From the IMG/VR virus record IMGVR_UViG_3300037502_002629: a DNA stretch of 64,000 bases, one strand, 5' to 3'. The notes beneath the pieces are model-generated. The model did not search any database. It had not been told where the DNA came from and saw only the letters and a program-made list of their open reading frames with translations. Positions 1 to 64,000 of the stretch are shown in pieces (positions within the stretch are counted from its first letter, which is position 1; every line of letters starts with the position of its first letter). Made by a program: the position numbers and the translations under genes. Origin of the DNA: an uncultured virus (IMG/VR IMGVR_UViG_3300037502_002629) (Duplodnaviria > Heunggongvirae > Uroviricota > Caudoviricetes).

Positions 1-1
1 C

Positions 2-3000
2 TTAGGTGTTTTAGGTATTCTTCCTAAGATATCAAGTGACTTTACAAAAAAACAAGCGTTATGGGAGTTTGGTAAAAGTACTTTAAGAGGGGTAACGCGT
101 ATTGAAGTAGCAGAAGGTATACAGGAAAATTTACAGGAAGGCACTAACGAAGGTCTTATTGACTATTATTATAGTATCTATAAGAATGACGTAGCAGACT
201 GGGGGCAAAGTTTTAATGAAGCGCTTGCTTCACAAACTACAAAGCAGGGTGCAAAGACCTTTTTGATGGGTGCTCTTACTGGTATTTTTTCAAGACCAGG
301 AATGATGGCTATTGAGAAAATACAAGAATCAAAGTATCTTAATCCTTCATATGCTGCTCATAAAGAATCAGTGGCAGAAAGCTTAGAGTTTTTAAATAAA
401 TTCTATGATCCTAAAAATATGGAAAATACCATGAAGGAAGCTGTTAAACAGATTAAACTTCAAAGTACTTTTTCAGAAGCGATGGTTAGTTCAATATCAC
501 TTAATGATAAACTTCAGTATTATAATAATCATGACTCTGCTGTAATTAAAGCAATAATGCACGCTAAACGTACTGGTACACTTGATACGTTAACTGCTAT
601 GTTAGGCGGATATGGTACTAACTTTAATGAAGCGCAGTTTAAAGAAGCCTTTGGATATACACCTAAAGAACTAGGTAAAAGCAGTGTGTCTGATGTAATG
701 AGCAGTATTGCTGACTCTGCTCAAAAATACAGTGACATATACGACAAGTATAGTACTAAATTTAGTCTTTTACTAAGCGCAGGAGATTTGATAAAAGATC
801 CTAATGCAAAAGCTAAGTTCGAAGTAAGAAAAGCTGCGTTATTAGATGCAATATCCACCGTTGCCTTTATAGGATCTAAATCACAAGCTGTCTTAGACAG
901 AGCGGCTAACATAGTACAGCGTCTTGCGAAACACGAATCAATTGGTCAAAGTTTGGCTACTTCATTCCAAACTTTAACAAACAATGACAAACTATCCAAT
1001 AGTATATTTTTACTTGAACAGGAGATACGAACCTTAGAGTCAGCGCAGACTGCTGGGACGCCTGTTGATCCAGCGACTAAAGAATTAATAAATAGTAAAT
1101 CAGAAGAACTGGCATTATTGCAGGAAATCCAAGAAACAATGTTTCAAGCTCTTCCGCAAATAAATCCAGAGACTGGTGGTGTTGAAATGTCATATGTGCC
1201 AGATGCTTTTTCACTTGGGCGTGGAAGACTGGGTTATTTATCTCAGATAATGAGTAGATATTTTACTATCAAAAATGCTCAAAATGGTAATAGTACTGTA
1301 GTTACAAAAACTGATGTAGACGGCGCAATACAGGACATATATGATTATATGATTTTAGGTAGAGACCATCAAGAGTATAGTGATGCTGTCAACATGCTTA
1401 ATGATCCTGAGACTTTTGGCAAGTATCATGAGCGTATTATGGATGCCAGAGTTGCAGCTCATGCCAGATTATTTTACGATGACATTCAAAAACTAGCGGA
1501 GATAAGCGAAGTAGCTAAAAAGTGGGTACAAGATAACCAGGATATTTTGGATAAATTGCTTAAGTTCTCAAAAATGCCCAGTGGTACTTATGCTAATTTA
1601 GCTGAACTAGAAAAAATAAGAAAACTAATCTTAGAGAAAACAAAAGAATTTAGGACTGGGGCAGCTGCAGCAACTGCTAAACCTGCAGAATCAGCTGGTT
1701 CTATGACTGACGAAGAACGAGCTGCGATTATTCAAAAAAACAAACAGGTTAAGCCTGCTGCTGATTTACATGATAATCCAGCTACGCGGGATGAAGCCAA
1801 TGAGTATATGGCGTCTAGATATGATCTAGAAGAGATTGAAAAGAATTTTTCTTTTACCAGTACTGATCCAAAGCTAAGAAGTGTAAAACGTTATTACTTT
1901 AATGAAAAGGGTGAACGTGTGCCTTATGGTACTGTAACTGTTGCTAGTGAATGGAATTTTGGACTAGGTAATGTTCCCGTAGATAATATGGAGTCTTTGC
2001 TTGAATACTTGCGCTTGATTGAACAAGGTATTTGGGAAAACCAGCAGGCAGCAAAGGCAGAAGCGCAAGCAAGCGAAGCATTATCTGCTGAGGTAACGCA
2101 ACAGCTTGACCTGGAAAAAACAGCCCTTGCTAATTATATAGATCAACCTGTGATCTTCAATGGTATGTTGGCTACTTTAAGGAAGTCAGGTGATTTATAT
2201 ATTGTTGAGTTTGAAGACGGTTCAAAAACAGTTTTAGGGAAAGACGAGGTTGATAAGCCTCTAACACTCAATGACATAGTTGAACTATCCTTAGCATATA
2301 GTGAGTTTACACCAGTAGAAAAAGAAGCTGTAGGTCATACTGAATCTACCATTATTGACGTAAATCAGGAAGGAGTTGTTACTATTGAGATAGATGAAAC
2401 TCTTGACCACGCCTGGATTAATGGCATAAAGTGGACCTTTGTTAAAAATGAAGATGGATTGGTAACTGAGTTTACTTCAGTTATAGAAAAGAAAAAAGGC
2501 AAAAGTGTTAAGCGGGTTTTATTAAGACTAGGTCCCAACAATCCTAAAACTATTGAGTACGCTGCAAGGATCAATAGAATTCTATTGTTAAACAAAGAAC
2601 CTATATCTGACAATATTGATGAGTTGCTTGATGAAATAGAGGTTCTTAATAATGCAGAAACTATTATTGATCAGTTAATTGCTGAGGAAACAGATCCAGC
2701 AAAGCGATCTGATTTAATAGTAGCTGAGTATCAAGTAAATAAGATTTTATCTTTAGACAATAATCCTAGAATTCTTGAACTGAAATCTAAGTTTGACAGC
2801 GGTACTCAACTATCAGAAGATGAACTGCTTGAGTTAGCGGTATGGGCTGAAGAAACATATGATAAAATTAAAAAGACTTTTTCTTTGTATATTACTAATC
2901 CCGTACTAAATTCACATCTTCAGATACTGCAAAAACAGTATATTAATCCTATAAGTGACAAACTCTTTAAAAAAGATGTCCCAAGAAAACCAAGAAGTAA

Positions 3001-3385
3001 AAAGTCTACAGCAGCAAGTACTTCAAAAAAGAAACGTGGTGAGCAACAAGCTAAAGCTGCTGAGCGCAGAAAACGCAAACCAAGTGCTGCTGAACCTAAA
3101 GAAGGAGCTAAACCGAAGAAAGACAGAAAGAAAAACATAGTTGATACTGTTAATCAACTAGAGTTAGACTTTACTGAAAAGGCCACTAAAAAAAGAAAGA
3201 CAAAAGTCAATAAGTCTGCAAGCTCTAAACAGATCTTACCTATTGTAGACTCAAAGAAAATAATCAATAAAATGACTAAGAAAGAAGTCAAAGGGATTAG
3301 TGATGCTATTGATACAGCACAAGAAAAACCTGATGACAGTAATCCCTTTGCATCATTGACTTCTAAAAAAACCTGTGAAATATGA
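2..3385 (+). CDS. Giant putative virion cargo/ejection protein, 5'-truncated by the window
   Basis: The frame is open from position 2 (LGVLGILPK...EGIQENLQE...), so the true start lies upstream of the window. The protein is largely helical/coiled with a Lys-rich C-terminal part. It is the first of three giant adjacent genes, as in crAss-like RNAP blocks. Confidence 0.75.
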   Translation, partial: LGVLGILPKISSDFTKKQALWEFGKSTLRGVTRIEVAEGIQENLQEGTNEGLIDYYYSIYKNDVADWGQSFNEALASQTTKQGAKTFLMGALTGIFSRPGMMAIEKIQESKYLNPSYAAHKESVAESLEFLNKFYDPKNMENTMKEAVKQIKLQSTFSEAMVSSISLNDKLQYYNNHDSAVIKAIMHAKRTGTLDTLTAMLGGYGTNFNEAQFKEAFGYTPKELGKSSVSDVMSSIADSAQKYSDIYDKYSTKFSLLLSAGDLIKDPNAKAKFEVRKAALLDAISTVAFIGSKSQAVLDRAANIVQRLAKHESIGQSLATSFQTLTNNDKLSNSIFLLEQEIRTLESAQTAGTPVDPATKELINSKSEELALLQEIQETMFQALPQINPETGGVEMSYVPDAFSLGRGRLGYLSQIMSRYFTIKNAQNGNSTVVTKTDVDGAIQDIYDYMILGRDHQEYSDAVNMLNDPETFGKYHERIMDARVAAHARLFYDDIQKLAEISEVAKKWVQDNQDILDKLLKFSKMPSGTYANLAELEKIRKLILEKTKEFRTGAAAATAKPAESAGSMTDEERAAIIQKNKQVKPAADLHDNPATRDEANEYMASRYDLEEIEKNFSFTSTDPKLRSVKRYYFNEKGERVPYGTVTVASEWNFGLGNVPVDNMESLLEYLRLIEQGIWENQQAAKAEAQASEALSAEVTQQLDLEKTALANYIDQPVIFNGMLATLRKSGDLYIVEFEDGSKTVLGKDEVDKPLTLNDIVELSLAYSEFTPVEKEAVGHTESTIIDVNQEGVVTIEIDETLDHAWINGIKWTFVKNEDGLVTEFTSVIEKKKGKSVKRVLLRLGPNNPKTIEYAARINRILLLNKEPISDNIDELLDEIEVLNNAETIIDQLIAEETDPAKRSDLIVAEYQVNKILSLDNNPRILELKSKFDSGTQLSEDELLELAVWAEETYDKIKKTFSLYITNPVLNSHLQILQKQYINPISDKLFKKDVPRKPRSKKSTAASTSKKKRGEQQAKAAERRKRKPSAAEPKEGAKPKKDRKKNIVDTVNQLELDFTEKATKKRKTKVNKSASSKQILPIVDSKKIINKMTKKEVKGISDAIDTAQEKPDDSNPFASLTSKKTCEI

Positions 3386-6300
3386 GTTGTTATATACCTG
3401 TTGCAGATCTAACTGATTCTCTAAAGGCTGCATACAAACATGATTTTGCTAAATACCGCGATTTATCTGCGGTTATTGAATCTGTAATGAGTTTGGATTT
3501 AGAACCAGAAGCTAAAATACATGCTATATGGTTTTATGCGGGATATGTAAACTCTGCAGCTTTAAAAGAGTCCAGGCTACAAACTGAGGAGTGGAAAAGA
3601 GGTGTTTATCAAAACATACATAATTATTTAGAGCCCTATATTACAGGTAAAGATACATTTGATTACGAAGAACTTTCAAAGAAGATCATAGAGTTTTTCC
3701 CCGACAAGACTATTGAGCCAGAAGAATTAACACTTGAAGATCAAATTAGAAATGCAATAAATGAGTTAGCGGTAATACCCGATGAGTCAGTTGATATTGA
3801 AGCTGCTAAAACATTAAAACTGATTACAGACAATAGAGCCATTATAGATGAAGTTGTACTTGATCCACAAAATACACTTGTTCGCAGTTACCTGTTACAG
3901 TTGCGTAATGTATTGGCTGCGCGCCTTGTGCAACCAATCACAACAATTGTCAAAGTCGATAATGCTATAAAGGACAATGATAGCTATTATTCTCAGGCAG
4001 TTGATTATATAAACATGAGAGAGCAGCCTGGCATAGGTATACATAATGGGCGACCTATGTATGTTTTAAGGCGCAAAGATGGGCAAGTATATGAAGTGTA
4101 TTATGATGATACTGTACAAAACAAATATAGATACTATAGTCCAGGCACTATTTTGCATGATTCAGTGGTTATGTTACAACCTGGAGATCAAGTATTTCAG
4201 TTTTATGATAAAAAAAATGATGCTAAAGTTAGCCCTAAAGATTCAAGAGTAATACGAATTCAGCCAGAAGAATTAGTAACTGGTCTTTCACTAGGTCAAC
4301 GCACAAATGTTGATGATGAAGATAGGGTATCAGTGCATCAAAGAATCGCAGATACCACACCCTCTGACAAAGGTTTTTATGCAGTTATAAAGATAAATGC
4401 AAACAAAAACATGCAAGCGCTTCATCAAAAGCGCAGAATGCGTATTCTAAGTAACTTTCCCAATATTCGCAGAACAATTGAAACAAGCGAGCGACCAAAT
4501 CAGGTACAGCATTTAGAAACCAGATCTGAGCCTATATTGAGTATAGCTCGAACTACTGATGACTTTACAGTTACAGTAACGAATCATGATAACACCTTGT
4601 CTTTTGACTTAGAAGTTTTTTCGAATTATGCCTTAGTCTATCCTGACAATTCAGTAGAAATGATAGACGTAGAACGTCCTGATCATTTAGAAATCCTTCG
4701 AAATCAGGTTGAGATAAAAAAAGGAGACGGATATCAGAAACTTAATGACGATGATATAAAACAGTTTGTAGATGCTGTTAGACGATATAATGAATTTAAA
4801 GCTGAAGTACTTGCTCAGATGGAAGCAGTAGGTTCAGATAATATCGATATACGTGGGATATTTTACAAGTATTATGATTTAACTAATTCACTTACCAAGG
4901 TAGAGCTTAGTGATAAAAATATAAATGATCAACCGCTGTCAGAACATATTGATAGTATGAATGGTCGTTTACCTGTTAAAATCCAAAAGTACGACGACAA
5001 AGGAAATAAGATTGGAGAACCAGAGATTATTAAATTGCCTATTGTACTGCGTAAGACAAGAGACGTTTGGATGGTAGAAAATACGCTACCTGAAAATGCT
5101 AAGTTGGTAGACGAGAATGGTAAAGAGTACAATTCTATTGATATATATTCAAACAGTGTACTGAAAGATGCAGAGGGCAATCCTTTATCGCTTACTGAAT
5201 ATGTTAAAAGTACACCATTTCATACTGCAAGACAGGCATTATATGTAGCTTTTGAAGTTAATCCGCGGAATCCAACTGCCCTTAAACCTATTTTTAAACC
5301 ACTGGTTTATCAACAAGAAGCTACTTCAAATGAAGATTTGATCAACTTGTTTGTAACTATGGTTCAAGCATTTAACAATGCTTCCATGGTTGAGGGTAAT
5401 ACTACAGTAGCTGACTGGAACAATAAGTTTTGGGGATTTAATGTAAACAAGCAAGGTATCAAACCTGATGTTGTTTTAATGAGTGTGAGTGGGCAAAAGA
5501 AAAAGTTTGGTATCAAGTACGTAATGATATCAGATCCCACGAAAAATACACCAGAACAAGTAGAAGCATTTAATAAGTATTTCGGCGCTAAGGAGAGAAT
5601 ACTTCCAATATACCCTGAGCTGGTAGATAATATAAATAAAATTGTAAGTGATCTGTTTGAGTCAGCAAATATGAGTTTGCCAGCAACTGCTTCATTACAG
5701 GAAGCAGCTCTTATGGCTAGACAACTTAGTAAAATTGTAGGTGATAAAAATCCTGCAGTAAGCAGACTTCGATCAGCTTTAAATGATTTAACCAATAGTA
5801 TTAAGAATTCAAACGAAAATCTACTACAGACTTATCATTCAGACATAGCAAATGGTAAGGTTCCTGAAGTAATGAATGAAACATCAGAAAAGTATGCAAT
5901 ATTTGATGGTAACGTATTAAAATTATATAGTCGTGGTCTTAAGCAAAATCCACTGGCTTCGTACTATACACTTAAAACAACTGACGAAAAAAAACTTACA
6001 CTCACTTATCGTAATCCTCTTAAGCCTGTAATTATACCTGGATTAGTCAAACCTAGACCAAGTATACAAATGGGTCCTGTGGCTGTACCTGTGAGTGGAG
6101 AAATCATAAATGATCCTGGTACATTGGCAGAACCTCCTGCAGTTCCAGGAGGAATTATACCGCTATCAAATGATCCTTTTAAACTAGTACAGGCTTTAGA
6201 ATCTTTTATTACACTAAGTCCAGAGGAGTTTGATAAAGAAATTGAAACTATCAAGAGGTTACTACCTACTGCATTTAAGTTTACTACAGAAGGATTTGAA

Positions 6301-9300
6301 GGATTGGATGTAGACGGTGATGCGCTAGGTTATTTGCGTGGATTATTTATCCATCTTAACAACACACTCAGGGGTAAAGGGGTTGCATTTCATGAAGCAT
6401 TCCACGGTGTGTTTCGCAATATACTGTCGCTTAATGACCAGAAATATTATCTCAAACGAGCAGAGCGTGTATTGGGTGATTATAAATCTGATGATAAAGG
6501 AAAGTACATTACAGTTAATGATAAGAAAGTATATGCTAATGAGTTCAGGCAGCAACGCCGCTATCTGCATCTAAACGATGAACAAATTAAGTATCTGATA
6601 TATGAAGAGTATATGGCAGATGCTTTTGCTGATTTTATGGATAGTGGTAAAGCGCCGCAAACCTGGTTGGAAAAGTTATTTGCATACTTACGTATGTTTA
6701 TAAACTTCTTTAAGAAGAATAAAGAAATTGAAAATCTGTTTTATGATATCAGCTTAGGTAAATTTAGAACTGCTACTGTAACAGAACGTCCTTCAAATGT
6801 AGATACAGTTTATAGTATTAAAGACTATAAGGGACTACCATCTATAGTTTCTAACCCTTATAATCAAGATCAGATTGCACGCAATTATCAGGTAGTTGAA
6901 TCAGCTATAGTACAAGAGGTTGCTGATAGACTTGTGGCTGAGATGGCAGCGTTAAAAGTAACTCATCCTTCACTAAAGGAAGCTGATTTATTTGATATAG
7001 CGCGTGTTAATGTTTTAAAAGAATATCAACTAAGTTCTTTGATTGAGCAAGCGCCTACACGCGCGGCTGATATAACAAATGCATATTCAAAGCATTATGA
7101 TACAGCGCAATGGTTACTCGGTGAGTTTCACTTATCACAGCGTGGTTTTAAGTTTTTGAATTATACAAGTAAGAGTGAGTATGATGGTCTAGTGGTAGAT
7201 CGCGGGTCTTATCCTGATATACTTGCTGAAAGTCAAAAAACACACGAATCATTTAAAAAATCTGTAATAAAGGATTATAAAAATGTAGTAGTTGATGAAG
7301 TAGACGTTGATCAGGAGCTGCTGAACGCTACAGAAAATGAAGAAAAAAGCGAAGAGGAATTAGGTGAAAACTTCAGAGAAACAAGTTTCATATCTGCTGC
7401 TCCAGGTGAAGGTAGTGCAGAATTCAGGAAAATGTTTAAGTATGTCACTTATGAATACATTGATCCAAGGTTCGGAATTAGAAGAAAGAGGACTGTTAAC
7501 TCAAGAGCTATATTTAATACGATTCGTAAAATAACTACAAATCTTGATAAGCTAGACGTTGTTCCAAGAATCCTAGAAGAGATAAATCATCTTAATGATA
7601 TCATCGATGATTACAATATAAACATACGTACTGAAATCGGTGCTGATTATGTAATACCCAAAAGCTACTCAGATCTGTTAACATTGCGCGACAGTTTACA
7701 GGCTGTTTATGATACATTAACTAAAGCAGTAGGTCTAGAGGAAGGGTATCCAAGCAAAAATTTGCATGTATTTATACAGTTTGTCAATACGTTTTCTACA
7801 ATTGACGCAAAGCTGATGCAGGTTCAGTTGGCTACTACATTAGAAACACCAGAGGATAAAACAAAACCAGAGGTTGTTGAACAAACGTATAAGTTATCTG
7901 ATATAGTTATTGGTACTGACCTAAATAATATACGTCAGGATATTAAAGGGAGTATATATAGATTTAACTTATCACCTGAGAAAGCCAAAGAACAGCTAGA
8001 TGTGCTTTCTGAGCTTGGGTCAATCTTTGACGATGTAGCCAAGATGCAAGATCTTTTTATTGCAAATGGCAAACTAAATGACGCAGAACTTAAAAAATAC
8101 ATTAACAGGATATATATTGCTATAGCCAAGCTTAATCTGGATATACCTTATACGGTTGTAGATACATTGTTTGCCTATCAGGTATATAGAAAATTTAATG
8201 AGATCTATTTTGATACTTATGGCACTACATTAAAGGCTGATGACTTTTTTGCTCCTAGTAGTTCCTATAGAGTTATATTGAGAAACAATAAAGATTACTT
8301 TAATCAGTTTTCTAACCTTGAGTATAAGTTTTGGTCCAATACTATTAAATCGGCTATTGATGCGCGTTTGGCTGTACCAGCTGGAAGTGGCACTACTGAA
8401 CAATTAGAAAAACAACTTTCCAGATTATCTGAGGGGTATATTAAATCAGCTGGGGAGTTTATACTTAAATATGACCCTAACTTGGCAGCGTCTGTTACGC
8501 GTAATGCTAATGGTGATATGGTTGTCAAGTACGTTAAACCCACACCAGCATATGTAGCATTGATGAAGCTCCAGCGCAACGCGGATATTTCTACAGGACT
8601 ACAAGAGTTCATTGAAGACTATTTTCCAGGATTCCAAGGTTACTTTGCTGATAATCCAATGTTTGATTTAAGCAAAGAAGAAAACAGATTGTTTTTAGAA
8701 AATCTTTCGGTTTCTGCATTTGGAGGGTTTTCACAAACTATAAAAATTGATAATAAGACCCCCGTTAAAAATGATCCCACTACATTTAATGGGATAGATG
8801 ATAAAACATATGCTCTGGCTATGTTTGGTATGTTTGTCAATCGCACACAGCGATTAGTACCAAATCAAAAGGAAAAACTTATTACCTATAAGAGAATAGT
8901 TACGCAGTACGAAGCGACAAGTACATCTATAGTAATTGATGCTAAGTATAAGCGTTATGTTGATGCTGCAGGTAATCCAACAAAACAAAATGATAGAGTA
9001 GCATTTGTTGATGATTTATTGTCAGTTGTTAAACAAGAGTATAATCTTATAAAAAAGAACTTTCAAGAAGAACGCACAAACTCAGCACCAAAGATCTATA
9101 AAGACTATAATGATAGTACCGGTGCTCGACGCGGGTTTACCTTCAATATTTTAAGAGACTTTTTTGTAGTTGGTGATACAAGTGTACAGGAGAATGCAGT
9201 CGACAATAAATCTCAGCGTATTGGACTTAGAAGTAATTTAATAGAAGAAGCCAGTAAAAACACAAGCTGGGAAGAACTTCTAGCGAATAATCCAGATCTA

Positions 9301-12300
9301 CTTTCTTTATTAGAACAGCAACTAAATTTGTTCGGAAGAGAACAACTACAAATATTTAGAGATAAATTGACTCAGTTGGGTATAACTGAACAAGATTATC
9401 CCATATCTGATTTGTACTTGAATGCATCGCGCAACATGGTTGCTGATATGTTTTTTAATAACTGGATTAATGGTATGCAGGTTAATCAACTTTTTGATGG
9501 TGCAATTGCTGTTGGTATTAAGAACTTTGCTGACTTCTTTAAAAGACAAAAAGCTGGTGCAGCTGCTGGTGAAAACATATATAATCCTTTCAGATCCAGT
9601 CTTGGTCGCACTAAAACATATCGTGCTGCAGTGATGCAGGAAATTATCTTTTATATAGACGATAATGATTTAACTAAGCCAGCCAAATTAACACCATATA
9701 ATGGACCAGGTGAAAAAAATAAAGCTGTTAAAATATTTGATGGACAGTCAGTTAATACAATAGAGCGGCGTATCAAAATTGCAGAATCTCAAGGACAAGT
9801 CGATTACGATGCCCTGGAAATTCTTAAGAAGATGCGTTATATGTTAGATAGTTCACCAGAATATTCTAAAGATATCATAGCACTGCGTAATCGAAATATT
9901 TATTTCAATAGCTTAAAAACAGTTGCTGCTGCTGGATTTCAATACATTAAACAATCTGAGCATACGCTTTTACGACGTGACGTAAGTGTAATAAGAACAG
10001 ATATTAATAAAAATGTTGCACAGCAAAGATTAAAAAATCTGTATGAAAATGCAGATATATATGCTGAATTTTTAGACTTGGGTATTACCACTATGCTGGA
10101 GGATCCAAAAACAGGGGAGATGCGTCCTGTTGAAGATCTGTACAAAGAGACTATGTCTGAAATACACAGCTACTTTGTTCCAATGAAGGGTAGGGAAGCA
10201 TTGCATGTTATTCTCAATAGCATGGAAATGGATCGTATTGAGCAGCTCATGGATCCTAATGCAAGCAAGAAAGCTACTGTTAAACCAGTTAGTGTAGACT
10301 ATCAGTCTATCGAAAGTGGTGAAGGCTATCTTGATCTACAGTCAGCATTAGAGAATGTACCCACTGACTTAACATATATTCAGGTTGAAACAGGTGGCAT
10401 TACTACTAAAGTAACACAGGGTATACAGCAGAAATTGCTGATTATGGCCCAGTTAAATCCCAATGATCCTCAGTATGCTGCAATTAAAAAGGATATTCAA
10501 GGATATAGAGATAATTTATCTGCGGCTGTTAAATCAGAAGTTACACGTATACAGCGTATGCTGGATACAAATAATACTGATGTAATAGGTAAAATCTATA
10601 CAGCAATTGCAGATGGTCTAAGAGAACAAGGTGCAGATCCAACTATACTGCAGTGGTTTGAGCTAAATCCAGATGGAACACCCAAGTATAGTCCCGCGAA
10701 TCCTCTAATAACTAATACCATAGTTTACTATTATTTTAGTCTTTTTAATAATGGTATATTCAATAAAAAGATAGCAGGTGACAAGTTTTACCACGTTAGT
10801 CCATATGGATATAAGATTTTGGAAACTAGTCGCGGTGACATTATCACACATCGTGAGTACAAAAAGAACCCAGATTTATATAAGAACGTTAATGCACGAT
10901 ATCCTAGTCTACGCAGGGAAGAGTACGATGAAACTGATCCAGTAACAGGGATAACTGAGAAAAAAGTAAGATACATTGCAGAAGCTATTATACCTGCAAA
11001 GCTCAAGGAGTTAGATCAAACTTTTGTAGAAAGATACCTATCAGAATTTTTTAGCACGCGTATTCCTACTGAGGATAAGCGATCTATGATTGTGGTAAAA
11101 GTGGTAGATTACATTGACGAGGCATATGGTAATAGTATAATTGTTCCTTTCCAGCTTCACATGCTTTCGGGGTCAGATTTTGATATTGACTCCTTATATG
11201 CACATATGAAGTCAAGTTACAAGGCTCCAGATGGTACTCGTGATGGTACTCGTGTTTTGTATGGTAATTATGCTCATTATAAGAGTAAGTACAAAATGAC
11301 GGAGAATGATGCTAAATTTATAGAGTATCTGATCTACATGTCTAAGGATGACATGGTTAAACCTTTTCTTAGTGAAGAAATACGTAAAATAGACGAGCAA
11401 TCAAGTTACAAAGCAGAACAAGCTAGAATATTTGGAGATACCTTTGGTGGACAAATAAAAGACTTTTTCTATGAAAATGCTGCGTTGTTAGAAAAAGAAG
11501 AAACAGAGGATAATGCAGAATTGATTGATGATTTTAAAAAACTGATTGCCACGTTTAATGTACTACAAATCTTCAAAGAGTCTAATCTTCCAACTTCACC
11601 AGCATCTTTACAGTCATACATTCGTACTACTGGAACAAATCCTGTTGTTAATGTTATTCTTAATGACATAGTTCAGAATAAAATAAACATATTGTCTAAC
11701 CCTAAAGTGTTTGATAGATTTTTACAAGCAACAAACAATAGGGCAGATGCAGCTACAGAAATATACGAGGATCTGGTGCGTAGAAGGGGGATGACTGAAA
11801 CTGAAATATACACAAAACAGAATCTTTATACTCCCACTGCTTTAATTGTTGCTCGTTCTATCAATGCAGAATCTAAAGATTCGTTGGGTATAGCTGCTAG
11901 TTTTAACAAAGGCGTGAGTATGCTCAATACTATAATGGCTACTTTAAAGAAGCCAGTAGGTACGGTGTACATAAACGATGGCAAGACTAAAATTAACACA
12001 GATAAGATTGTAGATGATGCTGTTCAGTTAGTAGGAGGTGCAATAGGACTTTTTGCTGATGCTCCTAAAAATCCATATCCAGGACCACTGCATTTAACAG
12101 ATACCACAACACCTGTAATGTTAGGTATGTTTTCATTAGGGTTTCCACATGCTGGGGCTATAATGTTTCAGTCTATACCTGTTATTAAACAAGTATTAGA
12201 TAGGTACATACAGCAGTATGGCAGTTCGTATCGCACAACAAGCGGTTTTGCAATAAGTAAAAAGAACTTTTTATCGGGCATTATTGCAGATGCTATAGAA

Positions 12301-15300
12301 CAGAATACAAAATATCTGGAAGAAAATGGAATACTAGATTATCATCCAACCACTGGAGAACCAATTATTAATAAAGACAGCTACAAATTAATATGGAATG
12401 GTGTCGACACAATAAAGCCTGATACAGAAGATCAGTTAGCTACTGGATTAATTCCTTTAGAGAATTTTGGTTTTAGTATTACAGATAAAAACGGGGCTTC
12501 TTTTCCTGGCGATGTGGAGAATCTCCTGATACTAAATGAGTTTTTAAACTATATGGAATATGCTAATTATGTTAGTTTTAGCATTACCAAACTTACAGAT
12601 ACTCTTAAGGCGTTGCGACCAGATCAAGATGTTTTTGATCGATTACTTAATACATTCAAAGAGCTAAAAGAAAATCCAAACGATAGCAAATATCTATCAG
12701 GAACCAGTATAGCCAATCTGTGGAAAGCCTATCCAGTACTTAATGCAGCATATGATGCCTTAAAGTATATGGATGCTATGTCTAAAAAAGTACTAATAGA
12801 ACGTACTAGTTTCATGAAAGGTCTTTCTGCATTGTTTGCTAATGTAAGAGGATTAGATGCAGATCTTATAAAAAAGAATCTAAAAGCATTTATTATGTTG
12901 CAGTTGCAAAACGAAATGATGCAGGCAGATCCTAAAGGAATATTACCACAACTCTACTTAGAACAACTTGATGCTGAGAAGTTTCTAGATGGCACTACGA
13001 TAAGTGACTATTACTATCTGCGCGGTAAATATCCAAATAATGCTTTTTTACAAGCCGTAAATGCTGTAACTGACAATAACGGCAAACGTGTTTTAGAACT
13101 AACTGCAAAAGGTAATAACGCTACTTTATTTACTGACTTTTTAGCATTATTAACTGATGACATAGATGTAAAAGCTCGAGCTTTCAGAATAGCATATCAT
13201 GGTATGATTAAGTCTGGGGCGCAGCGTGCTAAAGGAAGTTATTATCACTTAATACCTGCTGCTTTATCTAAACCTATGAGTGATGCTATGTTTGCATTAC
13301 AAGATCAGCTTGTCAGTTTAGATGAATATATGCTTGCCAATCATAAGCTAGTTAAAAATGAGGCTGGTTTTTATGAAATGACACCTCTTGCAAAACAAGA
13401 ATATGCAGATCGTCTGAATGAGATTCTTTCTAAAAAGTTTGGTAATAGAAAGATGGACGAGATAATTACAGACGCAGTTTCCAAAATAGTGGCATATAAC
13501 ATTATTAATTCAGCAGAAGGCGTTAAACGTAACACCACTAGTCTTTGGAGAGTCAATAAACAGCTTGGAAATGCAAATTTAGAGTCAGCCGCAATAGAGG
13601 AGCTGGTTAGTTTAATCAAGCAAGTAGCACCTGGTTATAGTGATAATATCATCACAGATCAAGGTAATAGAAAAGAGTTAGGTTTACCTGTTGCTTTTGA
13701 TAATGTGGGTTTAGATCAGGTTGATCTATTTGTTCCAACAGGGAATACCTTGGAGTTAAAGATACCTGGATTAGATAGGAGAAGTAAGGAAATACTTAAA
13801 ACAATGGGTATTTATTCCTGGGGTGATGACTATGCATTTCCACTTTATCGATATAATGTTTATGGTCAGATGATGGTTCTTAAAAAGATAGATAATAAAT
13901 CTTTAGGGGAAGCATTTGTAGAAACTCTGGCTGAAACAGCTTTCAGTGGTTCCAGTAATAAAATAAATCTAATCGGTAGATCAGCTGTATATGAAGTTGT
14001 ACAAAAACAAGGGACAGGAAAAATTAGTCCTCTTGCGTTTGACAATCGTCAAGGTGCAATTCTTAACAACATAGTTAAGGGTTTGCAACAAACCAGTTCA
14101 GTGCGTGCGGATGCAATACCCAACTGGTTAAACATTAATCGTTTACAAAATAAAGCTTATTATTTTTGGCCATTGGCTAATACACAAAAGGGGCCTGTAA
14201 TTACCAATAAAACATATAGTGCTATTGATAATTCCACTGTGACTATAGGTCAGGTAGATGGAAAGTATCAGTTTTATAATGGTAAGCTTTATATGACCAA
14301 TAAAGCTGGGGCAAGCGCTACTGCACAAACACCTGAGCAGACTGCATTATTTGCACAAGCATTGGGGGCACCTTCGTTAGAGGATTTGCAAAACAATCCT
14401 GTGTTTACTGATTTCTTTAAGGGAAGTGCGTATATCTATTTGTACAATCTTAACAATGGAGATATCAACTCACCCACAGCTCAGCCACCAGCAGCACCTA
14501 TAACACCTCAGACACCTGTATCAACTACCCAACCATCTACTCAATCTGCTAAAAGAAAAACATATTCAGGAAAAGTAACAAGTTTACAACCTAATCAAAT
14601 ATTTGTATTTGGTTCTAATGAAGGAAGTTCTAAAGGTGGTAAACCTACACATGGAGCTGGTAGTGCTAAATTAGCTAAAGATAAGTTTGGTGCAATACAA
14701 GGTCAAAGTAGAGGTATACAAGGGCAGTCTTATGCAATTGTTACTAAAAAGTTCTATGATGTAGAAAAGTCAAGTACGCCAGGAGAAATTATTAAAGAGA
14801 TTCAAGGTTTATATGATTATGCTAATAAAAATACTAATAAAGAATTTTTAGTATCTGATTATTCTGAAAGTAATCTTAATGGATATACTGGTCAAGAAAT
14901 GGCTGATATGTTTGTTAAAGCTGGACCTATACCATCTAATATAGTATTTAATGACAACTTTGATAAACTAATTACTACTCAACCATCTACTCAACCTACT
15001 GGAGTTAAAGGATTCCAAGGATACAAAGGTGGATTTGAAGATAAAGGTAAAGGAACTCCTCAAGGTGATGGTAAAGATAAAGCAATGAGACAAGTTGCTG
15101 ATGGAGCAATTGTAGAATTTAAAACTGATAAAGTTGACTCTTCCTCTTTTACTACATTAAACTATTTTGATGGAACTTATAGTTATGAAAAAGACAGATA
15201 TATAGGAGAAGCTTTTACTGGAGATAGTTTTATGGGATACCGTAATAAAGTTATTATGCTAGCAAGAAATGGTAAATTTGCGGGAATTTCTTTAAATGAT

Positions 15301-17766
15301 GAAACAAAAAGGTCTATTAAAAGAGCATTTGACCGAGGAGTTGAATTTGTAGTGGGAGATATGCCAGGAGTAGATAGTCAGTTCATAGACTACTTACAAG
15401 AAATAGGTGCTAAGTTTACTATTTATCATACTGGTTCTACACCGCGAATTCAAGTAAAACAACCTACTACTCAACCATCTACACAACCCACTGAAGTTAA
15501 ACCAGGAGTAGAAATATCATCTAATTCTAAAGGATTAGGAGGTGCACTTACTAATCCCACAGAACTTGCTAAGTCTAAAGGGAACATTAAAAATTCTTAT
15601 CCTATATATTATCAATGGCTCAATAAAGATGGTGAAGCACAAGATCAAAACTTTAAGGATGTAGAAGAAGCATATCAGACATTAAAAGATTCTTCAGAAA
15701 GTAAAACAAAACCTTCTATAGAAAATAGCAATAATTACAAGTTAATGGTTGATTTGCTAAGAACCAAATTACAACAATATCCCGAACTTTCAGATCTAAT
15801 AACTAAACAAGGTGGTTCAGCCTGGATACTTTCTTCGACACACCAACCTACTAGTAATAACACTGTTTGGGAAACTGGCGGAAAGAATTGGTTTATTAAA
15901 GCTTTAAATGATGCTTATACATCAGTTAAAGCAGCTGCTCCTGCTACTGAAACTGTTACAGAAGATAATGGCTACAAATACTATGGTGCTTATTACACTG
16001 TAGTATTGAAAGATGGTGTAGGCGTAGATGTTAAAGGGTATAAAGGAAAAGCTGCAGCCAAGCAAAAATTATTGGATAACTACAATAGTAATCCTAATGT
16101 AGATCCTCAAAATGGAACATATTTTAGGAATCAACCACCAAATGCTGGCGCTATCATTCCATTAGCACCAGCAGAAACACAACCTAAAAAACCTGGTTCT
16201 TATACTTATACATTTCAAAATGGATTTAAGGTAACAACACCATTTGAACTTAATGATGAACAACGTAATGCATTAGCTGGATTAGAAGCTTTCCATAAAG
16301 GAACTAATAAAGTTGTAACAATATCAGGTGCAGCAGGTACAGGAAAAAGTACTATAATGAGCATATTTGATAAGTATTTGAGAAATGAGTATGAAAACGT
16401 ACTATATACCTCGCCAACTCACCGAGCCAACGCTGTTACTAAAATGATGAACCCTAATGCTAAAGTGTATACTTTGCATACATTATTTGGGTTGTCACCA
16501 GATGTTTCACTAGAAGATGGCAATTTTGATGTTAAAGATCTTCAGTTTGCTGAAGTAAATAAACCTAAGATCGGTAGTGGTGATATACTAGTGATTGATG
16601 AATCATCGATGGTTAATGATGCTTTGTATGAATTCATAAATATTGGTATTCAGCAGTTTAATATAAAGGTAATTTATGTCGGGGATGTTGCTCAGCTAAA
16701 GCCTGTCAAACAAAATACAAAGTCAAAAGTATTTGAGGAGGGTCAACAGACAGTTCATAAGCTTGTAAAAGTTGAACGCACAGGTGATAATGCTGTTCTA
16801 GAGGAGTCAGTTCGTATAAGAAACGGTCTAGATTGGAGTTACAGAACTAAACTTAATGACAAAGGTGAAGGTGTTGTTTATCTAACAACTACAAAAGATA
16901 CTATGAAAGTAGTAGCTAGTAAGTTTAGTATACAAAATAATTTAGATAATAAATTGTTTTTCAGAGTTTTATCAGCAACTAACAAAGGTGTTGACAATGT
17001 CAATCAAGCTGTTAGAGAGGTGTTATATCCTAATGATTTCAGTAAGCAAATACTGGAAGGCGAGATTATTATGGGTTATTCCAACTTTGATCGAGACTAT
17101 CGTACAGGACAATATAAGTTATACAATGGCGGAGATTATCAAGTAACAGCTGTTAAGCCAACCACTAAAAAAGTACCAGACCTTAATCTGACATTTGATG
17201 GATATGAGATTACTATCATTAATCTATTAGATAAAAGCATTCAACCTTATACATTGTTTGTTCTTGACAAAAGCGAAAAAATTGAGAAGGTTCAAGAGTA
17301 TGCTGATTATATCCAAGACCTGCAAATAAGAGCGGGTCAAAATATGAAAATGGGCAATAAAAAAGAAGCAGCTGCACTTTATGATAAAGCAAATAAACTA
17401 AAAGCAGAAATAGCAACCATGGTTGACTATACAAAATGGGATCCAAAGAAGCAAAGATATATCACAATTCTTGCTAAGACGTTTGATTATGGATATGCTC
17501 ATACTATTCATAAAGCACAGGGTGGAACATATGATAATGTTCTTATCTTAGCCGATACAGTTGGTTCATTTCCAGATGAAGTAGCGCAACAGGAACTTAA
17601 GTATGTTGCTGTTAGTAGAGCTAAAAGTGTAGCATACATCAGAACATCAAATCCTGAAGCTACTACGCAGGATAATTTGAACATAGATCAACTACAGATG
17701 CAGAGAGAAGCAGAAGAAATTATCAAACAAAAGTCAAACGAATCTAAATCTTGCAATCAAGGATAA
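3382..17766 (+). CDS. Virion-packaged RNA polymerase polyprotein (crAss-like), with zincin motif, accessory modules and C-terminal SF1B (Dda/RecD-like) helicase
   Basis: TRIPT at ~11056 followed by SGSDFDIDSLY (DFDID at 11176-11190) is the double-psi-barrel RNAP catalytic signature. HEAFH lies at 6391-6405 with a downstream EE. Helicase motifs GAAGTGKS (16327-16350), DESSM, GDVAQLKPV, YAHTIHKAQG and YVAVSRAK are present. Confidence 0.9.
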   Translation: MSCYIPVADLTDSLKAAYKHDFAKYRDLSAVIESVMSLDLEPEAKIHAIWFYAGYVNSAALKESRLQTEEWKRGVYQNIHNYLEPYITGKDTFDYEELSKKIIEFFPDKTIEPEELTLEDQIRNAINELAVIPDESVDIEAAKTLKLITDNRAIIDEVVLDPQNTLVRSYLLQLRNVLAARLVQPITTIVKVDNAIKDNDSYYSQAVDYINMREQPGIGIHNGRPMYVLRRKDGQVYEVYYDDTVQNKYRYYSPGTILHDSVVMLQPGDQVFQFYDKKNDAKVSPKDSRVIRIQPEELVTGLSLGQRTNVDDEDRVSVHQRIADTTPSDKGFYAVIKINANKNMQALHQKRRMRILSNFPNIRRTIETSERPNQVQHLETRSEPILSIARTTDDFTVTVTNHDNTLSFDLEVFSNYALVYPDNSVEMIDVERPDHLEILRNQVEIKKGDGYQKLNDDDIKQFVDAVRRYNEFKAEVLAQMEAVGSDNIDIRGIFYKYYDLTNSLTKVELSDKNINDQPLSEHIDSMNGRLPVKIQKYDDKGNKIGEPEIIKLPIVLRKTRDVWMVENTLPENAKLVDENGKEYNSIDIYSNSVLKDAEGNPLSLTEYVKSTPFHTARQALYVAFEVNPRNPTALKPIFKPLVYQQEATSNEDLINLFVTMVQAFNNASMVEGNTTVADWNNKFWGFNVNKQGIKPDVVLMSVSGQKKKFGIKYVMISDPTKNTPEQVEAFNKYFGAKERILPIYPELVDNINKIVSDLFESANMSLPATASLQEAALMARQLSKIVGDKNPAVSRLRSALNDLTNSIKNSNENLLQTYHSDIANGKVPEVMNETSEKYAIFDGNVLKLYSRGLKQNPLASYYTLKTTDEKKLTLTYRNPLKPVIIPGLVKPRPSIQMGPVAVPVSGEIINDPGTLAEPPAVPGGIIPLSNDPFKLVQALESFITLSPEEFDKEIETIKRLLPTAFKFTTEGFEGLDVDGDALGYLRGLFIHLNNTLRGKGVAFHEAFHGVFRNILSLNDQKYYLKRAERVLGDYKSDDKGKYITVNDKKVYANEFRQQRRYLHLNDEQIKYLIYEEYMADAFADFMDSGKAPQTWLEKLFAYLRMFINFFKKNKEIENLFYDISLGKFRTATVTERPSNVDTVYSIKDYKGLPSIVSNPYNQDQIARNYQVVESAIVQEVADRLVAEMAALKVTHPSLKEADLFDIARVNVLKEYQLSSLIEQAPTRAADITNAYSKHYDTAQWLLGEFHLSQRGFKFLNYTSKSEYDGLVVDRGSYPDILAESQKTHESFKKSVIKDYKNVVVDEVDVDQELLNATENEEKSEEELGENFRETSFISAAPGEGSAEFRKMFKYVTYEYIDPRFGIRRKRTVNSRAIFNTIRKITTNLDKLDVVPRILEEINHLNDIIDDYNINIRTEIGADYVIPKSYSDLLTLRDSLQAVYDTLTKAVGLEEGYPSKNLHVFIQFVNTFSTIDAKLMQVQLATTLETPEDKTKPEVVEQTYKLSDIVIGTDLNNIRQDIKGSIYRFNLSPEKAKEQLDVLSELGSIFDDVAKMQDLFIANGKLNDAELKKYINRIYIAIAKLNLDIPYTVVDTLFAYQVYRKFNEIYFDTYGTTLKADDFFAPSSSYRVILRNNKDYFNQFSNLEYKFWSNTIKSAIDARLAVPAGSGTTEQLEKQLSRLSEGYIKSAGEFILKYDPNLAASVTRNANGDMVVKYVKPTPAYVALMKLQRNADISTGLQEFIEDYFPGFQGYFADNPMFDLSKEENRLFLENLSVSAFGGFSQTIKIDNKTPVKNDPTTFNGIDDKTYALAMFGMFVNRTQRLVPNQKEKLITYKRIVTQYEATSTSIVIDAKYKRYVDAAGNPTKQNDRVAFVDDLLSVVKQEYNLIKKNFQEERTNSAPKIYKDYNDSTGARRGFTFNILRDFFVVGDTSVQENAVDNKSQRIGLRSNLIEEASKNTSWEELLANNPDLLSLLEQQLNLFGREQLQIFRDKLTQLGITEQDYPISDLYLNASRNMVADMFFNNWINGMQVNQLFDGAIAVGIKNFADFFKRQKAGAAAGENIYNPFRSSLGRTKTYRAAVMQEIIFYIDDNDLTKPAKLTPYNGPGEKNKAVKIFDGQSVNTIERRIKIAESQGQVDYDALEILKKMRYMLDSSPEYSKDIIALRNRNIYFNSLKTVAAAGFQYIKQSEHTLLRRDVSVIRTDINKNVAQQRLKNLYENADIYAEFLDLGITTMLEDPKTGEMRPVEDLYKETMSEIHSYFVPMKGREALHVILNSMEMDRIEQLMDPNASKKATVKPVSVDYQSIESGEGYLDLQSALENVPTDLTYIQVETGGITTKVTQGIQQKLLIMAQLNPNDPQYAAIKKDIQGYRDNLSAAVKSEVTRIQRMLDTNNTDVIGKIYTAIADGLREQGADPTILQWFELNPDGTPKYSPANPLITNTIVYYYFSLFNNGIFNKKIAGDKFYHVSPYGYKILETSRGDIITHREYKKNPDLYKNVNARYPSLRREEYDETDPVTGITEKKVRYIAEAIIPAKLKELDQTFVERYLSEFFSTRIPTEDKRSMIVVKVVDYIDEAYGNSIIVPFQLHMLSGSDFDIDSLYAHMKSSYKAPDGTRDGTRVLYGNYAHYKSKYKMTENDAKFIEYLIYMSKDDMVKPFLSEEIRKIDEQSSYKAEQARIFGDTFGGQIKDFFYENAALLEKEETEDNAELIDDFKKLIATFNVLQIFKESNLPTSPASLQSYIRTTGTNPVVNVILNDIVQNKINILSNPKVFDRFLQATNNRADAATEIYEDLVRRRGMTETEIYTKQNLYTPTALIVARSINAESKDSLGIAASFNKGVSMLNTIMATLKKPVGTVYINDGKTKINTDKIVDDAVQLVGGAIGLFADAPKNPYPGPLHLTDTTTPVMLGMFSLGFPHAGAIMFQSIPVIKQVLDRYIQQYGSSYRTTSGFAISKKNFLSGIIADAIEQNTKYLEENGILDYHPTTGEPIINKDSYKLIWNGVDTIKPDTEDQLATGLIPLENFGFSITDKNGASFPGDVENLLILNEFLNYMEYANYVSFSITKLTDTLKALRPDQDVFDRLLNTFKELKENPNDSKYLSGTSIANLWKAYPVLNAAYDALKYMDAMSKKVLIERTSFMKGLSALFANVRGLDADLIKKNLKAFIMLQLQNEMMQADPKGILPQLYLEQLDAEKFLDGTTISDYYYLRGKYPNNAFLQAVNAVTDNNGKRVLELTAKGNNATLFTDFLALLTDDIDVKARAFRIAYHGMIKSGAQRAKGSYYHLIPAALSKPMSDAMFALQDQLVSLDEYMLANHKLVKNEAGFYEMTPLAKQEYADRLNEILSKKFGNRKMDEIITDAVSKIVAYNIINSAEGVKRNTTSLWRVNKQLGNANLESAAIEELVSLIKQVAPGYSDNIITDQGNRKELGLPVAFDNVGLDQVDLFVPTGNTLELKIPGLDRRSKEILKTMGIYSWGDDYAFPLYRYNVYGQMMVLKKIDNKSLGEAFVETLAETAFSGSSNKINLIGRSAVYEVVQKQGTGKISPLAFDNRQGAILNNIVKGLQQTSSVRADAIPNWLNINRLQNKAYYFWPLANTQKGPVITNKTYSAIDNSTVTIGQVDGKYQFYNGKLYMTNKAGASATAQTPEQTALFAQALGAPSLEDLQNNPVFTDFFKGSAYIYLYNLNNGDINSPTAQPPAAPITPQTPVSTTQPSTQSAKRKTYSGKVTSLQPNQIFVFGSNEGSSKGGKPTHGAGSAKLAKDKFGAIQGQSRGIQGQSYAIVTKKFYDVEKSSTPGEIIKEIQGLYDYANKNTNKEFLVSDYSESNLNGYTGQEMADMFVKAGPIPSNIVFNDNFDKLITTQPSTQPTGVKGFQGYKGGFEDKGKGTPQGDGKDKAMRQVADGAIVEFKTDKVDSSSFTTLNYFDGTYSYEKDRYIGEAFTGDSFMGYRNKVIMLARNGKFAGISLNDETKRSIKRAFDRGVEFVVGDMPGVDSQFIDYLQEIGAKFTIYHTGSTPRIQVKQPTTQPSTQPTEVKPGVEISSNSKGLGGALTNPTELAKSKGNIKNSYPIYYQWLNKDGEAQDQNFKDVEEAYQTLKDSSESKTKPSIENSNNYKLMVDLLRTKLQQYPELSDLITKQGGSAWILSSTHQPTSNNTVWETGGKNWFIKALNDAYTSVKAAAPATETVTEDNGYKYYGAYYTVVLKDGVGVDVKGYKGKAAAKQKLLDNYNSNPNVDPQNGTYFRNQPPNAGAIIPLAPAETQPKKPGSYTYTFQNGFKVTTPFELNDEQRNALAGLEAFHKGTNKVVTISGAAGTGKSTIMSIFDKYLRNEYENVLYTSPTHRANAVTKMMNPNAKVYTLHTLFGLSPDVSLEDGNFDVKDLQFAEVNKPKIGSGDILVIDESSMVNDALYEFINIGIQQFNIKVIYVGDVAQLKPVKQNTKSKVFEEGQQTVHKLVKVERTGDNAVLEESVRIRNGLDWSYRTKLNDKGEGVVYLTTTKDTMKVVASKFSIQNNLDNKLFFRVLSATNKGVDNVNQAVREVLYPNDFSKQILEGEIIMGYSNFDRDYRTGQYKLYNGGDYQVTAVKPTTKKVPDLNLTFDGYEITIINLLDKSIQPYTLFVLDKSEKIEKVQEYADYIQDLQIRAGQNMKMGNKKEAAALYDKANKLKAEIATMVDYTKWDPKKQRYITILAKTFDYGYAHTIHKAQGGTYDNVLILADTVGSFPDEVAQQELKYVAVSRAKSVAYIRTSNPEATTQDNLNIDQLQMQREAEEIIKQKSNESKSCNQG
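14524..15486 (+). repeat. Three ~21-bp direct repeats ACTACYCAACCATCTACWCAA (TTQPSTQ) at 14524-14544, 14974-14994 and 15466-15486
   Basis: Read directly from the sequence. Each copy sits at a boundary between distinct globular modules of the RNAP ORF. Confidence 0.9.
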
Positions 17767-17767
17767 A

Positions 17768-20700
17768 ATGGCGTGTAGTATCATAAGAGATCCCAGAGAT
17801 GGGGAAGTTGTTCAGATTCTTGCTCCAAATGGACAACCATCTATGTTATTTAGTAATGCTTATCAAGTTACAGGTAACTCTGAAAAAGCACTTAGAATCT
17901 GGGCTGCGGCTTATACTCCCAGGTTTAAAATGAAATATGGAGACTGGGAAAATGGTGAAACATTTTTAACATTAGATATGAACGGTGAACCCACCGTTGA
18001 TACTGTAATGTACACCAACAGGCAGATCAATGACATTCTCAAAACATATTTTGCAAACTGGACAAACTTTCAACCTGGTAATAGAGGATTTGTAAAAGAA
18101 TCAGAGGCGCGTAGGTTTTTAGCAGCACTGAAAAAGAAGTTTCCTGATATTAAAGCTGAATTACAATATAGCTCAGGTGAGCCTGGCTATGCTAAAGTAG
18201 TTTTTATACCTGATGAAAAACAAATACCTTTCACAACTAATCGTAAAGAAATACGTCAACAGAAAGAAGTGGTTAATCCACTTATGGATAAACTGATGAG
18301 TAAGTTTCCAGGTCTAACTTATGAATGGATAAAGCCTGGTGAATTAAATCAGAGTGATCACTATGAAAAAGTTGATGGTATTCGTGCTTTTGTTCGCAAT
18401 AACAAAATTTATTTAGTAGAAGGTCGCGTACTACCAGAGGATGGTATAGAAGAAGTAATGCACGTTTTTGTTGAAATGCTCAGACAATCTAGACCTACTT
18501 TATTTAAAGGTCTGTTAGATGCAGCATCCAAAGACCCCAAGTATCAAGCGACATTTATTGCTATTTACAATCATTATAGTGATAAGATTCGTAACAAAGA
18601 ACGTGCTGAGATAATTATTCAAAGTGAGTTTCTGGGAAAATCGCTGGCAGCTGCCATGAGAAATGAGTTAGAAACTAATCCAGATGGAAGACCTGCTACT
18701 ACATTTGGTAAGTTAATACAGCGGTTTTTAGATTGGCTGGCTAATCTCTTAGATATTGGTGCTATGTCAGGCAGAGAAACTCTCAATGAAATAGTAGCGT
18801 ATATTAACACCGAAGATGTAGCTATTCCATTACCAGAAGACAACTACACTTATTATAGTGCAGCACCTACATCAGACCCAGATAATCTTTACGATCCTGA
18901 TGACAGAGATGATGCAGAAGAGTATAATAAAAAGAAAAAAAGACCAACACAACGCGAAAAACTTATTGAGCGTGGTAAGTTAGAACTTGAAAAACTCAGG
19001 TTGGTTCGAGAGTTTGTAACTCGTAATGCATTAAGTACTGCTGGCGCTGAGGCAGAGGAAGCAAAAAGACTTAGCATAGTTGATTTGCTGATTGCCAATG
19101 TCCAACAAAAGATACAAGATCTTGAAGATGGTGCAGAGACAATAAGTGTAAGTAAGTATGGTGGTTCTGAAAAAACAGAGATTGCTCGTACTAAAACAGC
19201 TGACATAGGTGCATCATTTGGTGAATTCTATCATATGTTCTTAGAAGAGTTGCAGTTTGAATATATGAAATCCAATAGATCACCAAGTACTGTATTTAGT
19301 GATCCAAGCTGGTTTGATGAGTTTTATGAAAAACACAAAGATCTTATCAAGTTTGACAAGTTTGACAAACAAGTTGTTCGACAAATTGCAGGTCAGCTTG
19401 CTGCTAAATTAGATGCACTTACAAGTGAAGGAAAAATAATTTTACCTGAAATTGAGATTGCAGTAAAGGATCAATCTGGTAAAATAGTTATTGGTCGTCT
19501 TGATATTTTGACTGTTGATAAACGTGGTAAAACTAGTGTAATAGATTTAAAAACAAAGAAAGTAAATTATATCCCTGGTAAGCCTAATTACTATAATGAA
19601 AGGGTATTTACTATGGAACCTAGTTCACGACAGGATACTTTGTTCAAAGATGGTGTTGATCCTGTATTTGCTCAATTTCGTTTACGGAATCCACTTAAAA
19701 AATATCATATACAGCTTGCTATATATGGTGAAATGATAAGTGCGCTGGGTATTAATCCTAATGATATTCAAGATCGTAAAATATGGGCAGTGGCTTATAA
19801 TGTGCAGCAAATACCAAATACAGAAATTTATAATCTAGAAGGTTACGGAATTGGTGAGTTTAATAATGCTGATTGGAAATCGATTGATCCTAATGGAGTT
19901 ATAGACGCAGCTGCACAATCACGTTTTCGACCAGCAGAAGAAAGACAAGATACAGATACCACTGCGGAGGAAATTAAAAAGAATCCATTTGCTCAAGTAG
20001 ACAAAGATTCTTTAACTCAAATGGTAGAGCGTATTCTCAAATTAGCACAAAACACACTCTCAGCCTTAGAAAAAGAAAAAAATGCTATTAAAAACAATGA
20101 AAACATATCTGTAGAGGATGCTAATAAACTAGTTGGCGAGATTAACAAACGAGTCGCAAGTATACTCAGCATAAAAGAAAAAATAGAGCAGGAAGGATTA
20201 GACAATCCTACAGATGAGTCTATTAGATTAAGCAAGGCTGCTATCATTAAGATGGCAATTGATGTGTTTTCTTATGAAATTGAAAACATCAGCAACAAGG
20301 TAGATGAAGTAGATATACCATCGACATATTCTTTGAATAATGTTCAAAACCAGAATATGTTAAAAACACTACAAGAATACAACTCTACTTTGGAGAATAT
20401 TGCAAGTTACATCAGAGACTTCAAGAATACGATTACAAGTATGGAGAACCTTCCTAAAGATACAAAGGAAGCTATCCAGGAGTATTTTGATGAAATGCTG
20501 CGTAAGTCCAGTAATGCTAGTGCAGTATATGTAAATGTTGGTAAGAAAATTGTCAAAACTGTTATTCTTAACACAATAGGCCCTGCTAATCTTAACACAA
20601 CAGGTCCTGCTAAGTTTGAAAAAGTGTTTGGAGAAATGCGCGCCATGCTTGGTCCAAAACTAGCAGCTATTGAAAAAACCATTGCTGATATTGAGTCTAA

Positions 20701-23700
20701 TAGAGCTACTGCTTCATCTGTTACCAGCAACTTTTCAAATGTAATTAAGAATATTTTTAGACAAAGCAAGAAAACTAATCTCGAAGCTTTAAAAGAAGAA
20801 GCAGCTAAGATTAGAAAGATAATGCAGATTAATAAACTTGATGAAAATACGCTTGATGATTACCTTGAAGGTATTTTTGGCAATCAAGATTCAGTGTGGT
20901 ATATGGGATCTACCATATCAGGTAGTAATAGTATGATAGTTAACATGGATCAGCTTATTGGTCAAAATGCTAACTCCGAAGCTGTTATATCTGCTGTTTG
21001 GCAATACCTGCGTAATGTTACAGAGTCAGCTAGGATAGAGGCTGTCAACTGGATGCAAGAAACTGATGTAAATAAAGCCACAGACGAAATCATTAAAGCA
21101 CATGGTGGGGACTTGTATAAAGCAAATGAATCATTTACTGAAGTAGTCGATGTCAATACACAATATGACAAAGACGGTAATGTAACTGAAACCAAACAGT
21201 TTTTACAGGCATTAGATCCTGCAAATATTGAATTTTACAATACTTATAATAGGTATAAAGCCCAGCTAAAACTGCTTAAAAACTTAATCATCACTACATC
21301 GCAAGCCAAGAAAACTGCACCTGAAAGTGAACAAGATACCATACAAGCTGAGATTGATAGACTCCGCGATTTAGAAAATGCTTTGGGTCTAGAGTTTATC
21401 GAGTGGCAGATAGAAGAAACAAATACAGAATTTAAACCTGAAGTATTGCGTTTATTTAGAGCAAGTGGAACAGCCAATACTGAAATATCTGACCTATATA
21501 GACAAATACAAGCTATTGAAAACAGTGCTCATGGGGTCCAAAACTTAACAGAAGAACAACAAGAAGCTATTGATAGTCTAGAAGCTCAGATATCAAAAAT
21601 ACGCGAGCGACTTAAACAAGAAGATCCAGCACTACAGGAAAAGTTGGATAAGATGTTGGAATACTTTGAGTATGATTTGAACTATAGTCTATGGGTTAAG
21701 AAGAAAGCTGAAATTGAAGCAAGAGGAAATCCTTTGGAGCTAGAACGTTGGCATCGCAACAATAGTGTCATGGCTCCTACACAAGAGTGGCAGGAACAGA
21801 TTGAGCGTATTTACGAGCAAATAGCAGCTGTGCGGGAAGAAGATCCAGTGATGCAAGATCTTATTAAAAAACGCAACAGCATTAAAAACCGCAACAAGGT
21901 GAGGGGTAAGTTTAATCTTCTATATATGAGTGAACAAGATGTGGAAGAGTTTGTGAAGTTAGATGAGCAGATACGCGAGCGAGGAATGATGGCAGCTGAA
22001 ACTACTGACATGATTACCAAGCAATATCTCGCTGAGCGATTTAATCTTTTAGCCAGTATGCGCAAAGAAGTACTGAGTGATAGTTATACTAAGAAAAGAG
22101 ATGCACTAAAAAGCGCAGTTGAACTTTCCTATAAGACATACAAGCAATTATCAGAACAGCACGATAAGGAGGCAAGTCCTTCATTAGCATTGCGTCAACG
22201 TATGGTTGAGGCATATAACCAGTATCAACGTGACGAAAACATATTTGCTGAGTTTTTTAATAAATACAATTACACAAAGTATGAAGTAGGAAACGATGTT
22301 ATTGCTTTACGTAAAGATATAAACGAACAACCCAAGCGTTTTGTATATGTGTCTATGCCTGCTGATCCTAATGATATAGAGCAGATTCCTAATAATAAAT
22401 ACAAAATCAAACGTCTGAAACAAGAAGCTTATAATCCAGATTATCAGCAATCTTTTGTACCTCAACGAGAAGGCGCAGGTTTTTATCCTTATCCCAAGGC
22501 TATACGATTTAACAAAGACACTAGTGAGTTTGAAATCAATCCAAGAGCTAGTCAGCGATATGTTAGCAGTAAGTTTAAACAAATGCAGGCTGATCCTGTA
22601 AAACACAAATTTTATACTGAGTGGTTTATCAAAAACTTTGTTCTCAAACAAAAATCAGCCAGTGGCCGCCCTCTTGGATTTTTTGCACCTTACGTACAAC
22701 AACGCGGCTTAGAAAACATAATAAGCAAAGGAGTTGAAGGCGTAGGTAGAGAAATTAAAGAGAAGATGCAGGAACTTCAATATGCTAATAGCAAAATGGA
22801 AGAAGCCACTAACCAGTCTGGAGTTACAGGTAAACAAAAAATATACTTTCCTGAAAACCAGCGTGTCACTGCAGATCTTACTTCTACTGACATGATTGGC
22901 TCTATAGTGAATTGGAATACAGGATATTACTTAAATAAAAACTTAGCTGTATCAGCACTAGAAGTGGAAGGTATACTGGCATATCTGAATGATATCAGAG
23001 CACGTCTATCTGCTGATTCCAGAGATTTAACAGGTACTAGAGACGCTGACCGAGTTGCTGCAGCTCGAAAAATAGACGTCATCATTAAAGAGATCGAGTA
23101 TAGTCATATGAAGTTCAATTATGGACAAATGTATGAGAAAGGCGCATCTCAACATCCATTGCTTAACAGAAAGACATTGCGTGTTATTATGCAGTTGGCA
23201 GCTTTTGGGCGTATGGCTTTTGATATACCAATGCAGTTTGGTAACTTACTCTCTGGTAATGTGCAAGCATTTTTATCTACACAAGAAGCAAGATTTGCTA
23301 CACCACAGGATTACATAGAAGCAAAGAAAGTTTTATACAGTAAGTTTTTTCCAAAGTTACTTGCAGACTATGGTAAACAAAGCGGTTTATCATTAGAAAC
23401 TTTGATTTATTACTACATGAATCCCTCACTTAAAGACCTGAGCAATTTTGCAGATATGAATACTGTAAAAAAAATGCGCAGGTTAGCAAATAAAGTGTGG
23501 GCTTTTCAAGATATCAGTATGGCTCTGCAGGATAAAGGCGAGGTTGAAATAGGCATGACAACTATGCTTATGATAATGATCAACAGAAAATTCGAGCAGT
23601 TTGAAATTAATCCTGATGGTAGTGTTGTAATAGAAAATGGTGTTAAGAAAGTAAAGCGCGATAGCGAAGGTAATGTAGTCTATGTCAATGCTACTGAAGT

Positions 23701-24592
23701 ATTTAAGCAAGTTAATGGAGCTATTCAGTTACGCAATGATGTAAACGTTACTGAACAGGAAATGCAACATTTGAAAGGTACTATTATGACTGAAATCTAT
23801 CGGTTTCAGGGAAACTATGCTAAAGCTACAAAGTCAAGCTTTAGCGGTACAATGATAGGTACTCTTTATAACTTTTATAGAAATTATCTCATACCAGCAG
23901 TATCTAACCGCTTTAGCATGGGCGGCTACGAAGGTGTAGGTAGCGCATATAGTTGGGATGCACCAGAAGCATACACTGGATACTATGTAGCTTTAATGAA
24001 GATGTTCAAGTATTATGGTTTAGGTAAAGCTGGAAAGGCGTTGTTATATGATACGTTCCTACCAGGCTTCGCTAAAAAACAGATTAAGTTTGACTCAGAT
24101 GAGGGGATGGACTATTATCGATATCGTGCAGTTATGGCCTCCAGAGAAGTATTAGTAGGTCTTTTATTTTACATGCTATATCAAGCCCTTCGTAATATGA
24201 TTATGGACGATGATTCTGAAGAACTAACTTTTGTTGAACTATCCTTGGCAAGGTCGTTGGTAAAAGTATCAAATGAGTCACGTTCTATGATTCCTTTGCC
24301 AATCATTGGTAAACCAGGCGATTATATTGATAATTTTGCTCAGCTAACCAGTGCACTTAAAGAAGGTAAAACTCTATGGAATCTCTCAGAAGATGCATTC
24401 TGGTCAATAATGTATACTACAACTGGATCAGAACATGCGTATGAGCGCGCGTTTTACCAGCGTGATACTGATAGATGGCAAGAAGGCGATCCTAGATTAT
24501 ATAAAAGTGTAGCGGATTTGTTGGCGTGGTCTAATATAGTAGATGCAGTACAGCCGCGTGAAGCAGCTGAAAGAGCAGTAAAAATGAAATAA
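17768..24592 (+). CDS. Giant putative cargo protein with degenerate zincin-like motif and PD-(D/E)XK nuclease domain
   Basis: N-terminal LAPNGQPSML...LDMNGEP motif. EEVMH at 18449-18463 sits in a zincin-like context. PEIEI...GRLDIL...IDLKTK...YHIQLAIY (~19440-19730) matches the RecB/PD-(D/E)XK layout. Long coiled-coil middle region. Confidence 0.75.
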   Translation: MACSIIRDPRDGEVVQILAPNGQPSMLFSNAYQVTGNSEKALRIWAAAYTPRFKMKYGDWENGETFLTLDMNGEPTVDTVMYTNRQINDILKTYFANWTNFQPGNRGFVKESEARRFLAALKKKFPDIKAELQYSSGEPGYAKVVFIPDEKQIPFTTNRKEIRQQKEVVNPLMDKLMSKFPGLTYEWIKPGELNQSDHYEKVDGIRAFVRNNKIYLVEGRVLPEDGIEEVMHVFVEMLRQSRPTLFKGLLDAASKDPKYQATFIAIYNHYSDKIRNKERAEIIIQSEFLGKSLAAAMRNELETNPDGRPATTFGKLIQRFLDWLANLLDIGAMSGRETLNEIVAYINTEDVAIPLPEDNYTYYSAAPTSDPDNLYDPDDRDDAEEYNKKKKRPTQREKLIERGKLELEKLRLVREFVTRNALSTAGAEAEEAKRLSIVDLLIANVQQKIQDLEDGAETISVSKYGGSEKTEIARTKTADIGASFGEFYHMFLEELQFEYMKSNRSPSTVFSDPSWFDEFYEKHKDLIKFDKFDKQVVRQIAGQLAAKLDALTSEGKIILPEIEIAVKDQSGKIVIGRLDILTVDKRGKTSVIDLKTKKVNYIPGKPNYYNERVFTMEPSSRQDTLFKDGVDPVFAQFRLRNPLKKYHIQLAIYGEMISALGINPNDIQDRKIWAVAYNVQQIPNTEIYNLEGYGIGEFNNADWKSIDPNGVIDAAAQSRFRPAEERQDTDTTAEEIKKNPFAQVDKDSLTQMVERILKLAQNTLSALEKEKNAIKNNENISVEDANKLVGEINKRVASILSIKEKIEQEGLDNPTDESIRLSKAAIIKMAIDVFSYEIENISNKVDEVDIPSTYSLNNVQNQNMLKTLQEYNSTLENIASYIRDFKNTITSMENLPKDTKEAIQEYFDEMLRKSSNASAVYVNVGKKIVKTVILNTIGPANLNTTGPAKFEKVFGEMRAMLGPKLAAIEKTIADIESNRATASSVTSNFSNVIKNIFRQSKKTNLEALKEEAAKIRKIMQINKLDENTLDDYLEGIFGNQDSVWYMGSTISGSNSMIVNMDQLIGQNANSEAVISAVWQYLRNVTESARIEAVNWMQETDVNKATDEIIKAHGGDLYKANESFTEVVDVNTQYDKDGNVTETKQFLQALDPANIEFYNTYNRYKAQLKLLKNLIITTSQAKKTAPESEQDTIQAEIDRLRDLENALGLEFIEWQIEETNTEFKPEVLRLFRASGTANTEISDLYRQIQAIENSAHGVQNLTEEQQEAIDSLEAQISKIRERLKQEDPALQEKLDKMLEYFEYDLNYSLWVKKKAEIEARGNPLELERWHRNNSVMAPTQEWQEQIERIYEQIAAVREEDPVMQDLIKKRNSIKNRNKVRGKFNLLYMSEQDVEEFVKLDEQIRERGMMAAETTDMITKQYLAERFNLLASMRKEVLSDSYTKKRDALKSAVELSYKTYKQLSEQHDKEASPSLALRQRMVEAYNQYQRDENIFAEFFNKYNYTKYEVGNDVIALRKDINEQPKRFVYVSMPADPNDIEQIPNNKYKIKRLKQEAYNPDYQQSFVPQREGAGFYPYPKAIRFNKDTSEFEINPRASQRYVSSKFKQMQADPVKHKFYTEWFIKNFVLKQKSASGRPLGFFAPYVQQRGLENIISKGVEGVGREIKEKMQELQYANSKMEEATNQSGVTGKQKIYFPENQRVTADLTSTDMIGSIVNWNTGYYLNKNLAVSALEVEGILAYLNDIRARLSADSRDLTGTRDADRVAAARKIDVIIKEIEYSHMKFNYGQMYEKGASQHPLLNRKTLRVIMQLAAFGRMAFDIPMQFGNLLSGNVQAFLSTQEARFATPQDYIEAKKVLYSKFFPKLLADYGKQSGLSLETLIYYYMNPSLKDLSNFADMNTVKKMRRLANKVWAFQDISMALQDKGEVEIGMTTMLMIMINRKFEQFEINPDGSVVIENGVKKVKRDSEGNVVYVNATEVFKQVNGAIQLRNDVNVTEQEMQHLKGTIMTEIYRFQGNYAKATKSSFSGTMIGTLYNFYRNYLIPAVSNRFSMGGYEGVGSAYSWDAPEAYTGYYVALMKMFKYYGLGKAGKALLYDTFLPGFAKKQIKFDSDEGMDYYRYRAVMASREVLVGLLFYMLYQALRNMIMDDDSEELTFVELSLARSLVKVSNESRSMIPLPIIGKPGDYIDNFAQLTSALKEGKTLWNLSEDAFWSIMYTTTGSEHAYERAFYQRDTDRWQEGDPRLYKSVADLLAWSNIVDAVQPREAAERAVKMK

Positions 24593-24609
24593 CCTATAAA
24601 TTCAAAATC

Positions 24610-24732
24610 ATGGAAACAATCAAAGACATTATCGCTAAAGTCAATGCTACCATTGACACTTACTTCCCTACTGTACCTAACTGGTGCATTTGGACCATCG
24701 GAGCATTAGTAATTTACTTGATTTTGAAGTAA
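24610..24732 (+). CDS. Small membrane protein (40 aa, not in ORF track)
   Basis: METIKDIIAKVNATIDTYFPTVPNWCIWTIGALVIYLILK has a hydrophobic C-terminus and fills the intergenic gap. Confidence 0.6.
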   Translation: METIKDIIAKVNATIDTYFPTVPNWCIWTIGALVIYLILK

Positions 24733-24751
24733 TTTATTAGTATATTAGATT

Positions 24752-24892
24752 ATGGCTAAACCTAAAATGACTGCTGGGGCGGTATTCCATGCTCGTCCTA
24801 AAGTAAAAAGAGCAGGAGTACACGCTAAAACCAAACATAGCGGTTTAAAATCCAGCAAATTATACAAGAAGAAGTATAGAGGCCAAGGCTAA
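24752..24892 (+). CDS. Small basic protein ending KKYRGQG (46 aa, not in ORF track)
   Basis: MAKPKMTAGAVFHARPKVKRAGVHAKTKHSGLKSSKLYKKKYRGQG. Its stop overlaps the next ATG (TAATG). Confidence 0.75.
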   Translation: MAKPKMTAGAVFHARPKVKRAGVHAKTKHSGLKSSKLYKKKYRGQG

Positions 24893-25785
24893 TGACAAAT
24901 CAAGAAAAACGTCAGCTCTGGGAGGTATTGTACAAGTGCACCAGGAATGGATATCCTGGTGCCACTTATCAGCAATATGATTCCCCTAAGGATCCTAGAA
25001 TCCGCGGGGGTAGATATCCATGGACATATCACCAGCTACGGGATTTATATGAGATGCTTGTAGTGTACGGTGATGCGAATGAACCAATAGCAGCCTGGCG
25101 CGAGCTGGAAAAATACAAGAATAAAATTGCACCTGCTTGTCTGCGTACAATTTACCAAACTATGGTGTTTACTCCCCCTGTGCCATCTGGGCTAAGGTTG
25201 GTATTTCCAGACATATCTGACGCACCAGTAGGAAATCCAACAGATGTAAATGACTGGAATACACTTTTTGATTTGCCAAACAATGGAACGCCGTTTACAT
25301 CAGTTTATGTTTTAGGAACAACAACTTTAATATTAGTAGGGAGCACTAATATTACCTTTACTGCTGCAGATTTTAGCGGATATCAAGTAGAAATTATAGA
25401 TGATGAGGTAGGTTGTATTAGGGATACAACAATTAAATGTATGAATTGTCCAGCTTTGCAATCTATTAGTTTCCCGCGTGCAGTTGGAGTAGGTAAAAAT
25501 GCATATGAATCTTCAACACTACAAACAGCTAATTTACCTTTAGTTCAAGCAATTGGAACTCAGGCTTTTGCTGATTTAGCAGCATTAGAAACATTGTACA
25601 TACCAGTATGCACTAATCTTGGTGGAAGTGTATTAGATGATCTTGTTTTTCTCGGTACAGTTGGTGATTCAAATTTAGTGGTTACAATTGATTCATCCAG
25701 AGCAACTTGCAATGCAGGTGGTCCAGATGGAGACCTCGGATATTTAATAGGAAATATTCCTACCGCAACAATTACATACGTATAG
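24892..25785 (+). CDS. Hypothetical protein with C-terminal BspA/LRR_5-like repeats
   Basis: LQSISFPRAVGVGKNAY / LQTANLPLVQAIGTQAF / LETLYIPVCTNLG repeats. Confidence 0.55.
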   Translation: MTNQEKRQLWEVLYKCTRNGYPGATYQQYDSPKDPRIRGGRYPWTYHQLRDLYEMLVVYGDANEPIAAWRELEKYKNKIAPACLRTIYQTMVFTPPVPSGLRLVFPDISDAPVGNPTDVNDWNTLFDLPNNGTPFTSVYVLGTTTLILVGSTNITFTAADFSGYQVEIIDDEVGCIRDTTIKCMNCPALQSISFPRAVGVGKNAYESSTLQTANLPLVQAIGTQAFADLAALETLYIPVCTNLGGSVLDDLVFLGTVGDSNLVVTIDSSRATCNAGGPDGDLGYLIGNIPTATITYV

Positions 25786-25787
25786 AT

Positions 25788-26315
25788 ATGGCAAAACCTG
25801 GACTTTACGCAAACAAAGCTTGTTATAAATGTAAACTAGAAAAACCAATTGAACTTTATTATAAAGGTTCTAATACTAAAGATGGTTTGCATTCTTGGTG
25901 TAAAGATTGTTGCAATATTGGTAATAAAAAATCTATTATAAAAAAGTATTCTACATTTGAAGGTAGAATACCTACTTTTCTTTATACATGTAAAACAAGT
26001 GCTATTAAAAGAAAACAAGAATTTAGTTTAACAGCTGATGATTTAAGAGCCATGTGGAAAGAACAAGATGGTGTATGTTGTTATTCAGGCATACCTATGA
26101 AATTAGAACCAAATACTTTATTTTCAGTTTCTGTTGAACGTATAGATAATAATATAGGGTATCTTGCTGGTAATACTGTTTTAGTATGTAAAGGTATTAA
26201 TAGTATGAAATCTTCAATGACAGGTGAAGAATTTTATCAATTTTGTTCATCTGTCACTAATTGGTTATCAGATAGTAAAGGAAATCTAAATGTAACATTT
26301 CAAAAATATGACTAA
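25788..26315 (+). CDS. Free-standing HNH-family endonuclease (DRID-type) starting with captured MAKPGLYAN
   Basis: The likely start is ATG 25788, right after the upstream stop. It has CxxC zinc motifs, CCYSG and SVERIDNNIGY..GN.VLVC...NSMK. Confidence 0.85.
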   Translation: MAKPGLYANKACYKCKLEKPIELYYKGSNTKDGLHSWCKDCCNIGNKKSIIKKYSTFEGRIPTFLYTCKTSAIKRKQEFSLTADDLRAMWKEQDGVCCYSGIPMKLEPNTLFSVSVERIDNNIGYLAGNTVLVCKGINSMKSSMTGEEFYQFCSSVTNWLSDSKGNLNVTFQKYD

Positions 26316-26463
26316 ACAATCAAAAGGATTGTATGCTGCAATCCACGCTAAACGTAAGCGCATAGCTTCTGGCAGTGGAGAAAAAATGAGGAAACCTGGG
26401 GCTAAGGGTGCACCCTCTAAACAAGACTTTATCAAATCAGCTAAAACAGCTAAGAAGAAATAA
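26308..26463 (+). CDS. Small basic protein GLYAAIHAKRKRIASGSGEKMRKPG (51 aa, not in ORF track)
   Basis: MTKQSKGLYAAIHAKRKRIASGSGEKMRKPGAKGAPSKQDFIKSAKTAKKK. The start overlaps the HNH 3' end. Confidence 0.85.
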   Translation: MTKQSKGLYAAIHAKRKRIASGSGEKMRKPGAKGAPSKQDFIKSAKTAKKK

Positions 26464-26465
26464 CT

Positions 26466-26963
26466 ATGGCAAAGTCACCAGCCTGGCAAACTTGTATTTC
26501 CTGCAATAAAGAAGGAGATAAATCTTTATTTGCTAAAGGTGGAAAAGGAATGTGCAATAGATGTTATAAAATAAACTGGGAAGAAAAAAATCCTGATAAA
26601 GTAAGAGCTCAAAGACTTTGGGGAAATGCTTATAAAAGAGCTAAATCATTAGGTTGGCCTGAACCTGATTTTGATACAGAATGGATATACAATAAAATAA
26701 TAGAAGGTTATTGTGAAGCTACAGGAATAATGTTTGATTTAACAAGTGTTACTAGGCTTTCAAACCATGCTAAAAATCCCTGGGTTCCATCTATAGATAG
26801 AATAGATAGTTCTAAACCATATTTAAAAAATAATGTCCAAATTGTGGTGTATATGTATAATGTTTGTAAAGCTGAATTTAGCCACCAAGATGTAATAACT
26901 TTCTGTAAAGCTGTAAAATTAAAAGAAGATGGCAAAATACAAAAGTCCAAGTTGGCAGCGTAA
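26466..26963 (+). CDS. Free-standing HNH-family endonuclease (DRID-type) starting with captured MAKSPAWQ
   Basis: CxxC pairs, YCEATG and PSIDRIDSSKPYLKNNVQIV...NVCK. Confidence 0.85.
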   Translation: MAKSPAWQTCISCNKEGDKSLFAKGGKGMCNRCYKINWEEKNPDKVRAQRLWGNAYKRAKSLGWPEPDFDTEWIYNKIIEGYCEATGIMFDLTSVTRLSNHAKNPWVPSIDRIDSSKPYLKNNVQIVVYMYNVCKAEFSHQDVITFCKAVKLKEDGKIQKSKLAA

Positions 26964-27216
26964 AGAAGGTAAATCTAAATCAGGTGGACTCAATAAGAAG
27001 GGTGTAGCTTCTTATAGACGAGCTAACCCTGGGTCTAAGCTTCAGACTGCTGTGACCACTAAACCCAGTAAGCTTAAACCTGGTAGTAAAGACGCTAAAC
27101 GTCGCAAGTCATTCTGTTCCAGGATGAAAGGGATGAAAGCTAAACTTACATCAGCTAAGACTGCCAATGATCCCAACAGCAGGATCAATAAGTCACTTAA
27201 AAAATGGAATTGTTAA
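26929..27216 (+). CDS. Small basic phage protein (SPSWQRKEGK...GGLN...RRKSFCSRM...KKWNC)
   Basis: ORF track. Lys/Arg-rich with a recognisable phage motif. The start lies inside the HNH 3' end. Confidence 0.85.
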   Translation: MAKYKSPSWQRKEGKSKSGGLNKKGVASYRRANPGSKLQTAVTTKPSKLKPGSKDAKRRKSFCSRMKGMKAKLTSAKTANDPNSRINKSLKKWNC

Positions 27217-27237
27217 AAATAATTAACTTTACATAAA

Positions 27238-28497
27238 ATGCAATACAGTCTTGACCAAGCAAGGTTATGGTTTAGAGATGCCTTACCTGCAACACGTCCT
27301 AACGGGTTTATTGTTAGTCGTGATATTATGATTCTTGACAATGGAGAATCGTACATTTTTACTACAGCATGGGAGAAGGTGACACTGCCTATCAAGGGTG
27401 AGAAAGGAGATAAAGGCGACACTGGTCCACAGGGTCCTCCAGGTTCAAGCACAGGTGGTGGTGCTAACATAGGTTTTGTAAGGTGGGTTACTACTGATGC
27501 TGAACTTCAGTCTGCGTGGGCGGGAGTGGTAAGTGGCACTGTAAGAAGTATTCATCTTGCTGCTGACATTACATTAAGTAAGACTCTTGAGTTACCTGCT
27601 AATTACAATAAAATTCTTGAGATAGAAGGACATGGCTCACGCCTGTTTATCCCTTCAGGAATGACAGGTATCAGGCGTTCTTATAACAGTCTGAGCGAGG
27701 CTAAGGCAGGTATTGACTGTCAGTTAAGGATTACTAACCTAAGCTTTGAAAGTTCAGGTCGTACAGCTACTGCGATTGATATGCAGGCTAACTACGGATC
27801 ACGCATTGAGGGTTGCAGGTTCTACAACTTTGCAACTGCATACAAGGGTGGATGGACGATGGGAACTATCATTGATCAGTGCTACTTCTGGGAGAATAAC
27901 ATATCTATTGATTTGGACTATGCGAGGTTCACAGGTGGATCAAACAGTGAATCTCAGTGCAACCATTCGATTGTAAGGGACTGTAAGTTCAGACACAGCG
28001 CAGGTCAGTTTGCAGCAATCAAAGCAACTGCTGTTAGTGGTTTACATGTGTGGCATAATATTTTTGAAGGAGTAGAAGCGGGCCCAGATTACGAAGTTTT
28101 CTTTGATGATAACAGCAGTAATGTGGTGAAGGAAGTGTTGATCTACGGTAACCACGTCGAGCAGAAACCACGTATTGCAGCGTTTCATGTGCGGTTGAAG
28201 GACGGGTATGCTTACGTTGGCGGTATCTATTCTCAGTACGATTGTACATTGATTTCGTTTGATTCTTCAGCGTATGCAAAGATGTTTGTCGAAGCCATTC
28301 CGTTCCTAACATCGGGTACTACGTTTAATCACGTTAATAACGCTGGACGCTGGTATTGGATAAATCCACCTGCAACATTTGACCCTGCTACACCTTCTCG
28401 TTGGGTTAATGGAAACGTACCTATTAACATGGGAGTTGAAAGCTGGAATACAAATGGACAGACGCCATTTATCAGATTAGCAGGAAGAACCTTATAA
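27238..28497 (+). CDS. Putative spike/fibre protein: short collagen-like repeat plus parallel beta-helix
   Basis: GEKGDKGDTGPQGPPG followed by pectin-lyase-like strands (IEGCRFYN, IDQCYFWEN, VRDCKFRH). Confidence 0.7.
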   Translation: MQYSLDQARLWFRDALPATRPNGFIVSRDIMILDNGESYIFTTAWEKVTLPIKGEKGDKGDTGPQGPPGSSTGGGANIGFVRWVTTDAELQSAWAGVVSGTVRSIHLAADITLSKTLELPANYNKILEIEGHGSRLFIPSGMTGIRRSYNSLSEAKAGIDCQLRITNLSFESSGRTATAIDMQANYGSRIEGCRFYNFATAYKGGWTMGTIIDQCYFWENNISIDLDYARFTGGSNSESQCNHSIVRDCKFRHSAGQFAAIKATAVSGLHVWHNIFEGVEAGPDYEVFFDDNSSNVVKEVLIYGNHVEQKPRIAAFHVRLKDGYAYVGGIYSQYDCTLISFDSSAYAKMFVEAIPFLTSGTTFNHVNNAGRWYWINPPATFDPATPSRWVNGNVPINMGVESWNTNGQTPFIRLAGRTL

Positions 28498-28499
28498 AT

Positions 28500-28691
28500 A
28501 TGACCAAGAAAAACTGGATTCAAGGTGCTATAAAAAAACCTGGAGCATTCACTAAGAAAGCAAAAGCTGCTGGTAAATCTGTGAGTGCCTATGCTACTTC
28601 TGTATTAAAAGAAGGTAGTAAAGCTAGTACTCGTACGAAGCGTCAAGCCGCGCTTGCAAAAACATTATCTAAAATGCGTAAAAAGAAATAA
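28500..28691 (+). CDS. Small basic protein (KNWIQGAIKKPGA...LAKTLSKM)
   Basis: ORF track. Lys-rich and tightly packed in the operon. Confidence 0.8.
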   Translation: MTKKNWIQGAIKKPGAFTKKAKAAGKSVSAYATSVLKEGSKASTRTKRQAALAKTLSKMRKKK

Positions 28692-28693
28692 TC

Positions 28694-28975
28694 ATGTCAA
28701 TGAATAAAGGAAAAGCAAAAGCCAAACCTGCTCGTAAATCAGGTAAAAGCAAGGGTAAAACCACAGCAGCTACTGCTGGTATCCCTAAACGCGCGGTGAT
28801 GAATCGTCGTAAATACAATGAAGCTATCTCTGGTGATACTATGAGTAACTACGCTATGTACAAACGCGGTGGTACTACTAAGGCTAAGAAGTTTGCAGCA
28901 CTAGCTCCACCATATGATAAAGTAACTTATGCAGATAAAATTGTAGGAGCTAAAAAGCGTGGCAAGAAAAAATAA
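28694..28975 (+). CDS. Small basic protein
   Basis: ORF track. Lys-rich, contains MYKRGG. Confidence 0.75.
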   Translation: MSMNKGKAKAKPARKSGKSKGKTTAATAGIPKRAVMNRRKYNEAISGDTMSNYAMYKRGGTTKAKKFAALAPPYDKVTYADKIVGAKKRGKKK

Positions 28976-29000
28976 TTCTAACCCTTAAAAACTAAAAACA

Positions 29001-29165
29001 ATGAAAATGCCAAAAGGAACTGACCGCGGTAATGCAGGTATGACTGGTACAAATCAATACCTCAAAAAAGGCGGTAAAGTTGGTAAAAAGAAAATGATGT
29101 ATGGCGGCAAACCAACAATGAAAAAAGGTGGTGCTAGCATGGGCAAAATGAAAAAAGGAATGTAA
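29001..29165 (+). CDS. Small basic Met/Lys/Gly-rich protein (54 aa, not in ORF track)
   Basis: MKMPKGTDRGNAGMTGTNQYLKKGGKVGKKKMMYGGKPTMKKGGASMGKMKKGM, preceded by an A-rich leader. Confidence 0.75.
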   Translation: MKMPKGTDRGNAGMTGTNQYLKKGGKVGKKKMMYGGKPTMKKGGASMGKMKKGM

Positions 29166-29167
29166 TC

Positions 29168-29353
29168 ATGGGAAAGCTAGGAAGAATGTCAAATCCTAAT
29201 GCAAAGGTATCTGCTCAGAAAGTACCTGGTAGCAAAGGTGTAGGATCCACTAAAAGTCAAAAAATATCTGGTGCTCAAAAGAAACCAAGTGGTAGAGTAG
29301 GAGGAGGTAATGCAAAAGCAACTGTATCTCCTAAAAAAATGAAAGGTTGCTGA
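29168..29353 (+). CDS. Small basic protein
   Basis: ORF track. Lys/Gly/Ser-rich. Confidence 0.7.
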   Translation: MGKLGRMSNPNAKVSAQKVPGSKGVGSTKSQKISGAQKKPSGRVGGGNAKATVSPKKMKGC

Positions 29354-29364
29354 CTTAAATTATC

Positions 29365-29394
29365 GTGAAGGCTGCTAGAAATGGTAGCCTTCAT
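29365..29394. terminator. Hairpin between convergent gene blocks
   Basis: GTGAAGGCTGCTA-GAAA-TGGTAGCCTTCAT followed by T-rich sequence. Confidence 0.7.
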
Positions 29395-29404
29395 TATTTA
29401 TAGT

Positions 29405-29617
29405 TTACTCCTTATAGGTAGTATACCACATTTCTTCAGATCCATGCCAGGTACTGTTGGTGTTATAAGTGTTTTCATTATTAACATTAACACTCACATT
29501 TAATGATCCTTTGTAATCTGGCATTACAGGCAAATCATCATCTACATTAGTGACTTCTACACTTAATGTATCGTTTTCAATAGTAACAAGTAATTTAAAC
29601 TCTAATGTTTTTTTCAT
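29405..29617 (-). CDS. Hypothetical protein
   Basis: ORF track. Starts immediately after the tmRNA 3' end. Confidence 0.6.
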   Translation of the reverse strand: MKKTLEFKLLVTIENDTLSVEVTNVDDDLPVMPDYKGSLNVSVNVNNENTYNTNSTWHGSEEMWYTTYKE

Positions 29618-29621
29618 GTTG

Positions 29622-29942
29622 TGGATCTGGTGGGATTCGAACCCACGTCTTGCTATGTGTTAATAATCAATGAATTACAGGTTTTAGGAATCTCTCAGCA
29701 GTTTTGCAACTGCTTACAGGATTGCTCCACCACCTTATTTTTAAGGAACAAGGAAACCGCACTTGGTTCAGTCGTGTAGATACTACGCTTCTACAAGCTC
29801 ATCACAAGATACAAATGCAATTGCATCTTCGAAAGTAAAGGTTGACTTGCCATTTAAGAGTGTGTTAGGATATTTAACTGCTTCCAACTAGCAGTACCTG
29901 CATTAATTAATAATCGCCATCCAATCGATACCTTTCAGACCC
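29622..29942 (-). ncRNA. ssrA: tmRNA
   Basis: The 5' GGGTCTG pairs with the 3' CAGATCC, giving the G3-U alanine wobble. T-arm is GTGGG-TTCGAAT-CCCAC with discriminator A. An internal tag frame follows TAAAT: GKSTFTFEDAIAFVSCDELVEA* (29851-29783). Length is ~321 nt. Confidence 0.92.
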
Positions 29943-29946
29943 TTAT

Positions 29947-29973
29947 GCGGGTGATACAATCTGTATCACCCGC
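29947..29973. other. Perfect 12-bp hairpin just upstream of the tmRNA
   Basis: GCGGGTGATACA-ATC-TGTATCACCCGC. Confidence 0.85.
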
Positions 29974-29975
29974 TA

Positions 29976-30006
29976 CAAATATATTACACTAATTTATTAA
30001 ATCCAA
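29976..30006 (-). promoter_or_regulatory. Bacteroidetes-type primary sigma promoter for tmRNA
   Basis: Minus strand TTG-N20-TATATTTG matches the -33/-7 consensus (TTG...TAnnTTTG). Confidence 0.6.
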
Positions 30007-30571
30007 TTACAGGTTTCGCGGGCTCTTTTTCCTCATCTAATTCAGCCTCGCACCAATCTGCCAATAGAGATATTGTATTTTTGTTTTTATCTTCTTTCTT
30101 AATAAAATACCCCGATGTCTTACAGTAAGTAAGATCTGTGCCAAATGAATTTATATAGTTCTGGGTAGCATTCAGTACATGATCCCAGGTATATTGGGGA
30201 TAGTTTTTAAAGAACCATAGCATCCTATTAGTTAGTTCTATTGTCCCATTACGCAGAGCTTTGCCATTTACCACTCCTTTAGGGAACAATTCTCTGTACT
30301 TGGTCACATTATCTGCAAATTCACTATCAATCAACTTACTCTTTTGAACTTTGTCATCACCCATACCAGCATCTATATCCATTAGGACTTTTAATGCTGT
30401 ACTTGTAAGATTATGATTTTCATCTACATAGCCTAGCAAACCTAATTTATGTAACTCGGTAGCATATGGTATTTTAAGGCTAAGATTTTCATTTTTGGCC
30501 AGACAGTACATTAGGTAGTACCCGTTTGGTGTTAGATTTGCTTTCTGTAGCAATTGGAATAATTTTTTCAT
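29984..30571 (-). CDS. Hypothetical protein (possible winged-helix N-terminus)
   Basis: ORF track, 195 aa. Confidence 0.6.
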   Translation of the reverse strand: MKKLFQLLQKANLTPNGYYLMYCLAKNENLSLKIPYATELHKLGLLGYVDENHNLTSTALKVLMDIDAGMGDDKVQKSKLIDSEFADNVTKYRELFPKGVVNGKALRNGTIELTNRMLWFFKNYPQYTWDHVLNATQNYINSFGTDLTYCKTSGYFIKKEDKNKNTISLLADWCEAELDEEKEPAKPVIGFNKLV

Positions 30572-31007
30572 CTTGCAAATGTTTTATTAGTCTTAAGTAT
30601 TTGATCCTGTTTTCTTTATCGCTTTCATTAAAACCAGCCTGCTTCTTGCAGTGGTGTAGAATAGTCGCATGATTCATGTTTAGCAGCTTACCTAATTTAG
30701 TTGTCCCAATCTTATAGTAACTTCTAATTACATAAAAGGCTACACTCATCATGTCCGATTTGTATTTGTTTAACTTCTTGTTTTTGTTTCTGTAATCTAT
30801 TAACCTAGGATTGCCATTATAGATCAAATTTACACTAAAGAGGATGTCTTCAAATAAAGTCACTATTTTGGAGTCATCGCCTTTAATTTCTGCCTTAATC
30901 ATATCATACCTGGTGCTAGGAAATAATTGATTGGCAATTGATAAGTACCAATCTTCAAATCGCGTTTTGTTAATTAATGCGTGTTCTGGTATAATAATTG
31001 GTTTCAT
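30489..31007 (-). CDS. DnaA C-terminal (domain IV)-like helix-turn-helix protein
   Basis: TTKLGKLLNMNHATILHHCKK resembles the IG..FG.RDHTTVLHA motif of DnaA domain IV. Confidence 0.6.
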   Translation of the reverse strand: MKPIIIPEHALINKTRFEDWYLSIANQLFPSTRYDMIKAEIKGDDSKIVTLFEDILFSVNLIYNGNPRLIDYRNKNKKLNKYKSDMMSVAFYVIRSYYKIGTTKLGKLLNMNHATILHHCKKQAGFNESDKENRIKYLRLIKHLQDEKIIPIATESKSNTKRVLPNVLSGQK

Positions 31008-31067
31008 ATTTTGTTTTTCTGCTATTTTTTATTAAATTATATTATATTGTACATATATAAATCCAGT

Positions 31068-31379
31068 ATGGCCCACGTTAAAAACGATGACATATTAAAT
31101 ACTATAAAGGCGTATATAACACCAGTATTAATCAGCATATTAGGAATAATGCTATGGAGTCAGTTAACCGAGCTACGCGAAGATGTTAAAAAGCTATTGG
31201 CATATCAAGCGGCTAACGATGTAAAGGTATCAATGTTAGAGAAAGAACTTGATATTTTACGAGAAAAATATGACACCCAATCCAGATACTCAACAGAATC
31301 AATCAGATTACCCGAAAGAGCAACTGCTAAAAAAGAAGAAGGACCAAAAGTCCCTTCTCCTGAAGAAACCAATCTGTAA
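31068..31379 (+). CDS. Single-TM coiled-coil membrane protein (lysis-region candidate)
   Basis: The likely start is ATG 31068 (MAHVKN). One hydrophobic segment, then coiled coil. Confidence 0.65.
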   Translation: MAHVKNDDILNTIKAYITPVLISILGIMLWSQLTELREDVKKLLAYQAANDVKVSMLEKELDILREKYDTQSRYSTESIRLPERATAKKEEGPKVPSPEETNL

Positions 31380-31557
31380 TATATGGAAATCGTTAATAAC
31401 AACCACTTTAGGAATTGTAATTATACTGGGTTCGTTATTCTCTGCTATTGTCATGAATAATAATTGGTCAGATGCAGTGTGGGGTATAGCTATGGGTTTG
31501 GGATTATTATTTGCCCCAGACGAAATGCTCACTAAACTTAAAAACTTTATACGATGA
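31249..31557 (+). CDS. Two-TM membrane protein, holin candidate (start uncertain)
   Basis: Two hydrophobic segments and a basic C-terminus; it sits next to a spanin-like gene. Confidence 0.5.
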   Translation: MIFYEKNMTPNPDTQQNQSDYPKEQLLKKKKDQKSLLLKKPICNIWKSLITTTLGIVIILGSLFSAIVMNNNWSDAVWGIAMGLGLLFAPDEMLTKLKNFIR

Positions 31558-32111
31558 GATACATAGCTATATTTTTAATAACCTTCGCCGTACTGTATTC
31601 GTGTAATCCAGTTAAAAGAGTTTTAAAAGATCCTGTTAAAGTAAACGAAGTAGCAACTGAACTTATTCGCAGAGGATACTGCGCCAATGATACCACCATT
31701 ATTACATCTGTAACTGACACTGTCTTTATTAATGACAAAGAAGACTTGGACACATTAATATTTGATCAGGGAATATGTAACTTTGATACCATATTAAAAT
31801 CAGGTACAAGGCTTAGGTTCCAGGATGGAGTCTTACTAATACGTGAAAAGAAACAAGTAAAAACCAGGGTTATCACAAAAAATGTAGATAACTTTATACG
31901 TGATACTAAGTATGAAAACTTGCTTAAACAGGATATTGCTGTTTATCAAGATTCAGTAATAGAATTCAAAGCAATTATTACCAGCAAAAATGAACATATT
32001 CTCATGCTCGATGATAAATTAGATACTACCAGATGGTATTTAATAATCGTCATCGGTGCAGTAATAGGTACAGTTGTTTGGAGAGTTTATAAGAAAATAA
32101 AGCCCATATAA
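31554..32111 (+). CDS. Lipoprotein with C-terminal TM helix (unimolecular spanin-like)
   Basis: N-terminal signal ending LYSC (lipobox), plus C-terminal WYLIIVIGAVIGTVVW followed by basic residues. Confidence 0.65.
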   Translation: MRYIAIFLITFAVLYSCNPVKRVLKDPVKVNEVATELIRRGYCANDTTIITSVTDTVFINDKEDLDTLIFDQGICNFDTILKSGTRLRFQDGVLLIREKKQVKTRVITKNVDNFIRDTKYENLLKQDIAVYQDSVIEFKAIITSKNEHILMLDDKLDTTRWYLIIVIGAVIGTVVWRVYKKIKPI

Positions 32112-32112
32112 T

Positions 32113-33273
32113 ATGTCAGCTAATAAAAAAGTAGTTACTACTGTAGCAGCATTTATAGCAGAAGTTCTTGCATCTGCTACTTCTAACTATACCTGTATTG
32201 AGATTGAATCTGCATCAGGGGATGATTTTGTACTGTCATCCACTCTTAATATACCTCCTAATTTTTCAGGCACTAGTTCTAAAAGATTAATCATAGAAGG
32301 TAATGGGATAACCATTAAATGTGCTCCTGGTGGTTTTGGAAACGATACAGCGTTGATTAGCAGAAAATCAGTGTCTGATATAAAAAGTTGTTCACTTATT
32401 TTTAGAAATATCAACTTTGACTGTCTCGGTAATCAGATGACAGGACTGGAGCTATACAATGCCACTGATGTTGTTATTGAAAATTGCAGGTTTAATAATT
32501 GCAAGACGGGTCTTATGCTTAAGTGTATAGATACAGCTGCAATCAACAACTGCACTGCAACTAACATTACAGCTTTTGGTTTTTATGTAGGCGTATCTGA
32601 GTTAGTTACAAATCCTGATCCTAATTTAAGGATATCAGCTGCCCGTTGTAATAACATCATATTTAATAACTGCAAAGTACTGGGTAGTAATGCATCATCT
32701 GCAATTGGATATAGTTTAATTGATGCTGTTGCATGTGAATTGTCTAACTGTCAAGCTAGGAATCTTTTGTTGACAGGAATTGAGTTTATTGAATCTATTA
32801 TCACACCCAATGGTATTAAGATCAATAACTTTACAATATTTGCCAATACACCAGGGACCACAGGAGTTAAATTAGTCATGGGTACTGGATATGCAGTAAT
32901 TGATGGATATTTTGCTTATGCGCTTGGAGCTGCTGGAATTGTAGTAGATGGCTCAGCTCTTTCAAACTCAGGAGTTAATTTCCCCTTGCCTCATATATAC
33001 GTTAACAGACTACCGTTTTTACAACCAAGTTATAAGTTTAGTACTGTTGGTGGTATTCCTGCTAATTCACCTTGCAACATTCCTCAACCTACTGGTGTTG
33101 CTGTATGGGAATTCAACGAGGTTTTTGATGGAGATAATATATTCAGTGCTGCACGTTGGCTAGGCTTGCCACAGAATCTAGGATTTATCCCTTATTACAG
33201 ATATGCTGAGTTTTTCAGTGAATCTAAAACAATATTAACTAATGCAATGACAATTAATTCTAAACCAATATAA
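32113..33273 (+). CDS. Parallel beta-helix protein (spike-like)
   Basis: Repeating Asn/Cys-ladder strands (IENCRFNNC, INNCTATN, FNNCKV). Confidence 0.7.
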   Translation: MSANKKVVTTVAAFIAEVLASATSNYTCIEIESASGDDFVLSSTLNIPPNFSGTSSKRLIIEGNGITIKCAPGGFGNDTALISRKSVSDIKSCSLIFRNINFDCLGNQMTGLELYNATDVVIENCRFNNCKTGLMLKCIDTAAINNCTATNITAFGFYVGVSELVTNPDPNLRISAARCNNIIFNNCKVLGSNASSAIGYSLIDAVACELSNCQARNLLLTGIEFIESIITPNGIKINNFTIFANTPGTTGVKLVMGTGYAVIDGYFAYALGAAGIVVDGSALSNSGVNFPLPHIYVNRLPFLQPSYKFSTVGGIPANSPCNIPQPTGVAVWEFNEVFDGDNIFSAARWLGLPQNLGFIPYYRYAEFFSESKTILTNAMTINSKPI

Positions 33274-33275
33274 AG

Positions 33276-35306
33276 ATGGCATTCGTAAAAACCTTCTGGG
33301 ACTTAAAAAATAATACCACCTACTCTTCACATGTTGTAGGTAGTTTTGATAATAATACAACCACAGGCGGAGGTGAGTTCAGATGGATTCCCAATGTAAA
33401 TAATTCAACTATTACAGATATCGCGGGCATGCGTATAAAGCCAGCTGGATCCACCACTGGTTATTGGGAGCGTGTATGGAATGGTCCCCTTAATGTATCA
33501 TGGTTTGGTTGTCAAAATACAACGTCTACACCGTATACCTTTTTACAATTAGGGGTATCACAATCTCAACTTAATGCTCGATATGGTGCAGGATTTGCCA
33601 GTGTAAATGATAACTATGATACAACTGCTATCCGTTATGCGTTTAGCATTATGGGTCAAAATGGTTACAGCAACAGTTTAATCTTTGAACCTAAAGTTTA
33701 TCATTTAACCAGGACCTGCGAACTTCCTGTTGAGTTTACAACGTATTTACCCACTACAATAGGCACATTTATTATAGATGGAAACGGAGCAACTATTGTA
33801 AAAACGGGAACAACCCAGTTTGATTTCTTTACAAGAGTGCCTGCAGATCAGGCAGAGGCAGCTACGTATATTAACTATGGATTTACCTTTAAAAACTTTA
33901 ATGCAAGTGGGTCAGGAGGTGTGTGGCAAAATAGCGGCTACAGCTTCTTATATCTGGGAGCTACCACTAACTCTATTATTGAGAACATTAATGTTCAACA
34001 GTTTGATGTAGGTCTTCGTTTAGAGTATTGTGTAAACGCTACTATACAGACAATTAATACTAGCCAAATTACTTCTTATTCTATCTACGCTAAAAGTGGT
34101 GGGTGGTCAGGTGCTGGCTTAACTAATTCTAACAGCAATATTGCTGAGATGACCCATGTGTACATCAATGATTCACTTAGTCAAAATGCAGGTATAGCAT
34201 TAGTGGGGGCAGACGCTGGTAAAATTAGTCAAGCTGTTATTTATGGTAGTGGTACACCTGATCATGGTATTTATATAGACAGTTTAACCGCGTCTACCAT
34301 GAGTACTGTGCGTATACAAGATGTTACATTAAACGCCGCTACAGCAGTGGCAGGTATCTACCTTAAAGTAAATACACTAGGCAGATACATTGTAGATGGA
34401 GTGAAAAACACACAGGTTCAGACAGTAGTGGCAGGTGAAGCATATTCTGGTTCCCCAAGTATATACCTGGGAAACATTGGTAATTGGCCCGCAGGATCAC
34501 AACTCTCTAATATTGGAGCATGTGACTGGGAGTTTGATAACGTATATCTTGGTGTTGGTATTAATACTCCTGCTGACATTGTAAATCCAGCAAACAATCT
34601 CTGGGTGACAGCTGGAACCCCCACGATTCCTTCAGTATCGAATGTTCAATATGTACCATTAGGTAGTGTATTCATTCCTACTCTTCAACAAGTTCTGGAT
34701 AACAACAATGACATTGCTAGCGGTTTACTTTTTATAGGCACTGATGCTGGACAAGGTAATACAGCATTAGTGGATGTATATGCTTTAGGCACAGACGCTG
34801 CTAAGAATAATGTTAGTGCTCAGGTGATAGCTATTGGTAATGGTGCTGGAGAGAATAATGCAGGTTCTGATTCTGTTTTTATGTGTATTAATGCAGGACA
34901 AGGTAATACTGGTCAATCTGTATATGCTATAGGTCAAACATCATGTCAAGGAAATACAGGATTTAGAGTTGTTGCAATCGGCACTAGTAGTGCTGAGTCT
35001 AATACAGGTGATGATGTAATAGGACTAGGTGACCAAGCTGGAGCTTTCAATACAGGTGATAATGTTACTGCTTTAGGCAATGATGCCGCAAATAGTAATA
35101 CAGGTAATGATGTAATTGCTCTTGGAGAAGGAGCAGGTCAAAGCAATGGAATTAATCAATCAGTGATTATATCTAATACTTGTTTACCATCCTATGCTAA
35201 CTATGCAGCTGCAACAGCTGTTATTACAGGTCCAGGAGCTACTACTGGTACATATCTATACCACGATCAGGCTACTAATTCAATTGGTGCGGTAAGAATA
35301 CCTTAA
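33276..35306 (+). CDS. Tail spike/receptor-binding protein: beta-helix plus C-terminal NTGxxVxALG repeats
   Basis: GGGEFRW and LNVSWFG...DTTAIRYA tail-spike N-terminal motifs. About 17-aa Gly/Asn repeats at ~34730-35170. Confidence 0.75.
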   Translation: MAFVKTFWDLKNNTTYSSHVVGSFDNNTTTGGGEFRWIPNVNNSTITDIAGMRIKPAGSTTGYWERVWNGPLNVSWFGCQNTTSTPYTFLQLGVSQSQLNARYGAGFASVNDNYDTTAIRYAFSIMGQNGYSNSLIFEPKVYHLTRTCELPVEFTTYLPTTIGTFIIDGNGATIVKTGTTQFDFFTRVPADQAEAATYINYGFTFKNFNASGSGGVWQNSGYSFLYLGATTNSIIENINVQQFDVGLRLEYCVNATIQTINTSQITSYSIYAKSGGWSGAGLTNSNSNIAEMTHVYINDSLSQNAGIALVGADAGKISQAVIYGSGTPDHGIYIDSLTASTMSTVRIQDVTLNAATAVAGIYLKVNTLGRYIVDGVKNTQVQTVVAGEAYSGSPSIYLGNIGNWPAGSQLSNIGACDWEFDNVYLGVGINTPADIVNPANNLWVTAGTPTIPSVSNVQYVPLGSVFIPTLQQVLDNNNDIASGLLFIGTDAGQGNTALVDVYALGTDAAKNNVSAQVIAIGNGAGENNAGSDSVFMCINAGQGNTGQSVYAIGQTSCQGNTGFRVVAIGTSSAESNTGDDVIGLGDQAGAFNTGDNVTALGNDAANSNTGNDVIALGEGAGQSNGINQSVIISNTCLPSYANYAAATAVITGPGATTGTYLYHDQATNSIGAVRIP

Positions 35307-35347
35307 AATCTTAGTTGCTTTGTTGTTGTTATAATAATGTTGTTAGA

Positions 35348-35375
35348 GAAAAACCCCCATCACTGGGGGTTTTTC
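35348..35375. terminator. Bidirectional terminator between convergent blocks
   Basis: GAAAAACCCCCA-TCAC-TGGGGGTTTTTC. Confidence 0.75.
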
Positions 35376-35650
35376 ATTCTTACTAACGCTATTCTTAAGT
35401 GAACCAAATAGCCAATCAGATCAGATATACTATCTTCTGTAAGGTCACTTATTCCCTTATTTTGTATTCGTCTTAGCTTATCGTTTATCCTTGCCTGAAT
35501 ACCTGTGACAGGATCAACATTAAACAATGGTCCTGTTTGGTGCACAGCATCTCCATACGCTGCATTTTTATCTAACAGCATATTCTTTAATGCTTCACAT
35601 TCAAATATGATCAGCTCTTCTGTGGTGCAATCTTTAATACGCTTTTCCAT
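35360..35650 (-). CDS. Nucleotide-modification-associated domain 1 (DUF1599-like)
   Basis: LLDKNAAYGD...RINDKLRRI...EDSISDLIGYL. Confidence 0.7.
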   Translation of the reverse strand: MEKRIKDCTTEELIIFECEALKNMLLDKNAAYGDAVHQTGPLFNVDPVTGIQARINDKLRRIQNKGISDLTEDSISDLIGYLVHLRIALVRMKNPQ

Positions 35651-36023
35651 GTAGTCTGCTTCTTGTGGCGTTATATCTCATTTTCGCATTGATATGCCAA
35701 TCAATATCAATACCAAGACCGCCACATAGATCAAGAATTCTAATAATTGAATCAGCCATTTCATCTTGGAACGAATCTTTGACCATGAGGGCAAAATGTT
35801 CTTTAAATTCTTCATCATTCATTTCTGACATTGCTTTTTTAACCATATCATCTACCAGTTTAATTTTACCACTAGCGCGATGTGTTTCTAATCCTTCAGC
35901 TAATTCAGTTACAATTAGCATCAAGGCTTCGCCGATGTTACGCTCTTGATCCCAGAATCCTTTTTGTACAGCGTTATTATGGATTTTATCCTTTAATTCA
36001 TTCAGATTCATCATAGTTTTCAT
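35634..36023 (-). CDS. MazG-like NTP pyrophosphohydrolase
   Basis: LIVTELAEGLE...DEMADSIIRILDLCG...KMRYN..R..LHGK. Confidence 0.8.
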   Translation of the reverse strand: MKTMMNLNELKDKIHNNAVQKGFWDQERNIGEALMLIVTELAEGLETHRASGKIKLVDDMVKKAMSEMNDEEFKEHFALMVKDSFQDEMADSIIRILDLCGGLGIDIDWHINAKMRYNATRSRLHGKAY

Positions 36024-36180
36024 AATTTTCCCAGATGTCTTCTGGTAAGTAGGTTAGAAATATTTCGTGAGTTTTTTTAGAATACAGAAGCTTTAGCATT
36101 TCCTCTAAAGCTTCTGTTTCATTATATCGCAAATCTTCTTTGATTTGTCGAATTACAGCATCTATAATTGTGTCTTGCAT
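35998..36180 (-). CDS. Hypothetical protein
   Basis: ORF track. Abuts its neighbours. Confidence 0.6.
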   Translation of the reverse strand: MQDTIIDAVIRQIKEDLRYNETEALEEMLKLLYSKKTHEIFLTYLPEDIWENYENYDESE

Positions 36181-38102
36181 TAGAACAATGTTGTTTGATA
36201 TCTAGATTCTTTAGAACCTTCAATATTAGCAATTTCTTGGTTAATTTGTTCAAGATAATAACGTTTATCCACTTGATAATCATCAAATGGACAATCGTAA
36301 AATTTATTGAAGACACGCTGCAGCCATTTGCCTGATTCCAACTGAATATCACGACCATCGGGGTGGCTTTTTACAAGTTTTACACCTGAAGTAGCCACAT
36401 AATACCTGACTAACTTCTGAAGCTTGTCTTTATAATACACCCCGTCTTTTATGTACTCAGCCGTAAAGAACCAATCACCTTTAATCTTAGCACCACCGCA
36501 GTAATCAAAGATATTTTTGTTTGTATCCAGATAATCCTGCGGCTTTACACCATTGACAAAGTACTCATATAACGCTTTGGGAACTACAAGAAAGCTTTTG
36601 TTTTTGTGCAGTGGCAAATCTTTAAACTCAAATGCGCCCTTACACTTAACACCACCAGATTCATAAACAGCAATATAGTTATTTACATCCCTGATAATCA
36701 TTTTCCTGTAAGTATCAGTTTCTAACTGTAGACTTGTCAACGATTCCCATTCTTTACAGACCTGATTAAACAATTCAACTTTATCACGCGGTATTTTAAA
36801 CTCTAAGCCATCTGTATTTTGCATCAGGGCAATCCCTTCTGGTATACGTAAGCTTATCATCTCATAGAGCATACTCAGTAGTAATTGACCGTTTACAGTA
36901 ATACGAAAGGTCAACTCTGGATCATACAGGAAGCTATGTTTGCTCTTGCTCAGACCATAGGTACTATTGAGAATAATCTTGAAGAGATAATTCAGCGGGT
37001 TTTTCTTATCGTATTTCTTACGTTCTTCAAAGAACCATTCATACAGCTCACAGAATGCATCATTAGGAATATGCGCAGGACTCCATTTGTTTCTGATAGC
37101 AAGGTTTGGATAGAATGAGGTAACATCTGCAGTAACTATAACGCAATCTTTATCAGATTCATATATTCCAGACTTTATACAACCATGAATACCGCCTAAC
37201 GCATAAACTGTATCTACACCTTTGTAAGTCATGATATGTTGTGGACCTTTGATTTTACCATCAGTTATTACTATGTTTAATTTCTTAAACCATGATAACA
37301 TGTTGTTAAATTCAGGAGTCCTGAACTCGACATACGGTAAGATCAGGGGGTCAACAGGTACGCAATCACGAATTGTTCTTAGTTCTTTAATTACTTTAGC
37401 TGGGTACTTTAGCTTTTTAGATAGAAAGTGTATGAATATCTCCTTACTAATTCTCGGCTCACTGGCAGAATATAGATTGATATCATATTCTTTACTCAGC
37501 TTACCGCGTAAATTAATCTGTTTCTTCATGTTCTCATCTACAAATATCGCCTTAGTACTTTCAACGTCATTAATACAATATTTAACGATGGTGCTTAATG
37601 TTTCAAGACCTATTACTGGTTTATAGTGTGGATGAGGCATTTCTTCTACATTATGCCAGTCAATACCATACTGAACCCACTTTAAACTTGTACGTTTTGC
37701 ATCATTATCCCAGTGATTTAACTTAAATATGTCAACTTGCCGTATACTAAGTTTCCACTCTGGGTAATCCTGCCATTCACCTCGATTACTTTTTTCAATC
37801 ACAGTTTGCGCATAGGAATATATCTCTTTGGTAAACTCATCAGCATCTATCGTAATATACCGATCAGCATTTTTTAAAATATGTTCGATAATTTGGGCAT
37901 CGAACGATATGTTATTGTAACCAAAAAACCAAGACTTTTCCTTTTTGCAAGCTTGCAGAAATCTAATTAAATCAGGCAAATCATTTTTAAGGGGATGAAC
38001 TATGAATACACGTCTGTTTGACCCCTTATAACACAAGAAAACACCGACAAAACAGTTTGTCAGTGTTTCCAAGTCATATACCCAGTAATCCTTAGTCATC
38101 AC
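36180..38102 (-). CDS. polB: Family B DNA polymerase (crAss-like type)
   Basis: Exonuclease motifs YDLE, GYNNISFD and YCINDV. Polymerase motifs DVTSFYPN, KIILNSTYG and NTDG. Confidence 0.93.
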   Translation of the reverse strand: MMTKDYWVYDLETLTNCFVGVFLCYKGSNRRVFIVHPLKNDLPDLIRFLQACKKEKSWFFGYNNISFDAQIIEHILKNADRYITIDADEFTKEIYSYAQTVIEKSNRGEWQDYPEWKLSIRQVDIFKLNHWDNDAKRTSLKWVQYGIDWHNVEEMPHPHYKPVIGLETLSTIVKYCINDVESTKAIFVDENMKKQINLRGKLSKEYDINLYSASEPRISKEIFIHFLSKKLKYPAKVIKELRTIRDCVPVDPLILPYVEFRTPEFNNMLSWFKKLNIVITDGKIKGPQHIMTYKGVDTVYALGGIHGCIKSGIYESDKDCVIVTADVTSFYPNLAIRNKWSPAHIPNDAFCELYEWFFEERKKYDKKNPLNYLFKIILNSTYGLSKSKHSFLYDPELTFRITVNGQLLLSMLYEMISLRIPEGIALMQNTDGLEFKIPRDKVELFNQVCKEWESLTSLQLETDTYRKMIIRDVNNYIAVYESGGVKCKGAFEFKDLPLHKNKSFLVVPKALYEYFVNGVKPQDYLDTNKNIFDYCGGAKIKGDWFFTAEYIKDGVYYKDKLQKLVRYYVATSGVKLVKSHPDGRDIQLESGKWLQRVFNKFYDCPFDDYQVDKRYYLEQINQEIANIEGSKESRYQTTLF

Positions 38103-38509
38103 AAGCTTTTTACACCATCATACATAACGGGATTTTCTATCTGAACTTGTTTTTCAAAGTATTTTTCCGCGATTGTTCTCGCAGAAGGGCCCACAAATAA
38201 TTCTACAAATGCAAGGATATCATCTTTGTCTTCAATGTAGTATTCGTAGTATGTATCAACAAGTCTTCGTTCTTCTGCATAACCTTTACCATTTTCACGC
38301 GGCGACTTAAGATACATTACATCACCTTTTTCAGTGAACTTAGGGAGCATTTGATAAGTTTCTTTACATTCCTTACTTATAACAGCAAGAACTTTCTGAT
38401 CCACATCAAAAATTGCTTCATTGTATGGGCAGTCTACGCTGATGGGAATTAATTTAAATGTTTTGCTTTGGTTCCACGTTGATTTTATCAACATCATTGA
38501 GTTTAACAT
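38099..38509 (-). CDS. Hypothetical protein
   Basis: The likely start is MLNSMMLIK at 38509. Confidence 0.65.
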   Translation of the reverse strand: MLNSMMLIKSTWNQSKTFKLIPISVDCPYNEAIFDVDQKVLAVISKECKETYQMLPKFTEKGDVMYLKSPRENGKGYAEERRLVDTYYEYYIEDKDDILAFVELFVGPSARTIAEKYFEKQVQIENPVMYDGVKSL

Positions 38510-39050
38510 ATAGTTTGATTTTAAGTGTTTCTTTCTCCATGTCTGGTTTATCGCATAACTCACCAGTATGTAATATATGAACTGGATCAACATCCAGCAA
38601 TTTACTATATACTCCTATAAACTTTTCAGGATACAGAAATGATTCAAGGTACGCGTATTCTGGAGTTTCATATCCATAATACGTTCTTATTTTACCTTTA
38701 GTAAGTTTACTCAATTTACTGTATCTGCCGAATATTACATGTTCATAATCATCTTTGACAGAGTGTAGATCAAATGATATAACGATATGATCATCATCAC
38801 TTTCATGATACTCATCAAACATGGGATTACTCATAAGTATATTCAGCAGATATTTGTTCCATTTATCATCATCCGCTTTATCATAGGTAAGAATTAATTT
38901 ATAATCGGATAATGAATATACACCTGTCCAGCATAAATATGAATTTATACAAGGATACGCAGTATCTTTCTTTATACCCAGGATAGGCAAAAGAAAACTA
39001 CGCGACTTTTGAAAGTATCTGGCATATAGCTTTTTAATAAGTTTTGTCAT
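38454..39050 (-). CDS. Hypothetical protein
   Basis: ORF track, 198 aa, inside the replication operon. Confidence 0.7.
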   Translation of the reverse strand: MTKLIKKLYARYFQKSRSFLLPILGIKKDTAYPCINSYLCWTGVYSLSDYKLILTYDKADDDKWNKYLLNILMSNPMFDEYHESDDDHIVISFDLHSVKDDYEHVIFGRYSKLSKLTKGKIRTYYGYETPEYAYLESFLYPEKFIGVYSKLLDVDPVHILHTGELCDKPDMEKETLKIKLYVKLNDVDKINVEPKQNI

Positions 39051-40102
39051 ATAGTAATTTCGTTAGCTGTACTGATTAACACACCAAAAGGTGCGCTAAA
39101 GTTTTTGTGGATGAAGTGATAGTTGGCAATATGTAATGAATCTCTTGTCATTTCTGTAAACCTACTCATCGTTACTTGACTCACCAGAAACGGTACTACA
39201 TGGAGATAAGGGTCTACTACAATAAACCTAAACTCTACAGGGTAATCTACATTAAAGGATGATTGTTTTATATTATCGATAATCATAGTATAAATGGCGG
39301 CTTGTAACCAGTATTGATAATATTCAATAGACTCCTGAAATGCGCTGGCTGCCTTTGAAGTTTTCTTCAGATCATTTACTCTGATTACTTTAGCTTCGTG
39401 GTCAATAACCAGGTTATCAATTATACCTTTAAGACCAAACTGATAATCATCAGAAAATGCAGCTACCTCTAATTCATTGTAGCAGTTTTGCGTACTCTTG
39501 TCATTGAATCCCATTAGCTCTCTAATAGTATCCTTTGACATGATTTCTTCTCTGATTTTCTGAGCAAACTCTACCATACCGCGCTCTACTACCATCTTGT
39601 TTTTACACTGTAACAGGAACTGTAGATACTCCATATTTTTTTGAGTGAGTATCTTATCCAGTCTCTGTGCATCAGTCTTTAGACTTTGATATAGATTTTC
39701 ATCCTGGAGAATGTCGATTATAGCATTTTGTATGCTCTCCAAATATGGTAAAATACTTTCTTTAGTATCCACCACTTCTGGATACGCTTCCTGTATGTGA
39801 TCCCTCAAGCGTTCTATTACTTTTTTAGGGTTATCGCTTGGAAAAGTATCGGGTAACACAACAAACTGATCATCAAATTTCTCAGGAGTAAGCAACATAC
39901 AATGTATCAAACTACCTTCAGCCATGGCTTTGTCTACTACATCATCACGTTGCTTGAGAACATAATGAAGATAGAACGCACCTGGACTATAGTTTAGTTT
40001 ACTTAATCCTGAATAAGACATCAGGAATTGTTTAGAGAAGAATTCATCTTCTAGTTTTAATCTTTCTGCAAGATCTAAATCAGTGATTTTAACTTGTTTC
40101 AT
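39047..40102 (-). CDS. PD-(D/E)XK exonuclease (RecE/Cas4-like)
   Basis: SYSGL, GSLIHC, KGIIDNL...NDLKKT and YWLQAAIY. Confidence 0.85.
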   Translation of the reverse strand: MKQVKITDLDLAERLKLEDEFFSKQFLMSYSGLSKLNYSPGAFYLHYVLKQRDDVVDKAMAEGSLIHCMLLTPEKFDDQFVVLPDTFPSDNPKKVIERLRDHIQEAYPEVVDTKESILPYLESIQNAIIDILQDENLYQSLKTDAQRLDKILTQKNMEYLQFLLQCKNKMVVERGMVEFAQKIREEIMSKDTIRELMGFNDKSTQNCYNELEVAAFSDDYQFGLKGIIDNLVIDHEAKVIRVNDLKKTSKAASAFQESIEYYQYWLQAAIYTMIIDNIKQSSFNVDYPVEFRFIVVDPYLHVVPFLVSQVTMSRFTEMTRDSLHIANYHFIHKNFSAPFGVLISTANEITI

Positions 40103-40526
40103 TTAATTGTAGTTGGTCAAATCCTTCACAAAAGGAGCTTAATACTGCAATATAAACTCCAGCATTGCTTTTGTTATAACTCCAGTATTTACCATCAATG
40201 AACAAAGGCACAGGTAATAACTCATCCACATTATCATCGTCAATCCATCCGTTCTTAGTCATTTCATCTTGTATAGTCTGAGCAGGATTTATAAAATCCC
40301 ATTTGTGTCTACTAGCTCTGACAAAATGCATTCCTATGATAATAGGTTTAGATTCAGATACAATTAGTTGCCTAAACTGATCTCTGTATTTATCCCAATA
40401 TATTTTAGATGATTTACGATATTTTTGTGTGGCTTTGCTTCCTATAAAGAAGCCAGCTCTAGTCATTACTCTGCTGTTTTTACTTGAAGGTACAGCTCCT
40501 GGTATGAAGAATATGGTTGATTTCAT
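40089..40526 (-). CDS. RusA-like Holliday junction resolvase
   Basis: VPSSKNSR...WDFINPAQTIQDEM...WIDDDN. The likely start is MKSTIFF at 40526. Confidence 0.7.
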   Translation of the reverse strand: MKSTIFFIPGAVPSSKNSRVMTRAGFFIGSKATQKYRKSSKIYWDKYRDQFRQLIVSESKPIIIGMHFVRASRHKWDFINPAQTIQDEMTKNGWIDDDNVDELLPVPLFIDGKYWSYNKSNAGVYIAVLSSFCEGFDQLQLNETS

Positions 40527-40527
40527 T

Positions 40528-41457
40528 TTATAGCATTGATGTAAGTACGATTTTGACTTTTCTAGCACCATGATCCTTTACCGAATCACTTATATCTTTG
40601 CTAAGTGGAAGCAATATATAAGGTATTCCATATGTTGTTTCATATGTATGCATGGCATTAATACCAGCAGGATCATTATCAAATATAGTATATTTATGTT
40701 TGTGCAGATCTACCCAATCTTTTACTACATCAATTTTGGCATTTTCACTAGGTGGAGCTATAATATTACCTTTGATATTTAAGGAATACAAAGACATTAT
40801 ATCCTTTAGACTACTGCAGATGAATAATCGGCTTGTGTCTGAAGATATCTGATCCCACCCCTGGATAACATTTTTAATATTGATAAACCGATGTTCTGAC
40901 TCAGGATTATAAATTTTATATAACTCTCCAGCCGCGGTAAAATAACCATAGATTCTAGCTTTACTTACTGTAAATGAACTTTCATCTTTAATCATTGAAT
41001 ATGATCTAAGAGGTCGTACATTAAAGTGTTCAAGTATTTTAGATCCTATATTATATTCACGCCAGTATAGTGCATCCAGCTTATCCCACTTGTCTTTTAC
41101 TGCATAATTACTCAAAGTCCATCTTGACTCTGGAACTATTTTATCAAGTGCGCCTTGTATACCATTGTTTATATAATCATTTTTAGCAATGTTGAACGCA
41201 GTTGGAAAATCACATTTGTACAAAAACTGCAGTAAATCAAAACCATTACCCTCTTTACCAGTACTAAAACATTTAAAACGATACTCGCCATTTTTTAAGT
41301 ATATGAACATACTTGGATTTGCATCACGAGGATTAAATATACTATTCAATCTGTGATTTTGACCCGTAAGTTTTGTACCTAAACGTAAATAATGTTCAAA
41401 TAGCCACGCACTTGGTATATCAGTACTATCGCATATTGCTTTTCTACTTGAGAACAT
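40528..41457 (-). CDS. DNA primase (TOPRIM)
   Basis: SIFNPRDANPS...FKCFSTG N-terminal domain; ICSSLKD...IAPPSE...FDNDPAG...KDISD. Confidence 0.8.
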   Translation of the reverse strand: MFSSRKAICDSTDIPSAWLFEHYLRLGTKLTGQNHRLNSIFNPRDANPSMFIYLKNGEYRFKCFSTGKEGNGFDLLQFLYKCDFPTAFNIAKNDYINNGIQGALDKIVPESRWTLSNYAVKDKWDKLDALYWREYNIGSKILEHFNVRPLRSYSMIKDESSFTVSKARIYGYFTAAGELYKIYNPESEHRFINIKNVIQGWDQISSDTSRLFICSSLKDIMSLYSLNIKGNIIAPPSENAKIDVVKDWVDLHKHKYTIFDNDPAGINAMHTYETTYGIPYILLPLSKDISDSVKDHGARKVKIVLTSML

Positions 41458-41478
41458 ATCAATACATATTAAGACAGC

Positions 41479-41504
41479 TAGAGGGGATTTTTAGTCCCCT
41501 CCTA
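41479..41504. terminator. Hairpin downstream of SSB-like gene
   Basis: TAGAGGGGAT-TTTTA-GTCCCCTCCTA. Confidence 0.5.
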
Positions 41505-41524
41505 ACTGCACAGCTAAACAATAA

Positions 41525-42208
41525 TTAATCTAGATCTAAATCAGAACCAGCGTCTTTGCCTTCAAACGAATCAACTGAATCTGATGGCTTTTTCTTCTTA
41601 ATGTGAACACTCTCGTTAAAGTCTACTAATTTAGTAGGCTTTTCACCAGGTACATCAAGTTGGTAGCCAATTTTATTTTTCTCGGACTTTACAATGAACA
41701 AACGATATTGTGTGTAACCAGCTTTGTTCTCATATTCAGAACCGCCAATAACCCAGTGTATCCATCGTTCTGTACTAATGAGATATTTTTTAGCATTTTC
41801 TAAATACTCTTCAATGCTAGAACCTTCGATGTTATTGGCTATTAAGTCTTTATTGGCACCAATTTCTTTTGCAAATGTCCAAATCCATCTAAAGATCATA
41901 TCTTCTTTAAGAGTGGTTTTCCCTTCTTTATTCGTATAGTCACTGTACGAATATTGCTGGGTTTGTACACGTGCAACTTGTCCCTGATAATTACCCATTT
42001 CTGGGATGTCTTTGTTGATCGCTAATCCTTCAAAGCCATCTCCCAATGGTGTTGTTTCTAATGTCAATACCAGATTAAATGCTTTCGAGTCATACGGAGG
42101 TACCTCTAAGGTAATGTCCAATAATCTTGCACACACAGTACCTGGTTGAATTACTTTAGGGATACTGCTACCCCCTACTTTTTTGTCTGCTTCTTTACTG
42201 CTAAACAT
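41525..42208 (-). CDS. Putative single-stranded DNA-binding protein
   Basis: Lies next to the Sak4-like ATPase and has an acidic C-terminal tail (DAGSDLDLD). Confidence 0.55.
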   Translation of the reverse strand: MFSSKEADKKVGGSSIPKVIQPGTVCARLLDITLEVPPYDSKAFNLVLTLETTPLGDGFEGLAINKDIPEMGNYQGQVARVQTQQYSYSDYTNKEGKTTLKEDMIFRWIWTFAKEIGANKDLIANNIEGSSIEEYLENAKKYLISTERWIHWVIGGSEYENKAGYTQYRLFIVKSEKNKIGYQLDVPGEKPTKLVDFNESVHIKKKKPSDSVDSFEGKDAGSDLDLD

Positions 42209-42227
42209 AGTTTCTAATTTTTAATAG

Positions 42228-42992
42228 TTAATCAATATATATTTTATTCCAGTGAGTAGTGACGGTACTACCATTTTCTGTTTCAACAATTTCAGACAAC
42301 ACAATTTCCTTATTGCGTAAATGTTCTGGGCGAGCACCGCAGGATATCTCGTCAGTTGTCTTAAAACTAAGAATATTTTGGTTACCTTTTCGATAAAGAT
42401 AGCCAATTGCATCAGAATTACTAGCTGTTATCCGCTTTATTTTTCCAGTGAGATCTAAATCAAGTGAATTAAAATCATTGCCTTGTTTTTCAAGAATTGT
42501 ATCTTTTACGTGACCCACTAATATAATACGCGGAGCCAACGTACGGATATAATCCAATGTTTTATTATAGGCAGTTCTAAGCCATTGATAACCCGCACCT
42601 TGAGGCATATTAATGATTGTGCCGTATTTAGGCTTACCTTCACTAAACCAGTTTTTACCCATAGAAGACTTCGAGTAAAGTAATTCAGCATATCCAATAC
42701 AAAATTCCTCTAATGCAGTAACTGTATCTACAGCAATACATTTATATGGATAATTTGCATCTTTAATTGCTTTCCCTATTTCTCTAAGCTGGTCAATGCT
42801 ATCTACTTTTAATTTAATAGCATCTATATAATCACTACCATCTTCAAAATCCAAGATCAGGCAGTTCTCTAATCCAGCTAGTAATGTTGTCTTACCTACT
42901 TTCGGTTTACTGAATATAATTAATTCTTTAGGTGATTTAATAGTAGCCTTTACAGGTGTTAAAGGCAGTTGTATACCAGTTGATTCTGTCAT
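42228..42992 (-). CDS. AAA_24/Sak4-like P-loop ATPase
   Basis: SKPKVGKTT, ILDFEDGS, IAVDTVT, ILVGH and SDAIGY. Confidence 0.85.
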   Translation of the reverse strand: MTESTGIQLPLTPVKATIKSPKELIIFSKPKVGKTTLLAGLENCLILDFEDGSDYIDAIKLKVDSIDQLREIGKAIKDANYPYKCIAVDTVTALEEFCIGYAELLYSKSSMGKNWFSEGKPKYGTIINMPQGAGYQWLRTAYNKTLDYIRTLAPRIILVGHVKDTILEKQGNDFNSLDLDLTGKIKRITASNSDAIGYLYRKGNQNILSFKTTDEISCGARPEHLRNKEIVLSEIVETENGSTVTTHWNKIYID

Positions 42993-43528
42993 TTGTCTTT
43001 CTTAATAAGATTATTTAACCAGGATTTATTGCTTACGGGCTTATTTTGAACGATTGCATAAAAATCACGCAATGTCATCGCAGAAATATTTTCATCTACA
43101 TCATCATCAATCTGCAACTCAAGTGAAAGTTGATAATCTTCCTCTTTCTCTGTAATTTCTGCAATCTGCGGAATTAATTTTTCAAGATGTTCAACGGGTA
43201 CAGACCAACTTTTATCTGAACCATGTGCCACCTTTTCATAATTAAAACCAACTACCTTGTCTTTATTTAAACGATAGTAAATTGGTTTTTCTACAGTATT
43301 GCCACGTTCATCACAAAAAGTTTTATAGTCTTTCTTGTACATTACATAATACGTATTACCTTTAAATTCTTCTGTAAAGAATAATACATGATCGGGTGAA
43401 TCACGATGTGCTTTTGGTGCAATTTGCGATGCCGTTGCTTTAATACCATAATTTTTGTCCAGATCATTAATTGCATAATCAACAATCAGATCTTTTGCAT
43501 TTTGCCATGCTGTTTTTTTTGAAGCCAT
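42989..43528 (-). CDS. Hypothetical protein
   Basis: ORF track. C-terminal MTLRDFYAI...PVSNKSWLN. Confidence 0.7.
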   Translation of the reverse strand: MASKKTAWQNAKDLIVDYAINDLDKNYGIKATASQIAPKAHRDSPDHVLFFTEEFKGNTYYVMYKKDYKTFCDERGNTVEKPIYYRLNKDKVVGFNYEKVAHGSDKSWSVPVEHLEKLIPQIAEITEKEEDYQLSLELQIDDDVDENISAMTLRDFYAIVQNKPVSNKSWLNNLIKKDK

Positions 43529-43529
43529 A

Positions 43530-44462
43530 TTAGAATATTTGATATATTTTACTTTTAGCGAAGTCAGCTTTGAATAATGTCAGACAAGGTTCACCATTAC
43601 GCACTTTTAAGAAATGGATAGCTAATGTATCTAAGTCTACATTTATTTTATCTGGTCCATAAAATGGCAATCCATACTTAGCAGGTCTATTTATACCAAT
43701 AAGAATATCAGTGAATTGCAACAATGCATCTGCACCAAATACATCGCTGTCTTTTACAAAGTTGCCAATGCTTCCTGGTTTTAAGCGTTCAGTTGATTCA
43801 ATATCACGATTTAACTGACTTAATACTATAAAGCATACTGGTAATTGCCTGCGTGTTTCTGCAAGCATGTTGCCTAAGTTGTACAGGGTCTCAATCCTGT
43901 CTTTTTCACTCGCACTCTTTTTCAACAATAAACTGTGATCAATTGTGATAATCGTTGGTTTTTTCTTTGTTTCAATAAACTCAAAGATTTTATCCTTCAT
44001 TTTATCTACTGTAAGAGGGCGTTCGTATGTATAGACCTCACGGGATTTATTTGCTTCACAATAACGAATTGCCGCGTCGATATCAGAAGTATCTGCAGGT
44101 GATCCTACGGAAGATAATTTACGAACATTAATACCAGTGTTACCACTAATTTCTCTCAGTGCAATACTACGAGCAAGCATTTCAAACTGAAAATCCAATA
44201 CACAGAAATCCTGATCTGGATTTAATCTGAAAGCTTCTCTCGCAATCATACTACCAATGAGTGTTTTACCACTACCTGGTCTTCCTGCAATAACTGTAAG
44301 GCTATTCCATTCTAAACCATCCATGCTAATCTCATTGAACTTTGCCCAAGGCGTTCTTACACTTTTAATCTCACCAGATCTGCGTTTTTTAACATATTCA
44401 ATTGCCTGATGATATGCATCAGAAACATGAATAAAACCTAACTCCTTTAGAGATTTTGTCAT
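43530..44462 (-). CDS. dnaB: DnaB-like replicative helicase (ATPase domain only)
   Basis: AGRPGSGKT, FQFEM, TIDH, LSQLNR and LKVRNG. Confidence 0.9.
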   Translation of the reverse strand: MTKSLKELGFIHVSDAYHQAIEYVKKRRSGEIKSVRTPWAKFNEISMDGLEWNSLTVIAGRPGSGKTLIGSMIAREAFRLNPDQDFCVLDFQFEMLARSIALREISGNTGINVRKLSSVGSPADTSDIDAAIRYCEANKSREVYTYERPLTVDKMKDKIFEFIETKKKPTIITIDHSLLLKKSASEKDRIETLYNLGNMLAETRRQLPVCFIVLSQLNRDIESTERLKPGSIGNFVKDSDVFGADALLQFTDILIGINRPAKYGLPFYGPDKINVDLDTLAIHFLKVRNGEPCLTLFKADFAKSKIYQIF

Positions 44463-44499
44463 ACTGCTAAGATAATATTATAATTTAAACTTTAGAAGT

Positions 44500-45234
44500 T
44501 TACCATCTTATTTTTTCTTTATTATAATCAACAAGTTGTGAATTGATCTTATTAAACACGTTATTACAATCCCATTCTTTTGCTTTCATATAAGCAGCAT
44601 ATGCAGGATGTGTGCAGGTTAACACTTTGTGATGATCTCCTATAAGAGATTGATATTCTTGAGCTTGTTTACCCATTAGAACCCATATAAGACCTGATTG
44701 ATTAAAGTTTATCATGTCTATTAGATATTCCATAAATGATACCCAGATTCCAGTATGTTTTCCAGCTTTAGTTAATTCAGTGGTTAAGGCTGTATTAATG
44801 GAAAGGATACCTTGTCTGGACCACCGACTTAAATCATATCTTGTATCAGCGTCTGTAGCATCTTGATCTGCAAATGGCACATCTTTTTCTATAGCCCCTA
44901 ATATATATCTCAAGGAGGCTTCAGGTTTTTTTGTATTGCCACAACTAAAGGCGATGCCATCAGCCACAAAAGGCTGTGGGTAAGGATCTTGACCAAGCAT
45001 AATTACCTTTAGTTTGTCTACAGGACATAGTTCAAAAGCTGTAAACAATTGCTTTAATGAAGGCGTAAACCGCTTTCCTTCAGCGTTTTGACTAATGAGA
45101 AACTCTATGATTTTTTGGAAATCATCAGATTGCAGATATCCTTTAAGTAGATTCGCCCATCCGCTAGGCCTTAGTTTGTCAATTAATTTTACTTTTATTT
45201 GTTCTGGAGTTAGTTTTTCTTTAATTTCGCTCAT
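44500..45234 (-). CDS. ung: Uracil-DNA glycosylase (family 1)
   Basis: LGQDPYP, GIAFS, LSINTALT, LMGKQA and HPA. Confidence 0.92.
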   Translation of the reverse strand: MSEIKEKLTPEQIKVKLIDKLRPSGWANLLKGYLQSDDFQKIIEFLISQNAEGKRFTPSLKQLFTAFELCPVDKLKVIMLGQDPYPQPFVADGIAFSCGNTKKPEASLRYILGAIEKDVPFADQDATDADTRYDLSRWSRQGILSINTALTTELTKAGKHTGIWVSFMEYLIDMINFNQSGLIWVLMGKQAQEYQSLIGDHHKVLTCTHPAYAAYMKAKEWDCNNVFNKINSQLVDYNKEKIRW

Positions 45235-45254
45235 AAATCTAATAAATTTAAATT

Positions 45255-45476
45255 ATGCTTAATACTTATGTTGATGTAATCAAGACAAATGCGGTAGTCA
45301 ATGTTCCTTTTACAACTAAGGATGTTGCAGCATTGCAATTAATTTTGTTAAAGAATCTAGACCATCGGATTAACCTGGATGATACTTCCTGGAGCATTAT
45401 CGAGGGTTTATGCACACGCATCGATGATTGTGCTAAAGAACAGAATTTAATTGAATCTAAAGAAATTTCATTCTAA
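45255..45476 (+). CDS. Hypothetical protein (paralog of next gene)
   Basis: ORF track. Opposite strand to its surroundings; its stop overlaps the next ATG. Confidence 0.65.
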   Translation: MLNTYVDVIKTNAVVNVPFTTKDVAALQLILLKNLDHRINLDDTSWSIIEGLCTRIDDCAKEQNLIESKEISF

Positions 45477-45781
45477 TGGATCAAAACAAAATTGAAATCA
45501 TCAAAGAAGACGCTGTTATAAACGTTAAATTTAAGCGAGACTTCTATCAGAGATTAGTAATGCTCCTTCAAAGCTTATACAAGGATAAAACTGAAGGAGA
45601 AATGCAGGAAGCAACATCCCAAATTGAAAATAAAAACGTCAAAGATGAATGGGTGTTTCACTATGAAACTATGATTTACCTTATCAAGGCTGCCGAAGAA
45701 TATGCTCAACACAATCAGTTAACTGAATCAATTGATTTAGAGACATATCGCAAACGATTGGAGAATACTGAGAATTCTTAA
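45476..45781 (+). CDS. Hypothetical protein
   Basis: ORF track. N- and C-terminal motifs resemble those of 45255..45476. Confidence 0.7.
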   Translation: MDQNKIEIIKEDAVINVKFKRDFYQRLVMLLQSLYKDKTEGEMQEATSQIENKNVKDEWVFHYETMIYLIKAAEEYAQHNQLTESIDLETYRKRLENTENS

Positions 45782-46173
45782 TATAGAATACATCCAAATT
45801 CATTGCCTAGTTCTATACAGGACTGGATAGCCATACTAATCTGGTCTTTGCTACAATCTGCAAAACTTTTTACCAGTTCAATATTTTTACCCTCTGAGTC
45901 TTTGCTTTTAACAGTTAGGCCAGCTTTTCTTTTTACCTCTAATTTAACATCCTCAAATTCATTACCTGTGCAATGTGCAAGCTCTCTGATGAGAGCGTGC
46001 ACTTTTGCCAATTGAACCAGGCTATGATCATCTTTAATTATCTCAAACATAGCACTCACTCTGTTTCCGGGTTTTAGAGAGTGCAGCATTCGTATAAATT
46101 TTTGTTCTTCTTTTGGAGAAGAAGGAGACATAACCCCCTTTTCATCTACTGTGTAATCAATGATTGTATACAT
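45778..46173 (-). CDS. NinB-like protein
   Basis: SLVQLAKVHALIRELA..TG...K..VK...KSFADCSKDQIS..I layout. Confidence 0.5.
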   Translation of the reverse strand: MYTIIDYTVDEKGVMSPSSPKEEQKFIRMLHSLKPGNRVSAMFEIIKDDHSLVQLAKVHALIRELAHCTGNEFEDVKLEVKRKAGLTVKSKDSEGKNIELVKSFADCSKDQISMAIQSCIELGNEFGCILY

Positions 46174-47284
46174 TGGCTAGTTTGTATTTGATTTTACGCT
46201 GATCAAAGTCTACAAGGGCACTCTGTACCCATCTTTTGTCTACAGTTTCGTGGTACATTAAGATATGTACATCCGCTACTTCATCTGGATTAAGGCGTAA
46301 TACGCGTCCAATACGCTGGGCTGATTTGCGCTCATTTCCATAAGAATGCAGAATAATTGCATGTTTTAAATCAGGGATATTAACACCTTCGTTTAGCTGA
46401 AGTACGCAGGCTAGCTGATCAATTTGTCCTTTTTTAAACATATCCAGATTATCTTCTGAGAATGGATGACCGCTGTAGTAAACATAATTACACATTCTGT
46501 CTGCCTGATCTTGGGTATTACAGAATATAATACACTTACCTTCTATAGTAGTCAATAGCTTTTTAGCGTATTCTTCTTTACTTCTGTAATCCATAATTGC
46601 TCTCATCCGTCCAATTCTGTTAAATTGTTCTTGTGAAGCGGATGTACTTTCGTTAAGACGTTTGCACCAATATGCGTAGTTATCACTTTCGCTTGTATTC
46701 CAGGACTTTCCTTTTACATTTACTTCATACGTTTTAAGCCTTGATAAATTAACTGGGTGCACTGTAATCCTATAATCATTTAGGATTTTATCATCCACAG
46801 CATCATCAGTAAAGTAAGTAAACATAATAGGGCAAAACCTAGCCACCATCTCGCCCTTTTCGCTATAGTAATTTCGCGGTGGTGTACCTGTGAGACCAAC
46901 GATGATATTATCATAAGCAGTAAGCCATAACTGATGAGAATGTAGAAGACTGTGGCACTCATCGAGATAGACAACATCATAGTTTAAAGATTGCTTATGC
47001 AAACTTAAATAAGTAGTGACAACAACTCTATCCTTTAGATGAGTCATTCCAAACTTATCCATGTCATCAAACCAGCTACTAAATATAGTTTTTTTAGGAG
47101 CTACAACAAGAAATTTAGCATCTGAATTGACTTTTTTAAGATACCAATCCATGTGTTTAAGACCTATATATGTCTTACCAACTCCCATGCTGATAGCCAA
47201 TCCCACTCTTTTGTAGGATTTTGCTATATCTAATGCCTTTTCCTGTATTTCTTCGCGCTTAGAATTTGATTGAAGGAGGCTCAT
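46157..47284 (-). CDS. SF2 DExH helicase
   Basis: MGVGKT, DECH, LTGT, LNEGVNIP and QRIGRVLR. Confidence 0.9.
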   Translation of the reverse strand: MSLLQSNSKREEIQEKALDIAKSYKRVGLAISMGVGKTYIGLKHMDWYLKKVNSDAKFLVVAPKKTIFSSWFDDMDKFGMTHLKDRVVVTTYLSLHKQSLNYDVVYLDECHSLLHSHQLWLTAYDNIIVGLTGTPPRNYYSEKGEMVARFCPIMFTYFTDDAVDDKILNDYRITVHPVNLSRLKTYEVNVKGKSWNTSESDNYAYWCKRLNESTSASQEQFNRIGRMRAIMDYRSKEEYAKKLLTTIEGKCIIFCNTQDQADRMCNYVYYSGHPFSEDNLDMFKKGQIDQLACVLQLNEGVNIPDLKHAIILHSYGNERKSAQRIGRVLRLNPDEVADVHILMYHETVDKRWVQSALVDFDQRKIKYKLANVYNH

Positions 47285-47477
47285 CTGCTCTGTCTATGTT
47301 TAATACTTCTTCGTCAATTGTACCAATGATATAATATGCATCTTCTAGTGCACTACGAAAGTGCTTTGACCTAAACTCTGAAGGGCAATCCTCATCGGCG
47401 TTATTTGTAATATTGATTAACGCTCTGTACACGTTATCAAAATGTTTTAATTTAATAGAATCAGGTGTTTTTATCAT
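47259..47477 (-). CDS. Hypothetical protein
   Basis: ORF track. Confidence 0.55.
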   Translation of the reverse strand: MIKTPDSIKLKHFDNVYRALINITNNADEDCPSEFRSKHFRSALEDAYYIIGTIDEEVLNIDRADEPPSIKF

Positions 47478-47716
47478 AATTCAATTGTTAGCATTGATTC
47501 ACTATTCCAGCGTTTTACCAAATCTGGCCAATAATCATTATCATAATTATATTTATTGACTACTTCAACAAGTTCTGGATAGCCTTTTGCCAGCTTTGCT
47601 CTGTTAGTTTTGTCTAGTGCAAAAATTGCATTGATCAAGCTAGTCATACCGCTACCAGCTAATCCTAATTTATACATGCAGAAAGTATTCTCTGCTTCAG
47701 TCACTGTCGATATCAT
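47474..47716 (-). CDS. Hypothetical protein
   Basis: ORF track. Confidence 0.6.
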   Translation of the reverse strand: MISTVTEAENTFCMYKLGLAGSGMTSLINAIFALDKTNRAKLAKGYPELVEVVNKYNYDNDYWPDLVKRWNSESMLTIEL

Positions 47717-48113
47717 TTATTCTCGAGTTACTAAATCCCAGTTCTTTTGCTTCTATAGGATGCTGTTCAATATATTGATGACAGCTTCTGCAAACGGGCA
47801 ACCAGGTTACTTGATTTAAATATTGTTTTGATCTTCCAGATTTATGGTGAATATCTGTTGCATGGGCTGTGCAACTATCCAACCTCGCCAGGCAATAAGG
47901 GTGCGTGCCAAGAAACTGCTTCCTTAATGTAGAGTATATCTGATCTAAGACTGCTCTTTTTTTAGATCTTACTGGAAGTACTTTAGATTGTTGTGGGAAT
48001 TTGGGCGGCATTTTTTTAGACCAGCATGATTTACAGTATTTCTCGCCTTCATCATTTTTCCAAATTACCTTCATTTCACCACAACCAGAACACTGTTTTA
48101 ATTTAACATTCAT
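47697..48113 (-). CDS. HNH-type nuclease with zinc ribbon
   Basis: CSGC/CKSC plus C...C...ATDIHHKSGR...VCRSCHQYIE. Confidence 0.75.
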   Translation of the reverse strand: MNVKLKQCSGCGEMKVIWKNDEGEKYCKSCWSKKMPPKFPQQSKVLPVRSKKRAVLDQIYSTLRKQFLGTHPYCLARLDSCTAHATDIHHKSGRSKQYLNQVTWLPVCRSCHQYIEQHPIEAKELGFSNSRINDIDSD

Positions 48114-48352
48114 TCATCATAGTTTTCAACGTCAAGGTCTGAAAGTGTATCTAAGTCTGACTCATCAGATTCATCTTCTTCATCTTCAACTAACTTTGAC
48201 TCTCCATGTACTAAAACACTGGCGACAAAGGGATTATACACCTCATCACCGTAATTTAAGCACATTAAATATTCAAAATCATCATCTGTCATCCTTAAAT
48301 ACACCTCCAAAGAAACCTCAACAGATTTTCCATTTGGTAGGTTGATAATCAT
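48110..48352 (-). CDS. Small acidic hypothetical protein
   Basis: ORF track. TAAATTTG (-7-like) lies upstream at 48411-48418. Confidence 0.65.
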   Translation of the reverse strand: MIINLPNGKSVEVSLEVYLRMTDDDFEYLMCLNYGDEVYNPFVASVLVHGESKLVEDEEDESDESDLDTLSDLDVENYDE

Positions 48353-48440
48353 TGTGTTATAATGTATACAATATGACTACCAAGCTACCAATATTTAATC
48401 TTAAACTTTTCAAATTTACAAAAAACATGGGATTATAACA

Positions 48441-48836
48441 CTATAACTCCACATCCCTTATATCTAAATCACCATTAAGATCTACATCTATTTTGGTGCC
48501 TACTTTAGCTTGCCAGGGTGCTATCTTCATCCCTTTCACATAATCTTTCGCATTTGGGATAAACCCACAATCTTCTTTGACGTGCTGTTCGCCTAATACT
48601 CGTACAGGTACTTCTTTGGTAACACCTCCAGCAAGAGTGATTTTAATACTCACTCCAAATTTCTGTTCGCACTCAAAGATACCTTCAGCATGATGCCTGA
48701 ATGCCCGATGTCTTACATCAGGCACCCAAGCTTTTGTCTCATCGAACCAGTTATGAATATGGACATATTGTTCCCACGTACCACCATGTTTCTTGGCGGA
48801 GCTCATCGCGTGGTGTAAAGGCGTCGCCATAATCAA
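48441..48836 (-). CDS. DUF6915-like His-rich protein
   Basis: PLHHAMSSAKKHGG...IHNWFDETK...RHRAFRHHAEGIF...EQHVKEDCG. Confidence 0.7.
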   Translation of the reverse strand: MIMATPLHHAMSSAKKHGGTWEQYVHIHNWFDETKAWVPDVRHRAFRHHAEGIFECEQKFGVSIKITLAGGVTKEVPVRVLGEQHVKEDCGFIPNAKDYVKGMKIAPWQAKVGTKIDVDLNGDLDIRDVEL

Positions 48837-49858
48837 TCTTCTAAGAAATGTCTAAGGTCATCTGCTTTCATCTCATCAAAGTGTTCTTCGTCCTCATCTT
48901 CTGTTTCTTCTTCTTCGACTACTATTTCCTCTTCTTCTTCATCTTCATAATCATCTTCGGTTATTTCATCAAAGAATTCATCGTCATCTGGAATCTTATC
49001 AACATTAGCAGTCATACTTACACTGTGGTCTTCTTCTGTAATATAGTTATAATGATCCCAGCTAAATGAATTTGTAGTAAGGGTCATGTCCCCGCGACCA
49101 CCTTCATTGTTGTAGAATCCACATTCTTTACTATCAATAAGGCGCCATATAAGTGAATCTAGTTCCCCAGATATTCTAATAGAATGGCGGTCACCGCTTT
49201 CTGTTTTTACGTAAACATCATCAGTACCACCAGAATCACCACTGCCACTATAGCTAATTTCAACACTTTTTATACCACTTGGTATTTCCTCAGCATAATG
49301 ACTCTCCTCGAAAAAATGTTTCCACAGATTAAATACCACTTCATCTAATTTTTCACTCATTTTTTCTGTATAAGGATTGTGATATACAGGTTTTGGCGGT
49401 GTAATTGGTACTTCAACAGTTACAGCGTCAAGTGCTTCTTTAATTATAGAATCCACAGCATCAAAATAAAATAACCCTATCCAATTGCTATATATTAGAT
49501 CAAATGACATAGTACCTCGTTCTTCCTGATTATCTATTCTGAACAAAGTGAAACAGCCTTTCTCCATATCAATTTCGAAGTGTTGGTCACCCTTCTGCTC
49601 TGCAATAGGAATTTCAATAAACTTGCGCGCATTTGCGATAGAGTGAAACACATCACCTATCGTATCATAAGTTCTTTTCTTAGATCCTATTGAAAGATCT
49701 GGATTGCGCTCTTTAAATCTGGCAAATGCATCTTTATAACGTACAATTTCATTAATAAATTCCTGAGCAGAAGCTATTTCGTTAACTTCTCTTGATGGTA
49801 ATGAACCCAGCACAGTTAATCCATTTGGTAGTATAATATTCAGAGTTCTTGATAACAT
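48833..49858 (-). CDS. Protein with DUF6878-like domain and acidic tail
   Basis: YSGSGDSG...GFYNNEGGRG; adjacent to the DUF6915-like gene. Confidence 0.6.
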   Translation of the reverse strand: MLSRTLNIILPNGLTVLGSLPSREVNEIASAQEFINEIVRYKDAFARFKERNPDLSIGSKKRTYDTIGDVFHSIANARKFIEIPIAEQKGDQHFEIDMEKGCFTLFRIDNQEERGTMSFDLIYSNWIGLFYFDAVDSIIKEALDAVTVEVPITPPKPVYHNPYTEKMSEKLDEVVFNLWKHFFEESHYAEEIPSGIKSVEISYSGSGDSGGTDDVYVKTESGDRHSIRISGELDSLIWRLIDSKECGFYNNEGGRGDMTLTTNSFSWDHYNYITEEDHSVSMTANVDKIPDDDEFFDEITEDDYEDEEEEEIVVEEEETEDEDEEHFDEMKADDLRHFLED

Positions 49859-50232
49859 TATTCTGCTAGTTTAATTGTTTGTAATTCTCCTGTTCTGATT
49901 GCTGCTTCCAGCTCCATCCAATAATTGACAATATTACCTCCTGCCAATACCAATATAGTTTTATAACCTCGTTTTTTTGTGCCCATTTGTCTAATAGACC
50001 TGATCCTCATTTTATAATCAGACCAACCTGATGGTAACTTAATTGATTCAACTATACCTGGTGCTGTGTAAATGTACACGTAACTGCCATTAATACCTGA
50101 ACCAAGTCCTAATACAACATCATCACCTACTTTATAGGTAACGCCGTTACTTGCCACAATACTATCTTTCTTTTCACCCTGCGCTAATGCGCTGGTAGAG
50201 ATAATCATTAAAATAAACAGTAATTTCTTCAT
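49858..50232 (-). CDS. Secreted hypothetical protein
   Basis: MKKLLFILMIISTSALAQ signal peptide. Confidence 0.7.
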   Translation of the reverse strand: MKKLLFILMIISTSALAQGEKKDSIVASNGVTYKVGDDVVLGLGSGINGSYVYIYTAPGIVESIKLPSGWSDYKMRIRSIRQMGTKKRGYKTILVLAGGNIVNYWMELEAAIRTGELQTIKLAE

Positions 50233-50244
50233 ATTTGTTAAATT

Positions 50245-50269
50245 AAAAGCCCCCAGTTTCCCAGGGGTT
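50245..50269 (-). terminator. Intrinsic terminator after VWA gene
   Basis: Minus strand CCCCTGG-GAAA-CTGGGGG followed by CTTTT. Confidence 0.55.
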
Positions 50270-50274
50270 TGTTC

Positions 50275-52113
50275 TTACAGTGTCACTTTTTCAGTAATCA
50301 ACGTATTGATTTTAGTACGCAGAAATTCTACAAATTGAGCAGGAAACTTTGACATATCATTCATGTGTATAACATTCTTAAACATGTCTTTGCTTCTATA
50401 ACCATCAATTGCAATTTGTATTACTTGAAAACCCATTTTTTCTACTTCATTCACCATCCTTCGTGTATGATCTATAGCATATACACCAGTATATTTATTC
50501 GCACAGGGAGAACCATCGCTAATGACAATAAATAAACCATTATTTTGTGTTTTACTACGCACACGCTTTGCTGCTGCTATAATAGCGGAACCATCTCGGT
50601 TTTCATATTTAGCGCTGATATCTGCAAGTGCAGTTTTCTGAGGGCTTCCTGGTTCTTTATATATTTGAATTTGTGTCGAACCTGTTCCACCTGTATCATA
50701 CTTCTTCATATAATCAACTTCACCATCCCAATCAGCAGTATGACCATAGATAAATAATTCTACATCTTTGACCTTTTTGAGACATTCATTAAGATAAATA
50801 GCTGCTTTGCGTGCCTGTTCAATTTTATATCCATGCATGCTACCAGATTCATCCACTAAAATAGTTACAGACAATTTATCAGTTTTTACTTGACCAATGC
50901 GTTCATAAATAGTAGATACATGTTGTTTAGCCTCGGCTAACTTATTAGTATCTAATCTACCGCTTCGCATTGACTTTAGAATAAATTGATAATCTCTGTT
51001 TTTGCGATGTAATAAATTTGCTATAACATTTGCTTTAGTAAGATCTATTTCATTAAGCAGACTGTTATACTTATCAGCACTGTGTTTACTGTCAGCAACA
51101 TTTAAATAATCAATTTTACTACCGCTTACTTTAATATCAATCTCTTCTTTTTCATCGAGTTCTTTCATGAAACTAGCAAAAGAGCCATCCTCTTTTTTGT
51201 CAGATTCTTCCATTTGTTCCATTAGCTTTTTAGCAAAATCGCTCAAGGAATCTTTTACAGATTTGCTCAATGATGTTTTTTTCTCAGATGTATCCTCGTC
51301 GGTTTTAGACTCATCACCAGAGCTTTCATCACCGTCTCCATCACCATCTTTATCACTATCTGAATCAGCACTACCACTTTTTTCTGACTTGCTTTTTTCT
51401 TGTTCTGTTACAAATTCAGAAATAATGTTACTGATTTTTTTACTTAGCTTATCACAATCTTCTATATCATCAGGTATACCATTATACTTTAATATTTGCG
51501 ATTTGATTTTATCAATTGGAATTTGAAACTTGCTAAGTTCTTCTTCTGTAATTTGGTCTGGATATCTAATAATGCGATCAAAGAGATCAAGCAGATGCTC
51601 ATAGTCATTACTTGCTACTGGTCGCGTCTCGTATTTATGATCTTTGTATTTTTTTATAAACTTCAAATACCCTGGAGTATGCTGAGCCATTCTTGTATTT
51701 ATCCGTTCTTGGTTCAGAGCATTAAATACAAATGATTTTAACGAAGACCGAACTTTGCTATTTTTTATTCTTAGGCGTTCATCTTTATCTAAATGCACAA
51801 GACTCGCAATATTTTGTAAAGACGCGCCTATAAAAACGTCAATATTGGTATCATTCAGCAATTTAGTTGGAATAAATGCTTTATCTACACTATTAGCATT
51901 ACCTGCAAATTCTTTACGACTAACGCCCATTACTTTTGACATCACCGATAATAAACTTGCAGCTTCTTCCATGTTTATTTTTTTACTTCCACCAAGAAAG
52001 AAATCGCTGTAATTTGCATAACCTTTATCCCAACTATAAGCTCGTTTGCTGGGATCATAATGAGTATAGCCATAATCGGCATCTCTGCTAAACCAATCTC
52101 TAAAATATGTCAT
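50275..52113 (-). CDS. CobT-like VWA domain protein (MoxR partner)
   Basis: RSGRLD, LVDESGSM (MIDAS), ENRDG and ISDGSP, with an acidic linker. Confidence 0.88.
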   Translation of the reverse strand: MTYFRDWFSRDADYGYTHYDPSKRAYSWDKGYANYSDFFLGGSKKINMEEAASLLSVMSKVMGVSRKEFAGNANSVDKAFIPTKLLNDTNIDVFIGASLQNIASLVHLDKDERLRIKNSKVRSSLKSFVFNALNQERINTRMAQHTPGYLKFIKKYKDHKYETRPVASNDYEHLLDLFDRIIRYPDQITEEELSKFQIPIDKIKSQILKYNGIPDDIEDCDKLSKKISNIISEFVTEQEKSKSEKSGSADSDSDKDGDGDGDESSGDESKTDEDTSEKKTSLSKSVKDSLSDFAKKLMEQMEESDKKEDGSFASFMKELDEKEEIDIKVSGSKIDYLNVADSKHSADKYNSLLNEIDLTKANVIANLLHRKNRDYQFILKSMRSGRLDTNKLAEAKQHVSTIYERIGQVKTDKLSVTILVDESGSMHGYKIEQARKAAIYLNECLKKVKDVELFIYGHTADWDGEVDYMKKYDTGGTGSTQIQIYKEPGSPQKTALADISAKYENRDGSAIIAAAKRVRSKTQNNGLFIVISDGSPCANKYTGVYAIDHTRRMVNEVEKMGFQVIQIAIDGYRSKDMFKNVIHMNDMSKFPAQFVEFLRTKINTLITEKVTL

Positions 52114-52117
52114 TTTG

Positions 52118-52303
52118 TTATTTTTTAAATGGTTTATCTAATTCTTTCCTATATTCATCTATATCAGTGAAAACAGGAGGAACTTTCCCGCACATAGCAC
52201 ACCCCATCTCTCCATGAGAGACAGGGTATACTACTGGTGAATACTGTTCGTTTTTGCAATAAATGCATTTAGTTTGCATTATTACTTTTGCCGTTTCAGT
52301 CAT
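52118..52303 (-). CDS. Small zinc-ribbon protein
   Basis: CIYC...CAMC. Confidence 0.6.
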   Translation of the reverse strand: MTETAKVIMQTKCIYCKNEQYSPVVYPVSHGEMGCAMCGKVPPVFTDIDEYRKELDKPFKK

Positions 52304-52797
52304 TAGTTCGCCGCAATAATTGATTTTACTTTACTACGTTCTGATACACCAGAGGCATCATCAAATAGGGGCAGTATAACTTTCATTAATGCACCTACAG
52401 TATCAAAGCCATCTTTAATCAAACTCGCAGCAAGCAGGGTGTGACGTACTGATATTACATTACTCAGTTCCTGCTCTTTGAATTGATTACGAATTGTAGA
52501 AGATACTTTAACAATCGCCTTAGCTGTTTTAGTGTCAATACCAGTGCGAATTGTTAAGATGTTTTCTTCTGCTTGCTCAGAGGGATAGCTCAATTCCACA
52601 GGGAAGAAACGATCTAACAAAGCGCGGTCAATCTGAGTAGTACCACTATACTCCGCACCTAAGTTAGCAGTGGCAAAGAATACACATTTCTCATTGACGG
52701 GGATACTACGCAGTGCATCACCGCCTGCAATGTCTACAGGAAGATATCTACGTTTGTCAAGACATGGGAACAATATGTTTGCGGCTGAAATCGGGGC
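52303..52797 (-). CDS. MoxR/CobS-like AAA+ ATPase, exon 2
   Basis: APISAANILF...FATAN.G.EYSGT..IDRALLDRF. It joins in frame to exon 1 as DELNR|APIS. Confidence 0.88.
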   Translation of the reverse strand, partial: APISAANILFPCLDKRRYLPVDIAGGDALRSIPVNEKCVFFATANLGAEYSGTTQIDRALLDRFFPVELSYPSEQAEENILTIRTGIDTKTAKAIVKVSSTIRNQFKEQELSNVISVRHTLLAASLIKDGFDTVGALMKVILPLFDDASGVSERSKVKSIIAAN

Positions 52798-52853
52798 CAA
52801 ATATGTTATCATAGAAGCTCTTTATCTTCTATTTCTGTATATTACTATACAGT

Positions 52854-53777
52854 TCAGACTATATCATCATCATGATTATTAATCATGAGCAGGGCACTCG
52901 TGTTAGCATTACTGTCCTCAACATTACTTGGTAGGACTCGGCTATTAGTCGTTGAACCTTCAAGAGCATTACTGCTCAAGCTTGGCTGCTGATTGTCCTC
53001 TGAGCCATCAGTAGGAGTTTCCAGCAATTCACCCTGTTTTACAATCGCTATCCCCTTCTTAAATCTGTATTTACCTTTAACTTTCTTACCTATACCTCTA
53101 CAAACACTTGAAATACATGCACACAAACTATCAAAATTATCTCCTTCTTCATAAATGCTTCTAGCTGCAGTAGCTATATTTTTAAATTCTGAAATATTAC
53201 CTTCAGAATCAATCATAGTTACTCCAACCCATTTCCACTTAGATCTTTGTAAATCATAAGTGACTTCAGCATTTTTGTTGTAGCTCCACAAATAACCACC
53301 CGCAGATTTAAGTTTACCATTACAAACTTGTATAATGGAACTTGCTGCTATGTGAGTCTGTCGTTGAGCTTCTTTTGTAGAAGGATAATTACTTACTAGT
53401 TTACCATCAAGTCCAAACTGGTATACAGTTTTACTGTTAGGTATAGAATTATTTTGTGTTACAGGATCCAGTTTATTATTCAATACTGGCCCTAACAACT
53501 CAATCCAATTTTTTTCTAGTTCAAGTAATTTTTCTCTTGATATGTCTTTTTCAAGATGCAGTACAGAATAATGACACTTTTCTGAACCGTGTTTGTTGAA
53601 TGTGTGCTGCATCCTAGAATTTTCATGACTATTCTTTATCAATTTGTTTTTATGTTCCCTAAGTCTGTTTTGAATATTTACAGAACTTCCTACATAATTT
53701 AATTCATTGATTTTGAGATAGTAGATTCCAGGATACTTACTTATTACATCAAGTGATGTTTGAAATAGAGGTGTCAT
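52854..53777 (-). CDS. Intron-encoded GIY-YIG homing endonuclease with NUMOD1-like repeats
   Basis: GIYYL...YVGSS...RLREH; VYQFGLDGKLV..YPS..EA...I...C.GK.KSAGGYLW. Confidence 0.9.
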   Translation of the reverse strand: MTPLFQTSLDVISKYPGIYYLKINELNYVGSSVNIQNRLREHKNKLIKNSHENSRMQHTFNKHGSEKCHYSVLHLEKDISREKLLELEKNWIELLGPVLNNKLDPVTQNNSIPNSKTVYQFGLDGKLVSNYPSTKEAQRQTHIAASSIIQVCNGKLKSAGGYLWSYNKNAEVTYDLQRSKWKWVGVTMIDSEGNISEFKNIATAARSIYEEGDNFDSLCACISSVCRGIGKKVKGKYRFKKGIAIVKQGELLETPTDGSEDNQQPSLSSNALEGSTTNSRVLPSNVEDSNANTSALLMINNHDDDIV

Positions 53778-53804
53778 TGTAATTAGTATTAGATGATTTT
53801 AATA

Positions 53805-53836
53805 CAAATATACAATTATTTGTTAAGATAAACAAA
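53805..53836 (-). promoter_or_regulatory. Bacteroidetes-type promoter inside the intron, upstream of the endonuclease ORF
   Basis: Minus strand TTTG-N20-TATATTTG, 27 nt before ATG 53777. Confidence 0.7.
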
Positions 53837-53857
53837 TACTTAAGATTTTATTTATTA

Positions 53858-54625
53858 ACGATTCAACTCGTCAAGAAGTACGATACCATCTTGTTGCACA
53901 TGGCCTACAAATGGAGCATAATCGAACTCTGAATGACCGTCTTTATTCAACCTGTGCACACCTAACAATGCAGATTGAGCATCTTGCACAGTACCCATAT
54001 CCTGTATACTCAAGGGTTTTTCCATGGCACGCGCAATGTGTGATACCAGCTCTGTCTTGCCTGAGCCTGTAGGTCCTACCAACAACGTATTTTCACCACG
54101 CATGATGTTACGTATTAACAAATACCATACATCTGCATCAATGTGAAAACCTGTGCTTTGCTCATCTGGACAAGGGTACAATCGCATAATACGATCTCTT
54201 AGTGTACCTGTTTCATCTTCGGCATAAGCTTTACATTTAGCTTCCACATCTAACAAGTAACCCATCTCGACCCACTTAGCTGCATATTCGAGGGCTTTTT
54301 CGCGCTTAATCTCATTAGACATAAGCATCCACTCAAACGTGTAGTTAACATCTTCGTGTGTGCAGGATATTTCACCTACAGTATTCCCATATACAGTTTC
54401 TTCGTAAATGACAGGACGCGGTGCCCCTATAATCTTAGAAACTACTTCACCCCAAAGGATTTCACTAACAATAAACACTGTCCCTATCGGGAATTTTGTC
54501 AATATTTTAGAGTCACCTGTAAACGTGGTGCTGGATAAATCAATTGCCTTTGGTTTATTAGGCTGGTTGTCAACAAATTCAATGTTAAATTGTGTACCTC
54601 TGAGGGCGGTTTTAATTAAATACAT
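53858..54625 (-). CDS. MoxR/CobS-like AAA+ ATPase, exon 1 (spliced product 420 aa)
   Basis: GPTGSGKT and LLDELNR. The TAA that follows is the first three nucleotides of the intron. Confidence 0.88.
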
Positions 54626-54627
54626 GT

Positions 54628-54873
54628 TTAATTTTTAAATTTTGATTGTAGATATTCAATAAGATACTTTGCGTAACTAACCAGTAACACATGTTTGTCA
54701 AATACAAATTGTTCTTTGCCTTCAGCTAACGCCTTTGCATATTCTTTTTTTAATCTTGCAAAGTCTTCTCTGTCAAAAGATCTGTAATCAGTCATAACTT
54801 TACGATTGGACGTTTGACCATAATAAATAATACACAGAACCATCAGGCCTGCTAACACCAGTACTATAAGCAT
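54628..54873 (-). CDS. Hypothetical protein
   Basis: ORF track. N-terminal hydrophobic segment; start uncertain. Confidence 0.55.
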   Translation of the reverse strand: MLIVLVLAGLMVLCIIYYGQTSNRKVMTDYRSFDREDFARLKKEYAKALAEGKEQFVFDKHVLLVSYAKYLIEYLQSKFKN

Positions 54874-55060
54874 TCATAATAATATTACTGAATTCATCTT
54901 CTGAAAACATATAATTACTTTTAGGTCCAAAAACTAAATTGCAGATATATGTTTCCGCTTGGTTTATTATCTCCTCACTAAACTGTTCCTCTAAAATAGG
55001 AAATGCCTCAATAATCTGAGGCATTTCTTTAATGATTGCTAATACATTTAATACTCTCAT
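54800..55060 (-). CDS. Hypothetical protein
   Basis: ORF track. Confidence 0.55.
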   Translation of the reverse strand: MRVLNVLAIIKEMPQIIEAFPILEEQFSEEIINQAETYICNLVFGPKSNYMFSEDEFSNIIMNAYSTGVSRPDGSVYYLLWSNVQS

Positions 55061-55275
55061 GCAAGATCTAGTTCTTCAAACAGTAAACCATATCCAATAA
55101 TACCAGCCACCCAATTCTGAATAGTTTGTTTGGCTTTACGCTTAGACTTATAGCCCTCGCTTGTGAGAATAATTTGTCCATTTACAGTACTGATAATATG
55201 CCAGTACCATTGTTTGTCAATGCCTCTCCACAACTGAAGAGCATACATTGGTTTGTTTTTACGTGTTTTTTTCAT
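55057..55275 (-). CDS. DUF1508/YegP-like protein
   Basis: QWYWHIISTVNGQIILTSEGYKSKRKA. Confidence 0.7.
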   Translation of the reverse strand: MKKTRKNKPMYALQLWRGIDKQWYWHIISTVNGQIILTSEGYKSKRKAKQTIQNWVAGIIGYGLLFEELDLA

Positions 55276-55346
55276 ATTATGTCCATGTTAGATTTAACTA
55301 TTTCAATCAACTTTTTTAATCATTTTGTCAAGTTATAGGACGGCAG

Positions 55347-55580
55347 TTAACTTCTCTCGTTCCAGTAGTCATCAAAATCGCACATTGACCGGGCATAGAC
55401 ATGACCTCTGGCATCATGTGCATGGATTGCAGCGTCCCAAGTTTGACCGTGTTGGTGTCGTTCAAGCTCCAGAAGTTCCTCAGCCTTGTCAATCGCTTGG
55501 GCGAATGAGAGTATCTTACTTGGATTATCCTTGAGCATCTGCTCACCCCATTCAATCAGTTGTTGGAGTGCGGTCTTCAT
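55347..55580 (-). CDS. Small protein of the 'KTAV/LxW...EKEQI...YYNE' family
   Basis: MKTALQQLIEW...LELERHQHGQTW...DDYWNE. Confidence 0.65.
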   Translation of the reverse strand: MKTALQQLIEWGEQMLKDNPSKILSFAQAIDKAEELLELERHQHGQTWDAAIHAHDARGHVYARSMCDFDDYWNERS

Positions 55581-55807
55581 CCTAACAGTTGCCTCCATTT
55601 TTGCTGGATGTCATACGGATTCTTGACATACTCGTTGAGTTCATTCACAGCCTCTTCTACACTTTCAAATGGGATTTGCTTGCAGCCTACTTTAATGACA
55701 CATCCTCGTGCCATAAATTCAATCTCAATCTTATACTCCTGAAGGAAGTATTGATTTGAAGGTCTTTGAATTGAAGGTTCGGTTGGTGTTAATGTGTTGT
55801 GGTTCAT
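55577..55807 (-). CDS. Hypothetical protein
   Basis: ORF track. ATGA overlaps on both sides. Confidence 0.65.
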   Translation of the reverse strand: MNHNTLTPTEPSIQRPSNQYFLQEYKIEIEFMARGCVIKVGCKQIPFESVEEAVNELNEYVKNPYDIQQKWRQLLG

Positions 55808-56052
55808 TGTTTAGGTTGTTTATAGTTTTCATTATAGTAATTCTCAGCATATACTTGGTCTGTCCAAGGTTCTGATAGGTAGTCTCGACCATTCCTAAAA
55901 CTTTCTTTTGCTACCTTGACAATCATTTCTGCTTCCTTTTGTTTAGCAATGGCATATGTCATACAAGCTGTTTCATATAAATCTCCATCGTGTTCAAAAT
56001 GACTTTTAATTTTATCAAAGTACCAATCTACTGCGGTTTGTTTATTTTCCAT
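55804..56052 (-). CDS. Small protein of the 'QTAVDW...YYNE' family
   Basis: MENKQTAVDW...AKQKEAEMI...AENYYNENY. Confidence 0.7.
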   Translation of the reverse strand: MENKQTAVDWYFDKIKSHFEHDGDLYETACMTYAIAKQKEAEMIVKVAKESFRNGRDYLSEPWTDQVYAENYYNENYKQPKQ

Positions 56053-56248
56053 ATGTTTCATTGTAGTATTGTTCTGCATTATTTAAAGTAATATCTTCTG
56101 GGAATGAAGAACCTTCATCAAATCCTCTGTCAAGCGCTTTCATTATCTGCTCCTTCTCTATTGCGAGTGCTTGGTCAAAGTCTGATGCTTGAAGTTCTTT
56201 TGTCTGGCTTAGATTCCAAAGCCATTCGACTGCTGTCTGTTGTTTCAT
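56042..56248 (-). CDS. Small protein of the 'QTAVEW...YYNE' family
   Basis: MKQQTAVEWL...ALAIEKEQIMKA...AEQYYNETY. Confidence 0.7.
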   Translation of the reverse strand: MKQQTAVEWLWNLSQTKELQASDFDQALAIEKEQIMKALDRGFDEGSSFPEDITLNNAEQYYNETYGK

Positions 56249-56249
56249 A

Positions 56250-56639
56250 TTAATACTCTCTTTTAGGTATAAATTTTTCCATTCCAATGATGTACTCTTC
56301 AGCTATCCAAGAAGTGGATGTGGTGTAATACTTTTCTCCCATCTTAAATGCTCTATGCGTTTCTTCTACATCATTGTAGTTTGTCTTTACCATGTACTGA
56401 TTGTCGGGGTTGAACCTTGCATGAAATACTTGAGTGTCTTCTTTCTTAGCCAAGCTTTCTTCATACTGCCAATCCTTTTGTAGCCATTCAAAGAGGTGTA
56501 TCCTTTCACCTTCTGTCATTTGACTCCAATATTTGTCTGTTAAGTTTTGCCAAAACATTGTCCGTGCAATTGGTCTTGGCGGTATACAAGCCTCTGCTAA
56601 GAAGGCTAATTCAAAGAAATCTATTGTGAATGTAGTCAT
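56250..56639 (-). CDS. Hypothetical protein
   Basis: The likely start is MTTFTIDFFEL at 56639. The longer ORF-track call overlaps the cassette gene. Confidence 0.65.
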   Translation of the reverse strand: MTTFTIDFFELAFLAEACIPPRPIARTMFWQNLTDKYWSQMTEGERIHLFEWLQKDWQYEESLAKKEDTQVFHARFNPDNQYMVKTNYNDVEETHRAFKMGEKYYTTSTSWIAEEYIIGMEKFIPKREY

Positions 56640-56727
56640 ACTATGGTTGTGTTTTGTTTCATCTATCCCATCCCCTCCTGCTGGATTGGCGAAATAATAT
56701 ATCGGTAATAATAAGTTAGCGGTAATA

Positions 56728-57102
56728 TTACTTACCGTACACAAACCAAATCGGCTTAACTGAACAAAACATTCCCCAATCTTGACTGCCAACACCACTT
56801 CTTTCAGTTGACAACTCAAATGCAACTTTTGTGCTTCCATCTGTATCGGGTTCATTTGCTGTTGGTTTTTTATTGGCTTGATACCATCCCCAAGCGAAAT
56901 CAATAGTTTGTTGTAAATTGTATTCGTAAGGGAATTTTTCGCACTTGTCCGAATACCTTGAAAGAAATAATTCGTTTTCAATTATTTTATATCCGTTGCA
57001 TCTAAATTCCTTATTGAAAGGAACTTCATCCAATGCAATAAGTTTTAAGCCTAATTCAAAGGCTTCTTTTGTGGTGTTTCTAACTAATACTTCTACATTC
57101 AT
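56728..57102 (-). CDS. Hypothetical protein (cassette 1)
   Basis: ORF track. Contains EPDTDGS and is bounded by GTTAGCGGTAGTA and TATTACCGCTAAC. Confidence 0.75.
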   Translation of the reverse strand: MNVEVLVRNTTKEAFELGLKLIALDEVPFNKEFRCNGYKIIENELFLSRYSDKCEKFPYEYNLQQTIDFAWGWYQANKKPTANEPDTDGSTKVAFELSTERSGVGSQDWGMFCSVKPIWFVYGK

Positions 57103-57151
57103 TTTATTATCGTTTTTAATTGAAAATCACTCGTAAACTAAACCGTACTAC

Positions 57152-57282
57152 CGCTAACAAGGGTTTGTAGCAATAGGGGCAGAAGTGCTTTAATTAAGCT
57201 GTGTACTTCTAATCAGCTTTAGTAGGTAATTGAACAGTAGTGCATCTAATCCCCTACTGCTACAAGCCCCGAAACGTTAGCT
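57152..57282. repeat. attC-like site A
   Basis: CGCTAAC...GTTAGCT ends. Inner arms GGGTTTGTAGCAATAGGGG / CCCCTACTGCTACAAGCCC are 17/19 complementary. Confidence 0.82.
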
Positions 57283-57903
57283 GCAACCGTAAGAAAGCAC
57301 CTCGATAGCCTTGTTCGCTTGTTCGATAGTTAATCCTTCCATTGAATCACAGCAGATAAAATATTTTGATTGTTCGTAAAGCATATCGGAATCATCATCT
57401 AAAATCACATAGGTAAAATCAGTTCCCAGCTTATTTGAACGCATCATTTTAAAACTACCATCTTCATTTAAAATTTGGTATCGCTCATTTTGTTCAGGGT
57501 AAGCATACCAAGGGTAAATTACGTGTGTATCTAACCATTGTTTAATTTCAACACCCCTCGGAATTGATAAATGAACACCTTTTTGTAAATATTGATAAGC
57601 TCTAATTGTTATACCTATAATTTCATCACAAAATTTAAAGCCGTGTTCTTTCATGTGTTCAATAGTATCTTCAATAGTATGTTTTCTCCAACTGCTACTA
57701 AGAACTATTTTTGCACCTGTTTTTTCTATTATCATTCCAAGTAATTCTTGTTTTTCGGGTGTTAAAGCCCACATTCCATGCTCAACTGTTTTTGGTGTAG
57801 CAATTACCCCATCAATATCGAGAAAAATAAAACGGCAGCAGCTAACCGCACCTATACGCAAAATGGGGTTGTCGTTCTCGTTGGATAAATTTTCAGTATT
57901 CAT
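57277..57903 (-). CDS. HAD-family protein (Swiss-army-knife RNA-repair-like HAD), cassette 2
   Basis: FLDIDGV, IVLSSSWR, RGVEIKQWL and YVILDDDSDM. The stop TAA lies in the GCTAAC box of site A. Confidence 0.8.
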   Translation of the reverse strand: MNTENLSNENDNPILRIGAVSCCRFIFLDIDGVIATPKTVEHGMWALTPEKQELLGMIIEKTGAKIVLSSSWRKHTIEDTIEHMKEHGFKFCDEIIGITIRAYQYLQKGVHLSIPRGVEIKQWLDTHVIYPWYAYPEQNERYQILNEDGSFKMMRSNKLGTDFTYVILDDDSDMLYEQSKYFICCDSMEGLTIEQANKAIEVLSYGCS

Positions 57904-57972
57904 AAGTTTCGTTTTTGTTGTTAATTTTGTGGGTACAATCCCCATTCAGCGCATAGCTGCAACTCGTTAGTG
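57840..57972. repeat. attC-like site B
   Basis: AGCTAAC...GTTAGTG ends. Arms GCACCTATACGCAAAATGGGGTTGT / ACAATCCCCATTCAGCGCATAGCTGC. Confidence 0.8.
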
Positions 57973-57979
57973 GCAAGTG

Positions 57980-58297
57980 CTACTGACCGTTCCATAACAA
58001 ACGATGTTCGTCTAACTTGTCATAATATTGTTTCATATTTTCATCGCCTACAATTTGTTTTAATTCCTGCTTCCAAAAGTCTTTTTCTAAATTGTGAAGT
58101 TCATTAGCTCTTATAAGCCTTGCAGTTTCGTTAGGGTTCTCAAGTTTATTATAGTTCAGTGTTGCAAGCCTTAATCTGAATCCACTTATAATTGCTCTTA
58201 CTTTAGGAATTAAAACATCTTTCCTAAAATATGGCTCATCGTTTATAGCTTGTACTAATATTTCTGATAATTCTTTTGTACTCGTTTCTTTTGACAT
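57980..58297 (-). CDS. Hypothetical protein (cassette 3)
   Basis: ORF track. Lies between sites B and C. Confidence 0.75.
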   Translation of the reverse strand: MSKETSTKELSEILVQAINDEPYFRKDVLIPKVRAIISGFRLRLATLNYNKLENPNETARLIRANELHNLEKDFWKQELKQIVGDENMKQYYDKLDEHRLLWNGQ

Positions 58298-58321
58298 TTT
58301 CGTTTAATTTACCGCACCAGC

Positions 58322-58424
58322 CGCTAACAGCGGTTTGGTGCTATTATTTTGCCTATAAATTTTATCTAAGGCTTGAAGTATCTGCAAGGCAAAATAACAG
58401 ACACCAAGCCACCAAACGTTATGT
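58322..58424. repeat. attC-like site C
   Basis: CGCTAAC...GTTATGT ends. Arms GCGGTTTGGTGCTATTATTTTGCCT / AGGCAAAATAACAGACACCAAGCCAC have one extrahelical base. Confidence 0.82.
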
Positions 58425-58730
58425 GCAAGGCTGCGGGACGTTTTCAATATAAGTTTCCAGTTTTATAAACCTATACCCTTTTTGAAAGCTAAACATTGTA
58501 TGTCCGCAAGTTTTATGATGCAATCCAAATAACATAGTATCAAATGTTTTATTTGTGAGTGAAGTTATAAATGTTTCAACTGAAAAAGGAAATGTTATTT
58601 TCTTTTTTGCTATACCTAAAACACTTCCGCAACATCCGCAATAAAACTTGCTGCCTTTTAGAATATCGTTACCATCTGATTTCTCAACAATGATTGTATC
58701 TCTCATTTTATCAATTAGAACTTTTTCCAT
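58419..58730 (-). CDS. Cys-rich hypothetical protein (cassette 4)
   Basis: YCGCCG...HKTCGH. The stop TAA lies in the ACATAAC box of site C. Confidence 0.7.
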   Translation of the reverse strand: MEKVLIDKMRDTIIVEKSDGNDILKGSKFYCGCCGSVLGIAKKKITFPFSVETFITSLTNKTFDTMLFGLHHKTCGHTMFSFQKGYRFIKLETYIENVPQPCT

Positions 58731-58759
58731 TGCGTTTACAAATTAAATTTAGTGCTGAA

Positions 58760-58785
58760 CACATCACCCCACCGTGAAGTAGACT
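58760..58785. repeat. 26-bp exact direct repeat, copy 1 (copy 2 at 61077-61102)
   Basis: CACATCACCCCACCGTGAAGTAGACT at both positions. Confidence 0.9.
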
Positions 58786-59052
58786 CCATCTCGGCTTGTT
58801 TGCTTGGTTACGTTGCGATTCATAAACTTGAAGGTCTCGACAATCCACTGCATTATGGTCCGGTGCATCGTCTTCTGATGCTCTTGGAATGCTGTCCTGA
58901 TCTGATCGACAATATCAGTGAGCTTGTATTCGACTCCGATGATGATGAATTCCTTGATCCACAGCATGACTTCTTCCGGGACTGTGTTGATGAGCTTCTT
59001 GTAGCGGAGGGTGTTTGTTGTTTCATATTGGGAAGCGGAGAGTTATAGGTAA

Positions 59053-59226
59053 TTAAAAAATTGACTTCAATCGTTTCCACCACGATTTCCATCTAAACCT
59101 AATTATTGTATCACATATCATACATTTATCCATTGTGTAATGCTCCGTATTTGTGTAAACGATATGACGGAAATCATTGCAGTCGTGCTTTACATAAGTT
59201 ACTGCTTTATCTTGTTCTTTATTCAT
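59053..59226 (-). CDS. Small Cys/His protein (cassette 5)
   Basis: MNKEQDKAV...CMICD...WWKRLKSIF. Bounded by GTTATAGGTATG and ATTACCTATAAC. Confidence 0.65.
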   Translation of the reverse strand: MNKEQDKAVTYVKHDCNDFRHIVYTNTEHYTMDKCMICDTIIRFRWKSWWKRLKSIF

Positions 59227-59357
59227 AATCAATTTTTTAACATACCTATAACAAAGTGTATAAGTAATGTGGCTAAATAAGTTTATCTGTAAGTTGAAAG
59301 TATGTGCAAATATTGCGGTTAAGTGTCTATCCATTTTATCGGAATAGAAACATTCAC

Positions 59358-59558
59358 CTACTTTACCGTATTTGTGGTTGCATTTTGAAGAAGTTCAAGC
59401 CTTGATCGAATTAAATCTCGCATTTGCTTTGCTCCTTGAATCCTGTCGTTTCGTATTTTACGATACCTTCCATCAGTGTGGGAATAATGTTCAGTTGTGA
59501 ATATCTCTTTTATTTCCTCATCAGTAGGAAACAAAAGTGCTAATTTTAATATATCCAT
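59358..59558 (-). CDS. Hypothetical protein
   Basis: ORF track. PTDEEI...QGAKQMRD. Confidence 0.6.
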   Translation of the reverse strand: MDILKLALLFPTDEEIKEIFTTEHYSHTDGRYRKIRNDRIQGAKQMRDLIRSRLELLQNATTNTVK

Positions 59559-59645
59559 ATTCCTGTTTTATATAGATAATCGTATGTGAATGTCCATGTA
59601 CAATGTGTCATATTGTTATTTGAGTTGCATGGTTAGTGGTTGGTG

Positions 59646-60026
59646 TTATTTATGGCTATCTGAATCGCAGTTATCACCTCCGCATATTCTGCATAATCCT
59701 TTTTCGGATGAAGATAATTCAGTCAATCTTTCTGCTTTTAATGCACGGTCACGCCAATCATTAATTTGATCTAATGCACTTGCCGCATCTTCAAACCTAA
59801 ACCTTTTTTCTGTTGCAAGTTGTTGTTTCAGCCTTTTCATCTCCTCCTCCATCTCCAACAACGCCTTCCGCATCTCAGGGGCAAGGGGGAAGAGTTCGCA
59901 ATCATCTCCATTACTAACATCAGCAATGTGTATTTGTCCACTGTATATTGATCCGTATTGAGTATTATCCCACTCCCCCTCAGTCGGATTGAGTGCTTTG
60001 AGTTTTTCGATTAGGTCGGTGTTCAT
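59646..60026 (-). CDS. Hypothetical protein
   Basis: The likely start is MNTDLIEK at 60026, overlapping the upstream TGA. Confidence 0.65.
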   Translation of the reverse strand: MNTDLIEKLKALNPTEGEWDNTQYGSIYSGQIHIADVSNGDDCELFPLAPEMRKALLEMEEEMKRLKQQLATEKRFRFEDAASALDQINDWRDRALKAERLTELSSSEKGLCRICGGDNCDSDSHK

Positions 60027-60448
60027 GATATGATTTTCCCGTGTTTTATAACAAAATATAGTTTGTTTGGCTCTGCTCCCCATTGAGGGTTTCCTGTTCT
60101 GATTTCAATTCCTTTATGCTCTATCCTTAAAATCCGTTACGTATCCTTTGACTTTGGATAGCCTAAAGTCATTACATTGTAATCGAATTGAGCAAATGGA
60201 CTTCCAGCAAATTGCCTCCATTCAGCAAAATCGTATTTGCCTTTTACAAAATCTGACATTGCAGAAAAATATCCTCCATGTGGTGTATGGACTTTCTTTA
60301 GCAGTCTTTTAGCCCAATATTCATTTATCTCTCTGTAATCTTCGGTTTTTACGCCCGCTTTGGTCATTTCAAACCATTGTCTTTTAAGAGATAGTCGCAA
60401 GTTTGTAATGGTAGGTCTGTTCATTGTTTTTTCGATTAGGTATGTCAT
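60023..60448 (-). pseudogene. ASCH/PUA-like gene interrupted by an in-frame TAA at 60137-60139
   Basis: LSLKRQWFEMTKAGVKTEDYRE...LGYPKSKDT*RILRIEHKGIEIRTGNPQWGAEPNKLYFVIKHGKIIS. The frame continues 37 codons to a TGA that overlaps the next ATG. Confidence 0.75.
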
Positions 60449-60624
60449 GATTTTTGAAAGTCTTTACAAGTGTTTTTATGAGATACTGATTGTTTATGCT
60501 TCGTGCAATAGTGTTTAATCCAAACCTTCTGCCCCCAATCACCTGCGGTCTTGCTGGTTGCTATCTTGCAGAATTTGCACTTAGTGCAATTCTCTGTTTT
60601 CATGTCGTGGATTTGGTCGGTCAT
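60445..60624 (-). CDS. Small Cys-rich protein
   Basis: CTKCKFC...YCTKH...TCKDF; start uncertain. Confidence 0.55.
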   Translation of the reverse strand: MTDQIHDMKTENCTKCKFCKIATSKTAGDWGQKVWIKHYCTKHKQSVSHKNTCKDFQKS

Positions 60625-60628
60625 GGGG

Positions 60629-61003
60629 TTAGGGGTTAGATATACTTGATCCGCCACAAGGAAATATTGTTTTCTTGCCTGCCCAGAAATCTATAATCTT
60701 TAAAAATATTTCTGTCCTGCTGTTTCCATAGAAGACAAACTCTCGCATTCTTGCTTCGATAGCGTGTTTATGTTTTACCTGAAACCAATTACCATTAACA
60801 TCCTCAAAACTCTCAACGTGTTCTATTGGCTCCTCTTTTGCATAGTGCCAACGTATTTTGTTTTTACCTGACAGCATTCTTGCTATTGCCTCAAGATGAT
60901 ATTCTGTTTTTTCTTTGATTGCTTCGTCAATCATTAATCTTGCTTCGTACTCTTTTTCATGCTCAGGCATAAAAGAGTTAATCATTCCTGTTAGACTTCT
61001 CAT
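60629..61003 (-). CDS. Hypothetical protein
   Basis: ORF track. Confidence 0.6.
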   Translation of the reverse strand: MRSLTGMINSFMPEHEKEYEARLMIDEAIKEKTEYHLEAIARMLSGKNKIRWHYAKEEPIEHVESFEDVNGNWFQVKHKHAIEARMREFVFYGNSRTEIFLKIIDFWAGKKTIFPCGGSSISNP

Positions 61004-61115
61004 ATTTCCTTTTTTCTCTCACACCGTCATCGCCCGGTGTTGTGGCGGTTGTATTATCGGGAAGCGGGGCGTTACGCACATCACCCCACCGTGAAGTAGA
61101 CTGCTGTTTGTTGTG

Positions 61116-61203
61116 TAGTCAGTGTGGGATTTGAACCCACATCTCCCATCTGCGATGGGGCGTTACCCTAGACAGTATTCATTCCTGTTTACGCCAACCG
61201 ACT
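61116..61203 (-). ncRNA. tRNA-like cloverleaf with abnormal loops
   Basis: Acceptor AGTCGGT/ACTGACT. D-stem GCGT/ACGC with a 27-nt loop. Anticodon stem CCCAT/ATGGG with a 5-nt loop CGCAG. T-arm GTGGG-TTCAAAT-CCCAC. Confidence 0.7.
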
Positions 61204-61340
61204 GCCTTTATTCTCCTGAAAATCTTTCTGTGTGTGTATTTCTGATTTGCTTTGCTTTTTTAGCAATATCAGGTCTTGTAGGATCTGACAGCTGCGGGTT
61301 ACACGCCCACATTGTACTTATTATGCAAATGATAACAGTT

Positions 61341-61769
61341 TTAATTACCTTTTCCATATTTCCAATGATAATGTACAACAACAGCCGATAAAACACCTGC
61401 TATAGCAGTAGCAACCCACCAGTTTCTACCTTTGCGAATAGATGCATATTGTTTATTGCAACTCACTAATAAATTAGTGTTTTCAATAGATAAGCTATCA
61501 TTATAGTTTTGCAATCGTAACAGTTCTCCCCGCAGACTTGCAATATTTCTATCTTTTGCATCTAGAGATTCAGTTTGATTCTTAAGATCGGCGCGTAAAG
61601 TAATCACTTCAGTTCTTACAATATCGCACCTTTCTAAATCCTCAAGCATAAACTGCATAAGATACTTAGGTGTGTAAATTAAGGAGTCTTTACTCTTGCT
61701 TATATCGTTTTGTGAGTACGTCAATGAAGTATTCAGAACTACTATGAGAAACAGGAATAACTTTTTCAT
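61341..61769 (-). CDS. Exported coiled-coil protein with C-terminal TM
   Basis: Signal peptide, coiled coil and WWVATAIAGVLSAVVV. Confidence 0.7.
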   Translation of the reverse strand: MKKLFLFLIVVLNTSLTYSQNDISKSKDSLIYTPKYLMQFMLEDLERCDIVRTEVITLRADLKNQTESLDAKDRNIASLRGELLRLQNYNDSLSIENTNLLVSCNKQYASIRKGRNWWVATAIAGVLSAVVVHYHWKYGKGN

Positions 61770-62034
61770 TTTTCTTTATGATTTTAGTTATGATTATTGG
61801 TTTGTTTTTGATTGAGGCATTTTCAGATTGTAATAGTTTAACAGTATCGTTTAACTGATCTATTAAATTTTCCATTAGCGCAATTTCTTCATTCTGCTCG
61901 TCATAATCAAGTTTTAACTTACTTAACTCATAATTCATGTTTTTTAACACATTTGCCGAGTCACGCTGCTGAGTGTAAGAATAAATCAATCCTGCTAATA
62001 ATACCGCAATTATGCTGTACAATACTTTATTCAT
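61690..62034 (-). CDS. N-terminal TM coiled-coil protein
   Basis: MNKVLYSIIAVLLAGLIYSY followed by heptads; overlaps the next gene. Confidence 0.7.
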   Translation of the reverse strand: MNKVLYSIIAVLLAGLIYSYTQQRDSANVLKNMNYELSKLKLDYDEQNEEIALMENLIDQLNDTVKLLQSENASIKNKPIIITKIIKKNEKVIPVSHSSSEYFIDVLTKRYKQE

Positions 62035-62329
62035 GTAGTTGATGTTTTTTATAACTTATAATTTGTTCGATAAATGAGCGTAATAGAAAGCGATCAGTAA
62101 ATTCAAAATCAGGTGTCTCAAAAAGCTGTACTTTCCATTCGTCATTTGTTACTTTTTCTGAATCCATGCTAATCAGACAAAAATCGCTATTCATGTCTGA
62201 TAATGCATATTCATAGTAATAATAACCAGTGGCATCTCCAGATTCCTCTGGAGACACCACGATTTTTGTAAAGCCTAAACGCTCTAAGTCCATTTCATTA
62301 ATTCTCATAATATCCTGAACCCTCCGCAT
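62027..62329 (-). CDS. Hypothetical protein
   Basis: ORF track. Confidence 0.65.
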   Translation of the reverse strand: MRRVQDIMRINEMDLERLGFTKIVVSPEESGDATGYYYYEYALSDMNSDFCLISMDSEKVTNDEWKVQLFETPDFEFTDRFLLRSFIEQIISYKKHQLHE

Positions 62330-62895
62330 TCACGTAAAAAGTTAATGAAGTCTTTAACATCATCGACCCTACAATTGTGAGATGTTCTGTATGTAAAGCC
62401 ATCCACTTCAAATTCGCCACCGTTTATGAAAAGTTTTGGACCCAGATACAATTCAAGTTTTGTTTCCTTTTCATCTGATACAGTTACATTACTGATACTA
62501 CCTTTTTCATCAACTACCTTTTGAAAATACCATCCTGTGTTCAAACCTATGATATTCCAATCCTTGAAATTTTCATTGATGTATGTTTCCAAATGGTTAG
62601 CCAGAATATCACATTCCTCCTGCGTCTCTAACCCAGCGCCTGAATTTGTATGAATGTTTGTGATAAAACCTTCAGCAAAACCCAATTTATATTTTGTATT
62701 ACAAGCCAGTGTGATTTCTGCAATTGGTCGCCAGCACCATACATTCGCTCTGAAATAATAACCAGGGTTTTCCTTTTCAAACTGATTTATTTGCTCAATA
62801 TAATCATGTTTTTCCTGTTCAGTGCTTTGTTCCCAGTTGATTTCAGGTTTTTCACTTTTTAGTGTGGGATTTAAACCATAAATATCCATTCCCAT
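62305..62895 (-). CDS. Hypothetical protein
   Basis: MGMDIYG...YFRANVWCWRP...FINFLRECGGFRI. Confidence 0.7.
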   Translation of the reverse strand: MGMDIYGLNPTLKSEKPEINWEQSTEQEKHDYIEQINQFEKENPGYYFRANVWCWRPIAEITLACNTKYKLGFAEGFITNIHTNSGAGLETQEECDILANHLETYINENFKDWNIIGLNTGWYFQKVVDEKGSISNVTVSDEKETKLELYLGPKLFINGGEFEVDGFTYRTSHNCRVDDVKDFINFLRECGGFRIL

Positions 62896-63278
62896 TATTT
62901 ACCAAATTGATCTTTTAATTTCTTTAGTAATTCTTTTATGTTCTGACCTTCTGATGAAGTATTAAGATAATCCATGAATTGTGGGTCGTCTATTCCTGAA
63001 AATCCCATTTTTTGAATTAACTCATCTACTTTAGAGGAAAGATTTGCAACCTTGTCCAAACCACTCATTATACCATCCATTTGCTCATCAATCATATGTT
63101 GAATGATATGTAAGCCAGCAATAGACGCACTTGGACTAGCCATAACTTTACAGCTTTGAGCTGTTGGATATCCGTTTTTGTCAAATTCAACTGCAAGTAA
63201 TACAATTTGCGTATCTGAATCCTTCATGTTTTCAGATAAAGCTTCAAATATTGATTTTAGCACTGATTCTTTACTCAT
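62895..63278 (-). CDS. Hypothetical protein
   Basis: ORF track. Confidence 0.65.
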   Translation of the reverse strand: MSKESVLKSIFEALSENMKDSDTQIVLLAVEFDKNGYPTAQSCKVMASPSASIAGLHIIQHMIDEQMDGIMSGLDKVANLSSKVDELIQKMGFSGIDDPQFMDYLNTSSEGQNIKELLKKLKDQFGK

Positions 63279-63571
63279 TGTTCTAAGTTTGTTTTGATTT
63301 GTGGTTCTGCTTCTTCTATTAGTTCAACTATTGGACTAAGTTTGTCAACTATGCTTTTTATAGTCTGATAGTAGTGGCTGCTTTTTACGGCAGCCACTTC
63401 CTGATCAGATATTTCAATTAAAAATATACTCTTGGCCTGCATCCCTTCAGCTTCAATATCATGCTGCTCAGTACGATAGCCTTTGTTTAACGTATTAGTT
63501 AGTTCATCAAAGTGCTTCTTAAACTGATAATACACACAACTGATTTCACTGTTATTTAGATTTTCGATCAT
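63275..63571 (-). CDS. Hypothetical protein
   Basis: ORF track. Confidence 0.65.
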   Translation of the reverse strand: MIENLNNSEISCVYYQFKKHFDELTNTLNKGYRTEQHDIEAEGMQAKSIFLIEISDQEVAAVKSSHYYQTIKSIVDKLSPIVELIEEAEPQIKTNLEQ

Positions 63572-63927
63572 AATTTTATAGTTTCTTCATTTAAACAATA
63601 GAAGTTTAAAGGTAACAATTTATTATTAATCCAAGCATTTACGATATCAGAAGTAGTTATTTTCAATTCACGGAGTGTAGGCATTTCAGCGTACTTACCA
63701 TCTTTACGATAATCCAGTTCCACATGGGGGAAAATCACCGCAAGAAGTTTATTGTATGCTCCATAATACTTTGTGTATTTGAGTTCATTCACTACGTCAG
63801 TGGCGCGGATGTGTTCGTTTTTGATCTTAAAGAGAGTGGGTTGATCTAAAGAAGAAATTTCTTCAGAAGTAAAACTTGCTAATCCATACATTAAACGTCG
63901 ATACATGTTACGTTGAATTTCATTCAT
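63568..63927 (-). CDS. Hypothetical protein
   Basis: ORF track. Confidence 0.65.
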   Translation of the reverse strand: MNEIQRNMYRRLMYGLASFTSEEISSLDQPTLFKIKNEHIRATDVVNELKYTKYYGAYNKLLAVIFPHVELDYRKDGKYAEMPTLRELKITTSDIVNAWINNKLLPLNFYCLNEETIKL

Positions 63928-64000
63928 TTGAAAATAACGTTTTGTGTTGCTCGAGTTATGAACTTCTTCCTTATTGTAAGGTATGAAGTTTGATTTACCG

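Follow-up and report, generated by a model that had tools for sequence, protein, structure and literature searches.

A free-standing HNH nuclease gene in the 5' end of a small phage gene: a likely homing element with a replacement gene start

Results

Gene organisation of the locus

The window analysed here is a stretch of 64,000 nucleotides from an uncultured virus of the Caudoviricetes (IMG/VR record IMGVR_UViG_3300037502_002629). A DNA polymerase (phrog_1252) and very large open reading frames mark it as phage DNA. The locus of interest comprises two overlapping reading frames on the plus strand. The first, here called HNH1 (25788..26315, +), encodes a nuclease of 175 amino acids, begins with MAKPGLYAN, continues with KACYKC... 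and closes with TAA at 26313-26315. The second (26308..26463, +) lies in a different frame and encodes 51 amino acids, MTKQSKGLYAAIHAKRKRIASGSGEKMRKPG...; its start overlaps the nuclease stop by 8 nt, as TATGACTAA. It represents a complete copy of a small gene located 3' of the nuclease, and its product was assigned to phrog_16028 (PHROG, 3.9e-24), a family of unknown function. The phrog_16028 gene is a small and highly conserved basic phage gene of 49-51 amino acids. This layout, a nuclease frame starting with MAKPGLYAN followed by a gene starting with MTKQSKGLYAA, is that described in the initial annotation of the locus. The motif G-L-Y-A occurs in both starts, encoded by GGA CTT TAC GCA in the nuclease frame and by GGA TTG TAT GCT in the small gene, so that three of the four codons differ.

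Directly 3' of the small gene lies a second nuclease gene, HNH2 (26466..26963, +), whose product begins with MAKSPAWQTCISC... and belongs to a related nuclease family. It is followed by a DUF6321 gene (26929..27216, +; PF19846, 1.5e-19), which starts with MAKYKSPSWQRKEG... and overlaps the 3' end of HNH2 by 35 nt. A Pfam scan of both nucleases and the small gene yielded no useful family, and DUF6321 was assigned to the reading frame 26929-27216 only. Between 24500 and 28800, 12 promoter-like sites were counted against 13.9 expected, an uninformative number, and six terminator-like hairpins against 2.7 expected.

The HNH1 nuclease

HNH1 matches the PHROG nuclease families phrog_1035 (1.6e-27) and phrog_3118 (1.4e-20), and the Pfam HNH models gave no match at E-values up to 0.1. 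A profile of 29 family members searched against the PDB retrieved PacI (3ldy) with an E-value of 1.8e-5 and the HNH domains of Cas9 with 0.03. The alignment with PacI spans the motif [ED]-R-x-D...G-Y...N...N-x-x-K together with an N-terminal CxxC...CxxC. Among the 29 aligned sequences the residues C12, C15, C38, C41 and C42 as well as N129, N138 and K141 are invariant. The canonical first histidine of the H-N-H motif is replaced in HNH1 by Arg118, within an invariant S-V-E-R-I-D, and PacI likewise has D-R at this place. Because the first histidine is an arginine, as in PacI, HNH1 is regarded as a PacI-like HNH variant and not as a canonical one.

The AF2 model of HNH1 had a pLDDT of 89, with residues 1-6 below 50 (disordered). 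Foldseek searches with the model retrieved the Cas9 HNH domain 7mpz (8.7e-4), PacI (1.4e-3) and Gme HNH, all at low TM-scores of 0.26-0.36; the top two matches were unrelated axonemal proteins. Taken with the PHROG and PacI matches, the model points to a Cys4 zinc finger and a beta-beta-alpha-metal motif in the core of the protein (25815..26315, +). By likeness of core sequence and fold, HNH1 is an HNH (beta-beta-alpha-metal) nuclease of the PacI-like branch.

Relatives of HNH1 were collected by an alignment-based locus search, as a locus search with the single protein gave no match. The best phage match was the nuclease of DSL-LC05, with 50% identity over residues 10-169. This protein starts with MKTCFCC and has no prefix; its gene is directly followed by the small gene, with an ATGA overlap.

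The nuclease prefix and the small-gene alleles

The first nine codons of HNH1 (25788..25814, +) appear to be the native start codon and codons 2-9 of a small gene, now serving as the start of the nuclease frame. Three nuclease-free IMG/VR loci (L107, L115 and L123) begin with MAKPGLYANIHAKRKRI and match the prefix in 9/9 residues and in 22-23 of 27 nucleotides. In silico removal of 25815-26340 produced a reading frame of 49 amino acids, which aligned without gaps to the alleles of these loci with 39-41 of 49 residues identical. Both results bear out the proposals that the nuclease took over the native start and that prefix and downstream body together rebuild a known small protein. Nuclease-free relatives starting with MTKQSKGLYA, which would have spoken against the proposed capture, were sought and none was found.

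Nuclease-free alleles also occur in the pelagiphage HTVC168P, where gp30 starts with MAKRGLYANIHAKR and the DUF6321 gene lies directly 3', and in the cyanophage KBS-P-1A, where the start reads MPKQKPGLYANIHAKR. Two uncultured Mediterranean phages have similar nuclease-free alleles. Starts of the class of 51 amino acids, MPKQKPGLYAN and MAKQKPGLYAN, are present in nuclease-free cyanophages, but with Asn as last residue. Judged by these alleles of the same length class, the replacement N-terminus MTKQSKGLYAA is not a special design.

Extent of the mobile unit

The boundaries of the element were derived from a comparison of the window with the metagenome contig L168. The upstream flanks of the two share 92 of 210 nucleotides (44%) and the prefixes 23 of 27. 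The nuclease core (25815-26307) is identical in 481 of 493 positions (98%) and the new gene start (26308-26345) in 38 of 38. Similarity decreases to 84 of 118 (71%) in the rest of the small gene (26346-26463) and to 67 of 134 (50%) in the downstream flank. Since core and new start are common to both genomes and flanks and gene bodies are not, the mobile unit is placed at about 25815..26340 (+). These 526 nt would comprise the nuclease core and the replacement 5' end of the small gene (26308..26340, +), which encodes MTKQSKGLYAA from an ATG overlapping the nuclease stop and is identical in L168 through 26345. The body of the small gene (26341..26463, +) would be native to the recipient genome.

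As shown by this comparison, the unit separates codon 9 (AAC, Asn) of the recipient gene from codon 10 (ATC, Ile), and to judge from the aligned segments the same position is occupied in two different alleles of two different genomes. Therefore, the start and the first nine codons of the recipient become the start of the nuclease frame, and the comparison likewise shows the rest of the recipient's small gene to be read from the imported start. An insertion inside the 5' end of the gene, as initially proposed, agrees with the sharing of core and new start alone. The proposed lack of an intron or intein also fits the sequence: an Rfam scan of 24500-29000 at E-values up to 1 gave 0 matches, the nuclease has its own stop codon TAA, and the two reading frames lie in different frames.

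Contigs of close relatives

Close relatives of the window phage differ in the prefix and in the presence of the nucleases. The contig X2-7 (599 nt) has seven differences from the window, five of them inside the prefix of 27 nt, and an X3 contig, in which HNH1 is present, has the same five prefix changes. This hypervariable prefix fits the recipient's own DNA, which would be renewed at each invasion. In an X10 contig, from the one close relative seen without HNH1, position 25795 is joined to 26323 with one letter between (the left side measures 26 nt and was flagged as weak). The resulting allele reads M-A-K-K followed by G-L-Y-A-A and is a nuclease-less gene of the Ala, putatively resistant, form. 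Our reading is that the two copies of the gene start recombined and the nuclease was lost, or that the allele was converted and acquired no nuclease. An allele with Asn in the window phage's own backbone was not seen in four runs. The locus L253 has the same local gene order with an uninterrupted Asn-type small gene, followed by HNH2 and DUF6321. Among loci related to the upstream gene of 297 amino acids, two distant ones only were retrieved, and no close nuclease-free genome was among them.

Linkage and alleles across the family

The association of nuclease and small gene extends throughout the family. Of 161 relatives, 159 have the nuclease directly 5' of this gene. Seen from the nuclease, the small gene follows directly 3' in all 81 of 81 loci of one set (DSL-LC05 and 80 from IMG/VR) as in the window, and in 78 of 80 metagenome loci; the two exceptions are L185, which has no downstream DNA, and L246, where no small gene was detected. 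Stop/start overlaps of -3 or -7 nt recur in the nuclease family.

For a comparison of 182 small-gene alleles, those in which the fifth residue of G-L-Y-x-N is Asn were classed as N-type. None of the 81 N-type alleles (75 of them with 700 nt or more of DNA on the 5' side) has a nuclease upstream, against 95 of the 101 non-N alleles. Counted by unique DNA, the alleles comprise 78 N-type, 68 nuclease-linked non-N and four nuclease-less non-N sequences. Putatively resistant alleles without a nuclease are rare (L098, L112, L130 and L161). A sample collected with the small gene as sole seed contained 76 Asn-type loci among 80, and 0 of 80 had the nuclease.

The only fixed nucleotide differences between the 78 nuclease-free and the 68 nuclease-linked unique alleles are in a single codon, AAY in the former and GCR in the latter; all linked alleles have GCR and all 81 nuclease-free N-type alleles AAY. 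In the window this diagnostic codon is GCA (26338..26340, +), which would mark both the immunity change and the edge of the element. A repair of the small gene with a replacement start, as first suggested, is borne out by the completeness of the downstream gene, and the replacement departs from the target alleles in this one codon, with Ala in place of Asn. The AAY/GCR difference would also be consistent with a loss of the recognition site, to which simple linkage of one allele lineage could contribute. The proposed recoding of G-L-Y-A stands in part: three of four codons differ in the window, but synonymous recoding is not fixed in the family, and it is the next codon, AAY versus GCR, that is. 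Codon preferences of the allele classes differ only partially, and the synonymous recoding was rejected as a fixed adaptive feature.

Sixteen further pairs of loci with cores 93-100% identical from the nuclease to the Ala codon were inspected for the position at which similarity ends. They have 0-5 mismatches in the 60 nt before the codon, with none in eight pairs. In 14 of the 16 pairs the mismatches start 3-35 nt 3' of the Ala codon, and the two remaining pairs (L044/L065 and L061/L223) already differ in its third base. A gradient of this kind would be expected from co-conversion around a break at that codon.

A target-like prefix was present in 25 of 139 unique family cores, and in none of the 139 does it run past the position of the Asn codon. 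Examples are MAKPGLYAN/K, MKGLYAN/T, MKKGLYAN/G, MAKGLYA/E, MAKKPGL/K and MKKGLYD/M, with the slash marking the junction to the nuclease. Since the remaining 114 of 139 members lack a prefix, start capture is not required for the persistence of the family. In about half of the 81 loci, 12-17 nt separate the end of the DUF6321 gene from the first Cys codon of the nuclease, which then starts with MKTCF and has no prefix. Some loci (L025, L028, L035 and others) have '..S-K-Y-A-N-x-T-K-R-A-[FW]-Y-[FY]-P' ahead of the first Cys and were counted as prefix-like; a natural allele with S-K-Y-A-N was not found. A quick tree placed most prefix-bearing members in one well-supported clade of 52 and two outside; it came from an unfinished search and fits repeated capture as well as one capture followed by erosion.

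HNH2 and the DUF6321 gene

The two nucleases, HNH2 and HNH1, share 27% identity over 97 amino acids. Among the 120 matches listed for HNH2, 80 proteins start with MAK and 63 with MAK[ST]P, with junctions at varied points. In HNH2 itself, the first eight codons (MAKSPAWQ, 26466-26489) are those with which the DUF6321 gene natively starts; the conserved start of its domain reads S-[AP]-[AS]-W-Q-R-x-E-G-K. The DUF6321 gene starts between -28 and +5 nt from the HNH2 stop in 55 of 56 examined loci, a count that excludes the seven loci L307-L313. A fixed single immunity substitution like that linked to HNH1 was not found for the HNH2 family in the examined loci.

The X3 contig 14 (2501 nt), which is about 93% identical to the window over 25300-26489 and has HNH1, has six letters in place of the DNA between positions 26489 and 26965 (side 252 nt). 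An X4 contig has the same 26489/26965 joint and no HNH2. As read from these contigs, the joint is the empty site of HNH2, in which the eight prefix codons run straight into the DUF6321 gene. By this layout, HNH2 with DUF6321 is a second instance of the design of HNH1 with the small gene, and both are arranged in tandem in the window.

Discussion

The gene HNH1 is very likely a free-standing HNH homing endonuclease gene that resides inside the 5' end of a phrog_16028 gene without an intron or intein. Based on sequence comparisons, the interpretation given in the initial annotation is largely supported, both in structure and in population genetics. The mechanism we propose starts with a cut of nuclease-free alleles by HNH1 at or beside the AAY/ATY junction. 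In a co-infected cell the break would be repaired from the genome carrying the nuclease, and this repair would copy the nuclease together with a part of the small gene that varies in length. With the imported Ala codon (GCR where targets have AAY), the carrier would be shielded from cutting by its own nuclease. The retained prefix would provide the start signal of the nuclease and may serve as a left homology arm, which would make the element independent of the upstream gene. Translation of the small gene probably begins by coupling or re-initiation where its start overlaps the nuclease stop. The element carries a spare, probably cut-proof start of the small gene, and because of this replacement start no intron or intein is needed.

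Other explanations for the locus were considered. An ordinary intergenic homing nuclease, with the DUF6321 and small genes as homology arms and with a prefix that is an accidental scar of no role, would agree with the lack of a prefix in 114 of 139 unique members, with the short distance of 12-17 nt from the end of DUF6321 to the first Cys codon in about half of the 81 loci, and with the disorder of the prefix in the structural model. The same prefix-bearing element is found, though, in two unrelated contexts, prefixes occur in several branches and never extend past the Asn codon, near-identical backbones differ chiefly in the prefix, and 63 of the 120 listed HNH2 proteins start with MAK[ST]P. 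On balance we consider a mere scar unlikely. The doubled 5' end of the gene, together with the frequent occurrence of small basic genes as neighbours in these phages, could also be the outcome of a tandem duplication in which the nuclease entered the first copy and that copy decayed to nine codons. Such a history is very improbable, as no remnant of the first copy's body is present, the stretch in common with L168 has its edges at the prefix/core junction and at the Ala codon, and the prefix belongs to the Asn class of 49 amino acids, the downstream start to the Ala class of 51.

The position of the locus in a structural or late region and the near universal linkage with the small gene would be expected if HNH1 were an immobile, domesticated nuclease co-expressed with small basic proteins, comparable to the packaging helpers of HK97-like phages. 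Against it stand the presence/absence polymorphism at exact boundaries, copies that are 98-100% identical in unrelated flanks, the gradient of breakpoints, and the small-gene-seeded loci, of which 76 of 80 were N-type and none of 80 had the nuclease; a domesticated helper is hardly credible given these data. A location within coding sequence is typical for nucleases in self-splicing introns or inteins, from which the small gene would be restored at the level of RNA or protein. With 0 Rfam matches, a stop codon in the nuclease and a downstream reading frame that has another frame, its own ATG and a full N-terminus, splicing of either kind seems exceedingly improbable at this locus. We thus retain the free-standing homing endonuclease gene inside the small gene as the preferred reading.

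The closest known analogue of the HNH1 element is found in fungal mitochondria, where mobile endonuclease reading frames bring along a replacement gene end. According to the available text of PMC3630166, which cites the case of Allomyces macrogynus atp6, such frames are known from atp6, atp9, cox2 and nad3 of Glomus. As in HNH1, a free-standing endonuclease frame enters a protein-coding gene without an intron, and the displaced native piece stays adjacent (PMC3630166). The fungal type, as far as that text describes it, replaces the 3' (C-terminal) end of the gene and the HNH1 element the 5' end. The fungal native remnant is a downstream piece, untranscribed in atp6 and cox2, whereas here the remnant forms the nuclease's own start (same portion of PMC3630166). 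The fungal enzymes described there are of the LAGLIDADG or GIY-YIG type and mitochondrial, in contrast to the HNH-type enzyme of phages (PMC3630166). In HNH1 the prefix is in phase with the nuclease, and the replacement start travels with the nuclease (38 of 38 nucleotides in L168). By this comparison of designs, the HNH1 element is a functional analogue of the fungal mitochondrial type and not a member of it.

Among phage systems, the seg and mob genes of T4 are free-standing and spread by 'intronless homing', with co-conversion of flanking markers, as stated in the accessible part of PMC2988022. They resemble HNH1 in the co-conversion and in stop/start overlaps with neighbouring genes that suggest translational coupling. 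The same part of PMC2988022 places their cleavage sites hundreds to thousands of bp away and the genes themselves between host genes. Unlike these, HNH1 lies inside the target reading frame and uses its start, and the putative break coincides with the insertion point, as it does for introns. With the endonucleases of introns and inteins HNH1 shares the insertion in conserved coding sequence and, by prediction, the split recognition site and a cut that adjoins the insertion; it differs from them in having neither a ribozyme match nor an in-frame fusion, and the gene is restored in the DNA by a duplicated start and not by splicing.

In phage Aeh1 the nrdA gene is split by mobE, an HNH nuclease gene located in the coding region without an intron, and the pieces assemble as proteins. 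Unlike nrdA, the small gene is kept in one piece by the new 5' end that the element brings. PacI, which resembles HNH1 in its CxxC...CxxC zinc site and in the motif [DE]-R-x-D...G-Y...N...N-x-x-K with Arg for the canonical His, is a restriction enzyme of 142 amino acids with low sequence similarity to HNH1, and we know of no homing role for it.

The architecture can be regarded as a mirror image, at the 5' end, of the fungal reading frames with replacement ends. We found no description of a start-capturing arrangement in phages in the literature searched, a body of sources outside which subscription journals lay; the available sections of PMC10448857 and PMC7902536 contain nothing equivalent in phages.

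An element that takes the start of a gene and brings a replacement differing at the probable cut site would represent a third way, besides introns and inteins, by which a homing endonuclease can reside in an important coding sequence and still keep the gene intact. It would explain nuclease reading frames that start with a few codons of a neighbouring gene and offers annotators a recognisable signature. The target site predicted for HNH1 is …TAY GCN AAY / ATY CAY GCN…, and the Asn versus Ala codon would serve as a simple rule to tell sensitive from resistant alleles in metagenomes. A wider proposal, which we put forward tentatively and regard as rather doubtful, holds that start-capturing nucleases are widespread colonisers of coding sequences and that the unusual conservation of phrog_16028 and DUF6321 at the DNA level, seen in unrelated phages that infect cyanobacteria, SAR11 or freshwater hosts, results largely from nuclease-driven conversion and transfer. 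The small genes would then be landing pads that the nucleases themselves spread, and the prefix a portable left arm refreshed in each recipient. For the aquatic phages that carry these two small genes, the nucleases probably drive both mosaicism and the genes' odd nucleotide conservation.

Conservation and possible fusion of the small basic genes

At the DNA level, the phrog_16028 gene (26308-26463) and the DUF6321 gene (26929-27216) matched 172 phage records with 60-90% nucleotide identity. These records comprised cyanophages, pelagiphages and other phages, and such conservation of the two small basic genes is unusually high for unrelated phages. The domains of both are present in phrog_11180, a single protein of 141 aa. 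At two related loci (L050 and L053), the small-gene motif downstream of the nuclease shares one open frame with DUF6321-like sequence, suggesting that the two genes may be fused there. The prefix of the nuclease, i.e. the captured codons at the start of its ORF, reads MKKGLYD at both loci.

Two inverted repeats were located in the region. One has a 9-bp stem and lies within the ORF of the PacI-like nuclease HNH1 (25946-25971). The other, GGATTG...CAATCC (26326-26344), extends across the part of the replacement start that encodes G-L-Y-A-A-I; the family consensus shows no conservation of this repeat.

Genomic neighbourhood

Just upstream of the HNH1/small-gene region, two giant ORFs of 4794 aa (3382-17766) and 2274 aa (17768-24592) lie back to back. 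Tiny basic genes cluster in the HNH1/HNH2 region; further very basic mini-ORFs of 46 aa (24752-24892) and 63 aa (28500-28691, matching phrog_20603) were detected in the window. On the minus strand, CobT-like and porphyrin-biosynthesis-like matches (phrog_17276 and phrog_249; 50275-52812) possibly represent auxiliary metabolic genes.

A second start-capturing nuclease and a possible old capture

Immediately 3' of HNH1 and its small gene lies a second start-capturing nuclease, HNH2, which targets the DUF6321 gene (26466-27216 including the target). Its empty site is visible in X3 and X4 contigs of a close relative. Many HNH2-linked DUF6321 genes (loci L264-L304) seem to open with '(K)LAK..' and have no ATG within reach, which suggests a TTG or CTG start for their replacement 5' end.

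Within the HNH1 family, a sub-group of nucleases (L025, L028, L035, L059, L190, L196, L216 and L246) carries the segment '..S-K-Y-A-N-x-T-K-R-A-[FW]-Y-[FY]-P..' ahead of the first Cys. No S-K-Y-A-N was seen in natural small-gene alleles. The segment may represent an old, eroded capture.

Follow-up and report, generated by a model that had tools for sequence, protein, structure and literature searches.

The window analysed here is a stretch of 64,000 nucleotides from an uncultured virus of the Caudoviricetes (IMG/VR record IMGVR_UViG_3300037502_002629). Four of its genes form two adjacent pairs, in each of which a predicted HNH nuclease gene runs into the 5′ end of a small conserved gene (Table 1). 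Each nuclease gene opens with codons that match the start of HNH-free alleles of the gene that follows; we call this captured stretch the relic, and the start that the downstream gene now uses the replacement leader.

Table 1. Genes and sub-features of the two nuclease and target pairs (positions in the window)
Feature	Coordinates	Strand	Description
HNH1	25788..26315	+	Predicted PacI-like HNH nuclease gene; 175 aa, body GC 0.268
Relic 1	25788..25814	+	Displaced 5′ end of the 51-aa gene, MAKPGLYAN; first 9 HNH1 codons
Replacement leader 1	26308..26325	+	MTKQSK; within the HNH1 3′ end, with the HNH1 stop TAA inside ATGACTAAA
51-aa gene	26308..26463	+	Lysine-rich; putative HNH1 target; phrog_16028, 3.9e-24
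HNH2	26466..26963	+	Predicted PacI-like HNH nuclease gene; 165 aa, starts MAKSPAWQTCISC
Relic 2	26466..26489	+	Displaced 5′ end of the DUF6321 gene, MAKSPAWQ; first 8 HNH2 codons, ATGGCAAAGTCACCAGCCTGGCAA
Replacement leader 2	26929..26958	+	MAKYKSPSWQ, recoded spare DUF6321 start, ATGGCAAAATACAAAAGTCCAAGTTGGCAG; out of frame with the HNH2 tail
DUF6321 gene	26929..27216	+	Intact putative HNH2 target; 95 aa, starts MAKYKSPSWQRKEGK

The original prediction had HNH2 opening with MAKSPAWQ and the downstream gene starting within the HNH2 3′ end as MAKYKSPSWQ, in codons diverged from those of the relic. The coordinates and both strings are exact, and MAKSPAWQ is indeed the first eight residues of HNH-free DUF6321 alleles, those starting MAKSPAWQRKEGK. 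The empty alleles on which that prediction depended do exist in relatives: P0005, P0007, P0008 and P0087 are HNH-free with this start, and so is the allele of L296, which lies in a syntenic relative of the phage and equals P0005 over the residues compared. At the DNA level relic 2 differs from L296 at 3 of 24 positions. From the upstream stop to the first invariant Cys codon of HNH2, at 26493, the sole ATG, GTG or TTG is the one in the relic. The body of HNH2 has a GC content of 0.303 and that of HNH1 one of 0.268, against 0.40-0.44 for flanking genes, which points to a foreign origin. The HNH2 product matches phrog_3322 (6.5e-22).

The protein encoded downstream of HNH2 matches PF19846 (DUF6321) with E=1.5e-19 and 70.8 bits, against a gathering score of 28.5; the match takes in residues 14-93 and the whole profile (positions 1-72 of 72). 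Its gene overlaps the HNH2 3′ end by 35 nt. In both pairs the replacement leader restores a full-length gene with an end-to-end family match. Leader 2 carries an Ala-to-Ser change before the Trp (GCC to AGT), and the same leader, MAKYKSPSWQ, is found 3′ of related HNHs in L002 and L004. When P0009, a MAKYK allele, was used as query, alleles mostly aligned from residue 5 onward, and an HNH was found in none. A literature search for ‘DUF6321’ returned no papers.

The neighbouring pair repeats the arrangement at a different gene. The relic 1 peptide equals that of HNH-free alleles starting MAKPGLYANIHAKR in six loci (L135, L145, L163, L195, L203 and L296), and its DNA differs from L296 at 1 of 27 positions. 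In-frame starts before the first invariant Cys are the ATG and a TTG at 25707 that falls inside the upstream gene. The upstream flank and ATGGCAAA are identical to the HNH-free relative L291; leader 1 stands in place of the ATGGCAAAGAAA of L291, the gene matches L291 from GGATTGTATGCTGCAATCCA on, and residues 7-51 of the protein are identical to those of its HNH-free 49-aa gene. HNH1 matches the PHROG endonuclease families phrog_1035 (1.6e-27) and phrog_3118 (1.4e-20). The label of the former, ‘endonuclease VII’, is a cluster name only. HNH1-like genes were found solely through queries with the 51-aa gene, 3 of whose 80 loci carry an HNH, and no close HNH1 relatives were confirmed in IMG/VR. 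The HNH1-like genes of L166, L188 and L197 lie upstream of the 51-aa gene in a plain intergenic form with the relic absent. Contrary to the original proposal, the design is not tied to small basic genes.

Unoccupied counterparts of both targets occur in seven syntenic metagenome loci, found via the 297-aa gene and holding homologues of it and of the 46-aa gene. In these the 49-aa gene and/or the DUF6321 gene abuts its upstream neighbour with no HNH between; starts read MAKPGLYAN or MAKKGLYAA for the one and MAKSPAWQ, MAKTPAWQ, MAKIAAWT or MAKTAAWT for the other. All seven lack both HNHs. The nucleases are therefore polymorphic for presence among syntenic relatives, whose flanking protein is itself diverged (52-68% identity). 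The search turned up no occupied and unoccupied alleles in near-isogenic genomes, and even the nearest of the syntenic relatives is at 68% protein identity in the flanking gene, so insertion boundaries and co-conversion tracts have been placed provisionally, across diverged sequences. The 419-aa gene was seen in IMG/VR in other contexts, without syntenic relatives.

Across the HNH2 family the linkage to the target is complete: at the HNH 3′ end a DUF6321 gene starts in all 43 IMG/VR loci that have downstream DNA (44 found) and in 8 of 8 further loci (51/51 in total), while upstream neighbours differ widely from locus to locus. Such a pattern could mean that HNH and DUF6321 move together as a two-gene module, DUF6321 being cargo or partner of the nuclease, with the N-terminal likeness produced by recombination between paralogues. 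We consider this improbable. In L292 and L294 an HNH-free DUF6321 gene occupies the same syntenic position, directly before the homologue of the 419-aa gene, and DUF6321 is far commoner alone (8000 hits, and an HNH in 0 of the 160 loci retrieved by DUF6321 queries). The DUF6321 of the window has as its nearest protein the HNH-free P0002 (93 aa, starting MAKSPAWQRAEGK, 95% identity), whereas its body is 44-75% identical to the copies adjoining other HNH2 relatives. The same design is moreover found at the unrelated adjacent target of HNH1.

HNH and target phylogenies appear to disagree, and the identity patterns are suggestive of mobility; in L001, for example, the HNH is 77% identical to that of the window and the DUF6321 protein 51%. 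The HNH2-family tree is poorly resolved (12 of 117 inner branches starred), and the relic state requires 30 changes on it; with labels shuffled, the average was 39 and the lowest value 30. The nearest HNH2 relatives that start MSGKKHIKSS have no contexts in IMG/VR. A weak HNH match in L094/L219 proved to be an ordinary Endo VII-type gene away from the DUF6321 start and was excluded.

Among the matches listed, 68 of 120 HNH2-family proteins open with at least five residues of the DUF6321 start, and several different junctions across the family show the same design. The original claim, that two HNH genes each captured the start of the gene behind them and that this is a general strategy of mobility, is thus supported: both cases hold, and the arrangement recurs across the HNH2 family. 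The relic itself is variable. Within one junction class it reads KSPAWQ, KTPTLQ, TAALQ, KTAAWL or EELRR, at residues that are near-invariant in real DUF6321 genes; its length ranges from 2 to 9 codons across the family; and in L037 it survives as an isolated, dead stub (MAKTPAWQK-stop) preceding an HNH that has an ATG of its own. In most members the relic is fused in frame and would be translated together with the nuclease, and three cyanophage records (H57-H59) label DUF6321 homologues ‘structural protein’, as might be expected if the peptide were a captured tag, kept by selection, that gave the nuclease a property of the small basic, possibly virion-associated target such as capsid packaging or a degradation or regulatory signal. 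A tag should not drift freely where the real genes hardly vary, nor range so widely in length, nor be cut off from translation with the HNH as in L037; 52 of the 120 relatives among the matches listed have fewer than five matching residues, and in many DUF6321 proteins the W motif is internal rather than N-terminal. We regard a functional tag as quite unlikely. Because the peptide drifts within one junction class, it reads instead as a decaying relic that would serve the nuclease by providing its start codon. We also considered whether RSYK[LI]PxW, present in many HNH2 relatives, might be an older nested relic of KYKSPSW, and rejected the idea since HNH1-like proteins also have R-F-Y-K before the first CxxC.

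The original prediction described two HNHs sharing a DRID-type core and otherwise dissimilar. The dissimilarity (25% identity) and the common core stand; HNH1, however, reads ERID rather than DRID. The two have in common four Cys and S-x-[DE]-R-[IV]-D...Y...N...N..K, and a 24-sequence alignment gives as invariant in both C10, C13, C30, C33, R47, R58, C83, S109, R112, D114, Y119, N123, V127, N132 and K135. No invariant His is present in that alignment, which also lacks the Endo VII DHHRN of the F-CphI type; R112 occupies the place of the canonical HNH histidine. A Pfam search gave no family for either HNH and no intein domain, and the open reading frames of the nuclease-in-target arrangement require no splicing. 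A thioredoxin-like identity for HNH1 was dropped, the Pfam match being weak and below cut-off (E=0.018).

The bacterial restriction enzyme PacI has 142 aa and cuts TTAATTAA. It is matched in the PDB by a profile built from 24 family members (3ldy_A, E=1.6e-7; profile 11-148 on PacI residues 3-128), with R112, D114, Y119, N123, N132 and K135 aligned to the active-site DRSD..Y...N......N..K of PacI; the invariant C10, C13, C30, C33 and C83 correspond to predicted Cys-rich zinc sites. For the AF2 model of HNH2 (pLDDT 85.4, pTM 0.74), 3ldy_A is again the best Foldseek PDB match (E=4.1e-5, prob 1.0), at a modest TM of 0.48/0.54, followed by the Gme HNH nicking endonuclease 4h9d. By profile and predicted fold, HNH1 and HNH2 appear to be PacI-like HNH (ββα-metal) nucleases. 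Like PacI (PDB 3LDY/3M7K) they are small and Cys-rich, with DR-D...Y...N...N..K replacing the classical H-N-H; they differ in being only ~20% identical to that enzyme, in having an additional helical segment (model residues 31-80) and in being encoded by putatively mobile genes within phage genes.

The missing histidine, with R112 in its stead, and the mixed annotation of the closest cultured relatives (endonuclease, restriction endonuclease or sigma decoy) could be explained if these were formerly mobile HNHs now fixed in another role (anti-competitor, DNA processing) or inactive, their architecture being a scar. We think such domestication or decay hardly likely. The ORFs are intact and keep every family-invariant residue, and PacI, itself an active enzyme, shares the DR-D...Y motif. 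The sporadic distribution of the nucleases, even among syntenic relatives, also speaks against fixation, and their low GC and the junction-proximal substitutions in linked targets fit ongoing conflict.

The likeness of the starts was scored in a set of 2643 distinct N-termini of ATG-ORFs of at least 60 aa from 285 sources. The HNH-free DUF6321 start, M-A-[KR]-[ST]-[PA]-[AS]-W-[QT]-R, was matched at five or more residues by 19 of the 2643, namely 9 DUF6321 genes and 10 HNH2-family ORFs, and by 0 of the 2624 other ORFs, so that the match is far better than chance, contrary to the outcome that would have undone the original prediction. That it is a by-product of a start preference, many small genes beginning ATGGCNAAR (24752 MAKPKM, L005 MAKTEIN and L292 MAKTVKK are examples, and exactly three pattern residues are matched by 75 of the 2643), can be dismissed as next to impossible given this result, matches of 8 residues for HNH2 and 9 for HNH1, and relic DNA equal to HNH-free alleles at 21/24 and 26/27 positions.

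Linked targets are altered close to the junction. The [ST][PA]A-W motif is broken in 21 of 30 HNH-linked DUF6321 copies against 7 of 123 free ones (Fisher 3e-13, ignoring kinship), and YAA is found in 3 of 4 HNH1-linked copies against 10 of 65 others (p=0.019). These junction-adjacent amino-acid changes are likely to be self-immunity changes. Retention of the canonical motif in 9 of the 30 linked copies is a point against the homing reading. A leader two codons longer does not hold as a general rule: the addition is missing from L302 (MAKTPSWQ) and also from L303-L306, with their short TTG-A-S-A-W leaders. This, too, counts against the homing reading.

Taken together, we consider it probable that the locus holds two free-standing PacI-like HNH homing cassettes lodged in the 5′ ends of two small, conserved genes that adjoin each other. 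A cassette would consist of the nuclease body and a re-spelled copy of the target 5′ end (~6-10 codons with a new start codon), the spare end overlapping the nuclease 3′ end out of frame. The nuclease would cut an unoccupied allele just inside the coding sequence, at codons ~4-10, and repair templated by an occupied genome would bring both nuclease and spare start into the broken gene. The first 8-9 codons of the recipient would be shifted upstream and persist as the relic, which, in frame with the nuclease, would supply its start codon and translation signals and probably double as an upstream homology patch. The spare start would keep the target whole, and the base changes at the junction would probably render the occupied allele uncuttable. 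Two further observations count against homing cassettes of this kind: the relic would be a short homology arm, at 18-27 nt, and the history of the 51-aa locus is mosaic, with relic 1 L296-like and the gene body L291-like.

Elements of related design are known outside phages. The WHO elements of Torulaspora and Lachancea yeasts (Coughlan et al. 2020, eLife, PMC7282813), as described there, home into a conserved protein gene without intron or protein splicing, with a mobile unit made of the nuclease and a diverged, resistance-conferring gene end; the displaced previous end stays beside the nuclease gene as a proposed homology patch, like the phage relic, and the target evolves as a chimera, as it would with the phage cassettes. 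WHO elements differ in that they replace the 3′ end of FBA1, whereas the phage cassettes replace a 5′ end; in that their nuclease is intein-like with a zinc finger; in that their fragment may lose its open frame, whereas the phage relic is fused in frame and gives the nuclease its start codon; and in acting in eukaryotic meiosis, where a phage cassette would act in co-infection. The phage relic is also merely 18-27 nt, unlike the WHO fragment. The mORF ‘gene hybrids’ of fungal mitochondria (Allomyces macrogynus atp6; Glomus atp6, atp9, cox2 and nad3; Beaudet et al. 2013, PMC3630166) are likewise reported as free endonuclease ORFs within a gene that bring a foreign copy of a terminus, the native terminus being duplicated on the other side, and some are in phase with the host gene. 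There the duplicated end is the C-terminus, not the N-terminus; the nucleases, of LAGLIDADG or GIY-YIG type, belong to mitochondrial genomes; and the host gene reads into the nuclease, whereas in the phage the nuclease reads out of the host gene start.

Comparable phage elements are the MobA/gene 60 element (Manning & Atkins, bioRxiv 10.1101/2022.08.31.505936) and the Aeh1 MobE in nrdA (Edgell et al. 2010, PMC2988022). According to these accounts, MobA is a T4-type HNH homing endonuclease inserted inside an ORF. Its element provides the downstream part with an N-terminal extension that overlaps out of frame, and carries HomR, which is homologous to the nick-site stretch of the target but diverged from it (67-81% DNA identity); repeated insertions and progressive losses are a further likeness. 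MobA divides one large enzyme into two functional polypeptides, with loss of 55-75 nt of the parent, while the cassettes described here split their gene at codon 8-9 with no deletion and leave an N-fragment that does nothing by itself. A separate start serves MobA, where the nuclease here is fused to that of the target, and MobA immunity needs a 50-nt bypass that is absent from the present cassettes. Classical free-standing phage homing endonucleases, capable of ‘intronless homing’ (T4 seg/mob, PMC2988022; F-CphI, PMC6083498), are similarly sporadic, are located in or beside conserved phage genes, and overlap neighbours. They are described as intergenic, with their own start and no duplicated target end, unlike the HNH1 and HNH2 cassettes, and F-CphI uses the Endo VII DHHRN that the HNH2 family lacks.

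The phage cassettes would thus work like the WHO, mORF and MobA elements but fall outside the WHO/HO, LAGLIDADG/GIY-YIG mORF and MobA families, because their nuclease is PacI-like as judged from profile and model. Their design is the 5′-end mirror image of the yeast WHO elements and the fungal mitochondrial gene hybrids. Literature searches returned no phage 5′-end version of an end-replacing homing cassette. Titles and abstract openings in the literature on free-standing and inserted phage homing endonucleases name no capture of the start codon of a target, and the passages of PMC10448857 on duplications, fusions and start codons contain no start-capture design.

In the proposed arrangement, a nuclease invades a gene within its first codons, takes over its start signals and compensates with a re-spelled spare start, as a natural “cleave-and-rescue”. 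To our knowledge, safe entry of homing endonucleases into coding regions has been thought limited to introns, inteins, or an enzyme split into two working halves. If general in phages, the design would make sense of some odd duplicated N-termini and some fusion starts that are mis-annotated, account for the mosaic evolution of short conserved genes common to cyanophages and pelagiphages, allow endonuclease target sites to be predicted directly from the sequence of the junction, and offer a source of compact PacI-like nucleases with predictable targets. More tentatively, and with rather more doubt than confidence, relic and recoded leader may together form a self-contained ‘home-and-rescue’ drive instead of a mere scar. 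Homology patch, only start codon and immunity would then all lie within ~30 nt of the target; the cassette could jump between unrelated aquatic phages wherever a conserved gene of ~90 codons occurs, whatever its neighbours; and each round of homing would rebuild the relic from the new recipient, which would explain leads such as MAKPKTPV-RSYK that resemble a previously occupied allele. If true, this would be a general, undescribed mode of spread for phage homing endonucleases.

The window contains no tRNA genes. A search of phage DNA gave just short matches of 72-78%, to the small genes.

A run of small lysine-rich genes occupies 24.7-29.4 kb of the window, whose phage genes include a DNA polymerase (phrog_1252, 1.4e-140) and a helicase. 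Two of them have a nuclease-like ORF, HNH1 or HNH2, directly 5′. The nuclease ORF opens with the displaced original 5′ end of its target gene (the relic), and the target starts with a recoded replacement (the leader) overlapping the nuclease 3′ end. The strings quoted for these ORFs in the original prediction proved exact on re-reading of the window. The two targets belong to a cluster of at least seven such lysine-rich genes, each 46-95 aa long. Three successive giant ORFs lie 5′ of the cluster; two of the three were searched against PHROG and had no match at 1e-5.

Coordinates of the nuclease-target pairs and of neighbouring ORFs in the window
Feature	Position	Length	N-terminus	Context or match
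Giant ORF	2-3385	>1127 aa		
Giant ORF	3382-17766	4794 aa		
Giant ORF	17768-24592	2274 aa		
Small lysine-rich gene	24752-24892			
HNH1	25788-26315	175 aa	MAKPGLYANKACYKCK...	5′ of 51-aa gene
51-aa gene	26308-26463	51 aa	MTKQSKGLYAAIHAKRKR...	phrog_16028, 3.9e-24
HNH2	26466-26963	165 aa	MAKSPAWQTCISC...	5′ of DUF6321 gene
DUF6321 gene	26929-27216	95 aa	MAKYKSPSWQRKEGK...	PF19846, E=1.5e-19
Small lysine-rich gene	28500-28691			
Small lysine-rich gene	28694-28975			
Small lysine-rich gene	29001-29165			
Small lysine-rich gene	29168-29353			

A Pfam search of HNH1 and HNH2 returned no family; PHROGs labels both as endonuclease. They are 25% identical and have the invariant residues in common, in line with the earlier description of two HNHs dissimilar outside a common core. 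Invariant in a 24-member alignment are C10, C13, C30, C33, R47, R58, C83, S109, R112, D114, Y119, N123, V127, N132 and K135. The profile of this alignment matches the restriction enzyme PacI (3ldy_A, E=1.6e-7), with PacI DRSD...Y...N...N..K lined up against the family S-x-D-R-I-D...Y...N...N..K, and an AlphaFold model (pLDDT 85.4) has PacI as its best PDB match (E=4.1e-5, prob 1.0), followed by an HNH nicking enzyme. Because of the profile match and the top structural match, both ORFs are predicted to be PacI-like ββα-metal nucleases, with Arg in place of the classical HNH His. An Endo VII/DHHRN enzyme like F-CphI was ruled out since the family alignment has no invariant His.

The captured ATG of HNH2 is the sole ATG, GTG or TTG between the upstream stop and the codon of the first invariant Cys, so on sequence grounds HNH2 must be translated from the old start of its target. 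The captured peptide is a relic, yet it carries the nuclease start. Relic residues 3-8, nearly constant in genuine DUF6321 genes, have drifted within the junction class of the window. Leads such as that of P0229 (MAKPKTPV-RSYK) resemble relics of an allele already bearing a replacement leader.

The original prediction took this architecture to be general, and it does recur beyond the window. HNH2 relatives (51-78% identity) were found at 44 IMG/VR loci, and a DUF6321 gene has its start at the 3′ end of the HNH in 43 of the 43 with downstream DNA, the cut locus L003 being left out; eight further loci have the same arrangement. Relic-type leads are widespread: MAKSPAWQ-TCISC in the window and L001; MAKTPTLQ-KC (L002), MATAALQ-KC (L004), MAKTAAWL-KC (L005) and MAEELRR-KC (L006); MAKTPA-RSYKLPxW in L029, L033 and L036; MAKTPAF-C in L014; and MAKTPAWQRF...RSYK in L044. 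L037 has MAKTPAWQK-stop as a detached dead stub ahead of an HNH with its own ATG. In an independent sample, 120 listed representatives drawn from 170 matches in a 5.8-billion-protein collection, 68 HNH2 relatives open with at least five residues of the DUF6321 start. The HNH-inside-DUF6321-start design is family-wide. From the target side, none of 160 loci retrieved by DUF6321 queries has this HNH, and 3 of 80 retrieved by the 51-aa gene have an HNH1-like gene, all three without a relic.

The HNH stop codon usually falls within the new target start (xTG GCT AAA, or TAT AAA). Relative to the Ala/Ser codon just ahead of Trp (the A/S of AWQ/SWQ), it is placed 1-16 nt 5′ in the IMG/VR loci and 11 nt 3′ in the window. 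In the 26929-26963 stretch, window HNH2 extends 7 codons past its relatives L002 and L004, whose stop comes from TAT AAA (GTA TAA A); the window has TAC AAA there, and HNH2 reaches its next stop within the target gene's CGT AAA. The nearest HNH2 relatives among the matches listed (P0124, P0125, P0128, P0130 and P0132; 75-80% identity) start MSGKKHIKSSVIRTC, not MAKSPAWQ-TC, and may have another gene's start as their seat. At L094:2003-2476, on a contig shared with L219, an ordinary HNH of Endo VII type (CAICN...DHNH...LLCKKCN) lies a few genes 5′ of a DUF6321 protein that is long and fused; this HNH was rejected as an example of the design, being of a different nuclease family and not adjoining the target start.

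The similarity of the HNH2 and DUF6321 starts is not chance. Among 2643 distinct N-termini (ATG-ORFs of at least 60 aa from the window and 284 loci), agreement over at least five residues with the start pattern of HNH-free DUF6321 is limited to 19, which are nine DUF6321 genes and ten HNH2-family ORFs. For the 51-aa family pattern, HNH1 is the sole 9-residue match, and a separate small-gene family, MAKKGLRSWV, reaches six residues. This third family occurs at L080:925, L072:2632, L120:1772, L216:2196 and L248:2196.

Empty alleles, which the original prediction requires, are present in relatives, including those of the same phage lineage. The DUF6321 family is very large, with at least 8000 matches at E<=0.001 (8000/8000 scored candidates). 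Among the matches listed, the window DUF6321 is closest to 93-aa proteins starting MAKSPAWQRAEGK (P0002, 95%); other near 93-aa proteins start MAKSPAWQRKEGK (P0005, P0007, P0008). Scanning metagenomes with the 297-aa gene 5′ of HNH1 found seven syntenic loci. All have the 46-aa MAKPKM... gene and a homologue of the 297-aa gene (52-68% identity); those that extend far enough also have a 419-aa MEYNLDQARLWFRD homologue 3′ of DUF6321. HNH is absent from all seven. In L291 a 49-aa gene (MAKKGLYAAIHAKRKRIASGSGEKMRKPGAKGAPSKQDFIKSAKTAKKK) begins 3 nt past the 297-aa homologue; L296 has a 49-aa gene starting MAKPGLYANIHAKRKR and a DUF6321 gene starting MAKSPAWQRKEGKDPKGG; DUF6321 starts MAKTPAWQ in L292, MAKIAAWT in L294 and MAKTAAWT in L297. 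In L082, L124 and L145 the 51-aa gene is followed directly by DUF6321, with a TAATG overlap. In the relative L201, where the 51-aa gene ends in the C-terminus seen in the window, a different 40-aa ORF (MAVKKIKKEKSECGEK...; 2640-2780) separates this gene from DUF6321, at the position of HNH2 in the window.

At the DNA level, occupied and unoccupied alleles were compared across these diverged relatives, none near-isogenic. The window is identical to L291 5′ of HNH1 through ...ACAATTACATACGTATAGATATGGCAAA, its HNH1 relic GGACTTTACGCAAAC is similar to L296, and the 51-aa gene matches L291 again from GGATTGTATGCTGCAATCCA; the locus has a mosaic history, with an L296-like relic and an L291-like flank and gene. 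The HNH2 relic has 3 mismatches to L296 across its 24 positions, and the DUF6321 copy rejoins L296 at TGGCAGCGTAAAGAAGGTAAA.

Several signs point to mobility and conflict. The HNH bodies have GC of 0.268 and 0.303, against 0.40-0.44 for flanking genes. HNH and target identities to the window are discordant: 77% and 51% for L001, 68% and 48% for L006, 62% and 68% for L019. The window DUF6321 body is nearest, among the matches listed, to HNH-free alleles. The [ST][PA]A-W motif by the junction is broken (TEA, SPS, TPS, TSA, TQA, ASA) in 21 of 30 distinct HNH-linked DUF6321 copies vs 7 of 123 free ones (Fisher p 3e-13, relatedness ignored), and the junction residue is Ala rather than Asn in 3/4 HNH1-linked copies vs 10/65 (p=0.019, relatedness ignored). 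Self-immunity changes at a target site would take this form. One free allele (MAKSEAWQRKEGK; L212:2495-2600), with no HNH upstream, has the Pro-to-Glu change typical of linked copies; it could be naturally resistant or have lost its HNH. The relic state needs 30 changes (shuffled labels: mean 39, minimum 30) on a nuclease-core tree too poorly resolved (12 of 117 branches starred) for counting independent captures; the nuclease lead turns over fast.

We propose a cassette of nuclease plus spare recoded start. The nuclease, we infer, would cut the unoccupied allele around codons 4-10. In repair from the occupied genome, the recipient gene body would pair with the donor gene body, and recipient upstream DNA and first codons with the donor flank and the short relic, which would serve as homology. 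Nuclease and spare start would be copied into the recipient, whose own first codons would become the new relic; homing would proceed in this way, with immunity conferred by the recoded junction. For yeast WHO elements the same model has been put forward and tested in part (PMC7282813); here it is mirrored to the 5′ end. The cassette also matches fungal mitochondrial mORF gene hybrids (PMC3630166), the MobA element with its insert-encoded HomR (bioRxiv 10.1101/2022.08.31.505936) and the MobA/MobE splits of a review (PMC2988022). New relative to the open-access literature are the 5′-end version, the in-frame takeover of the target start codon, the predicted PacI-like nuclease and the targets.

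The 51-aa and DUF6321 genes have DNA-level matches (72-78%) in cyanophages, pelagiphages and marine virus records. In other phages these two are fused together or onto longer proteins (phrog_11180, phrog_727, phrog_3477), and a DUF6321 homologue is annotated as a structural protein in three cyanophage records.

Follow-up and report, generated by a model that had tools for sequence, protein, structure and literature searches.

Positions 56715-59310 of an uncultured phage genome hold, on the minus strand, a partly worn row of single-gene cassettes set apart by long hairpins. The DNA analysed here, hereafter the window, covers 64 kb of a phage genome of ~125 kb, with the cassette genes on its minus strand. 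A preliminary description, made from the letters alone, had placed the phage among the crAss-like phages and read the locus as an integron-like array with attC-like sites, no integrase in the window and gene shuffling through IntI-type recombination. We conclude that the window holds an integron-like array and not a canonical integron. With good confidence, we read it as a worn array of mobile single-gene cassettes belonging to an integron-like system of Bacteroidota and their phages, most likely served by a Xer-like enzyme. Comparison between loci establishes the unit boundaries, the loss, gain and translocation of cassettes, the hairpin structure and the adjacency of recombinase and attI-like site.

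The crAss-like label was not confirmed; the best named phage matches of the DNA polymerase were ~60-kb Vibrio phages at 35% identity. Megablast of positions 54000-62000 against GenBank phages returned no match. The nearest relatives of the phage (L001-L003) share 62-68% amino acid identity with it on a flanking gene; the whole 55-62 kb block is absent from them, cassette-level differences are not readable there, and neither a hairpin scan nor model R1 found hairpins in them.

Three hairpins and a worn row of cassettes

All three TAAC...GTTA hairpins claimed earlier proved real, each lying between single co-oriented genes, and we located and folded their minus-strand cores. Hairpin A (57279 to 57155, 125 nt; TAAC 57276-57279, GTTA 57155-57158) belongs with ORF A and scores 60.7 bits with model R1, and hairpin C (58421 to 58325, 97 nt; TAAC 58418-58421, GTTA 58325-58328) belongs with ORF C and scores 89.8 bits. 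Hairpin B (57969 to 57843, 127 nt), recognized by its fold and kept together with ORF B in L111-L113, is not among the R1 matches. Cores of 97, 125 and 127 nt with TAAC...GTTA ends agree with attC sites in size and core (imperfect palindromes of ~57-141 bp with R'' ...AAC and R' GTT...). Folded as single-stranded DNA, the gene strand gave z values of -3.26 (A), -2.69 (B) and -3.74 (C), with 0, 3 and 0 of 200 shuffles as stable. Folding both strands had been proposed as a check in the preliminary description; the plus strand gave z values of -2.24, -0.63 and -3.73. The loops span 30-70 nt, and the ATG of ORF B (57903) sits within that of hairpin B. Hairpins A and C are not chance structures, because closely similar copies occur in other loci: C is 99% identical over 97 nt to one hairpin of L037 and 96-98% identical to nine more, and A is 92% identical over 125 nt to a hairpin of L063/L064. 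A 111-nt high-depth contig (X5) covers exactly 58311-58421, a span that includes hairpin C. Searching the hairpins against Rfam gave no match at E<=10.

Read from its upstream end, the array begins with a hairpin remnant (59266-59309, minus strand) reduced to the loop-like part, which matches R1 partially (positions 47-89, 9.7 bits, E 3) and in which paired arms are absent on reading. Cassette E (59042-59252, minus strand) follows, with GTTA at 59249-59252, ORF E at 59053-59226 (57 aa), a closing TAAC at 59042-59045 and an inverted repeat (I7) of 19 nt at 84%. Where the hairpin of ORF D would be expected lies a GC-rich 276-bp piece (58763-59038), assigned to no strand, with reading frames broken on both; a ~90%-similar contig (X2) links 59038 back to 58763 with GGA between. 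We considered this piece as a wrecked recombinase and rejected the idea, as it has no recombinase similarity and no Pfam or PHROG function. ORF D (58419-58730, minus strand, 103 aa, Cys-rich) and its leader (58731-58762) together occupy 58419-58762; the leader is of the family type and resembles the one after the 89/90-nt hairpins of L032/L047. The unit of ORF D has no hairpin.

Three further genes follow on the minus strand. ORF C (57980-58297, 105 aa), carried in the cassette that hairpin C opens, found no match in a family search. ORF B (57277-57903, 208 aa) carries a HAD_SAK_2 phosphatase-like domain from residue 26 (PF18143 at 1.2e-21), and ORF A (56728-57102, 124 aa), the last cassette gene, is 40% identical over its full length to the post-hairpin cassette gene of L047 and L032. 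Two stop codons lie inside a TAAC box, as had been noted: those of ORF B (57277-57279) and ORF D (58419-58421). At the array end (56680-56718, minus strand), which we compared with other array ends, a terminal TAAC (56715-56718) gives way to a T and then to AT-rich DNA that forms no hairpin. Within 2.6 kb there are thus three hairpins and two additional boxes. The cassette layout proposed at the outset stands for the three hairpins and the co-oriented genes, but not for the hairpin-less ORF D unit or for the hairpin before cassette E, of which only the remnant exists; these two gaps, together with the failure of R1 to recognize hairpin B, are signs of wear and count against an array that is still active.

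Cassettes extend from TAAC to TAAC and move as units

In integron cassettes, the two ends are complementary, as for a circle cut at G|TT. We compared the 12 nt after the GTTA of each cassette with the 12 nt before its own TAAC. As the preliminary description had claimed, own ends matched better than hairpin flanks: of 12 positions, 9 were complementary in cassettes B and E and 8 in A and C, against 4, 5 and 4 of 12 for the two flanks of one window hairpin and at most 6 of 12 for the remaining 13 end combinations. The same held family-wide, where 83 cassettes between adjacent hairpins (median unit 645 nt) reached 7.5/12 on their own ends (median 9), compared with 3.9/12 for the flanks of single hairpins and 4.0/12 for random pairs (p = 7e-17).

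Units shared between unrelated contigs run from one TAAC to the next (L010/L030/L067, L016/L068, L032/L047 and L012/L055). Cassette B is common to five other viral contigs (L111, L112, L113, L115 and L116). Its DNA match extends from TAAC to TAAC in L111 (92%, 57977 to 57275) and in L112/L113 (57969 to 57272); L115 and L116 match up to the closing TAAC, from a start within the hairpin or at the GTTA that ends it. Contigs of other studies terminate at box positions, namely at exactly 59042 in two contigs from two studies (X2 record 16 and X3 record 22, ~93-94% match) and at 57279 in two that include hairpin A (X1 record 7 and X5 record 30). Since the shared units span TAAC to TAAC, the mobile unit is hairpin plus leader plus gene with the crossover in the 5'-side box of the hairpin, and each hairpin therefore travels with its downstream gene. 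Of the G/TT crossover suggested earlier, the AAC/GTT boxes remain, but the GTTA after the hairpin is not the box concerned; that is the TAAC on its 5' side, which the opposite strand reads as G|TTA. Window units accordingly run from hairpin to TAAC, rather than as a gene followed by its own attC with crossover at the G|TT of the distal box.

Related phages, whose comparison had been recommended, have gained, lost and moved cassettes at AAC/GTT boxes. The cultured Flavobacterium phages mumin6-1 and mumin6-3 differ by a 506-bp single-cassette indel with TAACGTT at both sides, and a 444-bp cassette, 100% identical in lillamy9-1 and lillamy9-7, sits at an internal TAAC in the former and at the terminal TAAC|TACAAT in the latter. 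A close relative of the window itself (X3 record 20; 3 differences in 486 nt) retains ORF D, hairpin C and the terminal flank (56699-56722), with ~259 other letters in place of cassettes C, B and A.

Not every boundary falls at TAAC: the L026/L050 homology begins in the 3' arm beside GTTA, and X1 record 4 diverges at 57125, within a leader. A blind tally of homology starts, in which the 8 usable collinear pairs are too few to stand alone, placed four at TAAC, one in the 3' arm and three further downstream. We left unused the X5 joints 56733 to 57133 and 58432 to 58728 and the joints at 56074-56222, with their short sides (20-29 nt) and 90% likeness; these may originate from repeats of other organisms.

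A covarying hairpin family in Bacteroidota and their phages

A strict search pattern derived from hairpins A and C matched 71 IMG/VR viral loci and 25 bacterial or MAG loci, the latter mostly Bacteroidota. Model R1 gave 259 matches at E<=0.01 across 73 loci; about two dozen are weak opposite-strand echoes, and the others form co-oriented arrays with at most 13 sites each. Site lengths fall mainly into two ranges, 87-97 and 125-128 nt. Each site folds into an R stem of 5 bp (TAACG/TGTTA, in which one G-T is fixed), followed by a TTTK bulge of 4 nt on the 5' arm and then a long stem interrupted by single mismatches. Pairing is strongly maintained by covariation, with 97.6% of 2395 cells paired (34-46% in slid controls), compensatory changes at 11/11 pairs of the inner helix and 366 double-change cells where shuffles gave 88.8 (0/500 shuffles reached 366). 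Of 138 sites, 102 fold more stably on the gene strand (mean difference -1.16 kcal/mol); this asymmetry is modest and, since G-U pairs are permitted, could just as well reflect a role at the RNA level.

Phage and bacterial arrays differ in orientation. In phages, the hairpin precedes its gene on the same strand in 58 of 71 intervals (opposite in 1, ambiguous in 12), whereas bacterial loci show the classical, opposite order in 7 of 12 intervals (same in 3, ambiguous in 2). Among the genes of the bacterial arrays is typical integron cargo, for instance a predicted aminoglycoside nucleotidyltransferase.

A Xer-like recombinase at the downstream array end

The 64-kb window encodes no tyrosine recombinase, in agreement with the preliminary description. 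Homologues of a 265-290-aa Xer-like tyrosine recombinase are encoded by 11 loci; without exception the gene lies at the downstream array end, and in 8 loci it is co-directional with the cassette genes. In all six loci examined at this end, each gene-co-directional, the last TAAC of the array is followed by a similar sequence, TAAC|(T/A)A(T/A)(T/A)ATAT.., located ~40-70 nt before the recombinase start in five; L050 has extra DNA between. For the L051 recombinase (L051:10507-11340), this attI-like site reads TAAC|TATTATATGTAAAC. A site at the array end in six loci and the re-insertion in lillamy9-7 at the terminal TAAC are what an attI-type entry site would show. The window's array end occupies the corresponding position, the next gene is no recombinase, and of the attI-like site it holds only the terminal TAAC|T junction.

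The array-associated enzyme falls in the Xer family (NF040815 198 bits, XerD 175), and its closest solved relatives are archaeal XerA (4a8e, 4e-35; 5hxy) and XerD. The L051 recombinase falls short of both integrase cut-offs: it reaches 164.5 bits against 265 for TIGR02249 and 86.4 against 435 for NF011946. Its alignment with VchIntIA (2a3v) is split in two, and 72 residues of the integrase correspond to 29 in the recombinase, which thus lacks the IntI insert. The integron-like gene-cassette array of the preliminary description therefore holds, but its 'IntI-type' recombination is not supported: the adjacent recombinase is Xer-like, below the IntI cut-off and without the insert.

Of 17 near-complete phage records that bear arrays, only 4 contain a PF00589 gene; among five complete genomes of cultured phages, none does. 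With the recombinase absent from the window and from 13 of the 17 near-complete records, the enzyme probably acts on the window array in trans, and the earlier suggestion of a supply from outside the window is plausible. As the window covers only 64 kb of the ~125-kb genome, the gene may also lie beyond it. One contig (X1) that begins at window position 57194 runs to 126,433 nt. Adjacency in 11 loci suggests that this recombinase is the one that does the job.

Alternative readings

The alternative that survives best, although we consider it improbable, is that of Xer/dif-like duplex sites, with the TAACGTT box as the central region and the hairpin potential a mere by-product of inverted sites. 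Its model is the pdif modules of Acinetobacter plasmids, gene modules with inverted Xer-type sites that are moved between replicons. The Xer-like recombinase and the palindromic AACGTT at the crossover would suit it, and the cassettes resemble pdif modules in being discrete gene modules bounded by inverted sites. However, pdif modules use 28-bp duplex sites and host XerCD, without a long covarying hairpin, an attI-like entry point or an ordered array. Checked as 28-bp sites with 11-bp arms and a 6-bp centre, the boxes do have the AACGTT centre, but the upstream arm, formed by the end of the preceding cassette, shows no conservation. Moreover, stem pairs covary over at least 16 bp, well past a binding arm, and the G-T pair beside TAAC is kept in 147 of 150 sites; a duplex needs neither this pair nor a better-folding gene strand.

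Less probable still is a canonical integron array of the CALIN type, in which a host IntI would recombine ordinary attC hairpins at G|TT. The sites resemble attC in their AAC...GTT cores, in their length (87-128 nt) and in the complementarity of own ends, and the window has at least two attC-type sites in a row with no integrase nearby, a CALIN arrangement in so far as other tests support attC status. There is also a precedent in Polaribacter phage P12002L, where IntegronFinder/HattCI called attC sites, one of which was recombined by IntI1 (Qi et al. 2023, PMC9892861); in this phage, R1 has one weak match, in the methyltransferase region (19.2 bits). As far as the consulted part of that paper extends, only 'CALINs in phages' is already in print (Qi 2023, PMC9892861). 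Against this reading, the array-side recombinase stays below the TIGR02249 cut-off and lacks the insert, no IntI was found in any locus examined, and the phage order of hairpin before gene is the mirror of an attC cassette. Nor does the fold follow attC, in which the central spacer is unpaired and the arm facing the cleaved R box has 2-3 extrahelical bases; here, no extrahelical bases mark the L box, and the surplus bases are a 4-nt bulge that adjoins the R stem on the arm that is cleaved and carries the crossover box.

Least probable is the reading of the hairpins as regulatory or terminator elements, with genes shuffled passively by homologous recombination as in the promoter-stem-loop cassettes of T4-type phages: the intergenic hairpins on the transcribed strand with G-U-compatible pairs favoured, the leaders conserved after GTTA along with hairpin subtype and the L026/L050 junction within the conserved 3' arm would fit, but junctions with non-repeat DNA (the lillamy9-7 terminal insertion; array ends) have TAAC alone in common, a dedicated recombinase and a conserved site mark the array end, hairpins of bacterial arrays lie on the non-coding strand of the genes in 7 of 12 intervals, none of the three window hairpins is terminator-like (short GC-rich stem, small loop, T-tract or promoter), terminator-like sites are not enriched (5 found, 3.7 expected) and promoter- and terminator-like sites in the window stay at shuffle level.

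A proposed integron-like mechanism

In the integron-like system that we favour, the folded site of a cassette (TAAC, stem, loop, stem, GTTA) would be followed by a short leader and a single gene ending ...TAA(C), and the whole would be excised and inserted by site-specific recombination within the TAAC box (G|TTA on the other strand). Because the two ends of a cassette are complementary, the circular form would close its own long hairpin. New or re-inserted cassettes would enter at the downstream array end (TAAC|T...), the equivalent of attI. The enzyme would most likely be the small Xer-like tyrosine recombinase found at that end of other phage and bacterial arrays, supplied in trans by the host, a co-infecting phage or the other half of the genome. 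The folding substrate is presumably the single gene strand, and the array may still be active here.

Integrons are regarded as bacterial and bound to one integrase clade. The arrays described here share with sedentary chromosomal integrons and CALINs the single-gene cassettes, the imperfect palindromes with AAC...GTT cores, the near-identical sites within a lineage, the complementary cassette ends, the insertion at one array end beside a tyrosine recombinase gene and the many recombinase-less arrays. They differ in the Xer-like recombinase without IntI insert and its co-directional placement in most loci, in the phage order of hairpin before gene with a leader of its own in every cassette, and in the 4-nt bulge and fixed G-T pairs instead of classical extrahelical bases. 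CTX-phi integration by XerCD at dif is an established precedent for a Xer enzyme that works on a site folded from single-stranded DNA. The recombinase, nearest to archaeal XerA and XerD, resembles such systems; unlike in CTX-phi, there is no dif-like 11-6-11 site, the sites are arrayed and flank cargo genes, and a dedicated enzyme lies beside the array. The PeSL (promoter-early-stem-loop) cassettes of T4-type phages also combine small accessory genes and repeated stem-loops, in hyperplastic regions, but their shuffling proceeds by homologous recombination and involves neither a recombinase nor a fixed 4-nt junction, whereas cassette junctions here fall at TAAC even against unrelated DNA (lillamy9-7).

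The system would thus join integron logic (folded sites, circular cassettes, one entry point) to a simpler Xer-like enzyme, which bears on the origin of IntI from Xer recombinases. We regard as an evenly balanced proposition that Bacteroidota and their phages possess a second, IntI-independent integron with a mirror-image phage cassette pool (the hairpin comes first, a leader of its own follows and the gene lies on the strand that folds), readable in phage operons and exchanged among unrelated phages of 30 to 310 kb, with the recombinase mostly borrowed in trans during infection. If true, this would account for the building and exchange of hypervariable 'accessory' regions in these phages. Given the typical integron cargo of the bacterial arrays, the system may move resistance-type genes, too, in environmental Bacteroidota.

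The system is widespread in Bacteroidota phages, including cultured lytic Flavobacterium phages with a cassette hop between isolates, and these phages with their hosts offer a tractable pair for studying recombination in trans. Their cassette cargo includes DNA methyltransferases, which the authors of the isolates' description, in the part consulted, linked to plating efficiency (PMC7077304).

Structure of the cassette array

We read the array on the minus strand from 59310 to 56715, the strand on which each of the 20 ORFs with 150 aa or more within 36180-62895 lies, in a window that also encodes replication genes of phage type and giant ORFs. It opens with a hairpin remnant, followed by cassette E (GTTA at 59252-59249, ORF E, TAAC at 59045-59042), a GC-rich 276-bp piece with broken frames (58763-59038) and ORF D. 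Next come hairpin C (58325-58421) and ORF C, hairpin B (57843-57969) and ORF B, hairpin A (57155-57279) and ORF A and, finally, a terminal TAAC (56718-56715) with non-hairpin DNA beyond it. The preliminary description had placed two stop codons inside TAAC boxes and had reported that the ends of one cassette match each other better than those of one hairpin. Both observations were confirmed: ORF B and ORF D end within TAAC boxes, and own cassette ends were complementary at 8, 9, 8 and 9 of 12 positions, compared with 4, 5 and 4 for the flanks of single hairpins and at most 6 for 13 other combinations. ORF B, a HAD_SAK_2 protein, has its ATG and the rest of its first 25 codons inside hairpin B.

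The GC-rich piece occupies the exact spot expected for the hairpin of ORF D. In sequencing run X2, a contig of about 90% similarity links 59038 back to 58763 with GGA between; this join would be compatible with either tandem copies or a circle in a relative.

A hairpin family in phages and Bacteroidota

A search pattern derived from hairpins A and C matched exactly in 71 IMG/VR loci and 25 genome or MAG loci, the latter being Bacteroidota in the majority and including two Pedobacter isolates. Hairpin C was 99% identical to a hairpin in viral locus L037, and hairpin A 92% identical to one in L063. A covariance model built on 70 sites (R1) gave 259 matches across 73 loci at E<=0.01; roughly two dozen were echoes on the opposite strand, and the remainder lay in arrays of uniform orientation with as many as 13 sites each. 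Across 150 aligned sites, 97.6% of cells were paired, as opposed to only 34-46% in slid controls, and the inner helix showed compensatory changes at 11 of 11 pairs; the alignment had been fitted to R1, which biases it towards the structure. In 83 cassettes (median unit, 645 nt), own-end complementarity reached 7.5 of 12, versus 3.9 for the flanks of a single hairpin (p = 7e-17).

Pedobacter frigiditerrae carries 20 hairpin sites over several contigs, adjoining ordinary chromosomal genes, and a Flavobacteriales MAG holds two array loci, and at one of them the hairpins have an intact recombinase as their neighbour. Of 71 intervals in viral loci (L005-L075), 58 had their longest inter-hairpin frame on the hairpin strand (1 opposite, 12 ambiguous), but of 12 in genome loci (L079-L103), 7 had it on the opposite strand (3 same, 2 ambiguous). 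Thus, on a small bacterial sample, bacterial arrays follow the classical gene-then-site order and phage arrays a site-then-gene order, and the two cassette pools seem to be mirror images of each other. Cassettes at L079:1254-6992 (Flavobacteriales MAG) encode a chromate transporter, a PF04439 streptomycin adenylyltransferase and a two-domain ABC ATPase; a broken Xer-like recombinase adjoins them.

Boundaries and movement of the mobile unit

Throughout the family, the sequence after GTTA co-varies with hairpin subtype, while the sequence before TAAC does not. Otherwise unrelated contigs share segments running from one TAAC to the next (L010/L030/L067, L016/L068, L032/L047, L012/L055), which makes hairpin, leader and gene together the mobile unit. 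Judged by these boundaries, the crossover is in the TAAC box 5' of the hairpin (G|TTA when read on the complementary strand). The final TAAC of an array is followed by a T and then by unrelated DNA, and L026 and L073 have a common array-end backbone with different last cassettes. As an exception, L026 and L050 share a cassette with differing hairpins, homology beginning in the 3' arm. A blind tally of homology starts in eight pairs placed four at TAAC, one at the 3' arm and three downstream.

At 81-92% DNA identity, cassette B recurred between unrelated flanks in five further viral contigs, which range from 6 to 246 kb in length. Similarity ran from TAAC to TAAC in L111 (57977 to 57275) and L112/L113 (57969 to 57272), and from 57870 and 57846, respectively, to the closing TAAC in L115 and L116. 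A homologue of ORF A at 40% identity forms a cassette in both L047 and L032.

We further compared the window with contigs of four sequencing runs, in which rare variants are invisible because these are assemblies, not reads. Cassette E matched contigs of two other studies, both ending at 59042; contigs sharing hairpin A ended at 57279, and a 111-nt contig at high depth corresponded to 58311-58421. In run X3, a contig of 871 nt comprised 58791-58306 (3 differences), about 259 other letters, 56722-56699 and then 56246-56169; from these joins, it is a close relative with cassettes C, B and A replaced and both flanks retained. Run X1 is probably the source of the window; its assembly graph was broken at hairpin A, and a 126,433-nt contig began at 57194. 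Since two other X1 contigs have just fragments of the hairpin A region in common with the window (57125-57169 and 57194-57279), additional arrays bearing this site are present in the sample.

A hairpin C query retrieved 37 GenBank records, all Flavobacterium phages (hosts LMO6 and LMO9). The cultured phages were described by Nilsson et al. 2020 (PMC7077304), in a paper where neither 'hairpin' nor 'cassette' occurs. Presence, absence and reordering of cassettes, suggested earlier as a comparison among related phages, were seen here with junctions at TAAC. Mumin6-1 and mumin6-3 differ by a one-cassette, 506-bp indel with TAACGTT at both ends. In lillamy9-1 and lillamy9-7, isolates of one species, a 100% identical 444-bp cassette (L107 5637-6080; L108 2037-2480) is differently placed, gone from the internal slot TAAC|GCTTTGC... 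and now at the terminal slot TAAC|TACAATATT..., with TAAC at every junction. Snork6-2 lacks the terminal cassette.

An Xer-like recombinase at array ends

PF00589 matched in 7 of 30 array-bearing viral records (6 above cut-off) and in 4 of the 17 that are at least 90% complete. In L051, a 277-aa recombinase gene follows the last cassette; ten further loci hold homologues at 31-60% identity, of which two are broken and one is truncated where the locus ends. With arrays read in hairpin orientation, each of the 11 genes sits at the downstream end; eight share the direction of the hairpins, and those of L079, L095 and L101, three in number, are on the other strand. A TAAC|(T/A)A(T/A)(T/A)ATAT..-like sequence marked the last TAAC in six of six loci examined, about 40-70 nt before the recombinase start codon in five, with further DNA intervening in L050.

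Profile scores were 198 bits for NF040815 and 175 for XerD, under every cut-off, and XerA and XerD were the best solved relatives. Alignment to VchIntIA fell into two pieces, with 29 residues against 72 in IntI; the IntI insert, essential to integron function according to Smyshlyaev et al. 2021 (PMC8138268), is hence absent. By these sequence comparisons, the array-end recombinase is an Xer-like protein. The preliminary description had reported no integrase in the window and proposed IntI-type recombination; the former stands, as the window contains no homologue of the array-end recombinase, and the latter is not supported by the Xer-like enzyme found elsewhere. None of five complete cultured phage genomes has a PF00589 gene, and neither lillamy9-1 nor lillamy9-7 encodes a tyrosine recombinase.

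Qi et al. 2023 (PMC9892861) reported CALINs in 17 phages, Polaribacter phage P12002L among them, and that IntI1 recombined five of the six sites they tested; the words 'Xer', 'Flavobacter' and 'Bacteroid' do not occur in the text, and the supplement lists no Flavobacterium phage. P12002L gave one weak R1 match. In the literature searched, mostly outside subscription journals, no phage or Bacteroidota cassette system of the Xer type was described.

Strand preference and genomic setting

Folded as single-stranded DNA, the gene strand of the three window hairpins gave z = -3.3, -2.7 and -3.7. Across the family, the gene strand was more stably folded in 102 of 138 sites (mean difference, -1.16 kcal/mol), and a G-T pair beside TAAC was retained in 147 of 150, suggesting that this strand is the one that folds and is exchanged. 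It would be cut at TAA|C, like the attC bottom strand. Recombination on duplex DNA is a conceivable alternative to such strand-specific exchange, and the hairpins may have an additional role as RNA. None of the three in the window looks like an intrinsic terminator.

The array lies in the middle of an accessory block of about 7 kb of small genes (55060-62305). The three nearest relatives (L001-L003) lack the whole 55-62 kb block, have no R1 match and carry the flanking genes about 0.7 kb apart. Within the block lies a tRNA gene (61116-61203, minus strand; Rfam RF00005, 34.6 bits), and just downstream of the block an ORF (52854-53777, minus strand) has PHROG matches to homing/HNH endonuclease.
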